NCBI GenBank assembly: GCA_030704615.1
Contig: CM060732.1
Coordinates: 45,198,001 to 45,262,000, forward strand
From: Takakia lepidozioides
Lineage: Eukaryota; Plantae; Bryophyta
Direction of reading: 5' to 3'
Length of the DNA: 64,000 bases
Shown here piece by piece: positions 1 to 64,000 of this stretch (positions within the stretch are counted from its first letter, which is position 1; each line of letters starts with the position of its first letter). A program made the position numbers and the translations under genes. Under the pieces are notes generated by a model, which worked only from the letters and a program-made list of their open reading frames with translations, did no database searches and was not told the origin of the DNA.

Positions 1-3000
1 TTGTGATGCTCCTAAGTGCAGGTGTATACGAAACTTCGTGTACCCATGTAGACTCCTCACTAGTGACATAATTTTAGCAGCCAGCCTCAACCTTGTGCAA
101 CCACGTTCCTTTTAGGCTACAAAACCCTGGCCTGATGGCAGGATGCAATAACATTTTGTTCACAGTTCAGACACGGGTTTGGGATAGATAGGCTTACCTG
201 GAACTGGAAGACCTGCAATATGTGCCTCAATTAAAATGACAGCTCGCTTATAATTAATCTGCAAAGGTTCACACATTGCATGGTTTTACCTTTCCACCAG
301 AAGTGATGGGATGCAATTTGATTACAAGCTGACACATGCTCAATAGTGTTTTCATTTCACAGAGCATGACTTCAAGCCCTCTAAATCTGAATGCTTTCGA
401 ATGAACTTCCAATTAGCACAGAAGACGGTCTGCAGCTCTTACCTTCTACAAACACACCAAAGAGATCAAGAGCCAGGATTAAACTCCGAAACTAGGGTGA
501 TCAAATGACGGGCCACATACTGTAGGAAAGCGCAGAATTGCAAGTGATTGATAACGGAGCCACAGGTGCAGCAATCTGATGAATGCCCACGTTGTCACTA
601 GCTCCCAGTAAGATGTTGATATCCCTGGGGAACCCTGCATGTAATTGGCTATCAGACTTTCAGTACCAATCCATTTATTAGTTTCCCATTGCAGTGAGGT
701 CACGTGCCAGCACGAGCCACTTACGACTCCATTGCATCAACAAAGAAAGAAACGAAGAAACTTAACAGTGAGAGAGTCTCAAAACTCACAAGGAGCAGCA
801 CACCCAGTCCAAGACCGACGAGTTGAGCAGCAACACCCCAGACCTCCTCCTGCGGGAATGTATGAAGATGAATGTACATGGCCAATAAATAATGTGGATT
901 AAACTAAACAACGGACTTCAAATTTCGTCTGATGGATTTTGTCTTGATAGCTCATAGAAGCCACAGGTTTGGAAACCGAATGTAGACAAAGAGGACCTCC
1001 TCATAGGCTTTCCTGTGGCTGATTAATGACTCTCTGGCCACTTCACTGTATAAAGATATCCAGAATGCATGGTGGAGAGTTCGTCATTTTATTTTGAACA
1101 ATGTTTTACCTTGGCAGCAACATCTCCCACATTTTCTGCTACTGCAAAATGATTCTGAATCACCCGGAAAGAGGGGTCCTTAAGACCCTTTGCTATTGCC
1201 TGCATGCCAGGTTCACAGAGATCAACCAATGCATTTAATGACAGCTAGACTAAATGTGAAGAAGTACACATCAAGTTTATGAAACTATTAGTGCTCTGCA
1301 ATGATATGCCCAATTGGTGTGGAGGTGGACGCTCGAGGAGTGTCCTGTGGGCAAGAGATCCCTTGTGCTTTCGTGACAAACACTACTCTTTTTGAGCCCA
1401 TTCCCTCTATGCAGACTACTCACCGCTTCTGAGAAACCTTGACTCGACTTCGCATGTCATGCATCTTGTAACACTTATGTCCCTACTTGGCCAACAAGGG
1501 ACACCCATACCATCACAATACAGTGGATGAACTCTTTTTCATAGATTGAAACACCGTAACAAGATGCCTCAGAGAAAAGGGGAGGCAAGACCACCGTGTT
1601 TTGCTTGCCTTGGCGAGATTTCCTAACGATGCCAACAGCAGGAAATTCCCAGGGGCAAGTGGGGTACTGAGCTCAAATATACTGCACATACACCGAATAT
1701 TTAGAACGTGCAAAAATGTCCAGCAGAAGTATGACCCACCTACTGAGAAGAGTGTGCAGTTTCCAAAGTGCAAGGGAGCTTACCTGCACAAGGCACTTCA
1801 TAAAGTTTCTTCATTCTTTTCTTTCAATTCATCAGGTGCGCAGTTGTACTGGGAAAAGCTATACCCACAAAAAATGAGTAATTACTCCCCTGTCTAAATG
1901 TTCGTTCACTTGCTACATCATTCAAGGATTTTCAGAGTTCTAGGGGTAGCAGGATCTGCTTGGTTGTTGACAGGTTGCATAATTGTACTCATAAGACGTT
2001 GTTTGCTGTAGCCTTGTGGCCATAGACCCCACGTCCAATTTGGGCGGAACAAACCCCTAAATAGATACTATCTTTGTGAGGGGCTCACTCCGGTAGTGCG
2101 AGTTACCTTGATAGAGACAATTCCAGGGCTTTACGCTCAGCCTCAAGATTTTGAAAGTTGGTGAACAGAGGTGCAGGGACAATGTTCTTGATGGTCTTGA
2201 AGAGGGTCACTCTCTGGTGAGAATATCCCAGATACTGTATCAGAAAATGGATATTGTCTTCAGGCTGCCCGCACTTCGGGCAATTACAATCTCCTCTTCC
2301 TCTCTGCATCTGTTATTGTTCAAAGGTAGGCTTCCCACCCTGAGTTTAAATTTCAGACTAGTGCAGGTAGGCCCTTGGGATCATCCTCAAGGTCCTCGCC
2401 GAGACTGGAAACAAGTTCAGGGAAGTATTATGCCTAACTTCATTTTATCGGACAGTCTTTGGGAATCAGACATGGCTTTGGATGCAACCCACTCCAGGTC
2501 AGCTTCATCTAGTAGGGTCAATTCTTCTGGACTAATATTCAGATATTTGAAAATCTCTTCTACCCCTTTCCGCCAAGACTTAGCCTGTTTAACGACGATT
2601 ATCTTAGGGCATCTGGTATTAGACATCTGATTTAACTGACCCCACCATCTGACCTTGAATTCATCACATCGAGAGCTTAAGGGAGGTATGCCAAACTCCC
2701 CTGAACAGCCACATTAGCTGTTCTCTGACAGGTTGCATAAGTAAGATCTGGATTGTAAAGATTATATTCAAGATAGGAACAAGAACCTCCGGAGACATAA
2801 TGCACCAAGTAGAGAACACTACTGCCGCACCCATTCTACCGCAATTAGATACTGCAAGTAACATTCAAAGAAACGAACTGCTGGCACTGTTGACGAATTG
2901 AAAAAACAAATGAACCGTCAGGGTTAAACCTGCCAGCACTGCCAATAAAGTCGGCGTACATTCGCCATTGCTTGGGATCCTCATCAAAGAGGCTCCCAAA

Positions 3001-6000
3001 CCGACCACCTGGCAACCACAAAAAAAAGCAATTTACCAAGAAAGTTGTGAAAGTTGTGAGGGGTCAACCTGCTGACATTGTTAATAAAGCTGGCGTACAT
3101 TCGCCATTGCTTGGGATCCTCATCAAAAAGGCTCCCAAACCAACCACCTGGCAACCACAAGCCCATTCAAAAGGCCACAACAGTAGCCTGAACCAGCAGC
3201 ATGGCACTTTCAGGCATAGATTTAACAAGCGTCCATGCAGCACCTTACAGGAGACCTGCAATGTCTAAGCAATAATAGCATGAAAACAACAAGGACATCG
3301 GGAGAAAGGTACCGATGAAAAGCCGGCCCACCGCCCCCAGGCCGTCCTTGGTCACCCACCTTGGAAACAGAAACCCACACAGTTAATCACACTCAATCCC
3401 TTCACCAATCAAGACCCAAAAGCAGGATATCAGTATTTAACAGCCTCACCCATGATCACAGAAAGATGTGACCTGGTGGCAAGCTCTAAGGTCTTGAACG
3501 TGGTTCACGGACAAGAGACTCACTTGATAGACGCAGCAGCAGCTGCGGCTGATCCACCACCTCCGCCTATGCCCACTGCCTGGTCTCAATCAGAGAACAG
3601 TAAGGCAAAACAGGTTGAGAGTAGCTACACCTTTACAATCAGGCTAGCTGAGGATGCCTAGCAAGCTTGTTCATACTCGTTAATATCATTTTCAACAGAT
3701 GACCCCTGGTTGAGTGCAACCTGGCACCATCTGCCCACACTCGGCCTGGTCTGTACACTGCTTATCATGCACACATTTGCTACAATGGTAACAGTCTCTT
3801 ACCAACTTTACAACGTGCATTCTATTACTTCGAAATGCAGCTGAAAGACAAAAATTAGGGACATACGACGAGGGGAGAAGAAATGAGGGCATGTGCACAC
3901 CTTGAGGAGGCTGGAAGTGACAAGAGTACTGCAGATCCAGCCAGTCACATTGGTGGGTAATTGCCACAGCATGTATGACAGGTAATCACTGGATACTGAA
4001 TCTGCCACCCACGCGTCGAATTTGCAGAACAAGAGATCAAAAGTGGAGTTGAGTACTTAGAAAAGGTGGACCTCACAAGAATTTTTTTGGCTAGTCAATT
4101 ACGTCATGCCAATTCTCCCTCCACAACACACAGTAAAGATCTACTAGTCTTGGAGTCACTTCACAAGTAATTGAAGAATGACAACTGTCCATTACAAGAG
4201 TATATGCACAGTTGTGTCACCTACATGGTGTTCGGTGTGATGTACGTGGCGTGATTGAAACACTACACATACATGAAAGTTGTCTGGGAGTCTTAAAAGC
4301 TTGCCTTAGAGCTGTCCAATGCAACAATCGGCAGCTTGACATGGAGCTATTGACCCCTACCTTCAGGGAAGGACTGAGGATTCTGAACAGACCACTATCC
4401 CTTGGCAGTATTTCTCCTGGAACAGTTCTGCTGGAACCACTGAACTGAAGTTCACATTTAGAATTCGAATGAAAGCCAGGTGTAAGAAATCTACTTTTGA
4501 AGTCATCTTGGCAAATTTCATGGGAAGTTAGCGAAAGCACAGCGAATGAAAGCAGTCCCCAGAAGAATATAGAACAGAGCAAGTAAAAGAACTGCTTGAA
4601 ACAATGCACCTCCAATCATGAGCTAAAACTGATTGTACCTGGGAATCCAGAAGGTAAAAAGAAATCACGAAGAAACTGAGGCAGACGAATTGGCACCCCC
4701 AACCTTTCCTGTTGGTTCGCAGCGAGCTTGAGCTCATCACTTGTGTTTCCTCCCTCCTCGTCAACCTCCACACAAAGAAGCCCAGACTGGTCATCCACTC
4801 GGTATCTGAAAGGCAACATCCACACTTCCCAGAGGGTCTCATTCAGAATAGTAATGTATTATAAAACATCCAGTGTTTGCTGTCTTCGCCACCATCAGGC
4901 CCACAGATCGGCCATGTGAGTTCCCTTTATCAAAATGTGATGACTTACTGTATGGAGGTAGGCAATCTACTCTTATTTGAGCTTCAGCCTAGTTCTCAAT
5001 TTGAGAGGTTTTTCTAGTCAGTTCTTGATCTGCATTGTCCAAAACAGAGTATGCAGAAGCTCAGAGTTGATATTGCAAGCCTTCAGCTTGTTTGTTTTTG
5101 AGTAACATTTCCTGTGTGACCTTACTTGGCCCCACTCTCCTGCTAAAGGTGAAGAGATAACATCTGCAGGGGGTTTCAGGGCCCCATGGGACAACGTGAG
5201 AAATGAAATGATACTTTATAATGTCTGCGGGAAGCTCTTAGAGCTTATGGGACGAGAGGAAGCATGAAACAAGAAAGAGAGAAGGGTCCGTCACAAGCAG
5301 CCCAAAAACAACTCTGCTCAAGGGATCGTCTCAGAGTCTACACCTCATGCAGACATGGTGCTGGCATTTCTAACTTGGGTTGCTGTATGTGCAGACACCT
5401 TGATTCCTTTCTCAATTTTGTATTACAAAGTGTTGATCCAATGAAAGGGTTAACCATTGGCAAAGATAGACGAGTGTGAGTTCCTGGTACAGCCCAAATG
5501 CTGCATTTGACATTCTTGGTCTGACTACCTTCCATGCACGAGACATTTGCCTAGAGGACTTTATATGAGGAAAACAATTGCACAGTAGATTGTGTTGGAC
5601 TGGCCAAGCAATGACACTGCAGGGGAGCCAAAGAAAATCCAAAGGTGGATTTCTATGAGGCCGATCTATCCATGTGGCACCCACTAGTGATAGAAAATCC
5701 AGGTGCAGCACAGGGCAACCTGCCAACTTCAAAAACATACGTCAGAAACTAAATGTGAACTCATCTGGAAGACAGGTAGCCAGCTGGAAATCTGGTCATG
5801 CCATGTCATTGCAGAGTGAGACTTTAAGATTTTACCACATGTGGTTCGTGTTCCACCACCAAACCTCAATAACAACTAGCCCCCTGTATTCGAGAATCCC
5901 TTGTTAATAATCTGAAATGTGAAGGGACAATATTGTCGAAAGATCACGCAAGATTCACTCACCGGCGCAGAAGCTGGCCACCACGTCGCTCTTGCAGTGA

Positions 6001-6629
6001 TGGTTGTGCTCGACGGTTTTTTTCTGTCCATAACCTGCAAGTTCTTCAAGGTCTTAGCCTTGAAAAGACTTCACAGAATATATGCATATTCAGAACGGGC
6101 CCCCTAGTATTTCTCGGACAAGTCCACTGACTGCCATGCTTCTGCAAATTTCAGACGACTGCTATTCAGGCAGCAATCACTGTCAATCCTCAACAATTTC
6201 CAGCCACCCAACGTACATGTGGAGAGGAAATTTAAATAACACCGAAATTGCAAACCTTCTCTTGTTTCCTCCTTGACTCTTTGTGCTTATCTTTCGATGC
6301 TAGTAAAATTTATAAGCAGATTATGCTGACATTGGAAATGAATGCACTCCCCTTTGCCTTCCAAGAAACAAGACCAATTCAGAACTAGGATTACCTACAC
6401 TGAACACTTACAGTTCTTGAATGCTACTGCTGTTGCCTGGACCTGAATCGCCAGAATCTGCAGCCACTGCCGTTTCCCTATGCTTCACTATCTTTCTTTG
6501 TCTGCTTCTTTTCACCAACCATTTGTCTTCCACTTGAGTTACAACCAAATGCGATGGTACGGATGGACGAGGAAAGACGGCTAAATGCGACCATGCCTGA
6601 GAGCACGGAAGTGCAGCTACCAGGACCAT
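1..6629 (-). CDS. RUS5: ROOT UVB SENSITIVE 5-like (DUF647/RUS family), multi-exon, 3' end beyond the window start
   Basis: Spliced exons read MVLVAALPCSQ.. (ATG 6629) / ..ERRGGQLLRR / YRVDD..FFLPSGFP / DSVSSDYLSYMLWQLPTNVTGWICSTLVTSSLLK / AVG..AAAAASIK / WVTKDGLGAVGRLFIG / GRFGSLFDEDPKQWRMYADFIGSAG / ..NFLLLASLGNLAK / AIAKGLKDPSFRVIQNHFA / EEVWGVAAQLVGLGLG. These match the RUS5 clade as I recall it. The start codon is inferred from splice-phase consistency. Confidence 0.88.
2103..2720 (-). mobile_element. Degenerate LINE ORF2 3' fragment in a RUS5 intron
   Basis: RFKVRWWGQLNQMSNTRCPK..LKFKLRVGSLPLN..CNCPKCGQPEDNIHFL (RT C-terminus plus zinc finger). Same family as the fragments at 39.7-41.2 kb. 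Confidence 0.75.
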
Positions 6630-7261
6630 CACCGCTCTCGCTATCGGCACCCAATTTCCTTCTCCTCTATCCGTCAAAAATTTCTGTTTAGATTGGGTGA
6701 ATCCTGCCAACCCAGAAACGTCTCCCAATCACAATTTTTCTTACGAGCGTCACAAGCACGATTCCCAGCTGGGTGAGGCTCTTGAATATGAAAGTGAAGG
6801 TGGCTGTGCTGCCATAGCCAGGCTGCCGTTAAGTCCCTATAAACACTGAGGTGTATCGTACTTAGGAAATTCATCTTGATTATGCCATTCCTAATGTGCA
6901 GATGTTCCACACTACTGCAATATGGGAACACATATTTCGCGGATGGATGACACACTTGCTAAAGTTGGCAGTTCAGAGTTTATTATAACTACCGTAATCG
7001 ATTCCATAATCGGGACGTTCTTGTGATTGTTGAATATATTCTTGATGGTTGACGTCAGTGCGCTTCAGGCATACAGACGCGACATCCAGATCGGTTCAAG
7101 TTATGTGGGTTTTGTTGTGAGAAGGGAAGAGGCAGACAAGATGCGGAATTTGGACGTGGGTAGTAGAAACTCTTGACATTTTAGGCAATGACTTGTTGGT
7201 GGGTTCCGAGGGGGAAAGACTCAGGGATAGAAACAGATTTGGACTTTTGATTTTGCCCGAG

Positions 7262-10200
7262 ATGTTGCGAGGACTGGGAGAAAGGGAAGTGGGGGCGACC
7301 AGACCGCGATCGCTGGCCAGTCGAGTACGATCAAGTCGAGTTCGGAACCTAGAGCTGGCTAGTCACAAGGAAATTGTAAGCGCTCACAACAGTGGCATCA
7401 ACAGCCTTCAGGTATTTCTATGAGCCCATTGGAGGGGAGTGCCCCTTATACTTTCTCAGCTTTCTGTTCTTCTTTCTCGTCTAATCAGACTGGCGCCGCT
7501 GGGGTAGTCAAAAGGCAACAGCAAGCACAGTCTTTTGATACCCCTCTGTCTCACCCTAGCCACATGTGTCCAATCTACGTTTGACAGAGCAAAATCAGCC
7601 GTGTTGGAATCCACATTGCGCTTTTAGTAGTCTATCATTATCAGTCTTAACATATAGCTCAATCATCCTGAAAGTGAATTGTTGTGGGTCATGTGCGAGG
7701 GCTATGGCTTTTGAAGGCTCGGGTTCATACCCTGCTGCATAGACCCGCTACCAGCTCTGGGAGGATTAATATCTTTCAGGATCCCTGCCCCCAAGCTAAA
7801 TCATAGCCAACGTTCACAGGTGCTGGAGTAATTATAAGGTTTTTGGAGGATTTTGGCTGGATACTAGACTAGCCTCTCCCGAAATTTGTGTGAAGAGTGG
7901 CTGGGTGCATCTGTCCCTGCGATTGTAAAATGAATACTCTAAACCAAATCAGAGGTAAACAATTGTTGCTCCATTTCATTGACCAGGAAACCTGGGCGAG
8001 GGTCTAACAGAATCAGAAGTTCACAAGAAAGTCTTCACTGAGAAGACAAGATCACTGTGAGAGAGTGACGGGTTTTGAGAGATGTGGTTGTGCCTGTAAA
8101 GCTTGCAGAGACAGAGAGTGAGACACACATATAGGCTCATTGTGGCACTCTGACACTAAACTATGGGCAGATTGATTGTACGGAAGCACGCTACTTATTG
8201 GCAGGAGCCTCGGATGGATCAGTTGGGGTGTATGATACGCAGCAAGCCAGCTCCTTTGACAGTAGCCTACAAACTGCCAAGCATGAGGCGCTTTTCACAG
8301 TTGACAAATCTGTGCCACGAGGGCACCTTTACTCTGTGTCCTCAGTTCAATGGTACCCTGTGGATACAGGACTCTTCGTCACAGGCTCATTCGACAAGAA
8401 CATCAATCTTTGGGACACTAATACCCTTCAGGTACAACCCATCCATCTTTGGTTATGGCTAAATTTTCTTCAGTGATGTTGCAAGCCACGGCCCCAGCCC
8501 AAGCTTTGGGGTGGTTCTGTCTTCACCTTGGCAATGAAGGCTCTACACTAGCCTAGGCTCTTAAAAAAATTCTATTTCATCTATCATCAGCATGTTATGA
8601 GTACATCTGCCTTTCTCTTTTTCCTTCAGCCCTCCCCCACACCCCTTGAGGTTAGCTCTTCTGTTTAGCAGACTATGTCTGTCCAATGTATCTCGGCTGT
8701 GGTCCCAGGTGGAGCTACAGTTCAATATGCCAGGGAAGGTGTATGCAATTGCAATGTCTGCCATGGCAAGCACGCACATGCTGGTAGCCGCTGGAACAGA
8801 GGATGTGCGTGTACGCCTTTGTGACTTGGCATCTGGAGCTTTCACGCATACCTTGTCTGGACATCGAGGTGTGAAACCTTACTTTCTGTAATCAAATGAT
8901 TGTTCCTTTGAGGTGCTATTTCTTACAATATCAAAAGCTTACATGTGATGGCTTGCAGATGGAGTGTGGGCAGTGCAATGGTCGGCAGAAAGTGAGTGGG
9001 TACTAGTCACAGGGGGCTGTGATGGTGCCATTCGATTCTGGGACATCCGGCGGGCAGGTTCCTACTTGGTGCTGGATCAGCATCGTTCACAATTTGGGCG
9101 GCGGCCTCTCATATCCAAAATTCAACCTCAAAGGCAGGAACCGGTAAGCTGCCCTCAGCAATGGATGGATGTAGCTGGATTAATTGTACTGCATTCTATG
9201 CTGAGGTGAGTTGTTTTCACTTGCTCTATAAACCTAGCAGAAATCTGGCTATGTTATCTGTGTCAATCATACTTTGTTGAGCTCTTCTGGCAATATGACG
9301 AGTAAGCAGAGCAAGGGGGACAGGAGTAGCTGATTCTTTACAATGCATGCTATCCACTATACAGTTCCGCAAAGCTGGTGGGCCTGGTTGTCATGTTGAG
9401 TTGTTGATGTCTAGAGGGGATACACATAACTTCCAACATGACATACTACAAGTGGTCTTGAAGCCTATGAGCCAAATGCCTGTCTCGTTATATCGATAAC
9501 CAATTTGGGATTATCTGGTGCATTTTCTAAAGATCTGCACTGTCACATGGGCAGGACTGCTTACCATACCATACTAGTTGTGACACATTCAGTTGTATTT
9601 GCAATTGAAGATATGGGTGGTAGGTGTAAAGCTGAAAGGGTTGTTACTAAAAGGAGTTAAGGACAGTTATTTCCTCAGGACAGGCGACGGCTTCAACAAG
9701 TGGCAGTTTTGGGAGAGAACCACCAGGGCAGCAACAAGCAACTAAGCGGGTGAAGATAACCAAGCAGTCTTCGCCGTTAAGAAATGCCATTGCTAGGGAC
9801 TCTGAAGCTCAGAGACAGCACCCAGGCATGGCAACAGCATTGGACCGAGCAACTGCACATCATGGCTCCGTGACTGCGCTGCAAACCACAGATAATGGAT
9901 TGTATCTCTTCAGTGCAGGTAAGGCTACCGAACATGCCTTTGTAACTTCAATATGAAATTCTCAGTGGGATATCACTTCTAGAGTGGTTTTTGTTGTCAT
10001 TTGCTAATAATGTCAGTTAATATAGTTGATAATGAGCTCTTTATCACCATTGGTTGACCTAAGGTGCTATGGAATTTCATGTTAGAGTGCAGAAATTGCC
10101 ATTGTAACACCTGTATAAATTACCTGTATTACAAATTTCTTGGAATTTGACGGAGAGGTGCAGGGACAGATTCAAGAGTTCGGTTATGGGATATTAAGTC

Positions 10201-11599
10201 AGGGTGCAACACCCTTGTAAATTACGAGGCAACGCGAATACGAGCTCATCAGGGGACCCAACTTGCTGTCTCTTCCGATTCTTCCCTGCTCTTTGTTGCA
10301 TCAGCTCATTCAATTCAGGTCAATACTATATCCAACAATTGTAGCCTCATCAATCTTTACTGTATGCATTGGAAGAAGCCTAGTAGGCATGCGTGCATGA
10401 GAAAGAGAGAAGAGAGGGTGTCTTGTTGCGTGGTTAGGAAAAGTAGACAATGCATAACAATTTACTGACAAGGAGGCCAGCAAGAACATCATTGTAATAA
10501 AGAGCACTTCTGACACCTACCAAGACATCTATACTGGTAGTTTATTTCTGACAAGTTGGTTCCAAGATATTTTTTGGCAGTCTATCATCACATCACGGAT
10601 GAGATAGCGAACACTATCACAATATAGACTGGATGACATGACCCCATTTGCTGGTGCAGGCATATGATGTGTGGACAGGGCGATTGCAATCAAAGTTATC
10701 CGGCCACTACGACACTGTGAACTGTTGTGCCTTTCATGCTCAAGATCAGGTTGGAGTTCTCTACTCTGTATACTGGGGTCTATGGTCCCAAGGTAGTTTC
10801 AGTCCATTTTCAGTCCATATTGCTCTCTTTCCTCTCCCATTTTTGCATGTTGTGCTCTTCTCATCTCCATCTCCTTTGAGGTTTGTAAAACATTGTCAGA
10901 ATCCCAACTCCAGCAGCACTTGTTGCATTGCGCCAAATGAAGTAGGATGATCAGTCAAAACCAGTGTAGTGCTTAGGCTGCTATTTTTGTTAGGAAGTAA
11001 GGTATTGCATCCTCCAAGCACCATCTCTGAAGGTTTTTTGGTTATTCTCCGGTTGAAAGTCACAAGTGTATTGAGTTTTACCATACATCACTTACGACTA
11101 AATCTAGAGTAACCTACATTGGACAGTCTGGCAGCATTGCCCTCAACTACTGAGTATAATCTTTTGGGAAGTGACCTTAGAAAGACCTTTTAAGTGTTTT
11201 GACTAAGAGGAAGCATCAGTCATTGCTAACAGCGAAGTACATCTTTTGTGGGGGGTGTTCTGGATGTGGCACAGGAGCTATATAGTGGCAGCAGTGATCA
11301 ACAAATCTTGGTGTGGTCGTCACCTGTGCACATTTATGCTGATCCTGTGAGTTTCAGTACTCGCTTTTTTCCCACCTTTCTTCTTGCTTTGCTAACCATT
11401 GGATTGATTTTCCGAATGGTTTAAGATATTCCAGGCATCTGTTGGATTCCTGATGTGTGGACCTTGCTGAAGGTGTCACAGCATAATTTAATGAAAGGGC
11501 TGTTTTGCGGGTGGGGTGGTGCAGGAAGAGAACAAGCAAGGAGATACCCAGGGAAAGACGAGGGGTGCAAAGGAGGATGAGGATGCTTGGAGTGATTAA
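7262..11599 (+). CDS. ERCC8: WD40 DNA excision repair protein CSA/ERCC8 (ATCSA-1 ortholog), 9 exons
   Basis: Exons approx. 7262-7411, 8171-8431, 8709-8868, 8959-9143, 9679-9918, 10164-10318, 10660-10749, 11275-11346, 11525-11599, all GT-AG. Motifs: HLYSVSSVQWYPVDTGLFVTGSFD, VRLCDLASGAFTHTLSGHR, LVTGGCDGAIRFWDIRR, C-terminal DEDAWSD*. Confidence 0.92.
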
Positions 11600-12128
11600 G
11601 GTCACATAATGAGATTGGAAGAACATAGCTCTGTAGAACGTTGATGGCATTCAACAGGCCTAGATATCTAGATCATTGAGAAAGTGCTTGTACAGCCCAG
11701 ACAGCGAGCACTGGACTTCAGGCTATCTACTCTCAACAAGAGTCTCGCCAGGAAGTCCCTAATATACAACTGTGATTATCCAGTTCTTTGATTCGAGTGT
11801 CCTGGCCTCTCCCTTCCACACAGGTCAAGATCAAAACTCCCGGCATTTTGACCGGCAGCACCGGCCTGCTTTGTCACACACTGTCCACCCACGTACTGAG
11901 CTCCAAATGAAATAAGGAACCTCAGGCAATATTGTTCCCAACAAGAATCTCAATCGATGGGAAGTCCCTAAGACATGTTTGGGATCATAAAATTCAGCTG
12001 CTTCGACACTTACTGTTGATCTGCTCATCAGATTATATATTCTCTATCGATTGCAGCAAAGGATCAATGGTGGATGAGCACATCATGAATGAAGCAAGAC
12101 ACTTACACCTTTCCAGAAAAACATTGTT

Positions 12129-14746
12129 TCACCAGTAATCCCCACAAGAACAAACCCCATCTTCAAAGTGGTGAAAGCGGTTAGCGTCCCGCACCAGAAT
12201 TGCTCGGCCAACAATCTTTGAGATGAACTTGGTGGCAGTGTGGCAGTCACCACACACCCGAAGATTCTTGATGACACGGAGAGGCGTCCCTAGGGCCGTG
12301 TTGATCAGCCCAAAACCAATGGCCAGCTTCTCACTGTGGTGGCAAAGAGAAAATTCCTTTTGCTCCTCCCCCACATCATGCAATACAAAGCGCGTGTCAG
12401 GTACATACCCTGCCTCCCTCATCTGCCCAGACAATCTTCTCAGCTCAGCATGGATTTCCTCAATTTCAGGATGCAATTTGTCATCTACAACAAAGGTGTG
12501 CACCCCGTTGCCAACCTCAATGCAGCAGCGACCTGGCTCCTTTCTAACCCCTCTGACCTTCATCATTTTTCTCACCTTTGCAGTATCATCCCACCTGCCA
12601 GCTGCGGCATAGATGTTTGATAGCAACACGTAAGTCACAGCATCCTGTTCATCCCACTTGAGAATAGATGTTGCTGCACGTTCAGCCATCTCCACATTGC
12701 CATGGACTCTGGTTTGGATTGGCAAGGCCTTCCACACCACGCATCTGGTTTGATTGGCATTCTATTAATGAGGTCCTCTGCCTCATCCAATCGCCCCGCA
12801 CGTCCAAGAAGGTCCACCATGCAGCCAAAGTGCTTTACCGTCGGAGTGACACCATGATATTGACTGAGGGAATCAAAGTGGCGCATTCCTTCATCCAGTA
12901 GGCCAACGTGGCTGCATGCAGAAAGAACACTTGTAAAGGTGGTACTGTCCGGCTTCAAGCCTTCCTTTTGCATTCCTTCGAACAGTTGCAGGGCCTCCCT
13001 ATGACAACCATGCAGGGCATATCCTGCGATCATCGCATTCCAGGACACCACATTTCGTTTGGACATATTGTTGAACACTCCCTTTGCATCCTCAATGCTC
13101 CCGCATTTGGCATACATGTCCACCAGGGCAGTGTTCAGAATGACATCTGGTACAATTCCCGCTTTGATGATGTCACCATGGACCTCTTTGCCCTTCTCCA
13201 GGGCTGCCAGGCTCGCGCACGCATTGCAAATGCAAACAAATGTGACGCGGTCTGGCTTCACCCCTTCCCTCACCATGTGCTCGTAGGTCTCCAAAGCCTC
13301 CATCCCGCAGCCATGCTGGGCATATCCTGCAATCATTGCGTTCCAGGACACCACATTTCTTTCAGCCATAATGTTGAACACTCCCTTTGCATCCTCAATG
13401 CTGCTACATTTGGCATACATGTCCACCAGGGCAGTGTTCAGAATGACATCTGGTACATTTCCTGCTTTGATGATGTCACCATGGACCTCTTTCCCCTTTT
13501 CCAGGGCTGCCAGGCTTGCACATGCATTGCAAACGCAAACGAACGTGACCAGGTCTGGCTTCACCCCTTCCTGCATCATTTGCTCATAGGTCTCCAAAGC
13601 CTCCATCCCGCAGCCATGCTGGGCATATCCTGCGATCATCACATTCCAGGTCACCACATCTCGTTCGGCCATATTGTCAAACAGTCCCTTTGCATCCTCG
13701 ATGCTCCCAGCTTTGGCATACATGTCCACCAGGGTATTGTTCAGAATAACATCCGGTACAATTCCAGCTTTGATGATGTCACCATGGATTTCTTTGCCCT
13801 TCTCCAGGGCTGCCAGGCTTGCACATGCGTTGCAAACGCAAATGAACGTGACGTGGTCGGGCTTCACCCCTTCCCGCATCATTTGCTCATAAGTCTCCAA
13901 AGCCTCCATCCTGCACCCATGCTGAGCGTATCCTGCGATCATCGCGTTCCAGGACACCACATTTCGTTCAGCCATATTGTCGAACACTCCTGTTGCATCC
14001 TCAATGCTGCCGCATTTGGCATACATGTCCACCAGGGCAGTGTTCAGAATGACATCTGGTGCAATCCCCGCTTTGATGATGTCACCATGGACCTCTTTGC
14101 CCTTTTCCAGGGCTGCCAGGCTTGCACATGCATTGCAAACGCAAACGAAAGTGATGTGGTTGGGCTTCACACCTTCATCTATCATTTGCTCATATGCCTG
14201 CAAGGCATTCGTACCACACCCATGCTTGTTAAATCCTGTCATCATAATATTCCAAGTGACCAAACCGCGTTCAGGCATTTCAATGAACGCTTGGTGTGCG
14301 TCCACAATGCTCCCGCACTTAACGTACATGTTGACAAGGTTGTTGTGTAGAAAAACGTTTGGCTTTAATCCGTTTTCGATAATGTGAGAGTGCACCTGCT
14401 TTCCGGCTTCCAGGTGTTTCATCTTGATGCACTTCTGCAACAGACAGACATAAGTATCTGAATCTCCTGAAATGCCTCCTTGCTTTATAATCCGTAGAGC
14501 CTCTTTCAGCTGTCCTGCCTCACAGAGCATCCTCACATGCCCAGAGGTGCCAGAAGAGGTAATGTGGATTCCCTCCCTTTGTCCTCTTTTGGAAGCTGTG
14601 GTCATGGTGGAGGTGCCTGATTTTATCAACTGTGCCGCCGCTGCTGCTTCCAGTTGACCATCTACCCATGCAGGTTTCTTGTAGCTATCAATCCACAGGG
14701 CTTCATAGGTAACCTTGTGCTTGAAATCCGGCCCTGTCAGATGGAT
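12129..14746 (-). pseudogene. PLS-class PPR-E-DYW C-to-U editing factor (last exon of a PDF-PPR-DYW gene) with a frameshift near 12740
   Basis: P-L-S triplets, E1/E2, PG box (KEPGRCCIEV), HHSEKLA..CGDCH..SCGDYW* (12129). Frames 12635-14758 and 12129-12740 join only through a 1-nt frameshift at PDA/VVW. Confidence 0.9.
13020..14230 (-). repeat. About four near-identical 303-bp tandem P-L-S triplet repeats within the PPR array
   Basis: The same DNA block recurs at 303-nt spacing (e.g. shadow ORFs starting 13371, 13674, 13977). The protein unit VVSWNAMIAGYAQHG..VCNACASLAALEKGKEVHGDIIKAG..LVDMYAKCGSIEDA is repeated. Confidence 0.9.
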
Positions 14747-16396
14747 CTGCACCCACACTCCATCCCTGCTCCTTCAGCTATCCCTGTCTCGGCACCAATA
14801 AGGCATGGATCCTCCCCTTGCTGCTAGCAGCTGACAATGACAAACTAAAGGTTTTCTAGCCAACCCCCCAACCCTACTTATCACAGACTAGTTCCCATGC
14901 TGAATTACTCCCAAGACTTAAAAAAAGTGCTGGCGACACAGAGAGGATGACAATATCCAGGAAAGATTTGCGATGCATCTTGTCGTCTGCTTCTCTCTGT
15001 AATTTAACAGGCACTTACCTTTTTTCGTCGATTGTCCCACCATTGACTGGGGTCCAAGAAATATTCCTTCCAAAGCTTCTCCTCGTCTCTGTTTTCTGTT
15101 TTTGGATAATTGCCTGCTGTCACAGTAGTAGTAACATGTCAAATTCACTCCAATCCACCATAGATCCACCCACGAGCTAACTTGGAAATTTAGGAACTAC
15201 TTTGTTAAGAGGACAAAACAGGCCTGTTGAAGAAGAAGATGCCCTCACCACATAGTCCTTGACCTTGCTTCATGAAACCACCTAGCTTTTCTTTCACCCA
15301 AGGAGGATTCAACGAACCATCAACCCAAAGGACTTCTTGTTTGCGCTGCTTGTGTCTGTAGTCGGGTGATCGCGGATTGGTCTGTGAGAACCACCATAGT
15401 GTACCTGAATAGATTTACACACGGCCTCCTAAGACCAAGCTGACCCTCCCCAGTACCTTGTACCACCCGGAAAAAGAACAAGTCATGATACTGACACGAA
15501 GAGCCCACTTTGGCAGAACGGACAAAACTTCTTCACAAGGTATACTAAGAATGCCACACCTTGCCATTGCGGTTGTCCAACCATTGTGAAGGATCTATAA
15601 AAAACCCATGCCAGCGCTGCTCCATGCTCCACAGTAGACCTTTGTGCCCGAAACTCAGACAGCATCAACACCTTGACCGGTTCCTTTATGGAGGAGTGCA
15701 AGTAGCTTTCAACAACATTCATGCAAGTCACTGTGGCTCCATTGGACTCTAAACAACGAGGAACATACCAACACTTCCAAACTTACAAAGATGCTAAACA
15801 AGCTTGTGCAGGACAATGGTGCCCCTGTAGTCAAGTCACTGTGAGTCATACTCACTTTCATCTGCAAGCTTCAAAGGAGCTCCACCATCCACACCAGAAT
15901 CAGAAGCGTCCTCTGATATCTTTCCACCATTACCACAGTGTTCTTGATCGTGTGGCATGGCCATTAGTTTTTCTTTCACCAAAGCAGAATTGAACCAACC
16001 CTCCATCCATAAGCCCTCTTGAGTGCGCTGCTTATGTCTGTAGCCTGGGGATTTTGGAGTGGTCTGTGGAAACGATCAGGAAGCAGCTGAGCTCCACCCT
16101 CCCAAGTACCTTGCAAACTCCAGGGAAAGACCTAGTAAAACCTTCGTTCATTCCCTGCTTAGGAAGAACAACCTACGATATTGACAGTAAAAACAGATTT
16201 TGCAGAGCAACGCGAGATTCCAACTTCACTCAACAACTAGGGGCTACAATCCAGTCCACACAATGCTATCATGTCAGAGTCTTGTCAAACTCCATCAGAG
16301 TCCTTCACATCCTGCAAGAAGAAAGCTCACCTTGTCAACGCTGCAGTCCCACCATTGTGAAGGATTTTTAAGGAATTCCTGCCAGCGCTGTTCCAT
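14660..16396 (-). pseudogene. Three tandem OSB-type PDF (ssDNA-binding) motifs, each split by a phase-0 intron, spliced towards the PPR exon
   Basis: Motif 1: MEQRWQEFLKNPSQWWDCSVDK (16396-16331) + TTPKSPGYRHKQRTQEGLWMEGWFN (16063-15934). Motif 2: MEQRWHGFFIDPSQWLDNRNGK (15625-15560) + TNPRSPDYRHKQRKQEVLWVDGSLNPPWV (15381-15249). Motif 3: EEKLWKEYFLDPSQWWDNRRKK (15116-15019) + IHLTGPDFKHKVTYEALWIDSYKKPAWV (from 14746). The linker exon 15560-15748 is out of frame. Confidence 0.8.
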
Positions 16397-17577
16397 GCTC
16401 CAGCGTTGACCTACATACGAGATACACCAATTATCGGCCTTGCCTAACTATCCCTTGTGCTTTCTTGATTCTTTGCACAGAGTACTTTTGTTTCTGCTGA
16501 ATTGCTCCAAGGACAATTCCAAGACTGGATACTAGCGCATACAACACAGCGAACCCAAGAAGGAAACCACATAGTGTTTCGTGTTATCACCTAATTTGTT
16601 TGGCATCCCTGAAAATTGGCGAGGCGCCATAGCAACTACATGCAAGGGATTCCATCCTCCGCGCATGGCCAAGGGGGATGCCCCTGTCAGCTCCACACCC
16701 CAGCCCCTCAATCTGCTGCATGACGCGAGCCCTTCCGCATGACTGAGGCGAGTGGACAGGGCCTTGGGTTTGGAGTCGGTACGCGCAGTCAGGAGAACGC
16801 CAGAAGACGCTGCCATCTCCGCCAGTGAGTGAGAAAGAAGCAGAAAGATATTCTTTGGCCCGCCCACTTGCGCAAGAAACGATTGCAACACAGCAGGTGT
16901 GAGCTACAAATGAGGCTCGCTGTGACCCATCACCCACTACCTCGCCCATCACCCTACAGACCACCCCCATCACTCAGCTCACACAACATGTCGCTGCAGC
17001 GCAAGCGAGAAGGAGGCAGTGTGTACATGCTCAACAATCTCACTAAGATACTCTACTGTTCACAGCAGTGTAGAGTGTATACATCCATGAATCCTATCTC
17101 TCAATTGATCTTGTCTCTCGCATCCTTGAATTCCAGCTTGCATGACAATGGATGCGTTTAAGAATATAACCCATGTTAGGAACAGAAGATTAGTGTCTAT
17201 AAGACATTTGCTTGTGGACTAACTCTCGTCCCGATGGGACACAACTCCTTGGTAAGGGACAGGGTTGCCCGAACTAGGAGGGGCTGGTCTCAAATCCCCA
17301 CCCTTGTGGGATTTGCCAGGCGGTGGGGCCATGAGGGTGCCTCCCAGCGTCCGGGAAATAATTTCAGTTGAAGCAGCCAGTAGCCGCTCATTCCCAGCAG
17401 CAATCGGCTAAGTGGGTTGGGCAGTCGGTTGCTGCCCCTTAGTGGTAACTATACCCGGTCAATTTCCGAGATAATTTCTTTACAACCGGTAATATTCCTA
17501 ATGATTTATTTTGTGTTCAGCTATAAATCCGGCCCTTATAAATATCAACCGGTTGACAACAAAGTGTCAAATGCACA

Positions 17578-17608
17578 ACAATAAATAATAATAATAATAA
17601 TAAATAAT
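17578..17608 (+). repeat. (AAT)n microsatellite
   Basis: caataaataataataataataataaataatc. Confidence 0.8.
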
Positions 17609-18388
17609 CACAACCAGTTTTAAGCAATTCAAACAAGTGAAGAACATTGTATCCTTATAGAAGTTGGACCTGTCAATGCCTTCAAACCACATGGAGGCCA
17701 AGAATTGAACCCGCGTGGACAGGTGAGCTGTGATAGCAGGCAGCGAGTGCAAGCAGGCGTGGGGCTGGGGCTGCGAGAGCAACGTCCAGACTTAGTAGGG
17801 TTTGCCCGCGGGCCCGCCCTCTTTGAGTTCAATATTTTTTCACCTAAACGCCCTTCCTTGGATGTAACCCGGCCTGGCACGTTGGATTTCTGCCATGTGG
17901 TGGACTTCGACGGCCATTTCCATTTTTTAATATAAGAAGGGCCGGAATCCGTCCAGGCCTTGCCAACTAAGGCAGATTTCCTGTCTGTAATGAAATGGAA
18001 AGGCAAATATCCTTCCTAAAAGTAGGGCACCCGGTTGATTTCCGCTTCGGCCATTTTTTCCCTCGGATCCATTTCCTGAGGTTTCATATTTCATTCGGAA
18101 ATTCTGGAATTCAGTCGGCTAGCATGTAACTGGCTGCCTGTTCTCCCCGGACGTTGGTGCCTCCTTAGGCAAGGGGTGCTGGCCGGAACCAGGGGGGTGA
18201 TTAGTAGCCTCGAGCTGCCCCGCTCGGCTGATACACCTCCCCTCCAAGAAACAAAAAAAAACCCTTCCTTTTTTGGTTTCTCTCACAAATCCACTTCCAA
18301 CTTTCCCACACACACGTCATCAATTTGGAGCAGAGTACCTCCATGTTTTTGACGACATGTGCTCCCGAGTAGAAGCGCTTCCTCCACA

Positions 18389-18877
18389 GACTACTTCGAG
18401 CGGTTATCCATCCATTGAATCAAACTATGCCGCCTTCCTTTGGGCTGTCAGTTGTTAAATCTGTGCAGGAAGGAACAGATCGAGCACTTCCCTGCTTCTA
18501 AATTACAGAGTGATTCCTGACCCCTTCCATACACAGACCATAGCTCAAGGGTGCTAGCTTAGCAGGAAACTCCATATTTGACATGCCATCACAGCAGCAA
18601 CTTTTCAGACAACAGATCTGAAACTATGTTGGATATTAATCAAATTGACCCACAGATAAAAGTGATTTGTTGGGGCTTAAGGTGCACTAGGTTCAGACAA
18701 GCCGCTGAGCAAGGAAATGCACCCCAAATCTCTGCAATCTCTTCAGCTGACAATGCCACTGGGAGCACTTGGCTGAGCTGTTTGGGGTTGATGACCCTGA
18801 CATCAGTGGAGTTGTGGATAATGGAAGATATGGGTCGATGGCACTGAATGTGGAATTGACAAAGCCCAAGCTTGAGC
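18389..18877 (+). repeat. ~490-bp dispersed repeat, copy A (inverted relative to 27302-27795)
   Basis: Colinear similarity by eye, e.g. aattacagagtgattcctgaccccttccatacacaga and tctctgcaatctcttcagc are shared with the reverse complement of copy B. Confidence 0.85.
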
Positions 18878-20677
18878 TGAATTTGCATCTCCTGGATGTT
18901 CACCTGATGAGTCCCTGCAAATGTCAATGGAACTGGTCGAGTAACTGGTGCATCAAATGCTAAAGCGGCCAACGGTTGCAAAGATTGCACATCGGATTGG
19001 AGCACAAATGGCTCAGTCTGAACTGTCTCTGAAGCTGCTCATAGGGGAGCCTCAACTTCGAGCTTCAGTCCGGTGTGCATTGCTTTGTCTGTTTGAGACT
19101 GTGACTGAGCTTGTGATTCCGCAAGAAGTAACAACTGCTGCAAGTGAAATTCAGAAGCCCAGGAATTAGCCCAACTCAAATGCATGTCTTACACGACTGT
19201 TCCCTTTCCCATGTCCCTAACTGCAAGGACTACATTCAGCTCACAGTATGTACGTGTATATAGACATCGCAACGATCTACTCACATCTGGTTTTCAGGTC
19301 GATAATTTCGCTGTTTCATCTCCTTATATTCAAATATTCAACGGCGTCATGGCGTTGTGCAGATTTTAAGTAGGGACCAAGACTGACACAAAGGAACTAG
19401 ACAGGAGTAGATAGGAGTCCTACTGCAAATGGAGGTTCTATGTTCTATCCTACATTTACATGTGCAAGGCTGGCCTTCAGTTCAACAGTAATTTCCTGAT
19501 ATTGTCAGAACGTGATGAGCATGCCTTTCATTTGCTCTAGCATGAACCTGTTCTCCCAGGCTGGGTGCTTTCTCCGTGCGGGCAACTGGACTGATGCTAT
19601 GAGTGATCAGGTAAATGACTGATATAGTTCACTTTTTTTGTCCAACCATTCATACTTTGGGGTGGACTTGTTTCATGCCATGTCAACCGTACCTCAGACT
19701 GTGGTAGATGGCCACATTGATAAGCAATTGAGAAGAAAAGAAAAGACCTTCAAAGAATGTTACAATAAAACAGCAAACAACCAAAGAAACAAACGAAGAC
19801 AAGGAATTTCTCACAGTCAAGATTCATTACTAGGAAAAATCATCGATTTGTCATTCCTTGTGATCCCTACAGTTTCTATGGATGTGTGGTAGGGGACACC
19901 TTGTTTTGTCCAATTATGTGGAGACATCAATGGAAGCTTCCTTAGTTCCAAATGTTAATGACCATGTTTTGTTGAGAGGTGTTCAATGTCTTGCAGGCAC
20001 GGAAATAGTGTGGTGCAGACAAATAGCTATGAGAAACTTGGTTTCGGCCACCACAATCCATCGCTCACAATCGAAGCAAGAGAAAGTTGTTGTCACTTAC
20101 ATCTCTTGCATGTCAACTTCATGTTCACACTTCTTGGTCGAATGTGTATGCCATCGTGGGTGATGTACAGTATCACAAAGAAGAGTGAGAAGATAGGCTG
20201 ATTGCGGCGCTTGTCAATGTGAACTAGGCAATGCTACTAACGGCTGAGACAATTTCCGAATAAGTTGGGCTCAAATCCTCAATATATAACTAGAACTGAA
20301 ATTGTTAAACGTCGATGGGGCCTCAAAGCATAGTTAACAATAAACAAAGTTTGGTAAATATACCTGGAGGCAAACTGCAGGTGGGGCAGGGCCCTTACAG
20401 CGTACACAAGAACAAATTGAGTAATACAACACAACACACTGTAAGACTCAACTCTCCTGACCCCATTGACATTTTCAACCTCATTCTGGCTCAAACCTTC
20501 TTAGTTCTTTGTCTCGGACGTCATTGCACAGAGCCTTTCCTCGTCAGACAGCCACACTTATCAAAGACAGCTAACTTGTTGAACTATGTGGGACACAATA
20601 TGGCTGCTAAGTGAACATATGTGATGGCATTTAGGCGAGTGCTGATCACGTGGTCTATTGTGAGAACACAACATTAC

Positions 20678-23600
20678 TTAAGATTTCCGAAGAGTTTCGT
20701 GCACACGCAACCATTCCACCCCATTCGGAGTTCCTGCCTGCAATCAAATATCAACCCCAGTGGTAAGTAAACCTTCCAGCATATTTTTGAAGTAAAGGCT
20801 GCTCCATGCATTGACAGTAGATCACACATGACCCGCAACGATTCAGCTCTGACTATGAAACTAGATATGGTAGGAGCATGGGAAAAGTTTCAAATGACTG
20901 TACATGACTGTAGACAAAGTATTGGAACGTTCCAAAGAAATGAAAGTACATTAACCTTAAACCTTAAAGGATACGGTAGACTGCACAACTTTGGTCCTAA
21001 TGGCATCAAATTACCTTCTCACGGAAGATGGCCGTTGCAAAGTAGCCTTTTCGCTCGTCCCCTGCCAAGAAGATATCATCACTTCAGCCAATTTGATGTG
21101 ACTGTTCAAAACAACAATATCTACAGTAGAGCAACTAGTTGACTCCCAGAACTTTGCACTACTTGCCCGTCCACAGGTGACAAAAACCATGAGTAACAAT
21201 CCAACATACAGTCACGGTCCGAAAGCAACTCAGAAGCTGATCCTTTTACATGTGTATACAGATTGTTGCAGCATATCAAATTGGAACTTTCCATTTTCTC
21301 CCACATCGAGGAAGGACAGACATAGGCATTACCAGATGAGGTCTGCCAGGAGTGCCATGTGACAAGCAAAATGCCATCTGCAAGCTTCTGCTCTTGGATG
21401 CAGTCAATCCAGGTATGAAACTTCTTGTCCTTGGTTACTCCATGCTTTGATCGTGCAGAGCTGACTGATTCAATCAGACTTTGCTCCACTCCCCACGGAT
21501 ACACCATGGTTGCTCCACTGGCCTGTGAGACATGCCCCACACCCTCATTCACAATACCACCAGCTTAACCAGCAGAGCCTCGATACACTCATACATAAAT
21601 ATCCTATTACGGTAAATAGCAAGGGAGAAGCTAGAGAATTCACTGCCATGCAACTTGTCAATGTTATTGAATGTGTTAATAGAGAAATTAATTCAGAACG
21701 GCGCTCTGACTAATTAGAGAGCTAGGTCAGGCCATATAAAGGGCCACCTTCGACAATGCACTTAAGTTCAGAGCCATCCGTCATGTCTATGCAAATACTT
21801 GCATGGCATTGCTGTTCTCATAGTCAGGTCAAACATTAGGGCCATCAGATGGAGGGGCAAAAACTAGAACCGTACTTGTTGTGCATATACACAGCAATAG
21901 GCTTTTAATTGGTCTTAAGTAAGGGAAGAAGTGACGCACGGACTGAAAATAAGCTAGGAATAATTGAATGGGTTCCCTGAGACTACCCCAACACTTGCAC
22001 TTCAATACCTGAAAGATCCATACACTTTAATAGCATTCCATCACCAGCGTTATCTGAGGATACAAGATCAGAAGGAGCTTCTTGTTTAGATACAGAGTTG
22101 GCAAGGCTAACTGCGTTTTCACTAGGAGCTCTCTATTTGGATGTAACATTGGCAAGGCCCACTAAGTTTTTAACACCTGGCAAAATGGTAGCTACCCAAC
22201 CTCTGCCATCAAGTGACACCAAACTCCTTTCTATATCGTTCACAGAAGAAGCATAGCGGGTCCCATCCCTTCAACTCTACCTTGCATTTGCTTCATGCAC
22301 GATCTACTTTTCTTTCCCTTTCTGCCACCTACTCTTCCCTGTTTTGATGCTTTGTTGTTTTCGGTGCTCCTCATTGCAAACACAAGGATTGCATCCACCT
22401 TTGCACAGCTCTCTCATGCACCTGCTAGGAAAGAGAAGTGAATTTTGAATGAAGAAAATGCAAGATGGAGCAGAATGGATGGGGTCTCTGTGCTTCTCGT
22501 ATCAACTATTTAACAAAGTAGATTGGAGGGGGATCATGTATCCCTGCTCCCAGGGCTACAGAAAGAAGTCTCCCCAAAGCCAGTTCGGGGCCCACAAGGT
22601 TTTGTGATCCGTACCTCCTAAGGTACCTCACCAGAGTCTGGATCACCACCAGCTGCCAAGCATGGAAGTCCTGTTTCGAAACTTCCAGTTCCAATCAAAG
22701 CATATGGATCTGTAAAGAGATTGGTATGTATAGCCACTTTGGTAGTGCTCGCTTTTCTGAATGCTCCCAATATGATTTTAGGGCTGAAGCTACTCGGTCT
22801 AGATTTCTATAGCTTTGTCACTCCCGAATGGACATGCTTTGCCTACAAGGTCAGAGCATATACAACCGCCAAATGAGAGGATGATGGGACCCCCACCCTA
22901 ACTACATGTAGGACAAACACAAAATGAGGCACAAGAAATAGCAGACAATTTGATCTACGTGACAACATTCCCGTAGCTGAAGCAAAGTGTTCAAGTGTAC
23001 GAAAGGGATCCATGCGGGGCACAGATGTGGGGGATGCCCAAGCTAATGTTATGCCAGGCAGTCGGCCCTGCCAACATTGTATCCGAACAAAGAGCTCCTA
23101 ATAAAAATGCAGTGGGTCCTTCAATATCCAAACAGAGAGTTCCTAGTGAAATCGGAGTTAAGCCCTGCTAATTCTCTGTCTGAATGGAAAGTTACGTCCA
23201 AACCTGTATCCTCAGGTAATGCTAGTGTTGGGACTAGGCTAAAATGTAGCACAGTTTTTTGAGGTACAGAAAATACAGGTGTTGGTGCAGTCCTGGCAGT
23301 CAATCCATTGAATATCTCCCTGAAATTAGAGTTCAAACTTTGAGACCAAGTGGGAGAGAGGTCCACGTCTGCTTTGGCCAGATTCAAACAACAGTGGCAT
23401 TCAAAGTAGAGTGGACTTACAACAACATCTTTCAACCGCTGGAAGGTCCTGTCAGTATTGGGAACATCTCCATTCATCCACTTTTCAAACAATGTGTTGA
23501 ATTCAACCACCTCCCTCTGTGCAGCACCATGTAGTGTTGGCTTCCCCGTTGGCTTCAATGGTGAAGGCTCAACCCCATTTGGTCCCATTCTATCCAGAGG

Positions 23601-26600
23601 TGCCAAGTGGGGTCCTAGCGAGAAATGCTGCAAGGCTTGCACTATGCCTCCAGCGCACCGTTCTGTAGCTCGATATAATTTTTCATTATCTTTACCATGT
23701 TCCTCGTACCATTGTATCAACTCTGGCATGGCATTTCCGACCTGGAAGACATTGATGACAGTTGTAATACCCTCAGAGATACGATCTCAAAACTCCCCAG
23801 ACAACATTAGGAAGAAGTTCCACCCATCTAGAAAACAGTGATGCCAAATCTAACACTACAATGAGCGAATTACTAAGGCAGATCTAGGAGGGGACAGTCC
23901 CTAACCATGTAGATCATTAGATTGTGCATGATGCTGCACTAAATGGCTGGGGTAACCCACAACTTTGTAGAAGCCAGTGCACCGACAGTGATAACAACAA
24001 AAATCTCACCGATTGAACTAGGCTAAAGAGTAAGTCCTTTTTTCTCTTCAAACAGTCTGTATCCATCAGGGGAAAAAGATCAGCCCCAAAGTAACTTTGT
24101 CATGATGGATCTGAGATGTCTACTCACCAGAACTCCATTCACACCTTTGACTTCAAAGAGCTCTATATCATTTCCTGAATCCCCACAGACCAATGTCTTC
24201 TGCGGATGCCACCCTTCAGCCCTCATCTTCTGCATTAGATAAGCCAGCGCTTCTCCCTTGCCAGCCCCTTGCGGCAGCACATCCAGGTCGATGCCATGAC
24301 TATAGATCAATTTCACCTTGAGCTGCTTGCACATTCCACTGCCTTCTCAATTGCTGAAATGTGACCGTTCGTATGTACTGAGAGACAACATGAGAGCGAG
24401 TCTTTCTTACGAATGGAACATGCTAATGCAAACAATGCTAGTTCACAGTATCATTTTCGTTCCTGAACATGTCCATGATGGCAGTTCAACCATTTTTAAG
24501 ACACTTGAAAAAACATATAAGAAATCAGGCCTGTTCATCCATTGACTCTCTTTGAGCAGTATAACAGTCCTAGGATAACATTTAGAGCACAAGACACTGA
24601 AAACCCCCATATGCTTATTAAGGTGGGAGCACAACGGCCAAGTGCATCTCCTAGGCGTCAGTGGGACCGATGGGGACTGAACAAGTAAATCACTTTCCAA
24701 AGTTAACAGGGGCATGGTCTATCTACCATCCACACCAGTATTTGCACACGCACCACCCCACAGTGATGGAAAGCATCCCAACATAATGCCTGGTTAATAA
24801 AATGGAGAACCATCTGGGCACCTTGTGACTTCTTGCTAACTGAGAACCAAGAGAGCCCATTGTGGCAAGAGTGCATACCCCCCGGTCTTGAAGCCGTAAG
24901 GTTAGCGTCTTGATAGTATCTTGAGCATCCTGCTTAGTCACCCTGAAGCTTACTTTGTGAGGCCGTTGTTCTGACTCGTCCTGCGCAGTGCATTCATCCA
25001 TTGCATTTTTGTCATGAACCACCCCAAAGTGACGTCAATATTTAATGAACCTCTTAAAATTCTGTGCGTCCGAAATGTAGGCCCACAGGTGAAAAACGAT
25101 GTGACTTCATTTTTTGTGTTTCTCCCTCTATCTCACTATCATACATTCCCTTCATTTCATACATTCCCTTTAAAGAAAAGGAGGTTTGCATCGTGATACG
25201 TGTAGTCAATACATGCCTGAAACTGGAGATGTGGAAATCGCTTAGCCTCCTCAACAACCACAGCACGGTTCCAGTCATCGTTGAGGTAGCTCACCCACCC
25301 CTTGTCTGGCTCCAAAGAGGAGCCATACAGGATCTCGGTACCAACAGAGAAAATGCCAATGCCAGGTGTCAAAAGTGGGACTTGCTGACGCAGCTCCTTG
25401 TACTTCTCTGGTGATCGGCCACTTGAAAAAACTAAGAGTGAGTTGTGCGCATACTCTGCGGACCACAAATTGTTGAATCGCAACAGTGCTGAGTTTGATG
25501 AGTCCTTGTGATCTACCTGCCAGTGATGGAAGCTCAAATATGCCAATCAGATAATTTGACCTTCCTGTATTGAAATTGTCCTACATGAGGCAAAAATTCA
25601 TGGTGTGTCAATATCACTTGGCAAACTTACAGACCTAACAACACCAAATAATGGCAGGCAATTACAGTTGAACACTTGGTCAGTGATAGCTAAGACTTTG
25701 CTGCAGTGACCATGAAGGGTGTCTGAATTTTGTAGGCCCATTAAGCTGTAGCTCCTGAAGTTAATCAGCCCTTGGGTTAGAGGCCACGGTCCCAGTCAAC
25801 AGTACATTACAATGCCAAAGACATTTAAGGAAAGAGCACATCTGGTGAAGAATGAAATGACCCAGGCATCATGGATCTGGCATCCATAAGGATAATAAGA
25901 AGCTGCAAAGCTGGAAGCATAACCACCAATTTGCAGCTAATGCTTAAGGAAACATGAGTGGTTGTAACCACACACATCCTACAGCAAACTGGGATCAAGT
26001 ATTGGATCTTGAAGACCAGCTTTGAGGTGCTAGATTTGCAACTGCAATATGTCTCCTTTCCACAAAAGACAAAGTATTCTATCCATTAAGACCAGTCGGG
26101 AGCAGGCCACGAGACTGTCCCAACCTAATGGGTCTGAAGCAGGTCGCGAGAGCGCTCAAAACCCACCCACCACGCAGACTCTGCCTTACCCACGTCAGGT
26201 CACAATCAGCTGATTAATATAAATTCGTTGCTTAGAGTATGCATTGATTAGAGTATGCAACTGTCTGCATTGATTAAAGGACAGACTCTACTAAGCATCT
26301 CTTGACTGAATTATATCTATTATTCCTCAAGACATTTTCTGGGATACCAGTACAGCTCAATTATTTTTCTGGCCGCTGATGTACAATCACTAGATTACTC
26401 CCAGAAAATCTGAACTTCAAACTTGTGAAGAGCTCAGAAATTTCCTAGCAATCCTGTGTGTCCTCGTCAATAGAAGAATGTAGCATGTAAAGGGCAACCA
26501 GAAGATCTACAACTGATATTTTTCGTCTGCGCAAAGCCCGAGAAAGAGCACCTTAACCCCCCCCCCTCCCACCCTGTAAGATTTCATTCGCTGCCAATCA

Positions 26601-27108
26601 GCCCTGCTCAATCCATGAACTCAATATCTGTGCACTCAATGTGAACTCAATCTGTGAAGAACTCAATTTTTCCACGTCGTGGCAGCTTCTACAGCTGAAT
26701 TATGGAAAATATTACCATGTTTCCAGTGGAACGACTAAATGTAATGAGGTATAACAGTTGCATCCGTACCATTGTCAAATCAAGGTCGGAGACAAGCATG
26801 AGGTGGGCGGAGGAAGTGTTCCGGGTGTTCCCCGCAGGAACATCACGCACCACGCCCCGCTGGGAATCCGCCCTACAAACACCACCTTTGGTCAAATAAG
26901 AGGTTCTTGCAGATGCATCTCTCGTCCTTGCAGGTCGGATTCCCTGTGAAGTTGCTACCATTGGAAATGGGGGCAAGTGTGCACCCAATGCAGCGCAGAC
27001 CCACGATCCATGCTCATGTTTTCGACCTAAGTGGGTCCTGGAAATTCTAATCTGAAAGTGAAAACGAGGAGACATGCAAACGCCACCACAGCCCACCATC
27101 GCTTGCAT
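20678..27108 (-). CDS. SPP: Sucrose-phosphate phosphatase (HAD S6PP + S6PP_C), 8 exons
   Basis: Exons: ..[11 protein letters not shown] (ends 26770) / 25516-25217 [21 protein letters not shown] / 24980-24879 EQRPHKVSF / 24322-24128 [24 protein letters not shown] / 23741-23421 / 21522-21333 VYPWGVE..FHTWID / [15 protein letters not shown] / [14 protein letters not shown] (20678). Start uncertain (ATG at 27108, 27099, 27075 or 26961). Confidence 0.9.
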
Positions 27109-27301
27109 CCTCTGCAGAGCCTCCTGCCTTTCTCTTCCCTCTGCCTCTCTTCTGCCCTTCCTAACTTGCAGTTGGCGCCACACGTGCCACACGCGGCGTT
27201 CTGTGGTTGGACAGAATTACACGTTTCTCATAGCTTCTCAGTTGAGAAAGAAAAGACTCTGTTTTCCTTTCTTTTGCTGGGCAGAAGCAGGCAGCACTGA
27301 C

Positions 27302-27795
27302 GCTCAAAGGCTTGGGCTTTGTGAATTCCACGTTCACTGCCATCGACCCCACATCTTTCTTTATCCTCAACTCCACTGTCAGGGTCATCAACCCCAAAGC
27401 AGCTCACCCAATTGCTCCCACTGGCATTGTCCGCTGAAGAGATTGCAGAGATATGGAGTGCATTTGTAGAGAGTCCTTGTTCACTTGTTCTGAACCTAGT
27501 TCACCTTAAGCCACAACAGATCACATTTATCTCTGGGTCAATTTGGTTAGTATCCAACACAGTCTGTTCAATGATTATTGTTTTGTCTGAATGTTGTGAT
27601 GGCAAGTCAAACATGGAGGTTCCTGCGAAGTTAGCATCCTTGACCTATGTTCTGTGTATGGAAGGGGTCAGGAATCACTCTGTAATTTTGATGCAGGGAA
27701 GTGCTCAACGTATTCCTGCACAGTTTAACAACTGATAGCTGAAAGGAAGGTGGCATAGTCTGCCTCCATGGTTGGATAACCGCTCACAAGTAGTC
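27302..27795 (-). repeat. ~490-bp dispersed repeat, copy B (inverted partner of 18389-18877), just upstream of SPP
   Basis: See copy A. The shadow peptides GSMAVNVEFTKPK and GSMALNVELTKPK correspond. Confidence 0.85.
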
Positions 27796-28286
27796 AGGCA
27801 ATGTCAGAACACGAGAGCAAAGTGCTCACCAGCATTGTTGTTCTGACTCAATCTTCTGTGGCCTTTTTGTGCTTAGGTATGAACCCACTACTGATTCTAG
27901 CATCCGTAATCGTGCAATGCAACACTGGAGGTCAACAGTCCAATGGAGCTTTTTGATCCACAGGGTATCAAAAAATGCTTTCAACAATAACAGCTATTTA
28001 GACTGAGTAAAGCTCTATAAACACTGAGGATGGAGAGCCTGGAGAATGTTAGAACCCTTCTAGAGCTAATTGCATAGTTTCACTGAAATTGGTTCATTTG
28101 AGCACTGTCAACGAGATATGGTGGATGCACGGACACGTTTGTGATGGGCAGAAATGGGGCGAGTGCTGGGTCGTTCTTCTTCACAACAAATGCAAAATCG
28201 AAGGAAGATCCCTGTGACTGCTCACCCATCTCCTTTTGTCTGGTGTCGAAGCTTTCCACTATGGGGGACGAGAGATAGAGAGAGAA

Positions 28287-28974
28287 TTAGAGACCGTTGA
28301 CACCGAACGTGGGCAAGCCAGTACAAGGTGGGCATGTACAAGTTGGTTTCAACAACCTGGAAACACAATTCAGTGCTACCAGGCAACTCGCCCAAGTCGC
28401 AAGCTTCCAGAAGAGAGGATGGCGTGCTTGTGAGGTCACCGCTCTGGCTTTTCTCTGTTCCGGCTGTCCTGTTTCCTTCTTGCTTGTTCCATTCTTATGC
28501 ATTTTATGAGCTTCTACATACGGGGGGCAATTGTTGTTGGAAAAGGAAGGGGAGGGCGAAAGCTCTTCCAATTCCGAAATGCGATGCCAGACAGGGTTAC
28601 TCACGGGAAGCACAGATAGGCGCAGCTGCTTCAGAAGCACAAAGTCTGCTATGTCGTCTTCCGTTTTGAGCAGAGCCAGGGGCACGGGCTTGGGAAGGGG
28701 ATGGAGTACCTGCACGTCCACCATACCGCACTTGCCGGTACCTGACATGAGATGGGTCGGGGTAGAACCCCTTCACCTCTTGCACCACGCCCACGGCTGC
28801 GGGGCTCTTCCCGGTGTGATAGAAGAAGCAGAAATCACCCTCCTGCATGCTCCTCAAATGCTTCTGCGCCTGCGCATTGCGCACACCATCCCACTGCGAA
28901 ACACCTCCATTGTGGGCCTGCTCCCGCCATCCAAATTCTGCGGGCTCTGTTTTGAGCAGCCAGTACGACGCCAT
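28287..28974 (-). pseudogene. EVE-domain (THYN1-like) gene, intronless, frameshift near 28745
   Basis: MASYWLLKTEP..WDGVRNAQAQKHLRSMQEGDFCFFYHTG..FYPDPS, then in another frame TGKCGMVDV..LKQLRLSVLPV..W. This is the classic EVE signature. Confidence 0.85.
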
Positions 28975-31029
28975 GGAGACTTTGTAAAAGGAGGTTTTGA
29001 GTAGATACTGACCTAGAGCCCTTTTACGTTGGCTACAGTCGGGGAAAGTGAGAGATACTGGTAATGTTATGCAGTTATTCGGAAGAGGCATGTGCTAAGG
29101 GCGCAGCACTTTAAGGATCCGTGCACAATGTGATCAAGCTGCATTTGCAGCCCAAGGAGCATTGCCATTGCTATGCAGGCAATGCGAGCGTGTGTTTGCT
29201 CCAATGGTGAAGAGGAACAAAGAGACCCCTCAGTTGTTTTCGGGAAGACTGGGGGATATGACTTATGTGGAGACGAGATTTGCTTTTCTTTATGTGCAGA
29301 CTGTGTGATTTGCTACATTGAGGACATTCTGAGGAAAGTGGTCATGAATACGAGAAGAATGTCGTTTGATTTGCTTTGGGATGTGACGTAGATTGAGAGA
29401 GAGGTGCACTCAGGATCAGGAATGGCAGTGATGCATGAAAGTTTAGCAAACCATGATATGACTGTGGTGCATGGTGCTCCTGATCGTGTGGCTGTGCAGG
29501 GTCGAATCAAAGAAGCTCCATCTTGCCGCGTCCTAACTACTCTACTCTTTATGACTGCTTGTGATCAGGTATTCCTCGAGCCTGGTATTGAGCCTGGTCA
29601 ACCTTGGTCTGCTTGGGCAGCAATTGTCTGACGTGAATGTGCACCACGTCAAATCAGTTCTGTGACTCCAACAGCCCAAGTGAGGTCAACTTCTTGCCTG
29701 TCCAATCCTTCCTGGCTGGATATATGCCACCCAAAGATAAGTAAAGCTGAATCTCATTTGTCCTTGTCAAGTGGATAGCATTCTTTTTCTTGGCACTTGG
29801 ACACTTGTCAGAAGCTTTTGGGTGGTAAGGGTTGCTAAGCCCTGTTATTTGGTTCATCTAACAAGCCTGCTGTTTTCTTCTGTTTTCTTGTCTCTCTCTC
29901 TCCCAACCTGCTTGCACATCACTCAGGACAAGGATTTAAAACGAATGGCGATTGACGATTGAAGGCATTTTTGGAAATTGAAGACAGGAATTGTTCCAGG
30001 AGGGAGGAAGCAGCAATGGCAGGGAGTTGGTTGTTCTATATTACACTTTGAACAGCTCATCAACAGACCTGCAAGGGTCAGTGAATTTCTACAGTGTAAG
30101 GAGGTGCGTCATCTTACCCACGTTGACTCTCCCTGTCCCCTCTTCAACTACCCATATCACAGAAGTATTACCTTTCACTTGAGCCTCCCATCATATGATC
30201 TATATGATAGCAGACTAATCCCTTCTGGTAATTGCTCAGGTTATGCTATGTGTTGAACGGAGAGCTTTACTAGCCAATGAAATTTCAAGCTGCGAGGCCA
30301 TATCAAAGCCCTTTGGTATTCCCTCGTTCTATCTAGGCTTTGTACATTCCTTCAGTGACTTCATAATGAGGAATGTGTCTGCTCTAGACTGAAAGAAGGA
30401 AAAAAAGGAGGGTTTATGATGTTAGCCTATGAGACCAAAGACCAAAAATATCCTATGAAGAGTTCCAATACCAAACTGAAACAAGTGAAAAACAGGAGGC
30501 AGCGGAGAGACACTTTTTCCTCCCCAAGACTTCCAAATGAGGGGACCTATTACAGATCACAGTAACTGAGCTACCCTCCACCTTTCCTTCCTCCTCTCAA
30601 TCCTTCACTGTTACATGGCTTCCACAAACAAGAGAGGTGGACTGAGAAATGTAGAAATATCTTGGTCAGCAGCTTTTTGTACCACTTTGCCCATCATTGT
30701 TTTTAAAATCACTCAAATCTGTCTATACTTTCATGAAGAAATTATCTCCCAGATTCTTTTTTTGGATCATGAGGTCACGATCGATCTGGATATCTTCTCA
30801 AACCGCGCAAGATCATAGTGAACTAATGCTTTGATCCGGACAAGCTGCCTGCATTGCCTTTCTATGCCAAACAATATTCAAAACCAAGGACAAATACTCC
30901 ATAATAGCTGGTCCATTCCTCAATTTAAAGTATAACGTCAGCATCTTCACCAATCAGAAGATGACAATTGGCACCCGGCTTTGGGACTAAGGATGTTTTT
31001 CTAGAAGTCGAGGGCGGGTGGGTACAAAT

Positions 31030-31115
31030 CATCCCAGTACTATTCCGGCCCAAAGGCGCTTAACTTCAGAGTTCTGATGGGATCTGGTGTAGTAGCCTTG
31101 GTATGACCGCACCAC
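31030..31115 (-). rRNA. 5S rRNA gene, 3'-truncated (first ~86 nt; pseudogene)
   Basis: Reverse complement GTGGTGCGGTCATACCAAGGCTACTACACCAGATCCCATCAGAACTCTGAAGTTAAGCGCCTTTGGGCCGGAATAGTACTGGGATG is bryophyte-type 5S. It breaks off inside box C. Confidence 0.92.
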
Positions 31116-31139
31116 GACATGAGTTGCCCTCGCTTCCTA

Positions 31140-31145
31140 CTTATA
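31140..31145 (-). promoter_or_regulatory. TATA-like element at -30/-25 of the 5S gene
   Basis: TATAAG 30 nt upstream of +1, with C at -1, as in plant 5S upstream spacers. Confidence 0.6.
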
Positions 31146-31384
31146 CTGGCTCCTTCTCTCTTCATTGGCCTCATGCATGTAGGGCCACGGACATGCGACA
31201 TATCGGCCCCCCAAAATAACATAAAGTAAAAAGGCTGGCAGCCTTCACTTTCCCGGGCCGCCATGTCAAACTTGGCACAAAAATAGTCTTGCGTACAAAT
31301 CAGGGCAGTTTTGGGGGCCAGAAGCCCTATCCATGTAAGGGTTGTTCGCGGAGTGAAACGCGGCTACGGCCACCCGACGGCGGG

Positions 31385-32041
31385 CGGGCGGGCGCTGCAC
31401 CCCATCAAATGCACGCTTGAGCAGTGCGGGTGGCATCAAGTTAGTCCACCATAGCCGTGGACGATGAGCCCGTGACCCCACTGTTGCTGCATCTAGCAAC
31501 ACTGCTAACCCAAGCCACGACCGGACTTGATGCACACTGGCCATCACCCTGGCCCGAGAATCGTCCATCAGTGGCACATTCTCCAAGATGTATGATGGAG
31601 ATACAGCTTGATGAAGCTGCAAGTGGCGCAAAATCCGCATCATCTCCCAAAACAGACCCGACCTCGAGTCTCGCAATGGATTGCCATGCCCGGCTGATGA
31701 ATACCCTTGGCAAGGCCAACCTGCCACTACCAGATCAATGGAGCCAACCCGCTCCAAATCTTGCGTCCCCAGCAACGAAATGTCTGCTGGCAAGGCCTGT
31801 TGATATCCACGAATTGCAGACACCGACAACAACTCAGGTACCGCTGCACCAACTGAGCAACATGGCGAAGTGAAACGCGTCGTGCAGTCTCATCCCTCTC
31901 CACATACAGGTATCGCCGAACTCGTACACCTGCCTGTAACACAGTAGCCAATCCGGTGCTGATCCCGCCAAACAAGTCCAGAAGACAAATGTCTTCATCC
32001 GGATACTGCCACACAATAGGTGTGGTGTCCAATGGAGACAA
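31385..32041 (-). pseudogene. DNMT3-like DNA (cytosine-5)-methyltransferase domain, motifs I-VIII, frameshifted and truncated
   Basis: ICLLDLFGGISTGLATVLQAGVRVRRYLYVE (I/II), DLVVAGWPCQG (IV), YILENV (VI), RAHRPRLWWTNL (VIII; compare DNMT3 AAHRARYFWGNL). Confidence 0.88.
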
Positions 32042-32396
32042 CTGAGGTGGTCCTGGTGCAATCCCGCACTCTCCTCCTCTCCTGACGGTACAAAAGCCTC
32101 CACTCAGGCTTGTTGCACCCGTCGATCAGCATCCCACTGCAAATCCTTGCTCGTGCCCCACAATGGAGTCTGAGCAACCATGGTAGGCAACTCCGTCATA
32201 CCATACATGTCATCCTGCTCTCCCGGAGGTGGCACATCCTGAATGAGCGTTGCCCTCAAGCAACTCTCTAGGCCAACTCACTGCCGCTGTGAATGCTGCT
32301 AGTGTCGGCATCTTGCCTTGCTGGGCAACCGCAACTCCTCCTATGAACGTCACAGGGAGCTGCACACGCCGGCCCTCCCCTGACTGCCATGCAGGC

Positions 32397-33284
32397 CTAT
32401 AGGAAGCTGACTCCTCCCAAAAAATCCAGGGTGAAGCCCATGGGGTACAACACTGCCCCACCAACCAGAACATTGTATGAGACCGCGTCTGTCACAATGG
32501 CCTTGGCTTGCATCAGTGAGCCATCTGTAGGGTGATCTGGCCGTAGTCTGATAGCCAACTCACGCCGTGTCATGCCCCGAGCCTGCTCCGATCCTCCTAG
32601 AGACGTCTGTATTTGGAAAGGACAAGGCTCCATATCCGCCTCCGTGAGGCCCAAGCCTGCAATAGCAGCTCTGCCCAGCATCAGTGGCTGAGCTCCCGAA
32701 TCCAACAAGACCCGCAGTGGCCGGTATCTTTTGCTTGCCGGTCCACTCAAATAGAAAATGTCATCCTGGTTGTTTAACATGACAACTCCAGGTGTCACCA
32801 TGGCGCGCTCAATGGCTGGCCTAGCTGGCAGCTCCATCAACCTGGCAGCTGCAGCTTGCCATGGCGCCGTTGTGGCAGTCTTGACCCTCAAATCCGAGGA
32901 TCCCTCCGGCACTACACCTCCCACTATCTCCGCAGAAGATGAAGTAACCTCCCCACTCTCACAGAATGTAGCTGCCAGCCTGAACACCTCAGCTGGTCTT
33001 ACCCCCGGCGTCGCAATCATGGTAGCCGAGAACAATGGAGCCTGGCACACAGATGTGGCCGCTCCTAGCAGCACACTAGCTGCCGTAGCCTTGGCAACAC
33101 TAGGTAGTGGTGCTACCCATGTAGCTCTCCCCAATGGCATAGTAACCTCCGCCTCGGCAACAGTCGGGCGAGAACTAGGTGCCATGGATGGCGTCGACAC
33201 CTGTCTCTGCCAATGTGAATGACTGAGGAAGCCTAGCCTGACGGCTTGCCTCCCCACGTTGTGGATCCAACGCCACCTCTGCAT
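32397..33284 (-). pseudogene. Retroviral-type aspartic protease region of pol
   Basis: RVLLDSGAQPLMLG..YNVLVGGAVL: D-S-G catalytic motif and a C-terminal ILG-like motif. Confidence 0.8.
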
Positions 33285-33525
33285 CTCGTGGCTCAGGAAC
33301 TCGTTCTGCTCCTCAAGTCACGGCTGCAGTAGACTCCACCTGCACTAGTGGTAGTGCTGCTCCACACATAAATCCCATGCCTCCCATATCTCCTCCCTCA
33401 GGAGCAGGAGGTGGACCATCCGGCCTTAGAGCCGGTACCACCTGAGCTGTAGCCATGGCAGCGAGCCTCTGCTCTAGCTGCTATAGCCGGTTGGCCATGC
33501 CTTGGTCAACCCCCTGACCTCCGCG

Positions 33526-34923
33526 TCATTGGCCATGTTGAGCTTGCCCTTGGCCTGCACCTCGTGGCTGGCCACCTCGTCCTCTCTGGGCTGCTCCACC
33601 TCGCCCCCGGCCACCATTGTTCCCTTGGAACTGGCCTGGGCGCAACTCAGGATGCAAACCATAACACTGGGCCTCTCCATGCCCGTGCTTGCCACAATGC
33701 CCACACTGCAACTGTGCAGGCTGTGCATGTGCCGGCCCTTTGCCTCCCTCTGGGCAATCCTTCTTGACATGGGGTCCTCCACATGTCCAGCACACCACAT
33801 CCGCCCGTTGTTGGCCAACAAATGAAGGGAGAGACCCCTGCATCTGAGGTCCTCTCTGCCCTTCCCTGAGCTTCACCTGAGCCCCCTTGTTGCCTTGAGC
33901 ACGTTGAGGTAGTGGTTGGCTAGGTACACCACTACCCCGTGGTGTCTCCTTAGCAAATCCCACCATGACCACTCGTTCCTCCACCATGTTGAGCTCTATC
34001 CGCTCTACCAGCAAAAACACATTTGCTAAGGTGGGTTGGGCCGCTTGTAGGAGAGTTGCATCCCGCACCCTTCTCCTCAGCTCCTTGTCCAATATCCCAT
34101 ACCAGAATTGGACTGCCTGAGCTTCCGTAACCCCTTGGGTTACATTTATCAAGCGCCTCATGCAAGTGAAAGCCTCCCTCAAGCTCTCGGTCGGCTTCCG
34201 TTGGAACTCTTGCAAGCTCCGCAACTTCTCTGTCCTCACCCCTTGGTAGTTTCCTCTCAACTCTTCAAAGAACTCCACAACAGGGTTGAAGGCAGGCACG
34301 GGTGTTAGTGCCGGTGCGGTAGTGGCTTGGGTGGACGTCGTAGCTACTGTACCACCAGTCCCACTAGTCCCACTGCTACTTGCTGAAGCTGCCGGTGCAG
34401 CGGCAGGTGTAGCCACTGCCCTCGTGGCTCTAGTGCCCCTAGTGATGGAGACATAGTCGGGTGACCAGTACATCCTCCACTCCTCGATCTCAACCTCATG
34501 CCCCCGCCTGAACTCATGGTAATCATCCATAGGCGGCCCCTCAAGGTGCTGAAACAGTCCCTTCCATGCCATGAAAGGCGTAAATAGTTGTGGATTGCAC
34601 ATTTGCTGCAAAATCACACCAACTATCAAACTCTTGGATAAAATCATCCAACTCGATGGTGCCCACCGCCCCAGAGTACCTCGTGGCCCCTTGGTAGCTC
34701 CATACATCTCCTCCATTGTGTCCCACAACAATGGCAAAGAAACAACTTGCACCGCCGGTATGAGTCCTCCTGATTCACAATCCGAATCAGAACCTTCCGT
34801 AGAAGACACAGGAGGTGAAGGTGGCCTAAACCGCACACCTCGTCTCGTGTACCCACTAGTATTGCTAGTGCTCGAACCGGCACTGTCCCCAGCAACTAGT
34901 GGCATCTCCGTGTTGACACTCAA
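33526..34923 (-). pseudogene. Retrotransposon gag with two zinc knuckles
   Basis: 465-aa ORF with a retrotransposon gag-like core, CX2CX3HX4C and CX2CX4HX4C knuckles and an RGG-rich tail. Local compensating frameshifts near 34600-34700. Confidence 0.8.
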
Positions 34924-35539
34924 CCGGTCATGAACATGTCCCTAACCCCCTCTCCACAAGGTAACCGGGTAAGAAACCTGTTGCGGCTTATGGTTTGGAA
35001 TACTAAGTTCCTAACATAGCCTACACATGTACCTGCATCCACCGCAAGCACTCCTATGGTTGGCTGGTCATCACCTCCAACCTCACCATAGGAGAAACAA
35101 TGATGGTCTGGCTGGTCATCACCCCAGCCTCACCATCAACAGCATGCTCTAGGACTGGCCGGTGATCAAATCCGGACCAATCACCTATAAAACAAGCGCG
35201 CCACACAAAACTGGCATGGCGCACAGTCAAGCATGCAGGTATGGAGGGGATCCAAACACAAGAAATCAGAACGACAACTCCCCCGCACCAAAAAAAACTT
35301 CACGGTGTTGCTCCTGCAATGACACCCCAGCCCAAACCCGGACTGACTCTTGCCTCCACCTACGGAAAGGTCTTGGCCTAATGAGAGGGTGGAAACTACG
35401 AGGAAGAGAAGCTAAAGCAATGCCTAACCCCAGCATGCCCTCATCCCAACACTCTTCATCTCCTCTCTTCTCTCACTTGCATGACCATGGGAATATCATG
35501 AAGATACTCCTCAAACCGCCCTCCCGTCCACAGGTCAAC

Positions 35540-36365
35540 ACGGGCCACCACAGACCAGCACAGGCCCACACAGCTCACAGGCCACAGCCTGTCACAGCCC
35601 TACACAGGTCACAGGGTCACAGCCCACAGGCCGCAGCCTGTCACAGCCTGTCACAGCCCGTCACAGCCCCACAGGCCCACACAGCCTGCCACAGCCTGTC
35701 ACAGCCCCGCACAGCCCGTCACAGCCCCACAGGCCACTGGCACAGCCTTCACAGCCTGTCACAGCCCAAAGGCCTAGGCACGGCCTGACACAACCCCTCA
35801 CCCGTCATAGCCCCAAAGGCCTCAGGCACGGCCCGTCACAGCCCCTCACAGCCCCAAAGGCCTCAGGCACGGCCTGTCACAGCCCCAAAGGCCACGGCAC
35901 AACCTGTCACAGCCCCGCACAGCCCGTCACACCCCCACCACCGGCGTAGCCCGTCACAGGCCCTCATAGCCCGTCACAACCCGAAGGCCACCGCACACAG
36001 GCCCTCACAGCCCCACAAGGCCCCGCCACCGGCACAGCCCTCACAGCCACAGCCCCCACCGGCGTAGCCCGGCACACAGCCCCTCACAGCCCCTCACAGC
36101 CCCTCACAGCCCCAAAGGCCCAGGGCCTGTCACAGCCCTCACAGCCCATCACAGCCCCAAAGGCCACGGGCTGTCACAGCCCGCGCCCGGCCAGGGGCGC
36201 ACCCGTGACAGCCCCTCATCACAGCCCCAAAAGGCCACCGGCACAGCCCCTCGCAGCCCGGCCCAGCCCGTCACAGCCCCAAAGGCCAGGGGCGCAGCCC
36301 GTGACAGCCCCTCACAGCCCATCACAGCCCCAAAAGGCCACCGGCACAGCCCGACACAGCCCCAT
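35540..36365 (+). repeat. Degenerate tandem array of CACAGCCC/TGTCACAGCC units in the retroelement leader
   Basis: About 830 bp with dozens of cacagccc units, G-rich (GGGCTGTG) on the element's sense strand. Confidence 0.9.
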
Positions 36366-36859
36366 CCATGGCCGCTCTAGCAGTTTAGCCATTTCTCCAA
36401 GGGGTTTAGCCACGCCAAGCTAGGGTTTGTGTCTCTTGGACTCTAGGCTTCTTTCCACCGAGCTATGGCGGCTGTGAGGAATCAGCAAGGTATTCTTGCT
36501 CTTTCGGCTCCCACACACCACCATAGTAGCCCTAAGCCATGAGGTGGTTGCCACAAACCAAGCCTTCTTTCTCACTTAGCCTCCCCAAACACACCACTAA
36601 ACTCAATGGCAAACAACCAAGCCCTGTTGGTTCCCAGCCCTTGTGAGCACTCATTCAAGTACTCTCCTTGGCCATAGCATCTGTCTTAGAGCCTATTCCA
36701 GCCCCCTACACCTGCTGCTTCAAGAGTTGCGCTCCCTTCAAGCTTGAAGTTGAAACCCCAACTCACATAGGCCCTACAAGTGCTTTTCTTTCACTCCAAG
36801 TGGAAACCAGCCCTAGACCTTCCGTTCTAGCTCTCTAAAGCTTGAAAACAAGAGCCTCA

Positions 36860-37125
36860 ATGGGCTGAAGGCATGCTCCACACATGCCCCACTCTCACCA
36901 TAAGAGAATCAGCTCCTTTGCTTCATTTCTTGCACCCACAAACCTGAAAATACAAGCTTCGGGCTGAAAGCATGCTCCACATGCTCTACATGGAAACCAG
37001 CCCCTTCCTTCATTTCTTGCACTCCCACACCTGAAAGTGCAAGCCTTCACCAGGCTGATAGCATGCTCCACACATGCATTGCCCTCAAAGCTTCAATGAG
37101 CTGAATACATGCTCCACACATGCAA
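36860..37125 (+). repeat. Four spaced copies of GCTGAANGCATGCTCCACACATGC
   Basis: Copies near 36863, 36962, 37054 and 37100. Confidence 0.75.
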
Positions 37126-37700
37126 CCAGTTCTCAGCTTTGCCACCAAAGCCACTATAACCTGCTCTTGACTGGTCCTCTTCCCAATCGTGCTTGCTCAT
37201 GCATGTACACAATCTGAAACCATCAAGGTGCTCTGGAATTACCTGCAGCATGGCGCTTTCATCTCTGAAGCTGAAGATCGAATGCCAAGGTCTACCACCT
37301 CGTAACCCACATTGCCTCCGCTTCTAACAACCAAGAGCTCCACGGTGCTCCTTGCATAACAACTTGGTTTCTCTCATTCTCAAGCAAAAACCACAAGTGC
37401 TACAACTAACTCGTATCTGGCACTCACAGATACGAGCTGATCTTTCTCGAGTGATAACGAAGAAGAATACAAGCACAAGCTCATGCGAGCTCACAAAGCT
37501 GAAGCATAAACTCATGTATATATAACCTCATCACTCAAATACAAGTCAAGCCAAGTGCACCCCACACCATGGGGAATCCACACTACGGTGCCATAGCTAG
37601 GCGCGGTGAGGCTCAACTCGAGAAAGATGAGCCTCCCGCGCTTGCCGTGAAGATAACCACTCTAGGGCCTAAATCTGCCTTGACCCCTGGATTGACACTT

Positions 37701-37779
37701 GGGCCAATCCCAAATGTCAATATGTAAAAGCTAGCTATTTCCTAGCTAGTTTCACACTAGTGGTAAAATAACTTGACAA
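37701..37779 (+). repeat. 79-bp direct repeat, copy 1 (copy 2 at 50321-50399)
   Basis: gggccaatcccaaatgtcaatatgtaaaagctagctatttcctagctagtttcacactagtg..acttgacaa, 77/79 identical. Confidence 0.95.
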
Positions 37780-38880
37780 ACTGATCCATAGTCTCCCATT
37801 TGTTTTCGGATATCATGCGTTGCCGATTGAATTGAAATGTGGCGTATAAAGCAGATCGGCCAATGTGATATCTGAATCTCAGTGTTGAACGATCGACAAC
37901 ACATTTAATGACATCTGCTCCAATGGTGATTTTTGTATCCCATCCACTATCCATCAGTGATTCCAACAGCTTCTCACATGGTTCTTTGAAATTGAACATG
38001 GTATTGCTCTTAGAGATACTATTGGCCACGGAAAATAGATCTACCATTACTCTGATTGACATAAACCATTGTAAGTGGGTTGATTTGCTTCCTGTTCTTG
38101 GATTCATAGAGGATAAGAAATCAGACCGCAACTTAAGTCTGAAAGACTCACTCATCGCCATGTCCGGTAATGGCCAAGCTGGGTCACTAAAACCAGGAAG
38201 AGGGATTGGCTGCACTGTTCCAAACTTGGATCTACCGTTGCGTGGGGTTTAAAATGCATTGTAGAAGTACACATGATCGCGTAGAAGCTCCTTGTGCGTT
38301 CGATTTCCACGGCAAGCCTCACCTACTTCGGCGTGCACCACATATAGAACATCCATTATACTCTTCGGATCAATCCAATCTTCAAAGGTGGAAAGGTATA
38401 GGTCTGCAATAAAACCCCACCCTCATCATATAGTTGTTCCACTGTGCACAATACAAGGTGAACTTGATAGCAAATAATGTAAACTTATGAGGATCTTAGA
38501 CAACTCACAATTGCAATCACCTCTGCCGAAAGCTGCAACTGGAGGCAAATCGAGTTGTCGTTGCATGTAAGCATGTTGAACACAAATTTTGGATACCGCT
38601 GTGGATCCACCTTCGAAACAAAACTTCAGCACCTTGTTCGCCCCCTCTGTTGTAGAAGTTCTGCCGTGCTTCAATGAATCTTTAGCATGATCGCCTCTTC
38701 TACCCGACATCAATGCTACCCAAGAGTTACTCTCCACCTTTATGGGTATCCAATTATCATCCTCATCTTTCGAATTGAACAAGATCGCAGATCCTACTTC
38801 ACTTCGTGGCCGCATTTTGTTTCAGATTCACAATTCCCTCTGTATCCCACCAAGAAATCAACTTAGGATTTGGAATGAGA
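37757..38880 (-). pseudogene. Two-exon gene of unknown function with a BAH-like domain; premature stop
   Basis: A phase-1 GT-AG intron at 38508-38404 joins KICVQHAYMQRQL..GDCN to YLYLSTFEDWIDPKSIMDVLYVVH..DHVYFYNAF*. The TAA is at 38249-38251 and the frame continues to VKLFYH* at 37757. Confidence 0.5.
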
Positions 38881-39739
38881 TTTGGAACATGAGATTTGGA
38901 TTTGCAGCTTTTCTGCACCTGTCAGCTTTGCATCGCCGGGGATTCGGCCAGCTGCTGTGTTCAGACTAGCAGCTAGACTCTGTGAGAGTGGTGATGCATC
39001 TACACTATCTGCGGAGATAACAGATAAGGTCTATGGATGCTTTGGATTCGAGGGTGAAGTCATCGTGCCATGGCAAGCGGCAGCTGCAAACCCGGGGGGT
39101 GCACTCCAGCCAATATGTACCAGCCACGTGCGTGCACAGGAGGGGTATTTTAAACCCCTCCATGTACAACATTATACATATAGAGGGGGTTTATATCACC
39201 TTAAATATAATCTTACAGGAGGGGGTTACTAAGTTTTAGGAGTAGTCTAATGGTAAGGGCGTAGAATGTGGCGTGACACATCGCGGGATCAAATCGCGAT
39301 GCAATGTCTTTTTTTTTTTTTTTTTTTTTTTCTCCCCGCAATCTGTCTCCCGCGGGCTCTCTTTTCCCTCCTCCCCCGCACCCCTTCCGTGTCAGCATGG
39401 TCTTAGCATGCCATGAGCTTTGTGACCCCCTCTCTTTCTTGTTTCTTTTTTCCTCTTATCCCATAAGATCTTTGAGCTTCCTGCAGCCATTGTGAAGTAC
39501 AATCGCATTCTACCAAGATTTGGCGTTTGCGGAATAGTAGCACCCTTCCATGGCCTAAGCATACTCAACAAGGCCTGGCTCCGGAGGCTGAGACAGAAGC
39601 TTTAGTTCATCTTGTGGCTCCTGAGAAACCTGGTCGCTATCTCTCATTGGCGTCTGGTAGCACCTGCTGGTCCTAAGTTTGGTCATCGGGTTTGGGTTTT
39701 GATTCAGGTATGTCCAAACTGATTGCTTTTCTTTCGTTC

Positions 39740-41231
39740 TGTTCCTCTGCGCCTCTCCACCTATCCTCAGCCTCGAGACTTTCAAAGTTGGTAAACAGGG
39801 GTATAGGCACAATTCCCTTGATAGAATTGAAGAGAGCGTCTCTTTGGTGAGAGAACCCCAGACAGTGTATCAGAAAACGAATATTGTCTTCAGGTTGCCC
39901 ACACAACGGACAATTGCACTCTCCCTTTCCTCGCTGCTTCTGTTTGCTGTTCAAAGGTAGGCTTCCTGCCCTGAGTTTAAATTTCAGTCTAGTGCCAAGA
40001 GTGGGTAGACCCTTGAGGTCATCCAAGATGTCCACCCCCATGTCACTGACGGGAACAAGTTCAGGGAAGTTCTCTACCTAACTTCATTTTCATCAGACAA
40101 TCTCATGGCAACAGACATGGCTTCAGACACTACAGCCTCTAAGTCAGATTTATCCAGCAGGGTCAAGACTTGTGGATCCAGGTCAAGGTCCTTGAGAATC
40201 TTTTCTACTCTCTTCTGCCAGGACTTCGCCTGTTTGACAGGGTTTAGGGTTTCCAAGATATAGAGTCGATTAACTTAGGATATCTGGTGTTGGGCATATG
40301 TTGCAGCTGACCCCACCATCTGACCTTGATTTCATCTCGTCGGGAGCTTAATGATGGAATGCCAAACTCACCCCGAACAGCCACATTGGCTGTTTTGGAG
40401 CATGCTGACATACATTCCTTAAGCGCCCCCACTTGAATGGATTCTAGAGACTTAGCCTGGTTGGAGTTATCAACCCATATAGCAGATCCGTACTCCAAGG
40501 CAGGTCTAATAACGCGAGAAAGCATGGTTTTCTTAACCTCAGAGTTGACCCCTGTGCAGTGGAAAATTTAGTGAGCCCCAGAGCTTTGCCCATTTGGTGA
40601 GAGAACCCCAGACAGTGTATCAGAAAATGAATATTGTCTTCAGATTGCCCACACAATGGGAAGTGCACTCCCCCTTTCCTCTCTGCTTCTGTTAGATGTC
40701 CTCCCCCATGTCACTGACTAAAAACAAGTTCAGGGAAGTTTTCTGCCTAACTTCATTTTCATCAGACAATCTCATGGCAACAGACATGGCTTTGGACACT
40801 ACAGCCTCTAAGTCGGATTTATCCAGCAGGGTCAAGACTTGCGGATCCAGGTCCAGGTCCTTGAGAATCTCTTCTACTCTGGTGTTGGGAAAACACCTTT
40901 TGATCTCAGTCCAAACCAGGAAGTGGTCAGAGGTACCAATATCAGTTCTGTCGATCATCGAAGAGAAACACTCGGGGAACAAATTTTTGTCCATTATGAT
41001 ATAGTCCACAATGGAACGTTCCCCAGTTTGGGATTTCTCACGAGTCCACTGCACTTGGTCACCTCTTGTCTTGTTATTCAAGGTCAAAAGCTGAAGCTCT
41101 TCCAGACAGTTAATTAACCGTCTGCCATTAGAATTCAGCTCGTCCTCACCAGAAGACCCAATGATATCGTCCTGATGGAGCCCTTTGCCCACTTGCGCAT
41201 TGAAGTCACCTTGCAATAGCACCACAAACAT
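39740..41231 (-). mobile_element. Rearranged LINE ORF2 fragments (APE endonuclease, RT C-terminus, zinc finger) nested in the P-like element
   Basis: QGDFNAQVG..SIVDYII..SDHFLVW (APE); RPALEYGSAIW; CPLCGQPEDNIRFL. Internal duplications 40074-40210/40745-40880 and 39840-39945/40590-40692. Confidence 0.85.
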
Positions 41232-41805
41232 GAAGAGAAGCTTTGGAATCTGACACTTTTCTGCCCCCAGTCAATGGTGGGACAATGTGGGTGGATGGTC
41301 AACTGGAAACTGCAGCGCAACAGCGCAATTGATAGAGCAAGGCATTGCTGATGAAGGTACCTTCTTCAACACATTTCAGCCTGAGGGCACCTTCTGGTTT
41401 GACCTGTTTCAGCCTGTTTTTCCTCTCATCCTCCTCAGCCCTGAAGCATATGTATTGAATTCTGTAAGTTAGCTCGTTGGGTGGATTTGCGGTGCGTTGG
41501 AGTGACTTTGCAAGTTTAGGGCCGAGGTGGCAGCATGACAGGGAGGGGTAGCTGTTGATGCAGGGAGAGGATCGTGGGTGCAAAATCATCCAAGAGGGCC
41601 AGATTTGGAGCAAGGAACAGCGCTGGCAGGAGTTCTATAAATATGATCCACAACGGTGGGACAATATTGTCAACAAGGTGAGCTTTCTTCATGCAACATC
41701 GTAGGGAGTTTGACAGAACTTTGTATTTAAATATGTTAGTGTGGAGGGAGGGTAGCCGCTGATGCAAGGATGGACTGTGGGTTCAGGATCACCCAAGAGG
41801 GCTAC
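41232..41805 (+). other. Mosaic of PDF-PPR gene-family fragments (exon and intron pieces)
   Basis: EEKLWN..PSQWWDN, WVDGQLETAA, EQRWQEFYKYDPQRWDNIVNK|gtgagc and NHPRGPD. Intron pieces aagttagctcgttgggtggat and gggtagc..gtgggtgca match 14750-16400. Confidence 0.75.
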
Positions 41806-42035
41806 CAGCAGTGGAAGTAGCAGCATTTGGTCAATAGCAGCAGCAAGAATTAGCAACGTCAAACTCATCAATCAGGTACTTGCTTCTGTATACATTTCAT
41901 CCTCTTATCAACGTAGTCCCTGCTTGGACAGCCTATAGGGTTGTATAAAACAGGACTTTGGAACCTTCCAACCCGGGTGCTTTGTTATTGGTCTATCAAG
42001 GTCTGATTTGAAATGTTTTCATTGCATTTTGCAGG

Positions 42036-45000
42036 TGAACTCATCATGGAAGAAGAGTTGGAAGTAAAAGTCCTGCTCGTTGGAGGAGATGCATCACCAA
42101 ACAGGCTTGGTTCTGTGTTCACTATGCAAGGTGTCACATACAAATGCATCCGAGCAGAAATTATAGGTGATGAGCTTGTCTCAGCAAAATTTCATTTCCT
42201 TTCCATGGGGGGTAGTGTCCTTTCAGCCAAGCAAGAAGAGAGGATGGTTCTGAAAGGGGATACTGTACACATTAAGATTTCAGACCAAAAGATGGGGACC
42301 AAGGATTGAAAAGACCTCTATCTTCCAGTGGTTCTACGATCTTGCATGAGGACAGACCAGGCGAGGACCCGGCACCAGTGTCTACCAAGATGAGGATGGA
42401 CCCTGATACACCCTTTGCTGGCGATGGTGGAAATGAAGACCATGCACATGAGCATGCACTTCAGCAGAGATCTGGTAGATTGTGCAGCACGTTGGCTACA
42501 TCCAACGATATTCAAAAATGGCAGAAAGAGATTAGAGCCGTTGAAAGGAAAATCTCTGCAGAAGGACGATGTGACAAGTTTGAGCTGATGACAAAGGATC
42601 AACAAGGACAAGCAATGTTCCACATATGGTGTGTTGAGTGTGAGGATGTTTATGCACGGTCTGGGAAAAACAAACCATATGATGCATGTGCAAACTTTAT
42701 GAGATCTCATTTGAGGAGTGAGGGCATCGCATAGCCTATGAGAGGCGTCATGGGAAGGGTTCATCACAATGTGTCATCAGCCCTGTAAATGCAGATGAAG
42801 CATTAGACGCAAAGAAGAACAGGGTGAAGGAGGCATTAGAGGAAGTCGCTCGGTTTTGTGAGGACAATCCTGGAAACAGATTTGAGATTGTGGAAGCCAC
42901 AATTGGAGACTATTCGCAGTTGGGTTCCATAAGGATTAGGTGCCCACTTGATTCGAAGTGGCTACTCTTGTTTCCAAGGACAGTTCTTTGCAATCTTCTT
43001 TGACAGAGCATGTGAAAGGAAAAACTCATGTCGATGCAGAGATTTGCCAGAAGGTTGAAAGTAGTGAAGGACCTTGCAAAAAGAGAGGAAGGCCTCCAAA
43101 GCCTATGATTGCCAAAGATGTAAAGCAACGGGATCTAAGCTCTTTCTTGGTCAGTCAACCTGTGTTGCCGTCCCCACCACTTGACAATCCAATTGTGGCA
43201 TCAACAATGGGAGCATCCTCGTCACAAACTCCATACGCTTGTGTTGACGCTGCCCAACGGGGAGATCTGATCGAGGATTGACAATTACAGCAAAGGTCCC
43301 AATGCAACAAAGGAAGAGACAGTTTGTGTTGGGGCCTATGGGATGAATGGTGGGAGTACAACCAGCAGAGAATAAGTCTGAAACCATTCCTTCAAGATAG
43401 CAAGGGAGGAAAGAAGTGGTATGTCGAGCCGTTGACAAATGCAACCATCACTCTAAACAATCAAGAGCATAAGGTTGTTGGTACGTTTCGGCACGCGGAT
43501 TGTTTTAGAGTGTCATTGGATGGGGAGCCATTTCCAAACTTGAGATGTTCAGCATGTTCTTCCATTCCCTTGGAAAATGACTTCAGAATGAGGGTATATA
43601 GAGAAAGAGGTGCCATGGAATGTAGAGGGGAGAGAGAGATACTGGCAAGGGAAGAAGGTTGTCATATCTTGGAAATGCGGAGATTGTCAAACAAGTTTAC
43701 AAAAACAGACAGGAGTTGAGGCAGTTGAGGTTCAAATTGTGGGAGGCCAGGACCAAAGTGGCATCCTTGTCTGTGCGATGTAGGAGTTTGAAGGAGTCTG
43801 GGATTGAGGCAATTGAAAGAGGAGATGTTCTCAAATTTTGTCGTGATATTGTTGATGCACATAGGAGGGGGATTTTGAAGGAAAAGAAAGTTTGTGGGAT
43901 TTTCTTGTTGATATGGGCAAGAATATTGACAGGTCTCCACAAGGGAAGAGGTATGGTACTAGCACAAAAACAATGTTTGAGACTGTGCAGCTTTGGGGGG
44001 TCCGAGATTGCATCATTTTTTGGCTTCAAATGTGGGGGGTCCTTCTATTGATACTACAAGACGGTCTTTGAGGAAAGGTTTGAAGTATAGAGCGGGAGAA
44101 ACGGATGATATATTTCAGCATGTGGCTGGAATTTACAGAGATGTGATGGAAGATGCAAATATTCCATTGGGAAGCATCCCAGTGATGGTGGCCGAAGATG
44201 AAACTGTTGTGAAGCGATTGGTACGTTGGATTGCTAGGGATGACACCCTTCTCGGGTTTTGTGGGCTTCAAGACAACCATGTATGTATTTCAAATTTTGT
44301 GGTGCAAGTGGGAGAAGGGGAATCAGGGTACAAACATATTGTGGAGGCATTCAAAAACAATGTGGTTGCCCATTATGCTAGAGTGTTGATAGCAAATCCT
44401 CTACATGTACGGTTACCTCGATTGGTATTGGTAATCCAGCTCACTTGCAATAGATTTGACAACAATTTTGTGAGATCACAATGGGAAGTGGTGAGACAGT
44501 TGTGGGACAAATATGTGAGGGACGTGGGTCCTATAATTGGGCATGCTTCAGACGGAGATAGTAGGAGGAGAAAAGTGATGTTAGAAGATTATGCCAATGG
44601 GGCTGGAAGTAGATTTTGCATCCCTTGGGAAGGATGGTTGTTTACAGGTCGAGTGTGCAACGGGGGAGATATATACGGACTCCATGATCAGGACTTCATC
44701 CACAATGGGAAAAAATTGGTAAATCCCTTGGACAGTGCATCACGGACTTTGGTGTTGGGTGATGAGGTTGCTACATTGAATCATGTGTTATTGGTCTACC
44801 ATTCATTTTCAGTGGACAAGCATGGACTTCGGGAATGTGATATCAAAAGAGAAGATCGACAGAATTGGGCAGCAGCTCAACGACTGGCATCTCGGAAGGT
44901 GCAAGCTTGTTTGAGGGAGTTACAATCAACTGTGAATCATCGAAGAGAGAGGACCAAAGGTACTGAAATTTACCTATACATCATTTCATGCTACATCGAC

Positions 45001-46443
45001 ATTTTTTTGTCTCCTCACATGTCATTGTGTGAGAGGGTACAATCTGCTGCGAAGGTATCATTTTTTTTTCAGATTGTGGAAGTTGTGGCTATTCCACCAC
45101 GAGGTGTATAATCTGAAATCCTTCTTCATTAGCAGGGAAGCATACTTGGATTTACAAATTTCATGCCACTACGTGGTTCTACTTATCAAATTGTTCAAGG
45201 ATAAGTTTAATCATGTGCAAGTTCCTTTGAGCCTTGTTTGTTCAGATGTGTGTGAAATATTCTTCAGCAAAGTGGGAGGTATGTTACGGAATGAGAGGAC
45301 ATATGACGGGTGTGATTTGATTGAGAGTGCGGGAGCATTAACACGCATATCCGAGTTCGAGGCGAATCCAAAAGGACCCAAGTTCTCAAGAGCTCACAAG
45401 AAACAAGAACACATATGGTCTTCTTTGGAGAAGAAGCCAGGTATCCCCCTTGCTGATTTGTCCGACTTTTTCTACTGTCCCAATCGGATGATTGCATTGT
45501 GGAGGCTTTGAAAACTGGATTTCTAGAAGCGCAACTTTTATGCCATAAACTTGGGATGAAACCAAACAAAGCAACAAACTTGGATTGGTGGAATGAGCCA
45601 TGGACAATTGAGAGACAAATGGAGGAGGAGGGTGATGATGTCGATGCCATAGATTCTATTTGTCCTCTTAATGCAGACACACATATTCAAAATGAGGTCG
45701 TGGAAGATGAATTGGTGTGCGGGCCTTCGAATTCAATGGAGGATGTTTTGAGCCAACCTTTGGATGATCATGCGGAAGAGGTACTTGTTCAAAGTGAATT
45801 GAGACATACTCTGGATGCTGTCATTGATGAGTTTGAACAAGAGAAAGATGGATCGAAGGCAGTGGTTCCATTTGTCAAAGTAGACGGGAAGACCATATTC
45901 AAAAGCACTTTGGTTAGCCAACTCAATGGCAACCCTACTCTATCCAAGGATAGATTGACACGAGTAAGAAGTGCATCGATGTTGTTTTGCCGAGAAAACA
46001 AACCAACTACCAACAACAAAGCCACGAGCTTGGGATTGGGTTCGGATTGTGCTGTATTTTTTGTTGATGGGGAGACTGCGATCCAAACTACAAACAGGAA
46101 AGGTAGACCAGGGAAAACCTGCAGAGGAGCAACCAAAGGCACTTGGTATTTGGGCAGGGTTCAAAGAATGCGGAAGAAAATCAATAAGCGGTTTGTAGAA
46201 TGTAGGGATTCTGTTGATTTATTGGAGCGTCCTTCTCATATGGAGATTGGGTTAGCATGGTACCAAAAAATTCGAGGAGGGGTCTATACGTACGATTTGA
46301 CGGATAACATGATGGTTGATTTGGATTCCATTATCGCGTTAGCATGTTTAAAGTACAATGTCAAGTCAAACACATATGTTCTTGATGCAAATGATCGAAA
46401 AGTCTTTGACAACTTTATCAAAGGCAATTTTTTTTTAAATTAA
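42036..46443 (+). pseudogene. P-element/THAP9-like DDE transposase with N-terminal zinc fingers, multiply frameshifted
   Basis: VAEDETVVKRLVRW..DTLLGFC, ASDGDSRRRK, QDFIHNGKKLVNPL (DxxH), DRQNWAAAQRL and SDVCEIFFSKVGG parallel the P-superfamily motifs FDEM../CDMG/DxPHLxK/KMxVxxAAQ/QDxLENxF. N-terminal WCVEC..HLRSEG and IRCPLD..HVKGKTH are zinc-finger-like. Confidence 0.72.
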
Positions 46444-48607
46444 TTTGTTAGATTTTATTATGTTTTAAATAAATAAATTCGATATAATATAAAAACATAC
46501 ATATACATATTGGAGGGTTATTTTTAATGATGAAAAATGAGAATATACATACAGAAGGGGGTACTTTCCAAAATTTGTAAATTTTTGTATATTTACAGGA
46601 GGGGATTTTATAATCTTCAAAAAGTATGTACAGAGGGGGTATAAATCAACCACCCAGGCACTATACAGGGGGTTTTATTAGGCGACGAACGCACGTGATA
46701 CGCACAGTTTATAAAGAGTGCACCCCCCGGGGCTGCAAAGTTGCAGGAGTTGCTAGCTAGACCAGCCATTGAGCGTAGCATGGTGACTCCTGGAGTAGTC
46801 ATGGTAGACAATCAGGATGAAGTGTTTCATTTGGGTGGCCCAACCGGGAGGAGGTATAGGCCACTGCAGGTCTTATTGGAATCGGGAGCACAACCATTGA
46901 TGTTGGGGAGAGCAGCAATTGCAGGCTTGGGCCTTACAGAGGCGGATTTGGAGCCTTGCCTTTTCCAAATTCAAACATCTTTGGGTGGTTCAGAGAAGAC
47001 GCGAGGGATTACACGCCATGAGCTCTTCATTCGAGATCATCCTACGGACAGCTCAGTCATGAGAGCTAAAGCCATTGTTATGGACGCGATGTCCTATGAT
47101 GGGTTGTGTTGTACCCCATGGGATTTACTTTGGACTTTTGGGAGGAAACGACATCCTACAGGCTGGAGTTGCATCTCCTGCTCCCAGTGCGGTTTTTTGG
47201 GAATGTAGCGGTGAATCATAGGAACATGATGCCCACATTGGCTGCATTCTCAGGGGTGGTGGCTTGGGGTGGTGAGCTCTTGGAGGGCAATAGTCATGCA
47301 GATGATAGGCAACCTTCGGATGAGGACAAGCAACTAGCATACAAGGTTGAGTTGCTTCCTCACGTGCCTATGCATATTCCACTATGGGGTACGGTTGGGA
47401 ATTTACAGCGAGTAGTAGGCGAGAGTGTGCACCAAGCATGGCAGGAGGCATTTCCATTGATGAGTGAGGGGAATTCAGTGACATCACCTGGACCTCCTCA
47501 GTTAGCTCCTTTGCACACAATGCCCATTACCTGGCAACTACCCGACTCAGAGATTTGTTTGCTAGATCTGTTTGGAGGCATGAGCACTGGGCTTGCAGGA
47601 GTATTGCAAGCTGGGATTAAAGTACGAAAGTACTTGTATGTGGAGAAGGATGAGATAGCTCAGCATATTTCTATGCGCCACGTTGCCTTGCTCACACACC
47701 AGTATCCTGAGTTACTGCCTTTGTCAGCAATTCAAGGGTACCAAAAGGCCTTGCCAGCAGACATTACTTTGCTGGGGGCGGATGATTTGGGCCGGCATGG
47801 TGCAATAGACTTGGTGATAGCTGGATGGCCTTGCCAATGACACTCTCCAGCAGGTCATGAGAATGGCTTGCGTGATGCAAGGTCGCATTTGTTTTGGGAG
47901 ATGTTACGAGTGTTGCGTGACTTGCAGGTGAGGCAAGTGCAACCTCTAGCTTACATCCTGGAGAATGTTCCTTTCATGGGGGATTCTCGGGCCAGGGGTA
48001 TGAGTAATGTGCATCAGATGCGGTCTTGGATTGGACCAGCTGTATTATTGGATGCAGCTGCAGTGGGTTCACGGACACATAGGCCTAGGTTGTGGTGGAC
48101 CAATCTTGCACCACCAGAGTTGCTCAAGATCAGAGCTTATGATTCCATTCAACGGCCACCCAACCTCACGGTTGAAGGCATTTGGGACCAAGGGAGATAA
48201 CCACAGAGGGTACGACATGATGACCATCCACCTTTGGCGGTGGTCAATCGATTGGGATAACCACGTGCGGCCTTGCCTACACTCATGAGTTATCCTTCGT
48301 CTCATGCTTTTCGAGACAATGGTCCAGGGTTGATTTGGGACAATGCGTTACAGCAATTGGTGGAGCCTAGTGCGGATGAGCGAGAGCGGGCAATGGGGTT
48401 TGCCACGGGCACTACAGCTGTGTCAGCTCTGTTAGAGGCATCACGACGCCAGGTGTTGGGTCAGGCAATGGATCTCAATTGTTTGACATAGGTCATTGGC
48501 TTGTGCATGGCTGAGCATCGGAGATTGTAAGCATTGGTGGCTACTTCTGTACTTCCATTGGATATCGTACACTCTCTGCCAACCGGGACGGTGGAGGCAG
48601 TTGATGA

Positions 48608-50324
48608 GCCCTGGTCGTGCGCGGCCAGGGTGACGGCATATTAGCCTATGGGGTCGTGGCAAGTTGCGGTGTAGGTTGGGCTCAACGAACCACCTACCCG
48701 ACTACGGTAAGCTGCCCCAAAGTCGCGAGCAGCCCGGAAGGAGCCGGATGTTGTGCCTAGAAAGTAGGGACTTGATTACTAAAAGCGTGGAGGTAGCCGT
48801 GGCCCAGCCACGACGTACGGGAGTGGGGCCCCAGCGCTGTCCTTCAGTCGTACTGAGATCAAGTACATCAACCGCGTGGCTCAGGCGTGAGGCCCTGAAG
48901 CGTGCGAGCAGGGTGCAGGTCTTTACTCGTTGGATAACCAAAAGTTGAGACGGACCGGCGGACGCTGGCGTTAACCGCAACGGTCCACGGTTTGGACCGC
49001 TACGCGCGGATCTGCGCCCCGCCACGTGGCGGGGGGCATTTTACCCAGCGGCAATGCGTCTACAAATTCCTTAAAGGGGGGTATTCTTAACTTTAGCTAT
49101 TAGATTCAATTTATACCCCTCTAAGGGTTATGAGCCATTATCTAAGGCGCCAGTGGTAGATAAAATCTAGGATTTTGGGAGGACGTAGCCTTGGAGGGGA
49201 GCGTTTTTAGGACTCCAAGAGAGAGTCAAGCGGGTCTGGGAGTAGTGAGTTAGAGGCGGAGACCTCAAGAGACAAGGGAGGAGAGAAAGTACTTTATCCT
49301 AAAAACTCGGCTACAGTGAGCATTTGTGTCAGAGCCCAAGGTAGATAATGACTTTTTCCACAGAGGGAAAGCGCACCAACACCTTAAAATAATGTAAGGG
49401 AGGTGAAATCTGGCTTGGACCCACCGGTGGTTATTTTATTATTTACGCGTGCATTTTCTGGACTAACGAATGTAGTGGCAGGGATGAGCTCTCAACGAGA
49501 TTCATTCATCCGATAGCGCCGCAACAGTTCCCCGCGGCAGGGAACGGTTCCCGGGTGTTTCTCGGTTCTCATTGGGTCCCAAGGGCATCTTTAGGCGCCA
49601 AGGGTATCTTTGGATTCCCCACTTGATTTCCCATAGGAAAGGTTTTTTTTTTTTTTTTTTTGATTTTTTGATTTTCTTTTATTTTCTAGCATTTCTGATT
49701 TGCGAAATTGCTTAAATAGGATAGATGCACGTGATGCTCGTTATAGCCTGTAGGGCGTTGATTAAATTGATTGAACTTGTTGAGTTGAGAGGCTTAGAAC
49801 TACCTTATTGAATTTAGTGAACCTATTGGATGACGATAAATTTTGGCCACTCCTTTGCTAAAACCAAGTATTTAGACACTGGGGTAGGAAGCGTTGGCCC
49901 TTCCATTTAGATGTGACTTGAACTCAAGCCCTCGGCGAAGGAGGGGCATTGGGAGATGAAGATTTTCCCTCTTCTCCCTAGGCTCGGCAGGTGCCTTGTG
50001 AAGGGATTAAAACATGTCCCGGCTATAGGCAGCTCGGGGGCCTAGGCGGTAGGAATTAGACAATAAACACAAAGACTTGGAAGGCAATTACTGAGTAGAC
50101 TGTAATACCGTAGGACTTAGAAACGCAAACTCATCATGTGAAGAGGAGTACGTGATTTTTCTTTGCCGGTAGGACTTAGATAGTGATCATAGCCACCATG
50201 TACGACCACGGACCCCCTGCACTAACCGCAGTCGGGTAGGCGGTTCAGTGAGCCCAACCTACACCGCAACTTACCTCGGCCCCCCTAGACTATTATGCCG
50301 TCAACCTGACCGCGCGCGCAGGGC
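48608..50324. mobile_element. 1.7-kb non-coding element with ~100-bp imperfect terminal inverted repeats
   Basis: 48608-48710 (gccctg..tgacggcata..aagttgcggtgtaggttgggctca..gaacc.cctacccgact) is the reverse complement of 50223-50324. No TSD visible. Confidence 0.8.
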
Positions 50325-50399
50325 CAATCCCAAATGTCAATATGTAAAAGCTAGCTATTTCCTAGCTAGTTTCACACTAGTGATGAAATAACTTGACAA
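50321..50399 (+). repeat. 79-bp direct repeat, copy 2
   Basis: Matches 37701-37779. Confidence 0.95.
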
Positions 50400-50749
50400 G
50401 GGCATGGCTACTCTCTTAGCCAAGGTCCTAATCTATCTCCTCTATGCCATTTTATTTTTCGAGACCAATGTGGTGGTTGGTCCCTGCCCTTGTATGTTGG
50501 CTCACATTCTCCAACTTAAGGAAGTTCAAGGTTAATTAGGGCGTAATTGTCTGAGCAAGTTGAGAAGGGCAAAGAGACGTCTCTAATATATTTACACCTC
50601 ATGGATAGTCATACTTGGAAAGAAGAAGCTAGGAAGAAGCTGATGGTCTATTTGTTTCAAAAAGGATGTCGTGGCTTTTGAAAGCTATAATTGGAATTCA
50701 ATTGATGATGACACTTAATCCAAATCCAGTTAACGAAGCTAGTTCTATC

Positions 50750-51035
50750 CAGTGTTTTTTTTCTTGGCGAAAAATCGCCAAATGGCGACCTCAAAAAATT
50801 AAAATGGAATATTCTGTCGTAAATTCCCAATTTTTTCATGGATGAAATCGCCAAACTTCTACAAAGATGAAATAATAATGGATGAATTCACCAAATATGG
50901 ATGATATACATGGATGAAAGTACATAGGAGGATGATTCTATCCAAATTTCAATGGATGAACAGAATATATAGCTATTTCTTGTAAAATTTAATAGCCATT
51001 TGTGCTATTTTTCAAATTCAAGAAAAAAATCACTG
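50750..51035. mobile_element. 286-bp hAT-type MITE
   Basis: TIRs CAGTGTTTTTTTTCTTG / CAAGAAAAAAATCACTG. 8-bp TSD GTTCTATC at 50742-50749 and 51036-51043. Internal ATGGATGA repeats. Confidence 0.9.
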
Positions 51036-52285
51036 GTTCTATCCAATCTGATATTGGCATTGGTGTGGATATCAGGAAAAAGTCTGATGTGGCGGAGCCA
51101 ATTTTGAGTATGATAGTTGTTTCTGATGGGAATTCCGTCCCGGTGATCCAACTGTGAATTCCTCAGTTCCAATTGCAACGCAACATTTTCTTCAGGTGGT
51201 GCCAATTGTTTCAACATAAGCTTCATCACTCCATTTGCTACATTAGATCCATTTTTCTGATTCCACGAGGTAGTTATGGATCAAATTTTCATGCACCAAT
51301 TGCATCTACTGCTTTCTATTTTAATTTTAGTGCTGCAGGACAATATTTTTCAGGCAGTTAGAATGATTCTGTAGTGAATTTGTACATACCATGGATTAGA
51401 ATGTAGATTATAATTGATGCATCTGGAATGACTAAAGATGTATATTTCTCTTGTTTGACACATATTACATTTGTAGAGTTTGGTGTTGAATTTGTGAAAC
51501 CTCCTCCAACATTCAAATGACTACAACAATTTCTGTCACTTTTTGATTAAGCATTAACTCTTGAATTGGATCTAAAACGGTTACGGAATTGAAAATGTTC
51601 ATTGTAATTCATCTTGAATTTGAAGAAATTGGTGCTACTGCCAAATATTGTAGAGTAAACTGAAATCATGTAATGCAGTAGACACTTATTTTGTTGTTTT
51701 ACTTTTCATCCAAGTGGAGCAATGGTTACTGATTTTACGTTAGGAATTTGTCATCCAAAGAGAAAAAAGTTACCATTTTTTTACCAGCCAATCAAGCTCG
51801 TTTCCCTAACTTGGTCAGTATTATGGTAGTAGGTGGGAAACTAAAAGAGGGTCATGGTTTACAGTTTGGATCCAGTGTGCTCTGATCCAATGAAAGGGAG
51901 CCACACCATTGAGATCCTTAAATCAGCCCTGTTATGACTTGGACAACTGATGTCCACAGGACCCAAGTTGGTACAATGCAACATTATGAGTTTATGCGCA
52001 AAGGTTGCAGAAATTGCCTGAGCTCCATGGTCACTGATCTTCACCAATGGTAATGTTTCATGAGATCATTTTTGGCTCTTGCACAATATCACATCTTGAT
52101 CAGAAGTTTGTTTCATTTAATTTTCCCTAGTTATTTCACACATTTCAGAAATTCTCTTGACTTGTATATGCATAATGAATAATGAATGTACCATAATCGT
52201 GGTACAGTTTCGAATTAAAAAAACATCCAACTTCCTGCAGTGCTTTGGCTTCTCTGCTTCTACTCTTTTCCGCCAGGACATGTTT

Positions 52286-55200
52286 CTATTGGAGACCATA
52301 AAGGACTAGAGCTGCAACTGCTGCCACCCCAACTACCAAGCCCAATATTACAGGAAGAGGGGTGGAACCTCCAGTAGCTCTACCAGTCTCAGGATCATAT
52401 CCTGCAAAGCGCTTCTTTGGTGCTTGGCATTGGGGACACTCAAATGTCTCTGGCTGCATACACAAACAAGGATATTAGGATTAAGCCACATAAACAAAGT
52501 TGTCACCTTTAGATATACAATGTGGGAGGAGATGAGCTCACTGGAGTTCACTGCCCTGCCAGGAGAAAGCTTCCTTCTGAGTGGGACGAGAGAGTCTTTA
52601 CTCGTCACATTCCTCAAATTTGCAAACCTCGTAACGGAGAAAGGGTAGAACATACCTGCTCTTCAAAAGGTTTGGACAAAGTATATATGTAGCCACAATC
52701 CAGGCATACATGGGTAGCGCGTGCCTGCAAACATGAGCAATACACCCAAACAAACTATGAGGAATTTTGAAGGGAAAAAGCAACTACTGGAATACCAACA
52801 CAGTACCTATTGACCATGTCAATGTCACTTGCAATCAGGTAATTCAATACAGGCACATTGGGTTTTGATGGGGATGGCTTCGATGGACAACTTTCATAAA
52901 GGCAATCCACGTGCAAGCAACATCCTCAACTCTTACAGCTCCCAATATATTCCCTAGTCTCCCACAATAACCGAATGCTATCAAGAAACACATTCCAATA
53001 ACAACACATTCAAGTATCAGTCGTGTTACTTTATTCACCTTCTGAGCTTCAGTGAGCTTCCTCCCAAACCGGGGAGGGGCAGGTCGCTTTGGCAGTCTCT
53101 TCACATCCACATCCGCACCTCTGTAGATATATGCAGGGTTTCAACATTACTGAGCAACAGTGATTCTAACCAGGTGGTCATGTCCACATGCTTACATATT
53201 ACTAAATAACTGCCATATAGACATATAACACAAAATCAACCTTTGGCTGGGCTGCCAGCTTGTGCCTGGAGATGAAATGCACACCAAAGCAACTAGACTG
53301 CAGGGGCCAAGACACTTTTTTATCACAAAAATAATCAATACTGGCATGAGTCCATGGGGCAAAGAAAAGCCCAGTGTACAGATATCTCCTTGCTGGCTAG
53401 AGATTTCAACGGGGGAGTTGTTTGTGCCCTGGGATTTATCACTATTGGTGGCAATACTTACCGACTCACGACAAAATAGACAGAGTCAGGTTTTGCATTG
53501 ATGGCAGTCTTGGTGAAGCCAAGTTTGTCAGCTGGCCATAGCTCGTCACCAAAAAAGCTGCTGGTGTAAATGACTTGGTCCCCCACCTTTAGGCCCGCCT
53601 TGGCTGCATTCCCTCTTGCTTCCACCCCCTGCGCACCTGCTAGATAATGTCACTGACAATGACAAGAGATTACCCCTATCCTGATAGTGCCTACTGAACA
53701 TGTTTTTCAGCAAGGCTCCCATGCTCACTTGACTCATTAGAACTTCTATGGAGGAATTGACTTGCAGTACCAATTGGTGTGCGCATCTGACTCAGTGGAT
53801 AGCCACAAAATTCTCTCTACAGAGAGACTGTCTTTGATGATGGCTGAAACCCACAGATCTGTACTTTCCTGTATAGCAATCAAGTGACTTATTGCTGGAA
53901 TGCAGCATAGAATCGAAATTAAAACGGTCGTTCGGTGCTCTTACAGTGATGATAACACGTCCACCAGGATTTTGACCCAGAGAAAGACCCAAGGGCTTGT
54001 CCACTTCAGTTTCATATGTCTTTGATGCACCTGCTGTTTTGGCTCTCACCTGTCAAATAAGAAGCACACATTGCCAATAAGATATCTTCTGTAGAATTAC
54101 TAGTTTACAGCCCCATTACATGCTCATCATCCGAAAGTTGGTTGGGCAAGTACGCAATAAAGAGAAAGAGAGAGAGATTGTGTGTATGTTTGTGCCACTG
54201 GATCTTCATCACTTCTCGGAACCATCGTTTGCTGATTAGAGAAGGTACTATTTTAATTGCAGAAGTGCGTAGGTTATGCTGTACCACATTAGCCAAACCA
54301 ACAACCATGTATTTTAAGCCTGGAATCTATACAGAAAAGTCTATCATCTCCTACCTGCAGGAGTGGAAAAGAGAAGAAAAGTAGCCACCTATAACAGGGA
54401 AAACAATTCCTTCCAAGCACCCAACAAACGTCCAAGGATCAAGCACCACAGACTTGCAAGACATTGCCATAAAAAGCTTGAGCAGAAGAGGCATACCGCG
54501 GGTAGGCGCAGTGTCTTAGTGCGAAGATTTGCCGCTAACCCCTTCGCTGCTCTAGTGCTGGTCTCTGGCAATGCCGCTCCATAAAATGAGCTTTGTGGCT
54601 GCAGATTTGCAGAAGGAAACACACCTGTCTCAATATTTGTTGGCATTGTTCGAAAAGACGAGCAGATATACACGGACATAATTAATTTACAGGTTATCAG
54701 ACAAGAGTACGTCCCAACAGGCGAGTCTATCACATCTACACACAACAGAATGTACCTCAACAAAACACGTTTTTTCAATTCAGCTGGCCTCTCAATTGCA
54801 CAATGCTCGACCATATCCGTTTCACTCTGAAGTAATCGTGTCTGCTTTGGGAAAGCGGTAACTGTACAATGAACATTACATGAATATTTCATGATCCTCA
54901 AACAACGCATCCGTCTCGGACAGTCAGGCCAGAACGGGGTGGTCACTTTAGTGTGATGAAGACATCACTCAATACCGCACAAAAATCGAAATTATGCAAT
55001 ATACAGCAAGGTGCGCCACGGAATGAGTGCATTTCCTCGGAAAAGAAGCATACGAGCATGGCTCTCATCACACCGGATATGACAGTACAGACCAGTGACC
55101 CATACCCATCAGGAAATGGAGAGCCAATTGATCAATTTCTCAGTCCTTTATCCACGTGCTACTTCAAAATCAGTATCACGAAAAGGAATAGAAACCCGTC

Positions 55201-55343
55201 AACGAGTGCACCTGGGTGCGAGAGGGGCAGGCCAGAGCAGCAGAAGGTGTGGAGGCGGCTGGCGGGGCCAGAGAGCGCGTGTGCAGCGATGGTGCAGCGG
55301 CTGATGCATGCCCCGCACATCTCCCCAACGACGCCGCTGCCAT
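52286..55343 (-). CDS. ENH1: Chloroplast PDZ + rubredoxin-like protein (ENH1/At5g17170-like), 7 exons
   Basis: Transit-peptide exon MAAASLGRCAGHAS.. (55343-55212), then PQSSFYG.. (54598-54497), VDKPLGLSLGQ, GDQVIYTSSFFGDELWPADKLGFTKTAI, PKRPAPPRFGRKLTEAQK, ATHVCLDCGYIY, CPQCQAPKKRF..VLYGLQ* (52286). Confidence 0.92.
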
Positions 55344-56247
55344 CGCACACACAGATCCCGAACGCAGCACCCGCAATATAATCCTCTCTGCACACACCCA
55401 CCCACACACACAGAGGGGACAAGAGGGACCACTGTGCTTTTCTGCAGCTCTCTTGTTTCATACTGGATACTGTTTCACTTTACTGTGCACGGGCCCTACT
55501 GACCTTTATTCAAAATCAGAGTGCGATTGGTGAATTTTTGTTTATACTCTTAAGAGTTTTAGAGAAGTTTGAAGGGTAAGTAGTGTAGTGAGGGTGCGAT
55601 AGGGCAGAAATGTGAGCAGGGAGATGCAGCACGTGGACTAGCTAGGGCCAGTCCCTGCTTTTGGGCTATTGTGCTTCTCTGAATGCAAGCAGGTAGGTGA
55701 TCTTGAGCATCATGCACTGACAGGAAGTTTGATAGGAAGTTCGAGATGGTGGAACTAAAACAGTGTCGTCGTTCGATCTTGTTTGTCCCACCTTTCACTT
55801 GTTGAGCGGATCTCTAGACCTCTTCGTACCCAGGCCATGCACGCACCGTTGTAGGTTTCACTGCTGCTCAACATGCAGCTGGCCTCACAGGTGGGGGGGG
55901 GAGGGGAACTGAACCCACAACGTCGTTTGTAGCTTGCAAAGCGGAACCCACAAAGGGAAAATGACATAATTGCCTCGCCGCTCCTCAGTACCGAGGTGCA
56001 TAAAGACTAAAGTGCAAGAGGGTGCGGGCATATTGGATTTTCCACAGAAAGCACCGCATCGTTGGATTTTCAATAGACAACTCACAGCACCTGTGCAGGG
56101 TTGGGCTAAGTAAAAGGAGACGGAACGGCAAGGAGATATGAGGAGAGAGCATTGGCGGTGTAAGCGTGAAGTCTGAGTGGTGACTCTCGTGTGACCTAGT
56201 GCGGTTATGGCCGCCTGAGAATTGACCTTTTGTCAGCAGCGACCAAC

Positions 56248-58323
56248 ATGGTGAGATCTTCAGCTCCTACCTTAGTAAGGTATTGTGTGGCATTGATGTA
56301 GTCTTCCTATACAATCATGCGGCCTGATCGGCGTCACATGTCTGGCGCAGGCATCAATCGGGCTAAATTTTACCCAAAATAAAGGACAATCATCCCGTTG
56401 CTCAAATTCTTCTCAGTATGTTGAGGAAACCTTGTTAGTGGTCCAACTGCTTCCAGATCTAGTGTCAGCAGCGTGATTTCTCTGCCACTTTTATGAGGGG
56501 GTATAGAGAACTTGCAGCGTTTCACTTCATGTGCAAATTTGCCAGTTTTGAAACGGGAAATTCATTCGCCCAACTCTTTTGGCACTTGCTTTAACAGAGC
56601 TGGATTTGGGAAGGATAGCATGAGGTTTTGATGTGGCTTTCGGTGGCCCCAGACAGTGGCCTTGTTGTGGGCTTCAGTGTACCCGTATTGATGGAATTAA
56701 TCACCCGCATGAGCATCAACTCAAGCAAGGATCACCGTTGTTATCTGTGTAGGTGTGTTGGCTATTTTGGTATTGGGCCCACAACACCCACTACTGTACG
56801 TTGCAAGGATTGAATAGGTGATGGAGGTCTGTAGAGCTTTTAATGTTTGCAATTTGCCACTGCTCTTTCAAATTTAACGGAAAACAAAACCCCAATTTAG
56901 AGTGTGGAATTGTGTGGGCGCAGGTGTACCATTCGTCATTCAAAGTTGATGCGGAAACTACACAGGCATGTGGGTGCCCGCTGCTTCCTTTGAAAAGCCA
57001 CATTAGAGGGCCTGCCCCAACTGCTGAACCAGGTATGGCCCCACTTCTGTATCTGTTCATGTTGTCATGCAGTCTTTCTTCATATCTGTGTGTTGCAGGA
57101 GCCCGGTACTTGGGTGGGAGGGGGGTTTTGGGGGGTTGTTGGTGTGGTTTCAGCTTGCAAAGTAAACCAAAGCATGAGAATTTGAGCATGGTATGGGTAA
57201 CATGTAATGGTGGAGCATCATCAAATAAGTAATGCTAGTGATGTAAAGTAAGTAGGTTGTAGTGTAATTGATTGCTTGCTCCTTATCTCTGATGACCCTA
57301 CGTCATTTGATCCAGGTGGTGTTGACATAATTGATGAGGCACTCAATTTCTTCCGCGCCAATGTCCTGTTTAGAAAGTTTGAGGTCAAAAGTGCAGCGGA
57401 CAAACTATTGATTTATTTGACCCTTTACATTAACATGGCTCTTAAGCGTATCGAGGCATGCAAGACAGAGGCTGATGGGATTAAGGCCATTATTAACCTT
57501 GGGCTGGAGAAGTTTGCAATCCCAGGAGAAGCTGGTTTTCCTCTTGGAGGCCTGTTGACACCCCCACAGGCTAAGGAAGAAGGAGGTAGGCTGTGGTCTT
57601 CTGATCGGAATCTGTTTGGATTGCATGCATTCCTGTCATCCTGATGTTTTGAAGTTACTTCATGGTATTTCCTCCAACGATGGATTCAGTTGTATGTTAA
57701 AACTGTAAGTAAACAATCTACTATTTCTCTGCAGAGAACTGTTTCTTCTTTGAATACTGTGACCTTTGTATATACGAGGAAGGGGAGCTGAGGAATTTCA
57801 GACTGAAATGTGTACTTAGTGTGATGGTTTTTCTTCAAGTTGTGTACCAAACTCGAAATCATTTCAAACATCACTATGGTTATGACTGAAGGGGGATGTG
57901 GAAGACATTGTAGCCGCTTGCTGGAACAAGCACATGAGTTTGAGCTCTTGGTTTGTCAGGATGGTCTGATTTATTTATGATCTGGACTGAGAATGATGGA
58001 TGACTTTGCACGCGTTGGCTCCATGCCAGGTGGTTCCCTGCTGTCCCACAAGTTTGTCATGTAGGCAGCCTGATGCAGCACCAGTACCTCCTGCACATAT
58101 TCTCTCTTCCGGTTACTTTCCTCTTTCACTGCCAAATTACTCAAAACTCTCTACCTGATGTCTTTTGATGAGTGCAGACTTATTTCGGAGCTATTTGAAG
58201 CAAGTGAGAGAAGAGACTAGTGGCCGGCTTATGGAACGGGTGTACAAGCAGAATGGCACTCCCAATAAATGGTGGCTTGCATTTGCGAAGAGAAAGTTCA
58301 TGAATATTATGTTGCCATTGTAA
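56248..58323 (+). CDS. ARPC3: Actin-related protein 2/3 complex subunit 3
   Basis: ATG-only exon 56248-56250; 56924-57032 VYHSSF..LPLKSHIRGPAP; 57316-57585 DIIDEALNFFRANVLFRKFEVKSAADKLLIYLT; 58178-58323 ..PNKWWLAFAKRKFMN. Confidence 0.95.
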
Positions 58324-60439
58324 GGGCCAGGATCTCACAAAGGGTTGTGAATTTGCTTCAAGTGCGTGGAGACAGTCAATTGAGACATAGTCACCCACAA
58401 CAAACTCAAGTATTAGAGTTGCCAATTGGCATGGAGCCAATTCCAGTCCTCTTATCTGGCTTTGTCACTCTAAATGTCTCGGTGATATCCCATGGGCCCA
58501 AGAGTTGTCTACAGATGCTTTTTAACAGGGTGTTGAGTGTAATGCACACACTTGCCTCATTCCATCAGCTCCCCTCAGTATTTCCTAATGACTTGGGGCG
58601 CGTTCTTCCTCTTTCCATTCATTGCGAGAGTGATGAGATGACTTCCATGGAGAGGACTGACAGCTGTAATATTTTCAGACTATGATGTCAATTTTGAAAG
58701 GTCCTCAAAAAGTTAAATTCAGTCAGTGAGGAGGTAGATGCTTGACAAAGATTTGATGTTGTGGCAAAGTATTGCCAAGAAACAAGTACCTCATACTTGG
58801 AAAAGGTTTAGTTCAAGGTTCAAAACAGAGTCCATAGGATCAACAAAGGGTGGGTTGGGAATTGTGTTGGGATTTGGGATTTTTTTCGGCAGAGTGTGAA
58901 GAGTAGGAAGAGCCAGGCTGGGTCTGGAATGTTCCACTAGGCTGTCGGGGGGTGGAGGAGAAGCATGTGGGGCTTGACTTGTGGGAGGACTTTGAGCTTG
59001 TACATGAAATGGACGGGGAAGCATGACAAGGGTGAAATGAAGAGATTCTGTGGATATATGTAGTAAGTCCTTAGTCCGCTTGCTGCCTCACAAAGTTGCG
59101 AGGAACAAAGTAAAGAGCAATTTGGAAGGGGGCCAAAAAGGGATTTTTTTAATGAAGTTGCACTTTTTGCACTAAGGCTCATCAAGGAGTCAAGGATGTA
59201 ATACTTACAGAAAATACCGATCCGAAGCTTTTCTCAATGGCTTTTTCGTATTTGTCAATGAATGCTAAAATTTAACCCCCAATCATCCATAGAGATGAAC
59301 CTTATACTCACTCATGTGCATATCTACTGCATCCACATCTTGTGAGAAGTGTAGGCAATTTGACCACTGCATTTGGGAGATTATACAAAATAAAACTGCC
59401 CCAATTTGTAAAAGTATCCAAAATTGCATGGAAAAAAAGGTTTGACCACCAAATTCAAGTATCTAGTTGAAGTTGCCGGGGCACAAGCCCTGCATAATCT
59501 GATTATATGGCACCAAAATTATAGGCTACCGTGAATGTGAAAGCTGGGGGATGTCATGTTTTGGCTTCATTCCAAGTACACCAATGAGGTGATATCTGTT
59601 TCTCCTCTAGTGTAAGGGCACAATAACATTACATAGTGCCTTTATCCCAACTTCCATTCATTGGAAGATTCTTTCCTCCCTGAGTTGGCTCTTGCCTACT
59701 GAGACGACAATGGCGAGATCAACTGGCGCCACCATAGGGCTAGGGACTCCAAATTAAATTTGCAGCTTAACCCCTAAGTGCCGGGAGCCTTTTTGGTGGG
59801 GCGGCCCCCAAAACAGGACCTAGTATCATTAATGAGGCTGTATCTGGCAGTGTAAGAGTCATCCCCAAAAATGAACCTTACCAACATTTAGCTACCTACT
59901 ACATCTACCTACTCGTAAAATTTTGGAAGGATTGACAGAAAAAAATGACATATTATGGCAAAAATCCATGGTGGATTATTCAACTCCATAGAAAAATTGA
60001 TGAAAAAATACAGTGATTTGCTGATTTGATGTCTTTTCGTCAAGCACAGACCTCCACATTCAGAAACCAAGGAGGGTTACAGATGTCCTCTCCAAATTTG
60101 AGGACTGAAAATTTCAAGTGGCTCCTTTGTATGTCCAATAAGGGGGGGTAGAATGGAAATTCCACCACAGTAAGAGATAGAAAGCTCCATGGAAGCTTGA
60201 ATATTTTACAGAATGCAAATTCCTCTGATGCAGTCTTCCATTGCAAGAAAATAAAAATGAATGCTGAAAAAGTTTTGAAATTTTCAAAACCACATTTCTA
60301 GATGACATTTTTTTTCTAAGTTTTATAGTCATTTGCAAGTCAGGCTAATGTTGCACCAAACGCACATATACAACACATGATGCAACCCCCTGACACTTTT
60401 GTGCCAAACAAGACAGACCACACCCACCGATGAGATGGA

Positions 60440-60727
60440 GAACCCCGCATTGGTCACAGATGAGATCCGAGCAGGGTGGAGTGCACACTAGCAACAGGTT
60501 AGCGACGAGTTTGATGCAGAGTGTCAGGCTGGTGAGAATTGGTCATGGGTGAAAAATCGTATGTTTTACGTGTGGGATGGTAATCACCGCCTGCACACGT
60601 GGTTAAAATTGATCAATATTGTGAAGGCAAAGGAGAAACCATGGCATGTGCGAGTGCAATCTAAAATTCTTCGATGCCAAGCGAACACAATCGGCATGCT
60701 CAAAGCTGCCATGTTCCAAACAAACGC
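60440..60727 (+). pseudogene. Isolated exon with a ParB/sulfiredoxin-like DGNHR motif
   Basis: KNRMFYVWDGNHRLHTWL..WHVRVQSKIL..LKAAMFQTN, followed by a GTAAGC donor. In-frame TAG upstream. Confidence 0.5.
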
Positions 60728-63700
60728 GTAAGCTACTTGACCTGTCGCACATGACTTGACTGTTAAGGAAGTCTAATTTCATCTTCATCATGTCCGTACT
60801 TCAAACTTTAAGTGCCTATGTTGCGTTGTTTGCAGTATTAATGAGAAGGCGTTTGTGAAGACCGAGGACATACACAACCTGGGGTATATTCAAATGATAG
60901 GTACTAGCCCAGCACAATATAGTCCAGCGCCAAGAACCTACATCCCACAAACAACATACATCCAACAGTTAACACAATCAAGCAACCGAAGCTGTCCATG
61001 GGGGGGGGGTGGGGTCACTATATGTATTTTTTTTTCATATCACGTACATACAAAGGTATATTTATGCTAGGCTATATTTTTAAAATTTTGCATTTTTTTC
61101 CATCCTATCTTTAGGTATTATTGTAAAACCCTTTGTTTCTAACACCTTATTTTTCTTTATAAATCTCTTTTGCAACAATTAATTAGACCCTATTTTAAAT
61201 TGCCGTTTTAAATAATTGTAAATTTCAAAGCATTTACACAAACAAGTACATTCCATATAACATAAGTCAAATGCCAGACCCAAGAAAAAGTTTAATTTTG
61301 GTTAGCCACGAACTCATTGAAAGCAACATCATCACTTGGATATAAAGAGTATAAGTTTTGAGATGGTTCAAATGCCATAGTCACTGTTGAGATTATGGTA
61401 TCAACATCAATCCACTGGGAATCATATTTGAACTTCAGGTGACCTCTACCTGATTTCATCCTGATGGATTAGAGCTACATGGATGGATATATTATATTGT
61501 AGATAAAACCCTTTACTACATTAACTTTTTAAGTAAAACTCTGGATGTTTTGTGACCCTTTCTTACAAACAACTGGGTGAAAGGATATTGTCTTATCATA
61601 TTTTCTAAGTAAAACTTTTCTAAAATTTACTTTAAAAAAATAAATTGCACCCTATATTTGTTCTCACATGGTTTTGAAAATACAGGGAGTGATCCCCCCA
61701 AGAAGCTATCACATTGTCTGAATCTGGTGGACATCACGCCAATATGCACCGAGACACATGTAACTCCCATGGCACTGGGGACAATAAAAGTGAGTCATCA
61801 TGTGACACCGTGCATACACCCGTCGAAGAGAAGAATGTAGGCTTTGATGCACATGGGCACGTCTCTCCTAATATACACATTGTGTCAGTCACATCACCAG
61901 TCAAACAATGCGTCATCCTCATTTTGAAGTAAAGATGGGTGATTGCATGCAGGCCCATACATCTCAATTGTTCTCAGTACAGCATGTATGCATTCACCAT
62001 CCTCCTTTGGGACGGCAAAAGACAAAATCCCATGCAAATTTGTGATGATGTTATTGTCGTGCGAGTATTGGAACGAAGCAGGTCTTGCACGAGAATGCGC
62101 AGACTCACAAAAATGAGATATAACATGATGAATATCAAATGAGATGTAACAAGATAAAGAATTTGAATGCAGGAGAAGAAGAAGAACCTGTGGCCCATGA
62201 CAAATCAATAACGCGGTTGCTTGATGCGTTGCAAGTAGAACAAGTCTAGATAAAGGCCGGGCTTTTCTCCGAGGCCCCGAGCTCCAAAGAGCGAGTCCGT
62301 TAGGCATTCTTAAACAAATGTCGTAGAATCCACATAGTTGTAGAACATGTCGTCCACAACCGGGTCGCACTTCTACTTATCAATGAAACCGCCTCCACCA
62401 TGAATCTTGAACTCCTTAACAGAGGAAGGAGTGGAAAGAAGGCACTGCACCCTGATCAAACAAATGGCCTCAAAAAGTCGGGTATGTAGAAAACATAATA
62501 CGGCTCAAAGATTAAATCCATGGGAATTCACAAAACTTGAAAGAAAGGATGAGGCAACGCATACTTTGTCAGTTAATTACCATGTAACTTGGATAATCTC
62601 CCTTCGTCAAACACAAGTTGTTGACATAATTCTAGGTCTTCATGATCCGCATCCTATAAGCTTTATCAACCCAAGTAGAACAAGTCAAACACCAACAAAA
62701 GCAAACTATCACTTACATTAATCACAACCAAGAGTCTGTAGTTGCAAAGAATTCATAAATGAAATCTCATTGCCATACAAAAATGGTGAAAAAGAACAAC
62801 AAAATTTTGGCTGCACTATTGAGTTCCATAAAGTAAAGGGTGGTCCGCTTTCGTTTGGCCTTGCCCGACCCCATGGTGAGGCCGATCTCAAGGACGATTG
62901 CGTATTGAACTCTAGGCTTTGATACCACGTGTCGCATACCTCACTTGGTAAATTCCCCTTCAAGTCATAGTTACTCGCTTTGATGCGCATGCCTAACTCC
63001 CAAACTGGCCGCCGGGCCAATTCGGAGCTTCGGCTGCTCACCGGGGGTGATTGCAGCCTACAGTGTCCATTTTTTGACGTAACTGCGTCATTTTTCCTAG
63101 ACATAGTTTGTTGGCTTTTGTCTACAATCCTAGATTTCTATGAAATTTGTAAAAATGGACTCACAACATTGCACCTCTCTACATGTAGTATCTACTTTCC
63201 AAGACTTGCCGCCAAAAACAGTTATCTCTAGAAGTGATGGACTTTATGAAAGTCCATAAGCTTTTGTTATGGTCCATATAATGGACTCATTATTTTCCAG
63301 ATTTTGTAACATTTATGTAACAATTCCCTTTGCAAATATAATGACTTTCTTAGGGACATTTCCCCTTCACCAGAATATGTTGCCCTGCCCCGGGTAGCTA
63401 TGGACCTCCACCTTGGGCATCTTCGTAATCCAGCATGGGGAGAGAAACTTTTCGGCCGGTTCTTCAACATAGATAGAGAGGTGACGATCAACCAAAGCTA
63501 GCATAAGTAAGGGCCTCTTCCTTCTTGCTCTATAAAATAGAGAGAATTCATACATTTGGACTTTCATGCACCCTTTCCTTTTCTGATAACCGACAAATAT
63601 CCCTTAGTTTTAGTAAGCGTTGAACTACTTGATATCGCAGATCCTCCGATCTAAGATCTTCCTAAGAAACCGGAGAAATCATCAAAGCAAGAACAACGAC

Positions 63701-63949
63701 GGTAAATGCTACCAAACAATATGCATAAAAAAAATTGAATCTTTGCAAGCAAACTAACCATCGGTAAACCATGCAAATGACCGTTCTTATTTGCCAATGT
63801 AGACGCAATGGTTTAAAACAAAGGGTCCAACTGGTCCAAGGGAAATAACAGGTGGCAGGTAGCTCCAAACGTGTTTTCAATATAAGAATGGATTAGTCCG
63901 AAGAATAATTATTAACAACAAAAATGAATGGTTATTTAACCTTGGGAGC

Positions 63950-64000
63950 TTCCGATGCCGGGATTTAAACCCGGGTTGCTCGGGTGAGAGCCGAGTATCG
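63950..64000 (-). tRNA. tRNA-Glu(CTC), 3' two-thirds (cut by window edge), possibly a pseudogene
   Basis: Reverse complement CGATACTCGGCTCTCACCCGAGCAACCCGGGTTTAAATCCCGGCATCGGAA: anticodon arm CTCGG-CTCTCAC-CCGAG, T-arm CCGGG-TTTAAAT-CCCGG. Confidence 0.75.

Follow-up and report, generated by a model that had tools for sequence, protein, structure and literature searches.

The 64,000-nucleotide stretch of Takakia lepidozioides DNA analysed here (the window) contains what is almost certainly a dead, 3'-truncated copy of a much-repeated Ty3/Gypsy-type retrotransposon (copy A). Its gag and protease, on the minus strand, are followed colinearly by a DNMT3-like C5 methyltransferase (DNMT). The preliminary description had proposed that a land-plant retroelement encodes its own DNMT3-like enzyme, and this is supported. 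PF00145 of Pfam matches the ORF at 31266-31889 (E 2e-13). The bryophyte affinity of the host is also indicated by a host gene. No bryophyte report of a DNMT-bearing retrotransposon of this kind was found in the literature searched.

Two decayed copies in the window

The features of the window are, by coordinates and strand:

31009..31114, minus: degenerate 5S rRNA copy (RF00001, 58.7 bits), just past the truncation of copy A
31394..32053, minus: DNMT3-like C5 methyltransferase of copy A, motifs I-VIII; frameshift near 31838, truncated near 31393
32421..33098, minus: linker and aspartic protease of copy A, LLDSGA at 32691-32708
33199..34716, minus: gag of copy A with two Cys-His knuckles, 48% identical to Mp4g09160 residues 1-483; stops and a frameshift
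35529..36372, minus: tract of tandem repeats (families D2 and D4) within copy A's 5' leader, inside the high-depth stretch
37301..37778, minus: start of copy A (5' end), with TGTCA first as in relatives; likely its A terminal repeat, whose inner border is provisional
38928..39090, plus: gag-protease linker of copy B (its 5' piece), matching 32925-33016 in inverted orientation at 77%
46732..48607, plus: copy B, protease and whole DNMT domain (motifs I-X), interrupted by stops
50321..50399, minus: 79-bp fragment (repeat D11) that matches the 5' end of copy A at 97% identity

The gag of copy A starts at 34716 (minus strand, as are all positions in this copy) and includes the knuckles CWTCGGPHVKKDC at 33754-33792, spaced C-x2-C-x3-H-x4-C, and CGHCGKHGHGEAQC at 33664-33705, with canonical spacing. 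Taken alone, neither the gag ORF nor the protease ORF has a Pfam match; relatives give weak matches to Asp_protease_2 and gag-asp_proteas, and both ORFs align colinearly with Marchantia Mp4g09160 over residues 1 to ~1082. In the DNMT, DLFGG (31964-31978), GWPCQ (31707-31721), ILENV (31575-31589) and HRPRLWWTNL (31437-31466), which we take to be motifs I, IV, VI and VIII, follow one another in the unpermuted order claimed earlier. The coding pieces are spread over three frames and interrupted by stops and frameshifts, so copy A is dead. It ends near 31393, 3' of motif VIII, and because one contig of run X1, at single-copy depth, spans 31103-31403 identically, the break is in the genome; one contig of run X8 continues beyond it. 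A TATA-like word stands upstream of the degenerate 5S rRNA copy, which probably lies outside the element; a Cassandra-like role for this 5S copy, situated beyond the break, was dropped as unsupported.

At its other end, copy A reaches past the interval first described (31385-34923) to a TGTCA 5' end at 37778, and the summed contig depth in run X1 falls from ~8e5 to ~9e2 across 37850. Among the matches listed, blastn gave none between the 5' and leader region of the window and the loci of relatives, which also counted against the Cassandra-like role.

Copy B, on the plus strand, retains the protease motif LLESGA (46873-46890) and a DNMT domain from motif I (47565) to motif X (48459-48476) with four stops in the DNMT part, and is cut off ahead of the ORF1/ORF2 junction. 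An insertion separates its 5' piece from the remainder, with the 8-bp duplication GCTGCAAA at 39083-39090 and 46732-46739. Contigs of run X7 continue past both ends of this copy which, like copy A, is colinear with Mp4g09160.

Relatives and full-length architecture

A Gag-protease-DNMT protein is annotated in Marchantia in several near-identical copies of ~1280 aa, and the 90% cluster of Mp4g09160 has 18 members, several of that length. The protease-DNMT fusion is present in 38 of the 58 longer relatives, which include Marchantia, Calypogeia and Sphagnum proteins; relatives also occur in Riccia sorocarpa, M. paleacea and S. tenellum. The element is very abundant in the host of the window by summed contig depth, which is not a copy number. 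None of 68 pattern matches in viral contigs was confirmed, and two of 134 in prokaryote genomes were: L082, a weak match, and L081, where a cyanobacterial MAG contig carries the complete element, likely through eukaryotic contamination.

Both window copies lack the ORF1/ORF2 junction, ORF2 and the 3' repeats; these parts are therefore carried over from relatives with a protein identity of ~65% to the window copies. Architecture was read from 80 loci kept of 187 confirmed. Full-length relatives encode Gag-PR-DNMT, a stop, and RT-RNase H-integrase-PHD; in L038 and L081 both ORFs are open, and ORF2 contains the RVT_1, RNase H, H2C2, rve and PHD domains. The superfamily had been left unassigned for lack of RT, RNase H and integrase. 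These are indeed missing from both truncated window copies, but the order RT-RNase H-integrase in L038, L081, L043 and other relatives identifies the superfamily as Ty3/Gypsy. The REXdb paper mentions neither PHD nor methyltransferase.

The terminal repeats, known from relatives since the window copies are too truncated to carry the layout, are split, as A-ORFs-B-(2 nt)-A-B or a short A-ORFs-B. Such DIRS-like repeats accompany Gypsy domains in L045/L052, L034, L056 and the cut L037. Two full direct LTRs were not found in the relatives, and neither was the DIRS/PAT combination of a tyrosine recombinase without target duplication: ORF2 encodes an rve integrase, and 4-bp target duplications match in six of seven loci, that is, five of six insertions. 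The elements begin TGTCA and end ACA (TG...CA), of which copy A retains the TGTCA 5' end only, and have the polypurine tract AGGGGGG. A junction of purine tract-B-CGACA-NN-TGTCA recurs in the distant L038 and L081. No TGG-type tRNA primer site was seen by eye behind A1 in eight loci.

Affinity of the methyltransferase domain

Profile scores were 90 bits for DNMT3A and 80 for DNMT3B, compared with 67-73 for four phage enzymes, 57 and 46 for DRM, and 40 for M.HhaI. The predicted structure of the L001 domain (pLDDT 92.8) best matches DNMT3B (Z 29.1, rmsd 2.7, 279 aligned), with Z of 29.1 and 27.8 for the DNMT3 family vs 25.3 for M.MpeI. By profile and fold, the DNMT of the element is closest to DNMT3 among the C5 methyltransferases compared, in agreement with the DNMT3-like motif style noted at the outset.

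The careful DNMT tree (LG+G4; 53 of 179 or more rows; subject to a long-branch warning) groups all 49 retro-DNMT rows against the four phage enzymes and places both window copies with transposon-borne domains (support 100/100). It holds no host DNMT3 or DRM rows because the best 150 matches in a search of 1.84 billion representatives, with a profile that included RT and integrase columns, were transposon proteins. The Klebsormidium domain falls outside a 24-row clade, in the open base of the tree, so that the suggested ancient streptophyte lineage by vertical inheritance is not established. In midpoint FastTree analyses, the RT tree (78 rows) and, mostly, the DNMT tree separate two architectures.

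There is practically no chance that the arrangement is a local chimera, formed where a pseudogene of host DNMT3 chances to adjoin a gag-protease fragment of other origin. Although DNMT3 is the nearest solved relative and the tree is without host DNMT3, the fusion is repeated in the two window copies and in the 38 relatives counted above, and both copies cluster with transposon-borne domains. Furthermore, the domain is intronless, and DUF3444, reported for host plant DNMT3 in the available part of PMC6453930, is absent, with Pfam giving PF00145 only in P0002 and P0004. The gag-PR-DNMT linkage, the absence of which elsewhere was named in the preliminary description as evidence against the element, recurs at many loci and refutes the local pseudogene.

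The Ka/Ks of the DNMT is 0.07-0.16 between related subfamilies, 0.156 between copies A and B, and 0.97, that is, neutral, in one young pair (L004/L037); many distant pairs are saturated in this comparison. In the first architecture (Gag-PR-DNMT), PCQ is present in 47 and ENV in 55 of 59 domains. Because catalytic motifs are retained and purifying selection is evident, the sequences indicate a working enzyme in active lineages. It is quite improbable that the domain is kept for DNA or RNA binding or particle structure, with catalysis dispensable. Such a role would fit the weaker constraint on the DNMT compared with RT (RT-RNase H Ka/Ks ~0.03 in the L038/L081/L043 pairs, with the DNMT less constrained in the same pairs), the replacement of WPCQ by WECQ in 39 of 107 members of the second architecture, and the lack of methylation by the Klebsormidium KnitGypsy-Dnmt3 domain in yeast, a result its authors call inconclusive (PMC5890265). 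However, the first architecture retains the catalytic Cys, ENV and the arginines of motif VIII throughout, and the predicted fold is complete.

A readthrough-like stop between DNMT and RT

Among the 61 loci with both anchors, 51 have an in-frame stop between DNMT and RT, which are in the same frame. The junction reads TAR-CAR-YYN in 46 loci and TAR-TAA-CCC in five; nine loci form one subfamily without a conserved stop, and one is deleted. The background rate of the junction motif is 146 of 17155 TAR triplets. The 46 loci are not independent, most belonging to one peat-moss-like family, and the motif is kept by at least four diverged subfamilies. The TMV readthrough consensus is given as UAG-CAR-YYA in the part of PMC3159437 available; strict CAR-YYA occurs in eight loci, and the largest family has CAA-CCC, which is off in the last base. 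We consider it quite likely that this stop codon is read through at times in active copies.

It is very unlikely that the stop is a true terminator, with ORF2 of the same element expressed via splicing, re-initiation or a second RNA. The gene model MARPO_0091s0058, which fuses DNMT and RT directly, would fit this alternative, but it is an automatic prediction, and the identity of the stop, its frame and the next six bases are conserved in at least four subfamilies despite differing flanking protein. The lack of covariation in a consensus RNA structure 3' of the stop also lends the terminator some weight: in a joint fold of seven loci none of nine pairs has double changes. A stem at this place folds better than shuffles in three of six loci (z -2.4 to -4.0) and not in the three nearest the window, and was set aside.

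Possible function and implications

We lean towards the view that, in active copies, the DNMT methylates the element's own new cDNA in cis. Translation would usually terminate behind the DNMT and occasionally continue through UAG-CAR-YYN, with DNMT output at the level of Gag and RT/integrase output low. Protease would free the DNMT inside the particle, where it could methylate the cDNA ahead of integration, possibly in the CG context, by analogy with the SymbioDIRS-Dnmt3 domains that methylate CG in yeast (PMC5890265). New copies would arrive already marked by methylation, and the PHD finger might steer the integrase toward chromatin marks. A self-methylation footprint is not seen in the window, with CpG observed/expected of 0.50 and 0.44 in the two copies vs 0.46 overall.

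An action mainly in trans, whereby the Gag-level product moves into the nucleus to methylate competing elements or the host's own DNA, is unlikely. Because of the stop, DNMT would presumably be produced in large excess over RT and integrase, retro-DNMT domains expressed in yeast acted in trans to methylate its genomic DNA (PMC5890265), and the abundance of the element in its host, judged by contig depth rather than copy number, points the same way; yet fusion to Gag would take the DNMT into the particle, and the K. nitens methylome is plant-like although such elements are present (PMC5890265). Methylation in cis could belong to a fuller scheme, which we offer tentatively and regard as doubtful in its entirety: a bryophyte-wide lineage with a readthrough-loaded, capsid-level DNMT3, cDNA methylated before integration, a PHD-guided integrase and tRNA-primer-free replication via split repeats, the integrase cutting CA-NN-TG to give A-ORFs-B-A-B and A-ORFs-B insertions.

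Why retrotransposons retain DNA methyltransferases has been a standing question since 2018, in part since genetic tools are scarce for the algae known to carry such elements. In Marchantia polymorpha, methylation mutants and methylome data are available alongside several unbroken, near-identical Gag-PR-DNMT ORFs, which makes cis and trans action testable. If the fuller scheme is true, de novo methylation in this model plant would have a hidden source in young copies that now pass for ordinary genes in the annotation. Some of the DNMT genes counted in bryophyte genomes are transposon copies, and elements of this type would probably escape LTR finders built to look for a pair of full LTRs. The readthrough-like junction, PHD integrase and TG...CA-ended split repeats point to an undescribed mode of expression and replication.

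Comparison with known systems

An in-frame UAG before the polymerase in a CAR-YY context is shared with TMV (UAG-CAR-YYA) and MuLV gag-pol, as far as the available part of PMC3159437 describes them; in the element, the stop comes after Gag, protease and DNMT rather than directly after Gag, and readthrough is putative. Host DNMT3 of non-flowering plants (PpDNMT3a/b; Yaari et al. 2019, PMC6453930) has an unpermuted DNMT3-type catalytic domain like that of the element; in the portion of that paper available, it carries a C-terminal DUF3444 and no Gag or protease, the opposite of the element, so that domain content sets the two apart. EpiLTRs and DAM-LTRs (bioRxiv 10.64898/2026.05.21.726589) are likewise LTR elements with methyltransferase and chromatin-reader domains but, in the accessible part of the preprint, combine DAM, a DNMT4-sister domain and a chromodomain, unlike the element, and are described there as distinct from streptophyte Gypsy-DNMT3.

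SymbioDIRS-Dnmt3 and SymbioLINE-Dnmt of Symbiodinium (PMC5890265) are also retrotransposon-borne C5 methyltransferases, and the former has split repeats like the element and demonstrated CG activity of the Dnmt3 type. These elements use tyrosine recombinase or LINE machinery in dinoflagellate hosts, whereas the element described here has a DDE integrase.

The closest counterpart is KnitGypsy-Dnmt3 of the alga Klebsormidium nitens (de Mendoza et al. 2018, PMC5890265), which shares with the element the Gypsy type, a Dnmt3-like domain that lacks introns, is unpermuted and keeps its key residues, purifying selection (DNMT Ka/Ks < 0.2) and DIRS-like split repeats. In KnitGypsy-Dnmt3, DNMT, RT and RNase H are in one ORF (PMC5890265), whereas most relatives of the element have the conserved readthrough-like stop in between; in the DNMT tree, with its open base, the Klebsormidium domain does not come out as sister to the bryophyte domains; and the PHD finger, 4-bp duplications, CA-NN-TG junction and short A-ORFs-B form of the element are unmentioned in the available part of the main text of PMC5890265. 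The K. nitens protein GAQ93235.1, flagged partial and ending four residues past the DNMT domain, has the order zinc knuckle-protease-DNMT. Given this identical domain order and the DIRS-type repeats of KnitGypsy-Dnmt3, the element is a land-plant variant of the KnitGypsy-Dnmt3 kind.

A dead copy of a methyltransferase-encoding retroelement

The element at 31385..34923 (copy A) is real but dead; it represents a variant of the Gypsy-Dnmt3 kind in land plants. Six-frame translation bears out the colinear series proposed in the preliminary description: gag with two Cys-His knuckles, a protease (PR), whose motif reads LLDSGA, and a C5 cytosine methyltransferase (DNMT) with motifs I, IV, VI and VIII. 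The series occupies 34716 to ~31394 of the minus strand, and the PF00145 profile matches copy A at E 2e-13. Copy A is dead because its coding pieces are spread over three different frames and contain stops. A second copy (copy B) retains the entire methyltransferase.

Features of the window
12129-14773: PPR gene without introns, spread over two overlapping frames and encoding E, E+ and DYW domains
21121-25546, 28287-29094, 57252-57644: host exons of sucrose-phosphate phosphatase, an EVE-domain protein and ARPC3, respectively
31009-31393: degenerate 5S rRNA copy that, together with ~280 bp of upstream sequence, abuts the break in copy A
37778, minus strand: 5' end of copy A, TGTCA
38928-39090: short 5' piece of copy B, separated from the rest by the 7.6-kb insertion listed next
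39091-46731: putatively P-like insertion of 7.6 kb splitting copy B, bounded by perfect 16-bp terminal inverted repeats and flanked by an 8-bp duplication
46732-48607, plus strand: copy B, comprising the protease and the complete methyltransferase (motifs I through X), interrupted by four stops
48608-50325: 1.7-kb element with ~100-bp imperfect inverted ends and without a long ORF, interrupting copy B after the DNMT

The subfamilies of both copies are plainly much repeated. Summed contig depth in sequencing run X1, which is not copy number, is 63.5 over 29500-30500 versus 2.5e5 to 1e6 over 31170-37849, and ~1e5 for copy B. The sequence across the 3' break of copy A is identical in one contig of single-copy depth, and the truncation is therefore genomic. 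A contig from another run, X6, covers 31093-31393, within the 5S-bearing segment, and then continues into other sequence.

The insertion that splits copy B is repeated in both runs and contains a LINE fragment near 39.6-41.6 kb. Its ORF at 43981-45108 had no match in Pfam or PDB; by language-model features, it resembles P-element/THAP9 transposase clusters (0.91-0.93). A P-like transposon would be unusual in a land plant.

The single ARPC3 exon (91 residues) is 91% identical to that of Marchantia paleacea, followed by Riccia (89%), Ceratodon (86%), Calypogeia (85%) and Diphasiastrum (84%), with ~59-71% identity to flowering plants. On this comparison the host is best read as a bryophyte, and among bryophytes as a probable liverwort. 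Marchantia and Riccia as the best ARPC3 matches are an odd fit with the DYW-type PPR gene; complex thalloid liverworts are not known to have such PPRs.

Relatives in liverworts, peat mosses and algae

A search with the copy-B DNMT domain, with stops read as X, yielded 58 longer proteins and 179 of near length, 120 of which were listed. Named carriers among the matches listed are Marchantia polymorpha, M. paleacea, Riccia sorocarpa and Calypogeia fissa, along with the peat mosses Sphagnum troendelagicum, S. fallax and S. tenellum, with identity of up to ~66% across most of the domain. Both window copies align colinearly with Mp4g09160 (1278 aa), whose 90% cluster has 18 members, including MpVg00370, MpVg00540, Mp5g06330 and Mp5g06860 at ~1280 aa. 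The order PR-DNMT was found in 38 of the 58 longer proteins and, followed by reverse transcriptase (RT), RNase H or integrase, in four more (own profiles).

An IQ-TREE phylogeny (LG+G4) was built, without host DNMT3, from 53 rows selected out of 179 domains together with one copy-A piece and four phage enzymes. In it, both window copies belong to a clade of 13 rows (100/100) that also includes Marchantia, Calypogeia and Sphagnum and is itself nested in a 24-row clade (98/99). The Klebsormidium nitens protein GAQ93235.1, Closterium and chlorophyte-type elements lie in the open base of the tree. The Sphagnum rows are nested among liverwort rows, a placement as compatible with old paralogy or transfer as with descent.

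Full-length elements and the ORF1/ORF2 junction

The preliminary description had called for full-length copies with RT and integrase, and these were recovered among relatives, with a Ty3/Gypsy domain order. A metagenome contig search gave 353 stretches, of which 187 were confirmed and 80 kept; gag-PR-DNMT-RT-RNase H-integrase-PHD is the order in most of the kept loci. Two loci, L038 and L081, each carry a pair of open frames; the second, of 1047 aa, contains RVT_1, RNase H, H2C2, rve and PHD. The L081 element, whole at 9.3 kb, is on a contig binned with an uncultured cyanobacterial genome; the bin is likely contaminated. Compared as proteins, the ORF1 products (Gag-PR-DNMT) of Marchantia and Calypogeia end 70-75 residues past the DNMT domain, like those of the metagenome loci.

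ORF1 and ORF2 share a frame and are separated by one stop. The junction reads TAR-CAR-YYN in 46 of the 61 loci having both anchors, a count that overstates independence because most rows are one family, against a background rate of 146/17155; the remainder comprise five of the form TAR-TAA-CCC, nine from one subfamily without a conserved stop, and one deletion. Four diverged subfamilies are marked by the post-stop bases CAACCC, CAACCA/CAACTA, CAGTTA and CAATCA, and in the tree the DNMT of the commonest junction family is sister to an S. troendelagicum protein. The available passages of PMC3159437 give UAG-CAR-YYA as the TMV readthrough consensus and describe readthrough of the MuLV gag stop.

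All-against-all comparison of 26 long loci revealed a 5' repeat A of ~340 bp and a 115-bp repeat B after a purine tract (these letters name repeats, not the window copies). In the long form (three insertions, L045/L052, L034 and L056, plus the cut L037), the first B is followed by two bases and then by A and B again; nine other loci, the short form, stop at the first B. The elements end in TGTCA and ACA, and 4-bp duplications flank six of seven loci checked, long and short forms alike. Visual inspection found no tRNA-type primer site behind the first repeat A. The B-A junction is CA-NN-TG, the same in the distant L038 and L081. We hypothesise that the integrase cuts at this junction, yielding long and short forms alike; the short form could also arise if the two B copies recombined.

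The methyltransferase

In single-sequence comparison, DNMT3A is the best solved relative (E 3e-12; DRM2, 1.5e-3), and profile scores rank DNMT3A (90 bits) above DRM (57) and M.HhaI (40). The predicted model of the unbroken domain of locus L001 (pLDDT 92.8) matches the folds of DNMT3B (Z 29.1), DNMT3A (27.8) and then M.MpeI (25.3), in agreement with Foldseek. Among 59 domains of the gag-PR-DNMT-first architecture, PCQ is present in 47 and ENV in 55. On the retro-DNMT profile, phage C5 methyltransferases (L083-L086, from Pseudomonas Epa40, Synechococcus S-CBS2 and others) reach 67-73 bits, more than DRM, and they bear on the origin of DNMT3-like enzymes.

The Ka/Ks of the DNMT is 0.156 between the window copies and 0.07-0.16 among related subfamilies, pairs in which RT-RNase H has a value of ~0.03. 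One young pair evolves neutrally, and saturation affects many distant pairs. CpG is depleted in the element to the same degree as across the window overall. As the likeliest function, we lean towards a predicted Gag-level enzyme that would methylate the cDNA of its own element. The host range, readthrough-like junction, PHD integrase and young Marchantia copies make the question of DNMT function testable.

Comparison with known elements

Other DNMT-bearing arrangements exist. A second, very diverse architecture, RT-RNase H-DNMT-integrase-PHD (proteins P0051/P0113 and P0344; loci L058, L065 and L071), occurs in full form in 43 of 141 newly listed representatives, with the chlorophytes Hariotina and Scenedesmus as named members; no description of it was found in the accessible text of the literature surveyed. 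In the zygnematophyte Closterium sp. NIES-54, protein P0418 carries DNMT-RT-RNase H-integrase in a single ORF.

'Streptophyte' Gypsy-DNMT3 is named in the available portions of PMC12344493 and bioRxiv 10.64898/2026.05.21.726589, one of which cites de Mendoza et al. there; their supplementary trees might contain bryophyte sequences. Within the accessible text, Marchantia and Physcomitrella are unmentioned in the main part of de Mendoza et al. 2018 (PMC5890265), PHD and methyltransferase are absent from the REXdb survey (PMC6317226), and PMC9477723, PMC11982613, PMC6453930, PMC10952607 and PMC11244446 contain no report of a bryophyte Gypsy-DNMT3. The Gypsy-Dnmt3 kind is already known, and no report of bryophyte hosts was found in the open-licence literature searched.

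The published Klebsormidium element, KnitGypsy-Dnmt3, is described in the available passages of PMC5890265 as having DIRS-type repeats and a DNMT within the Pol ORF, with a domain that showed no activity in yeast. The window element family would work alike but lacks the single-ORF feature; because of this difference, and because the tree does not join the two, we do not class the family as a member of KnitGypsy-Dnmt3.
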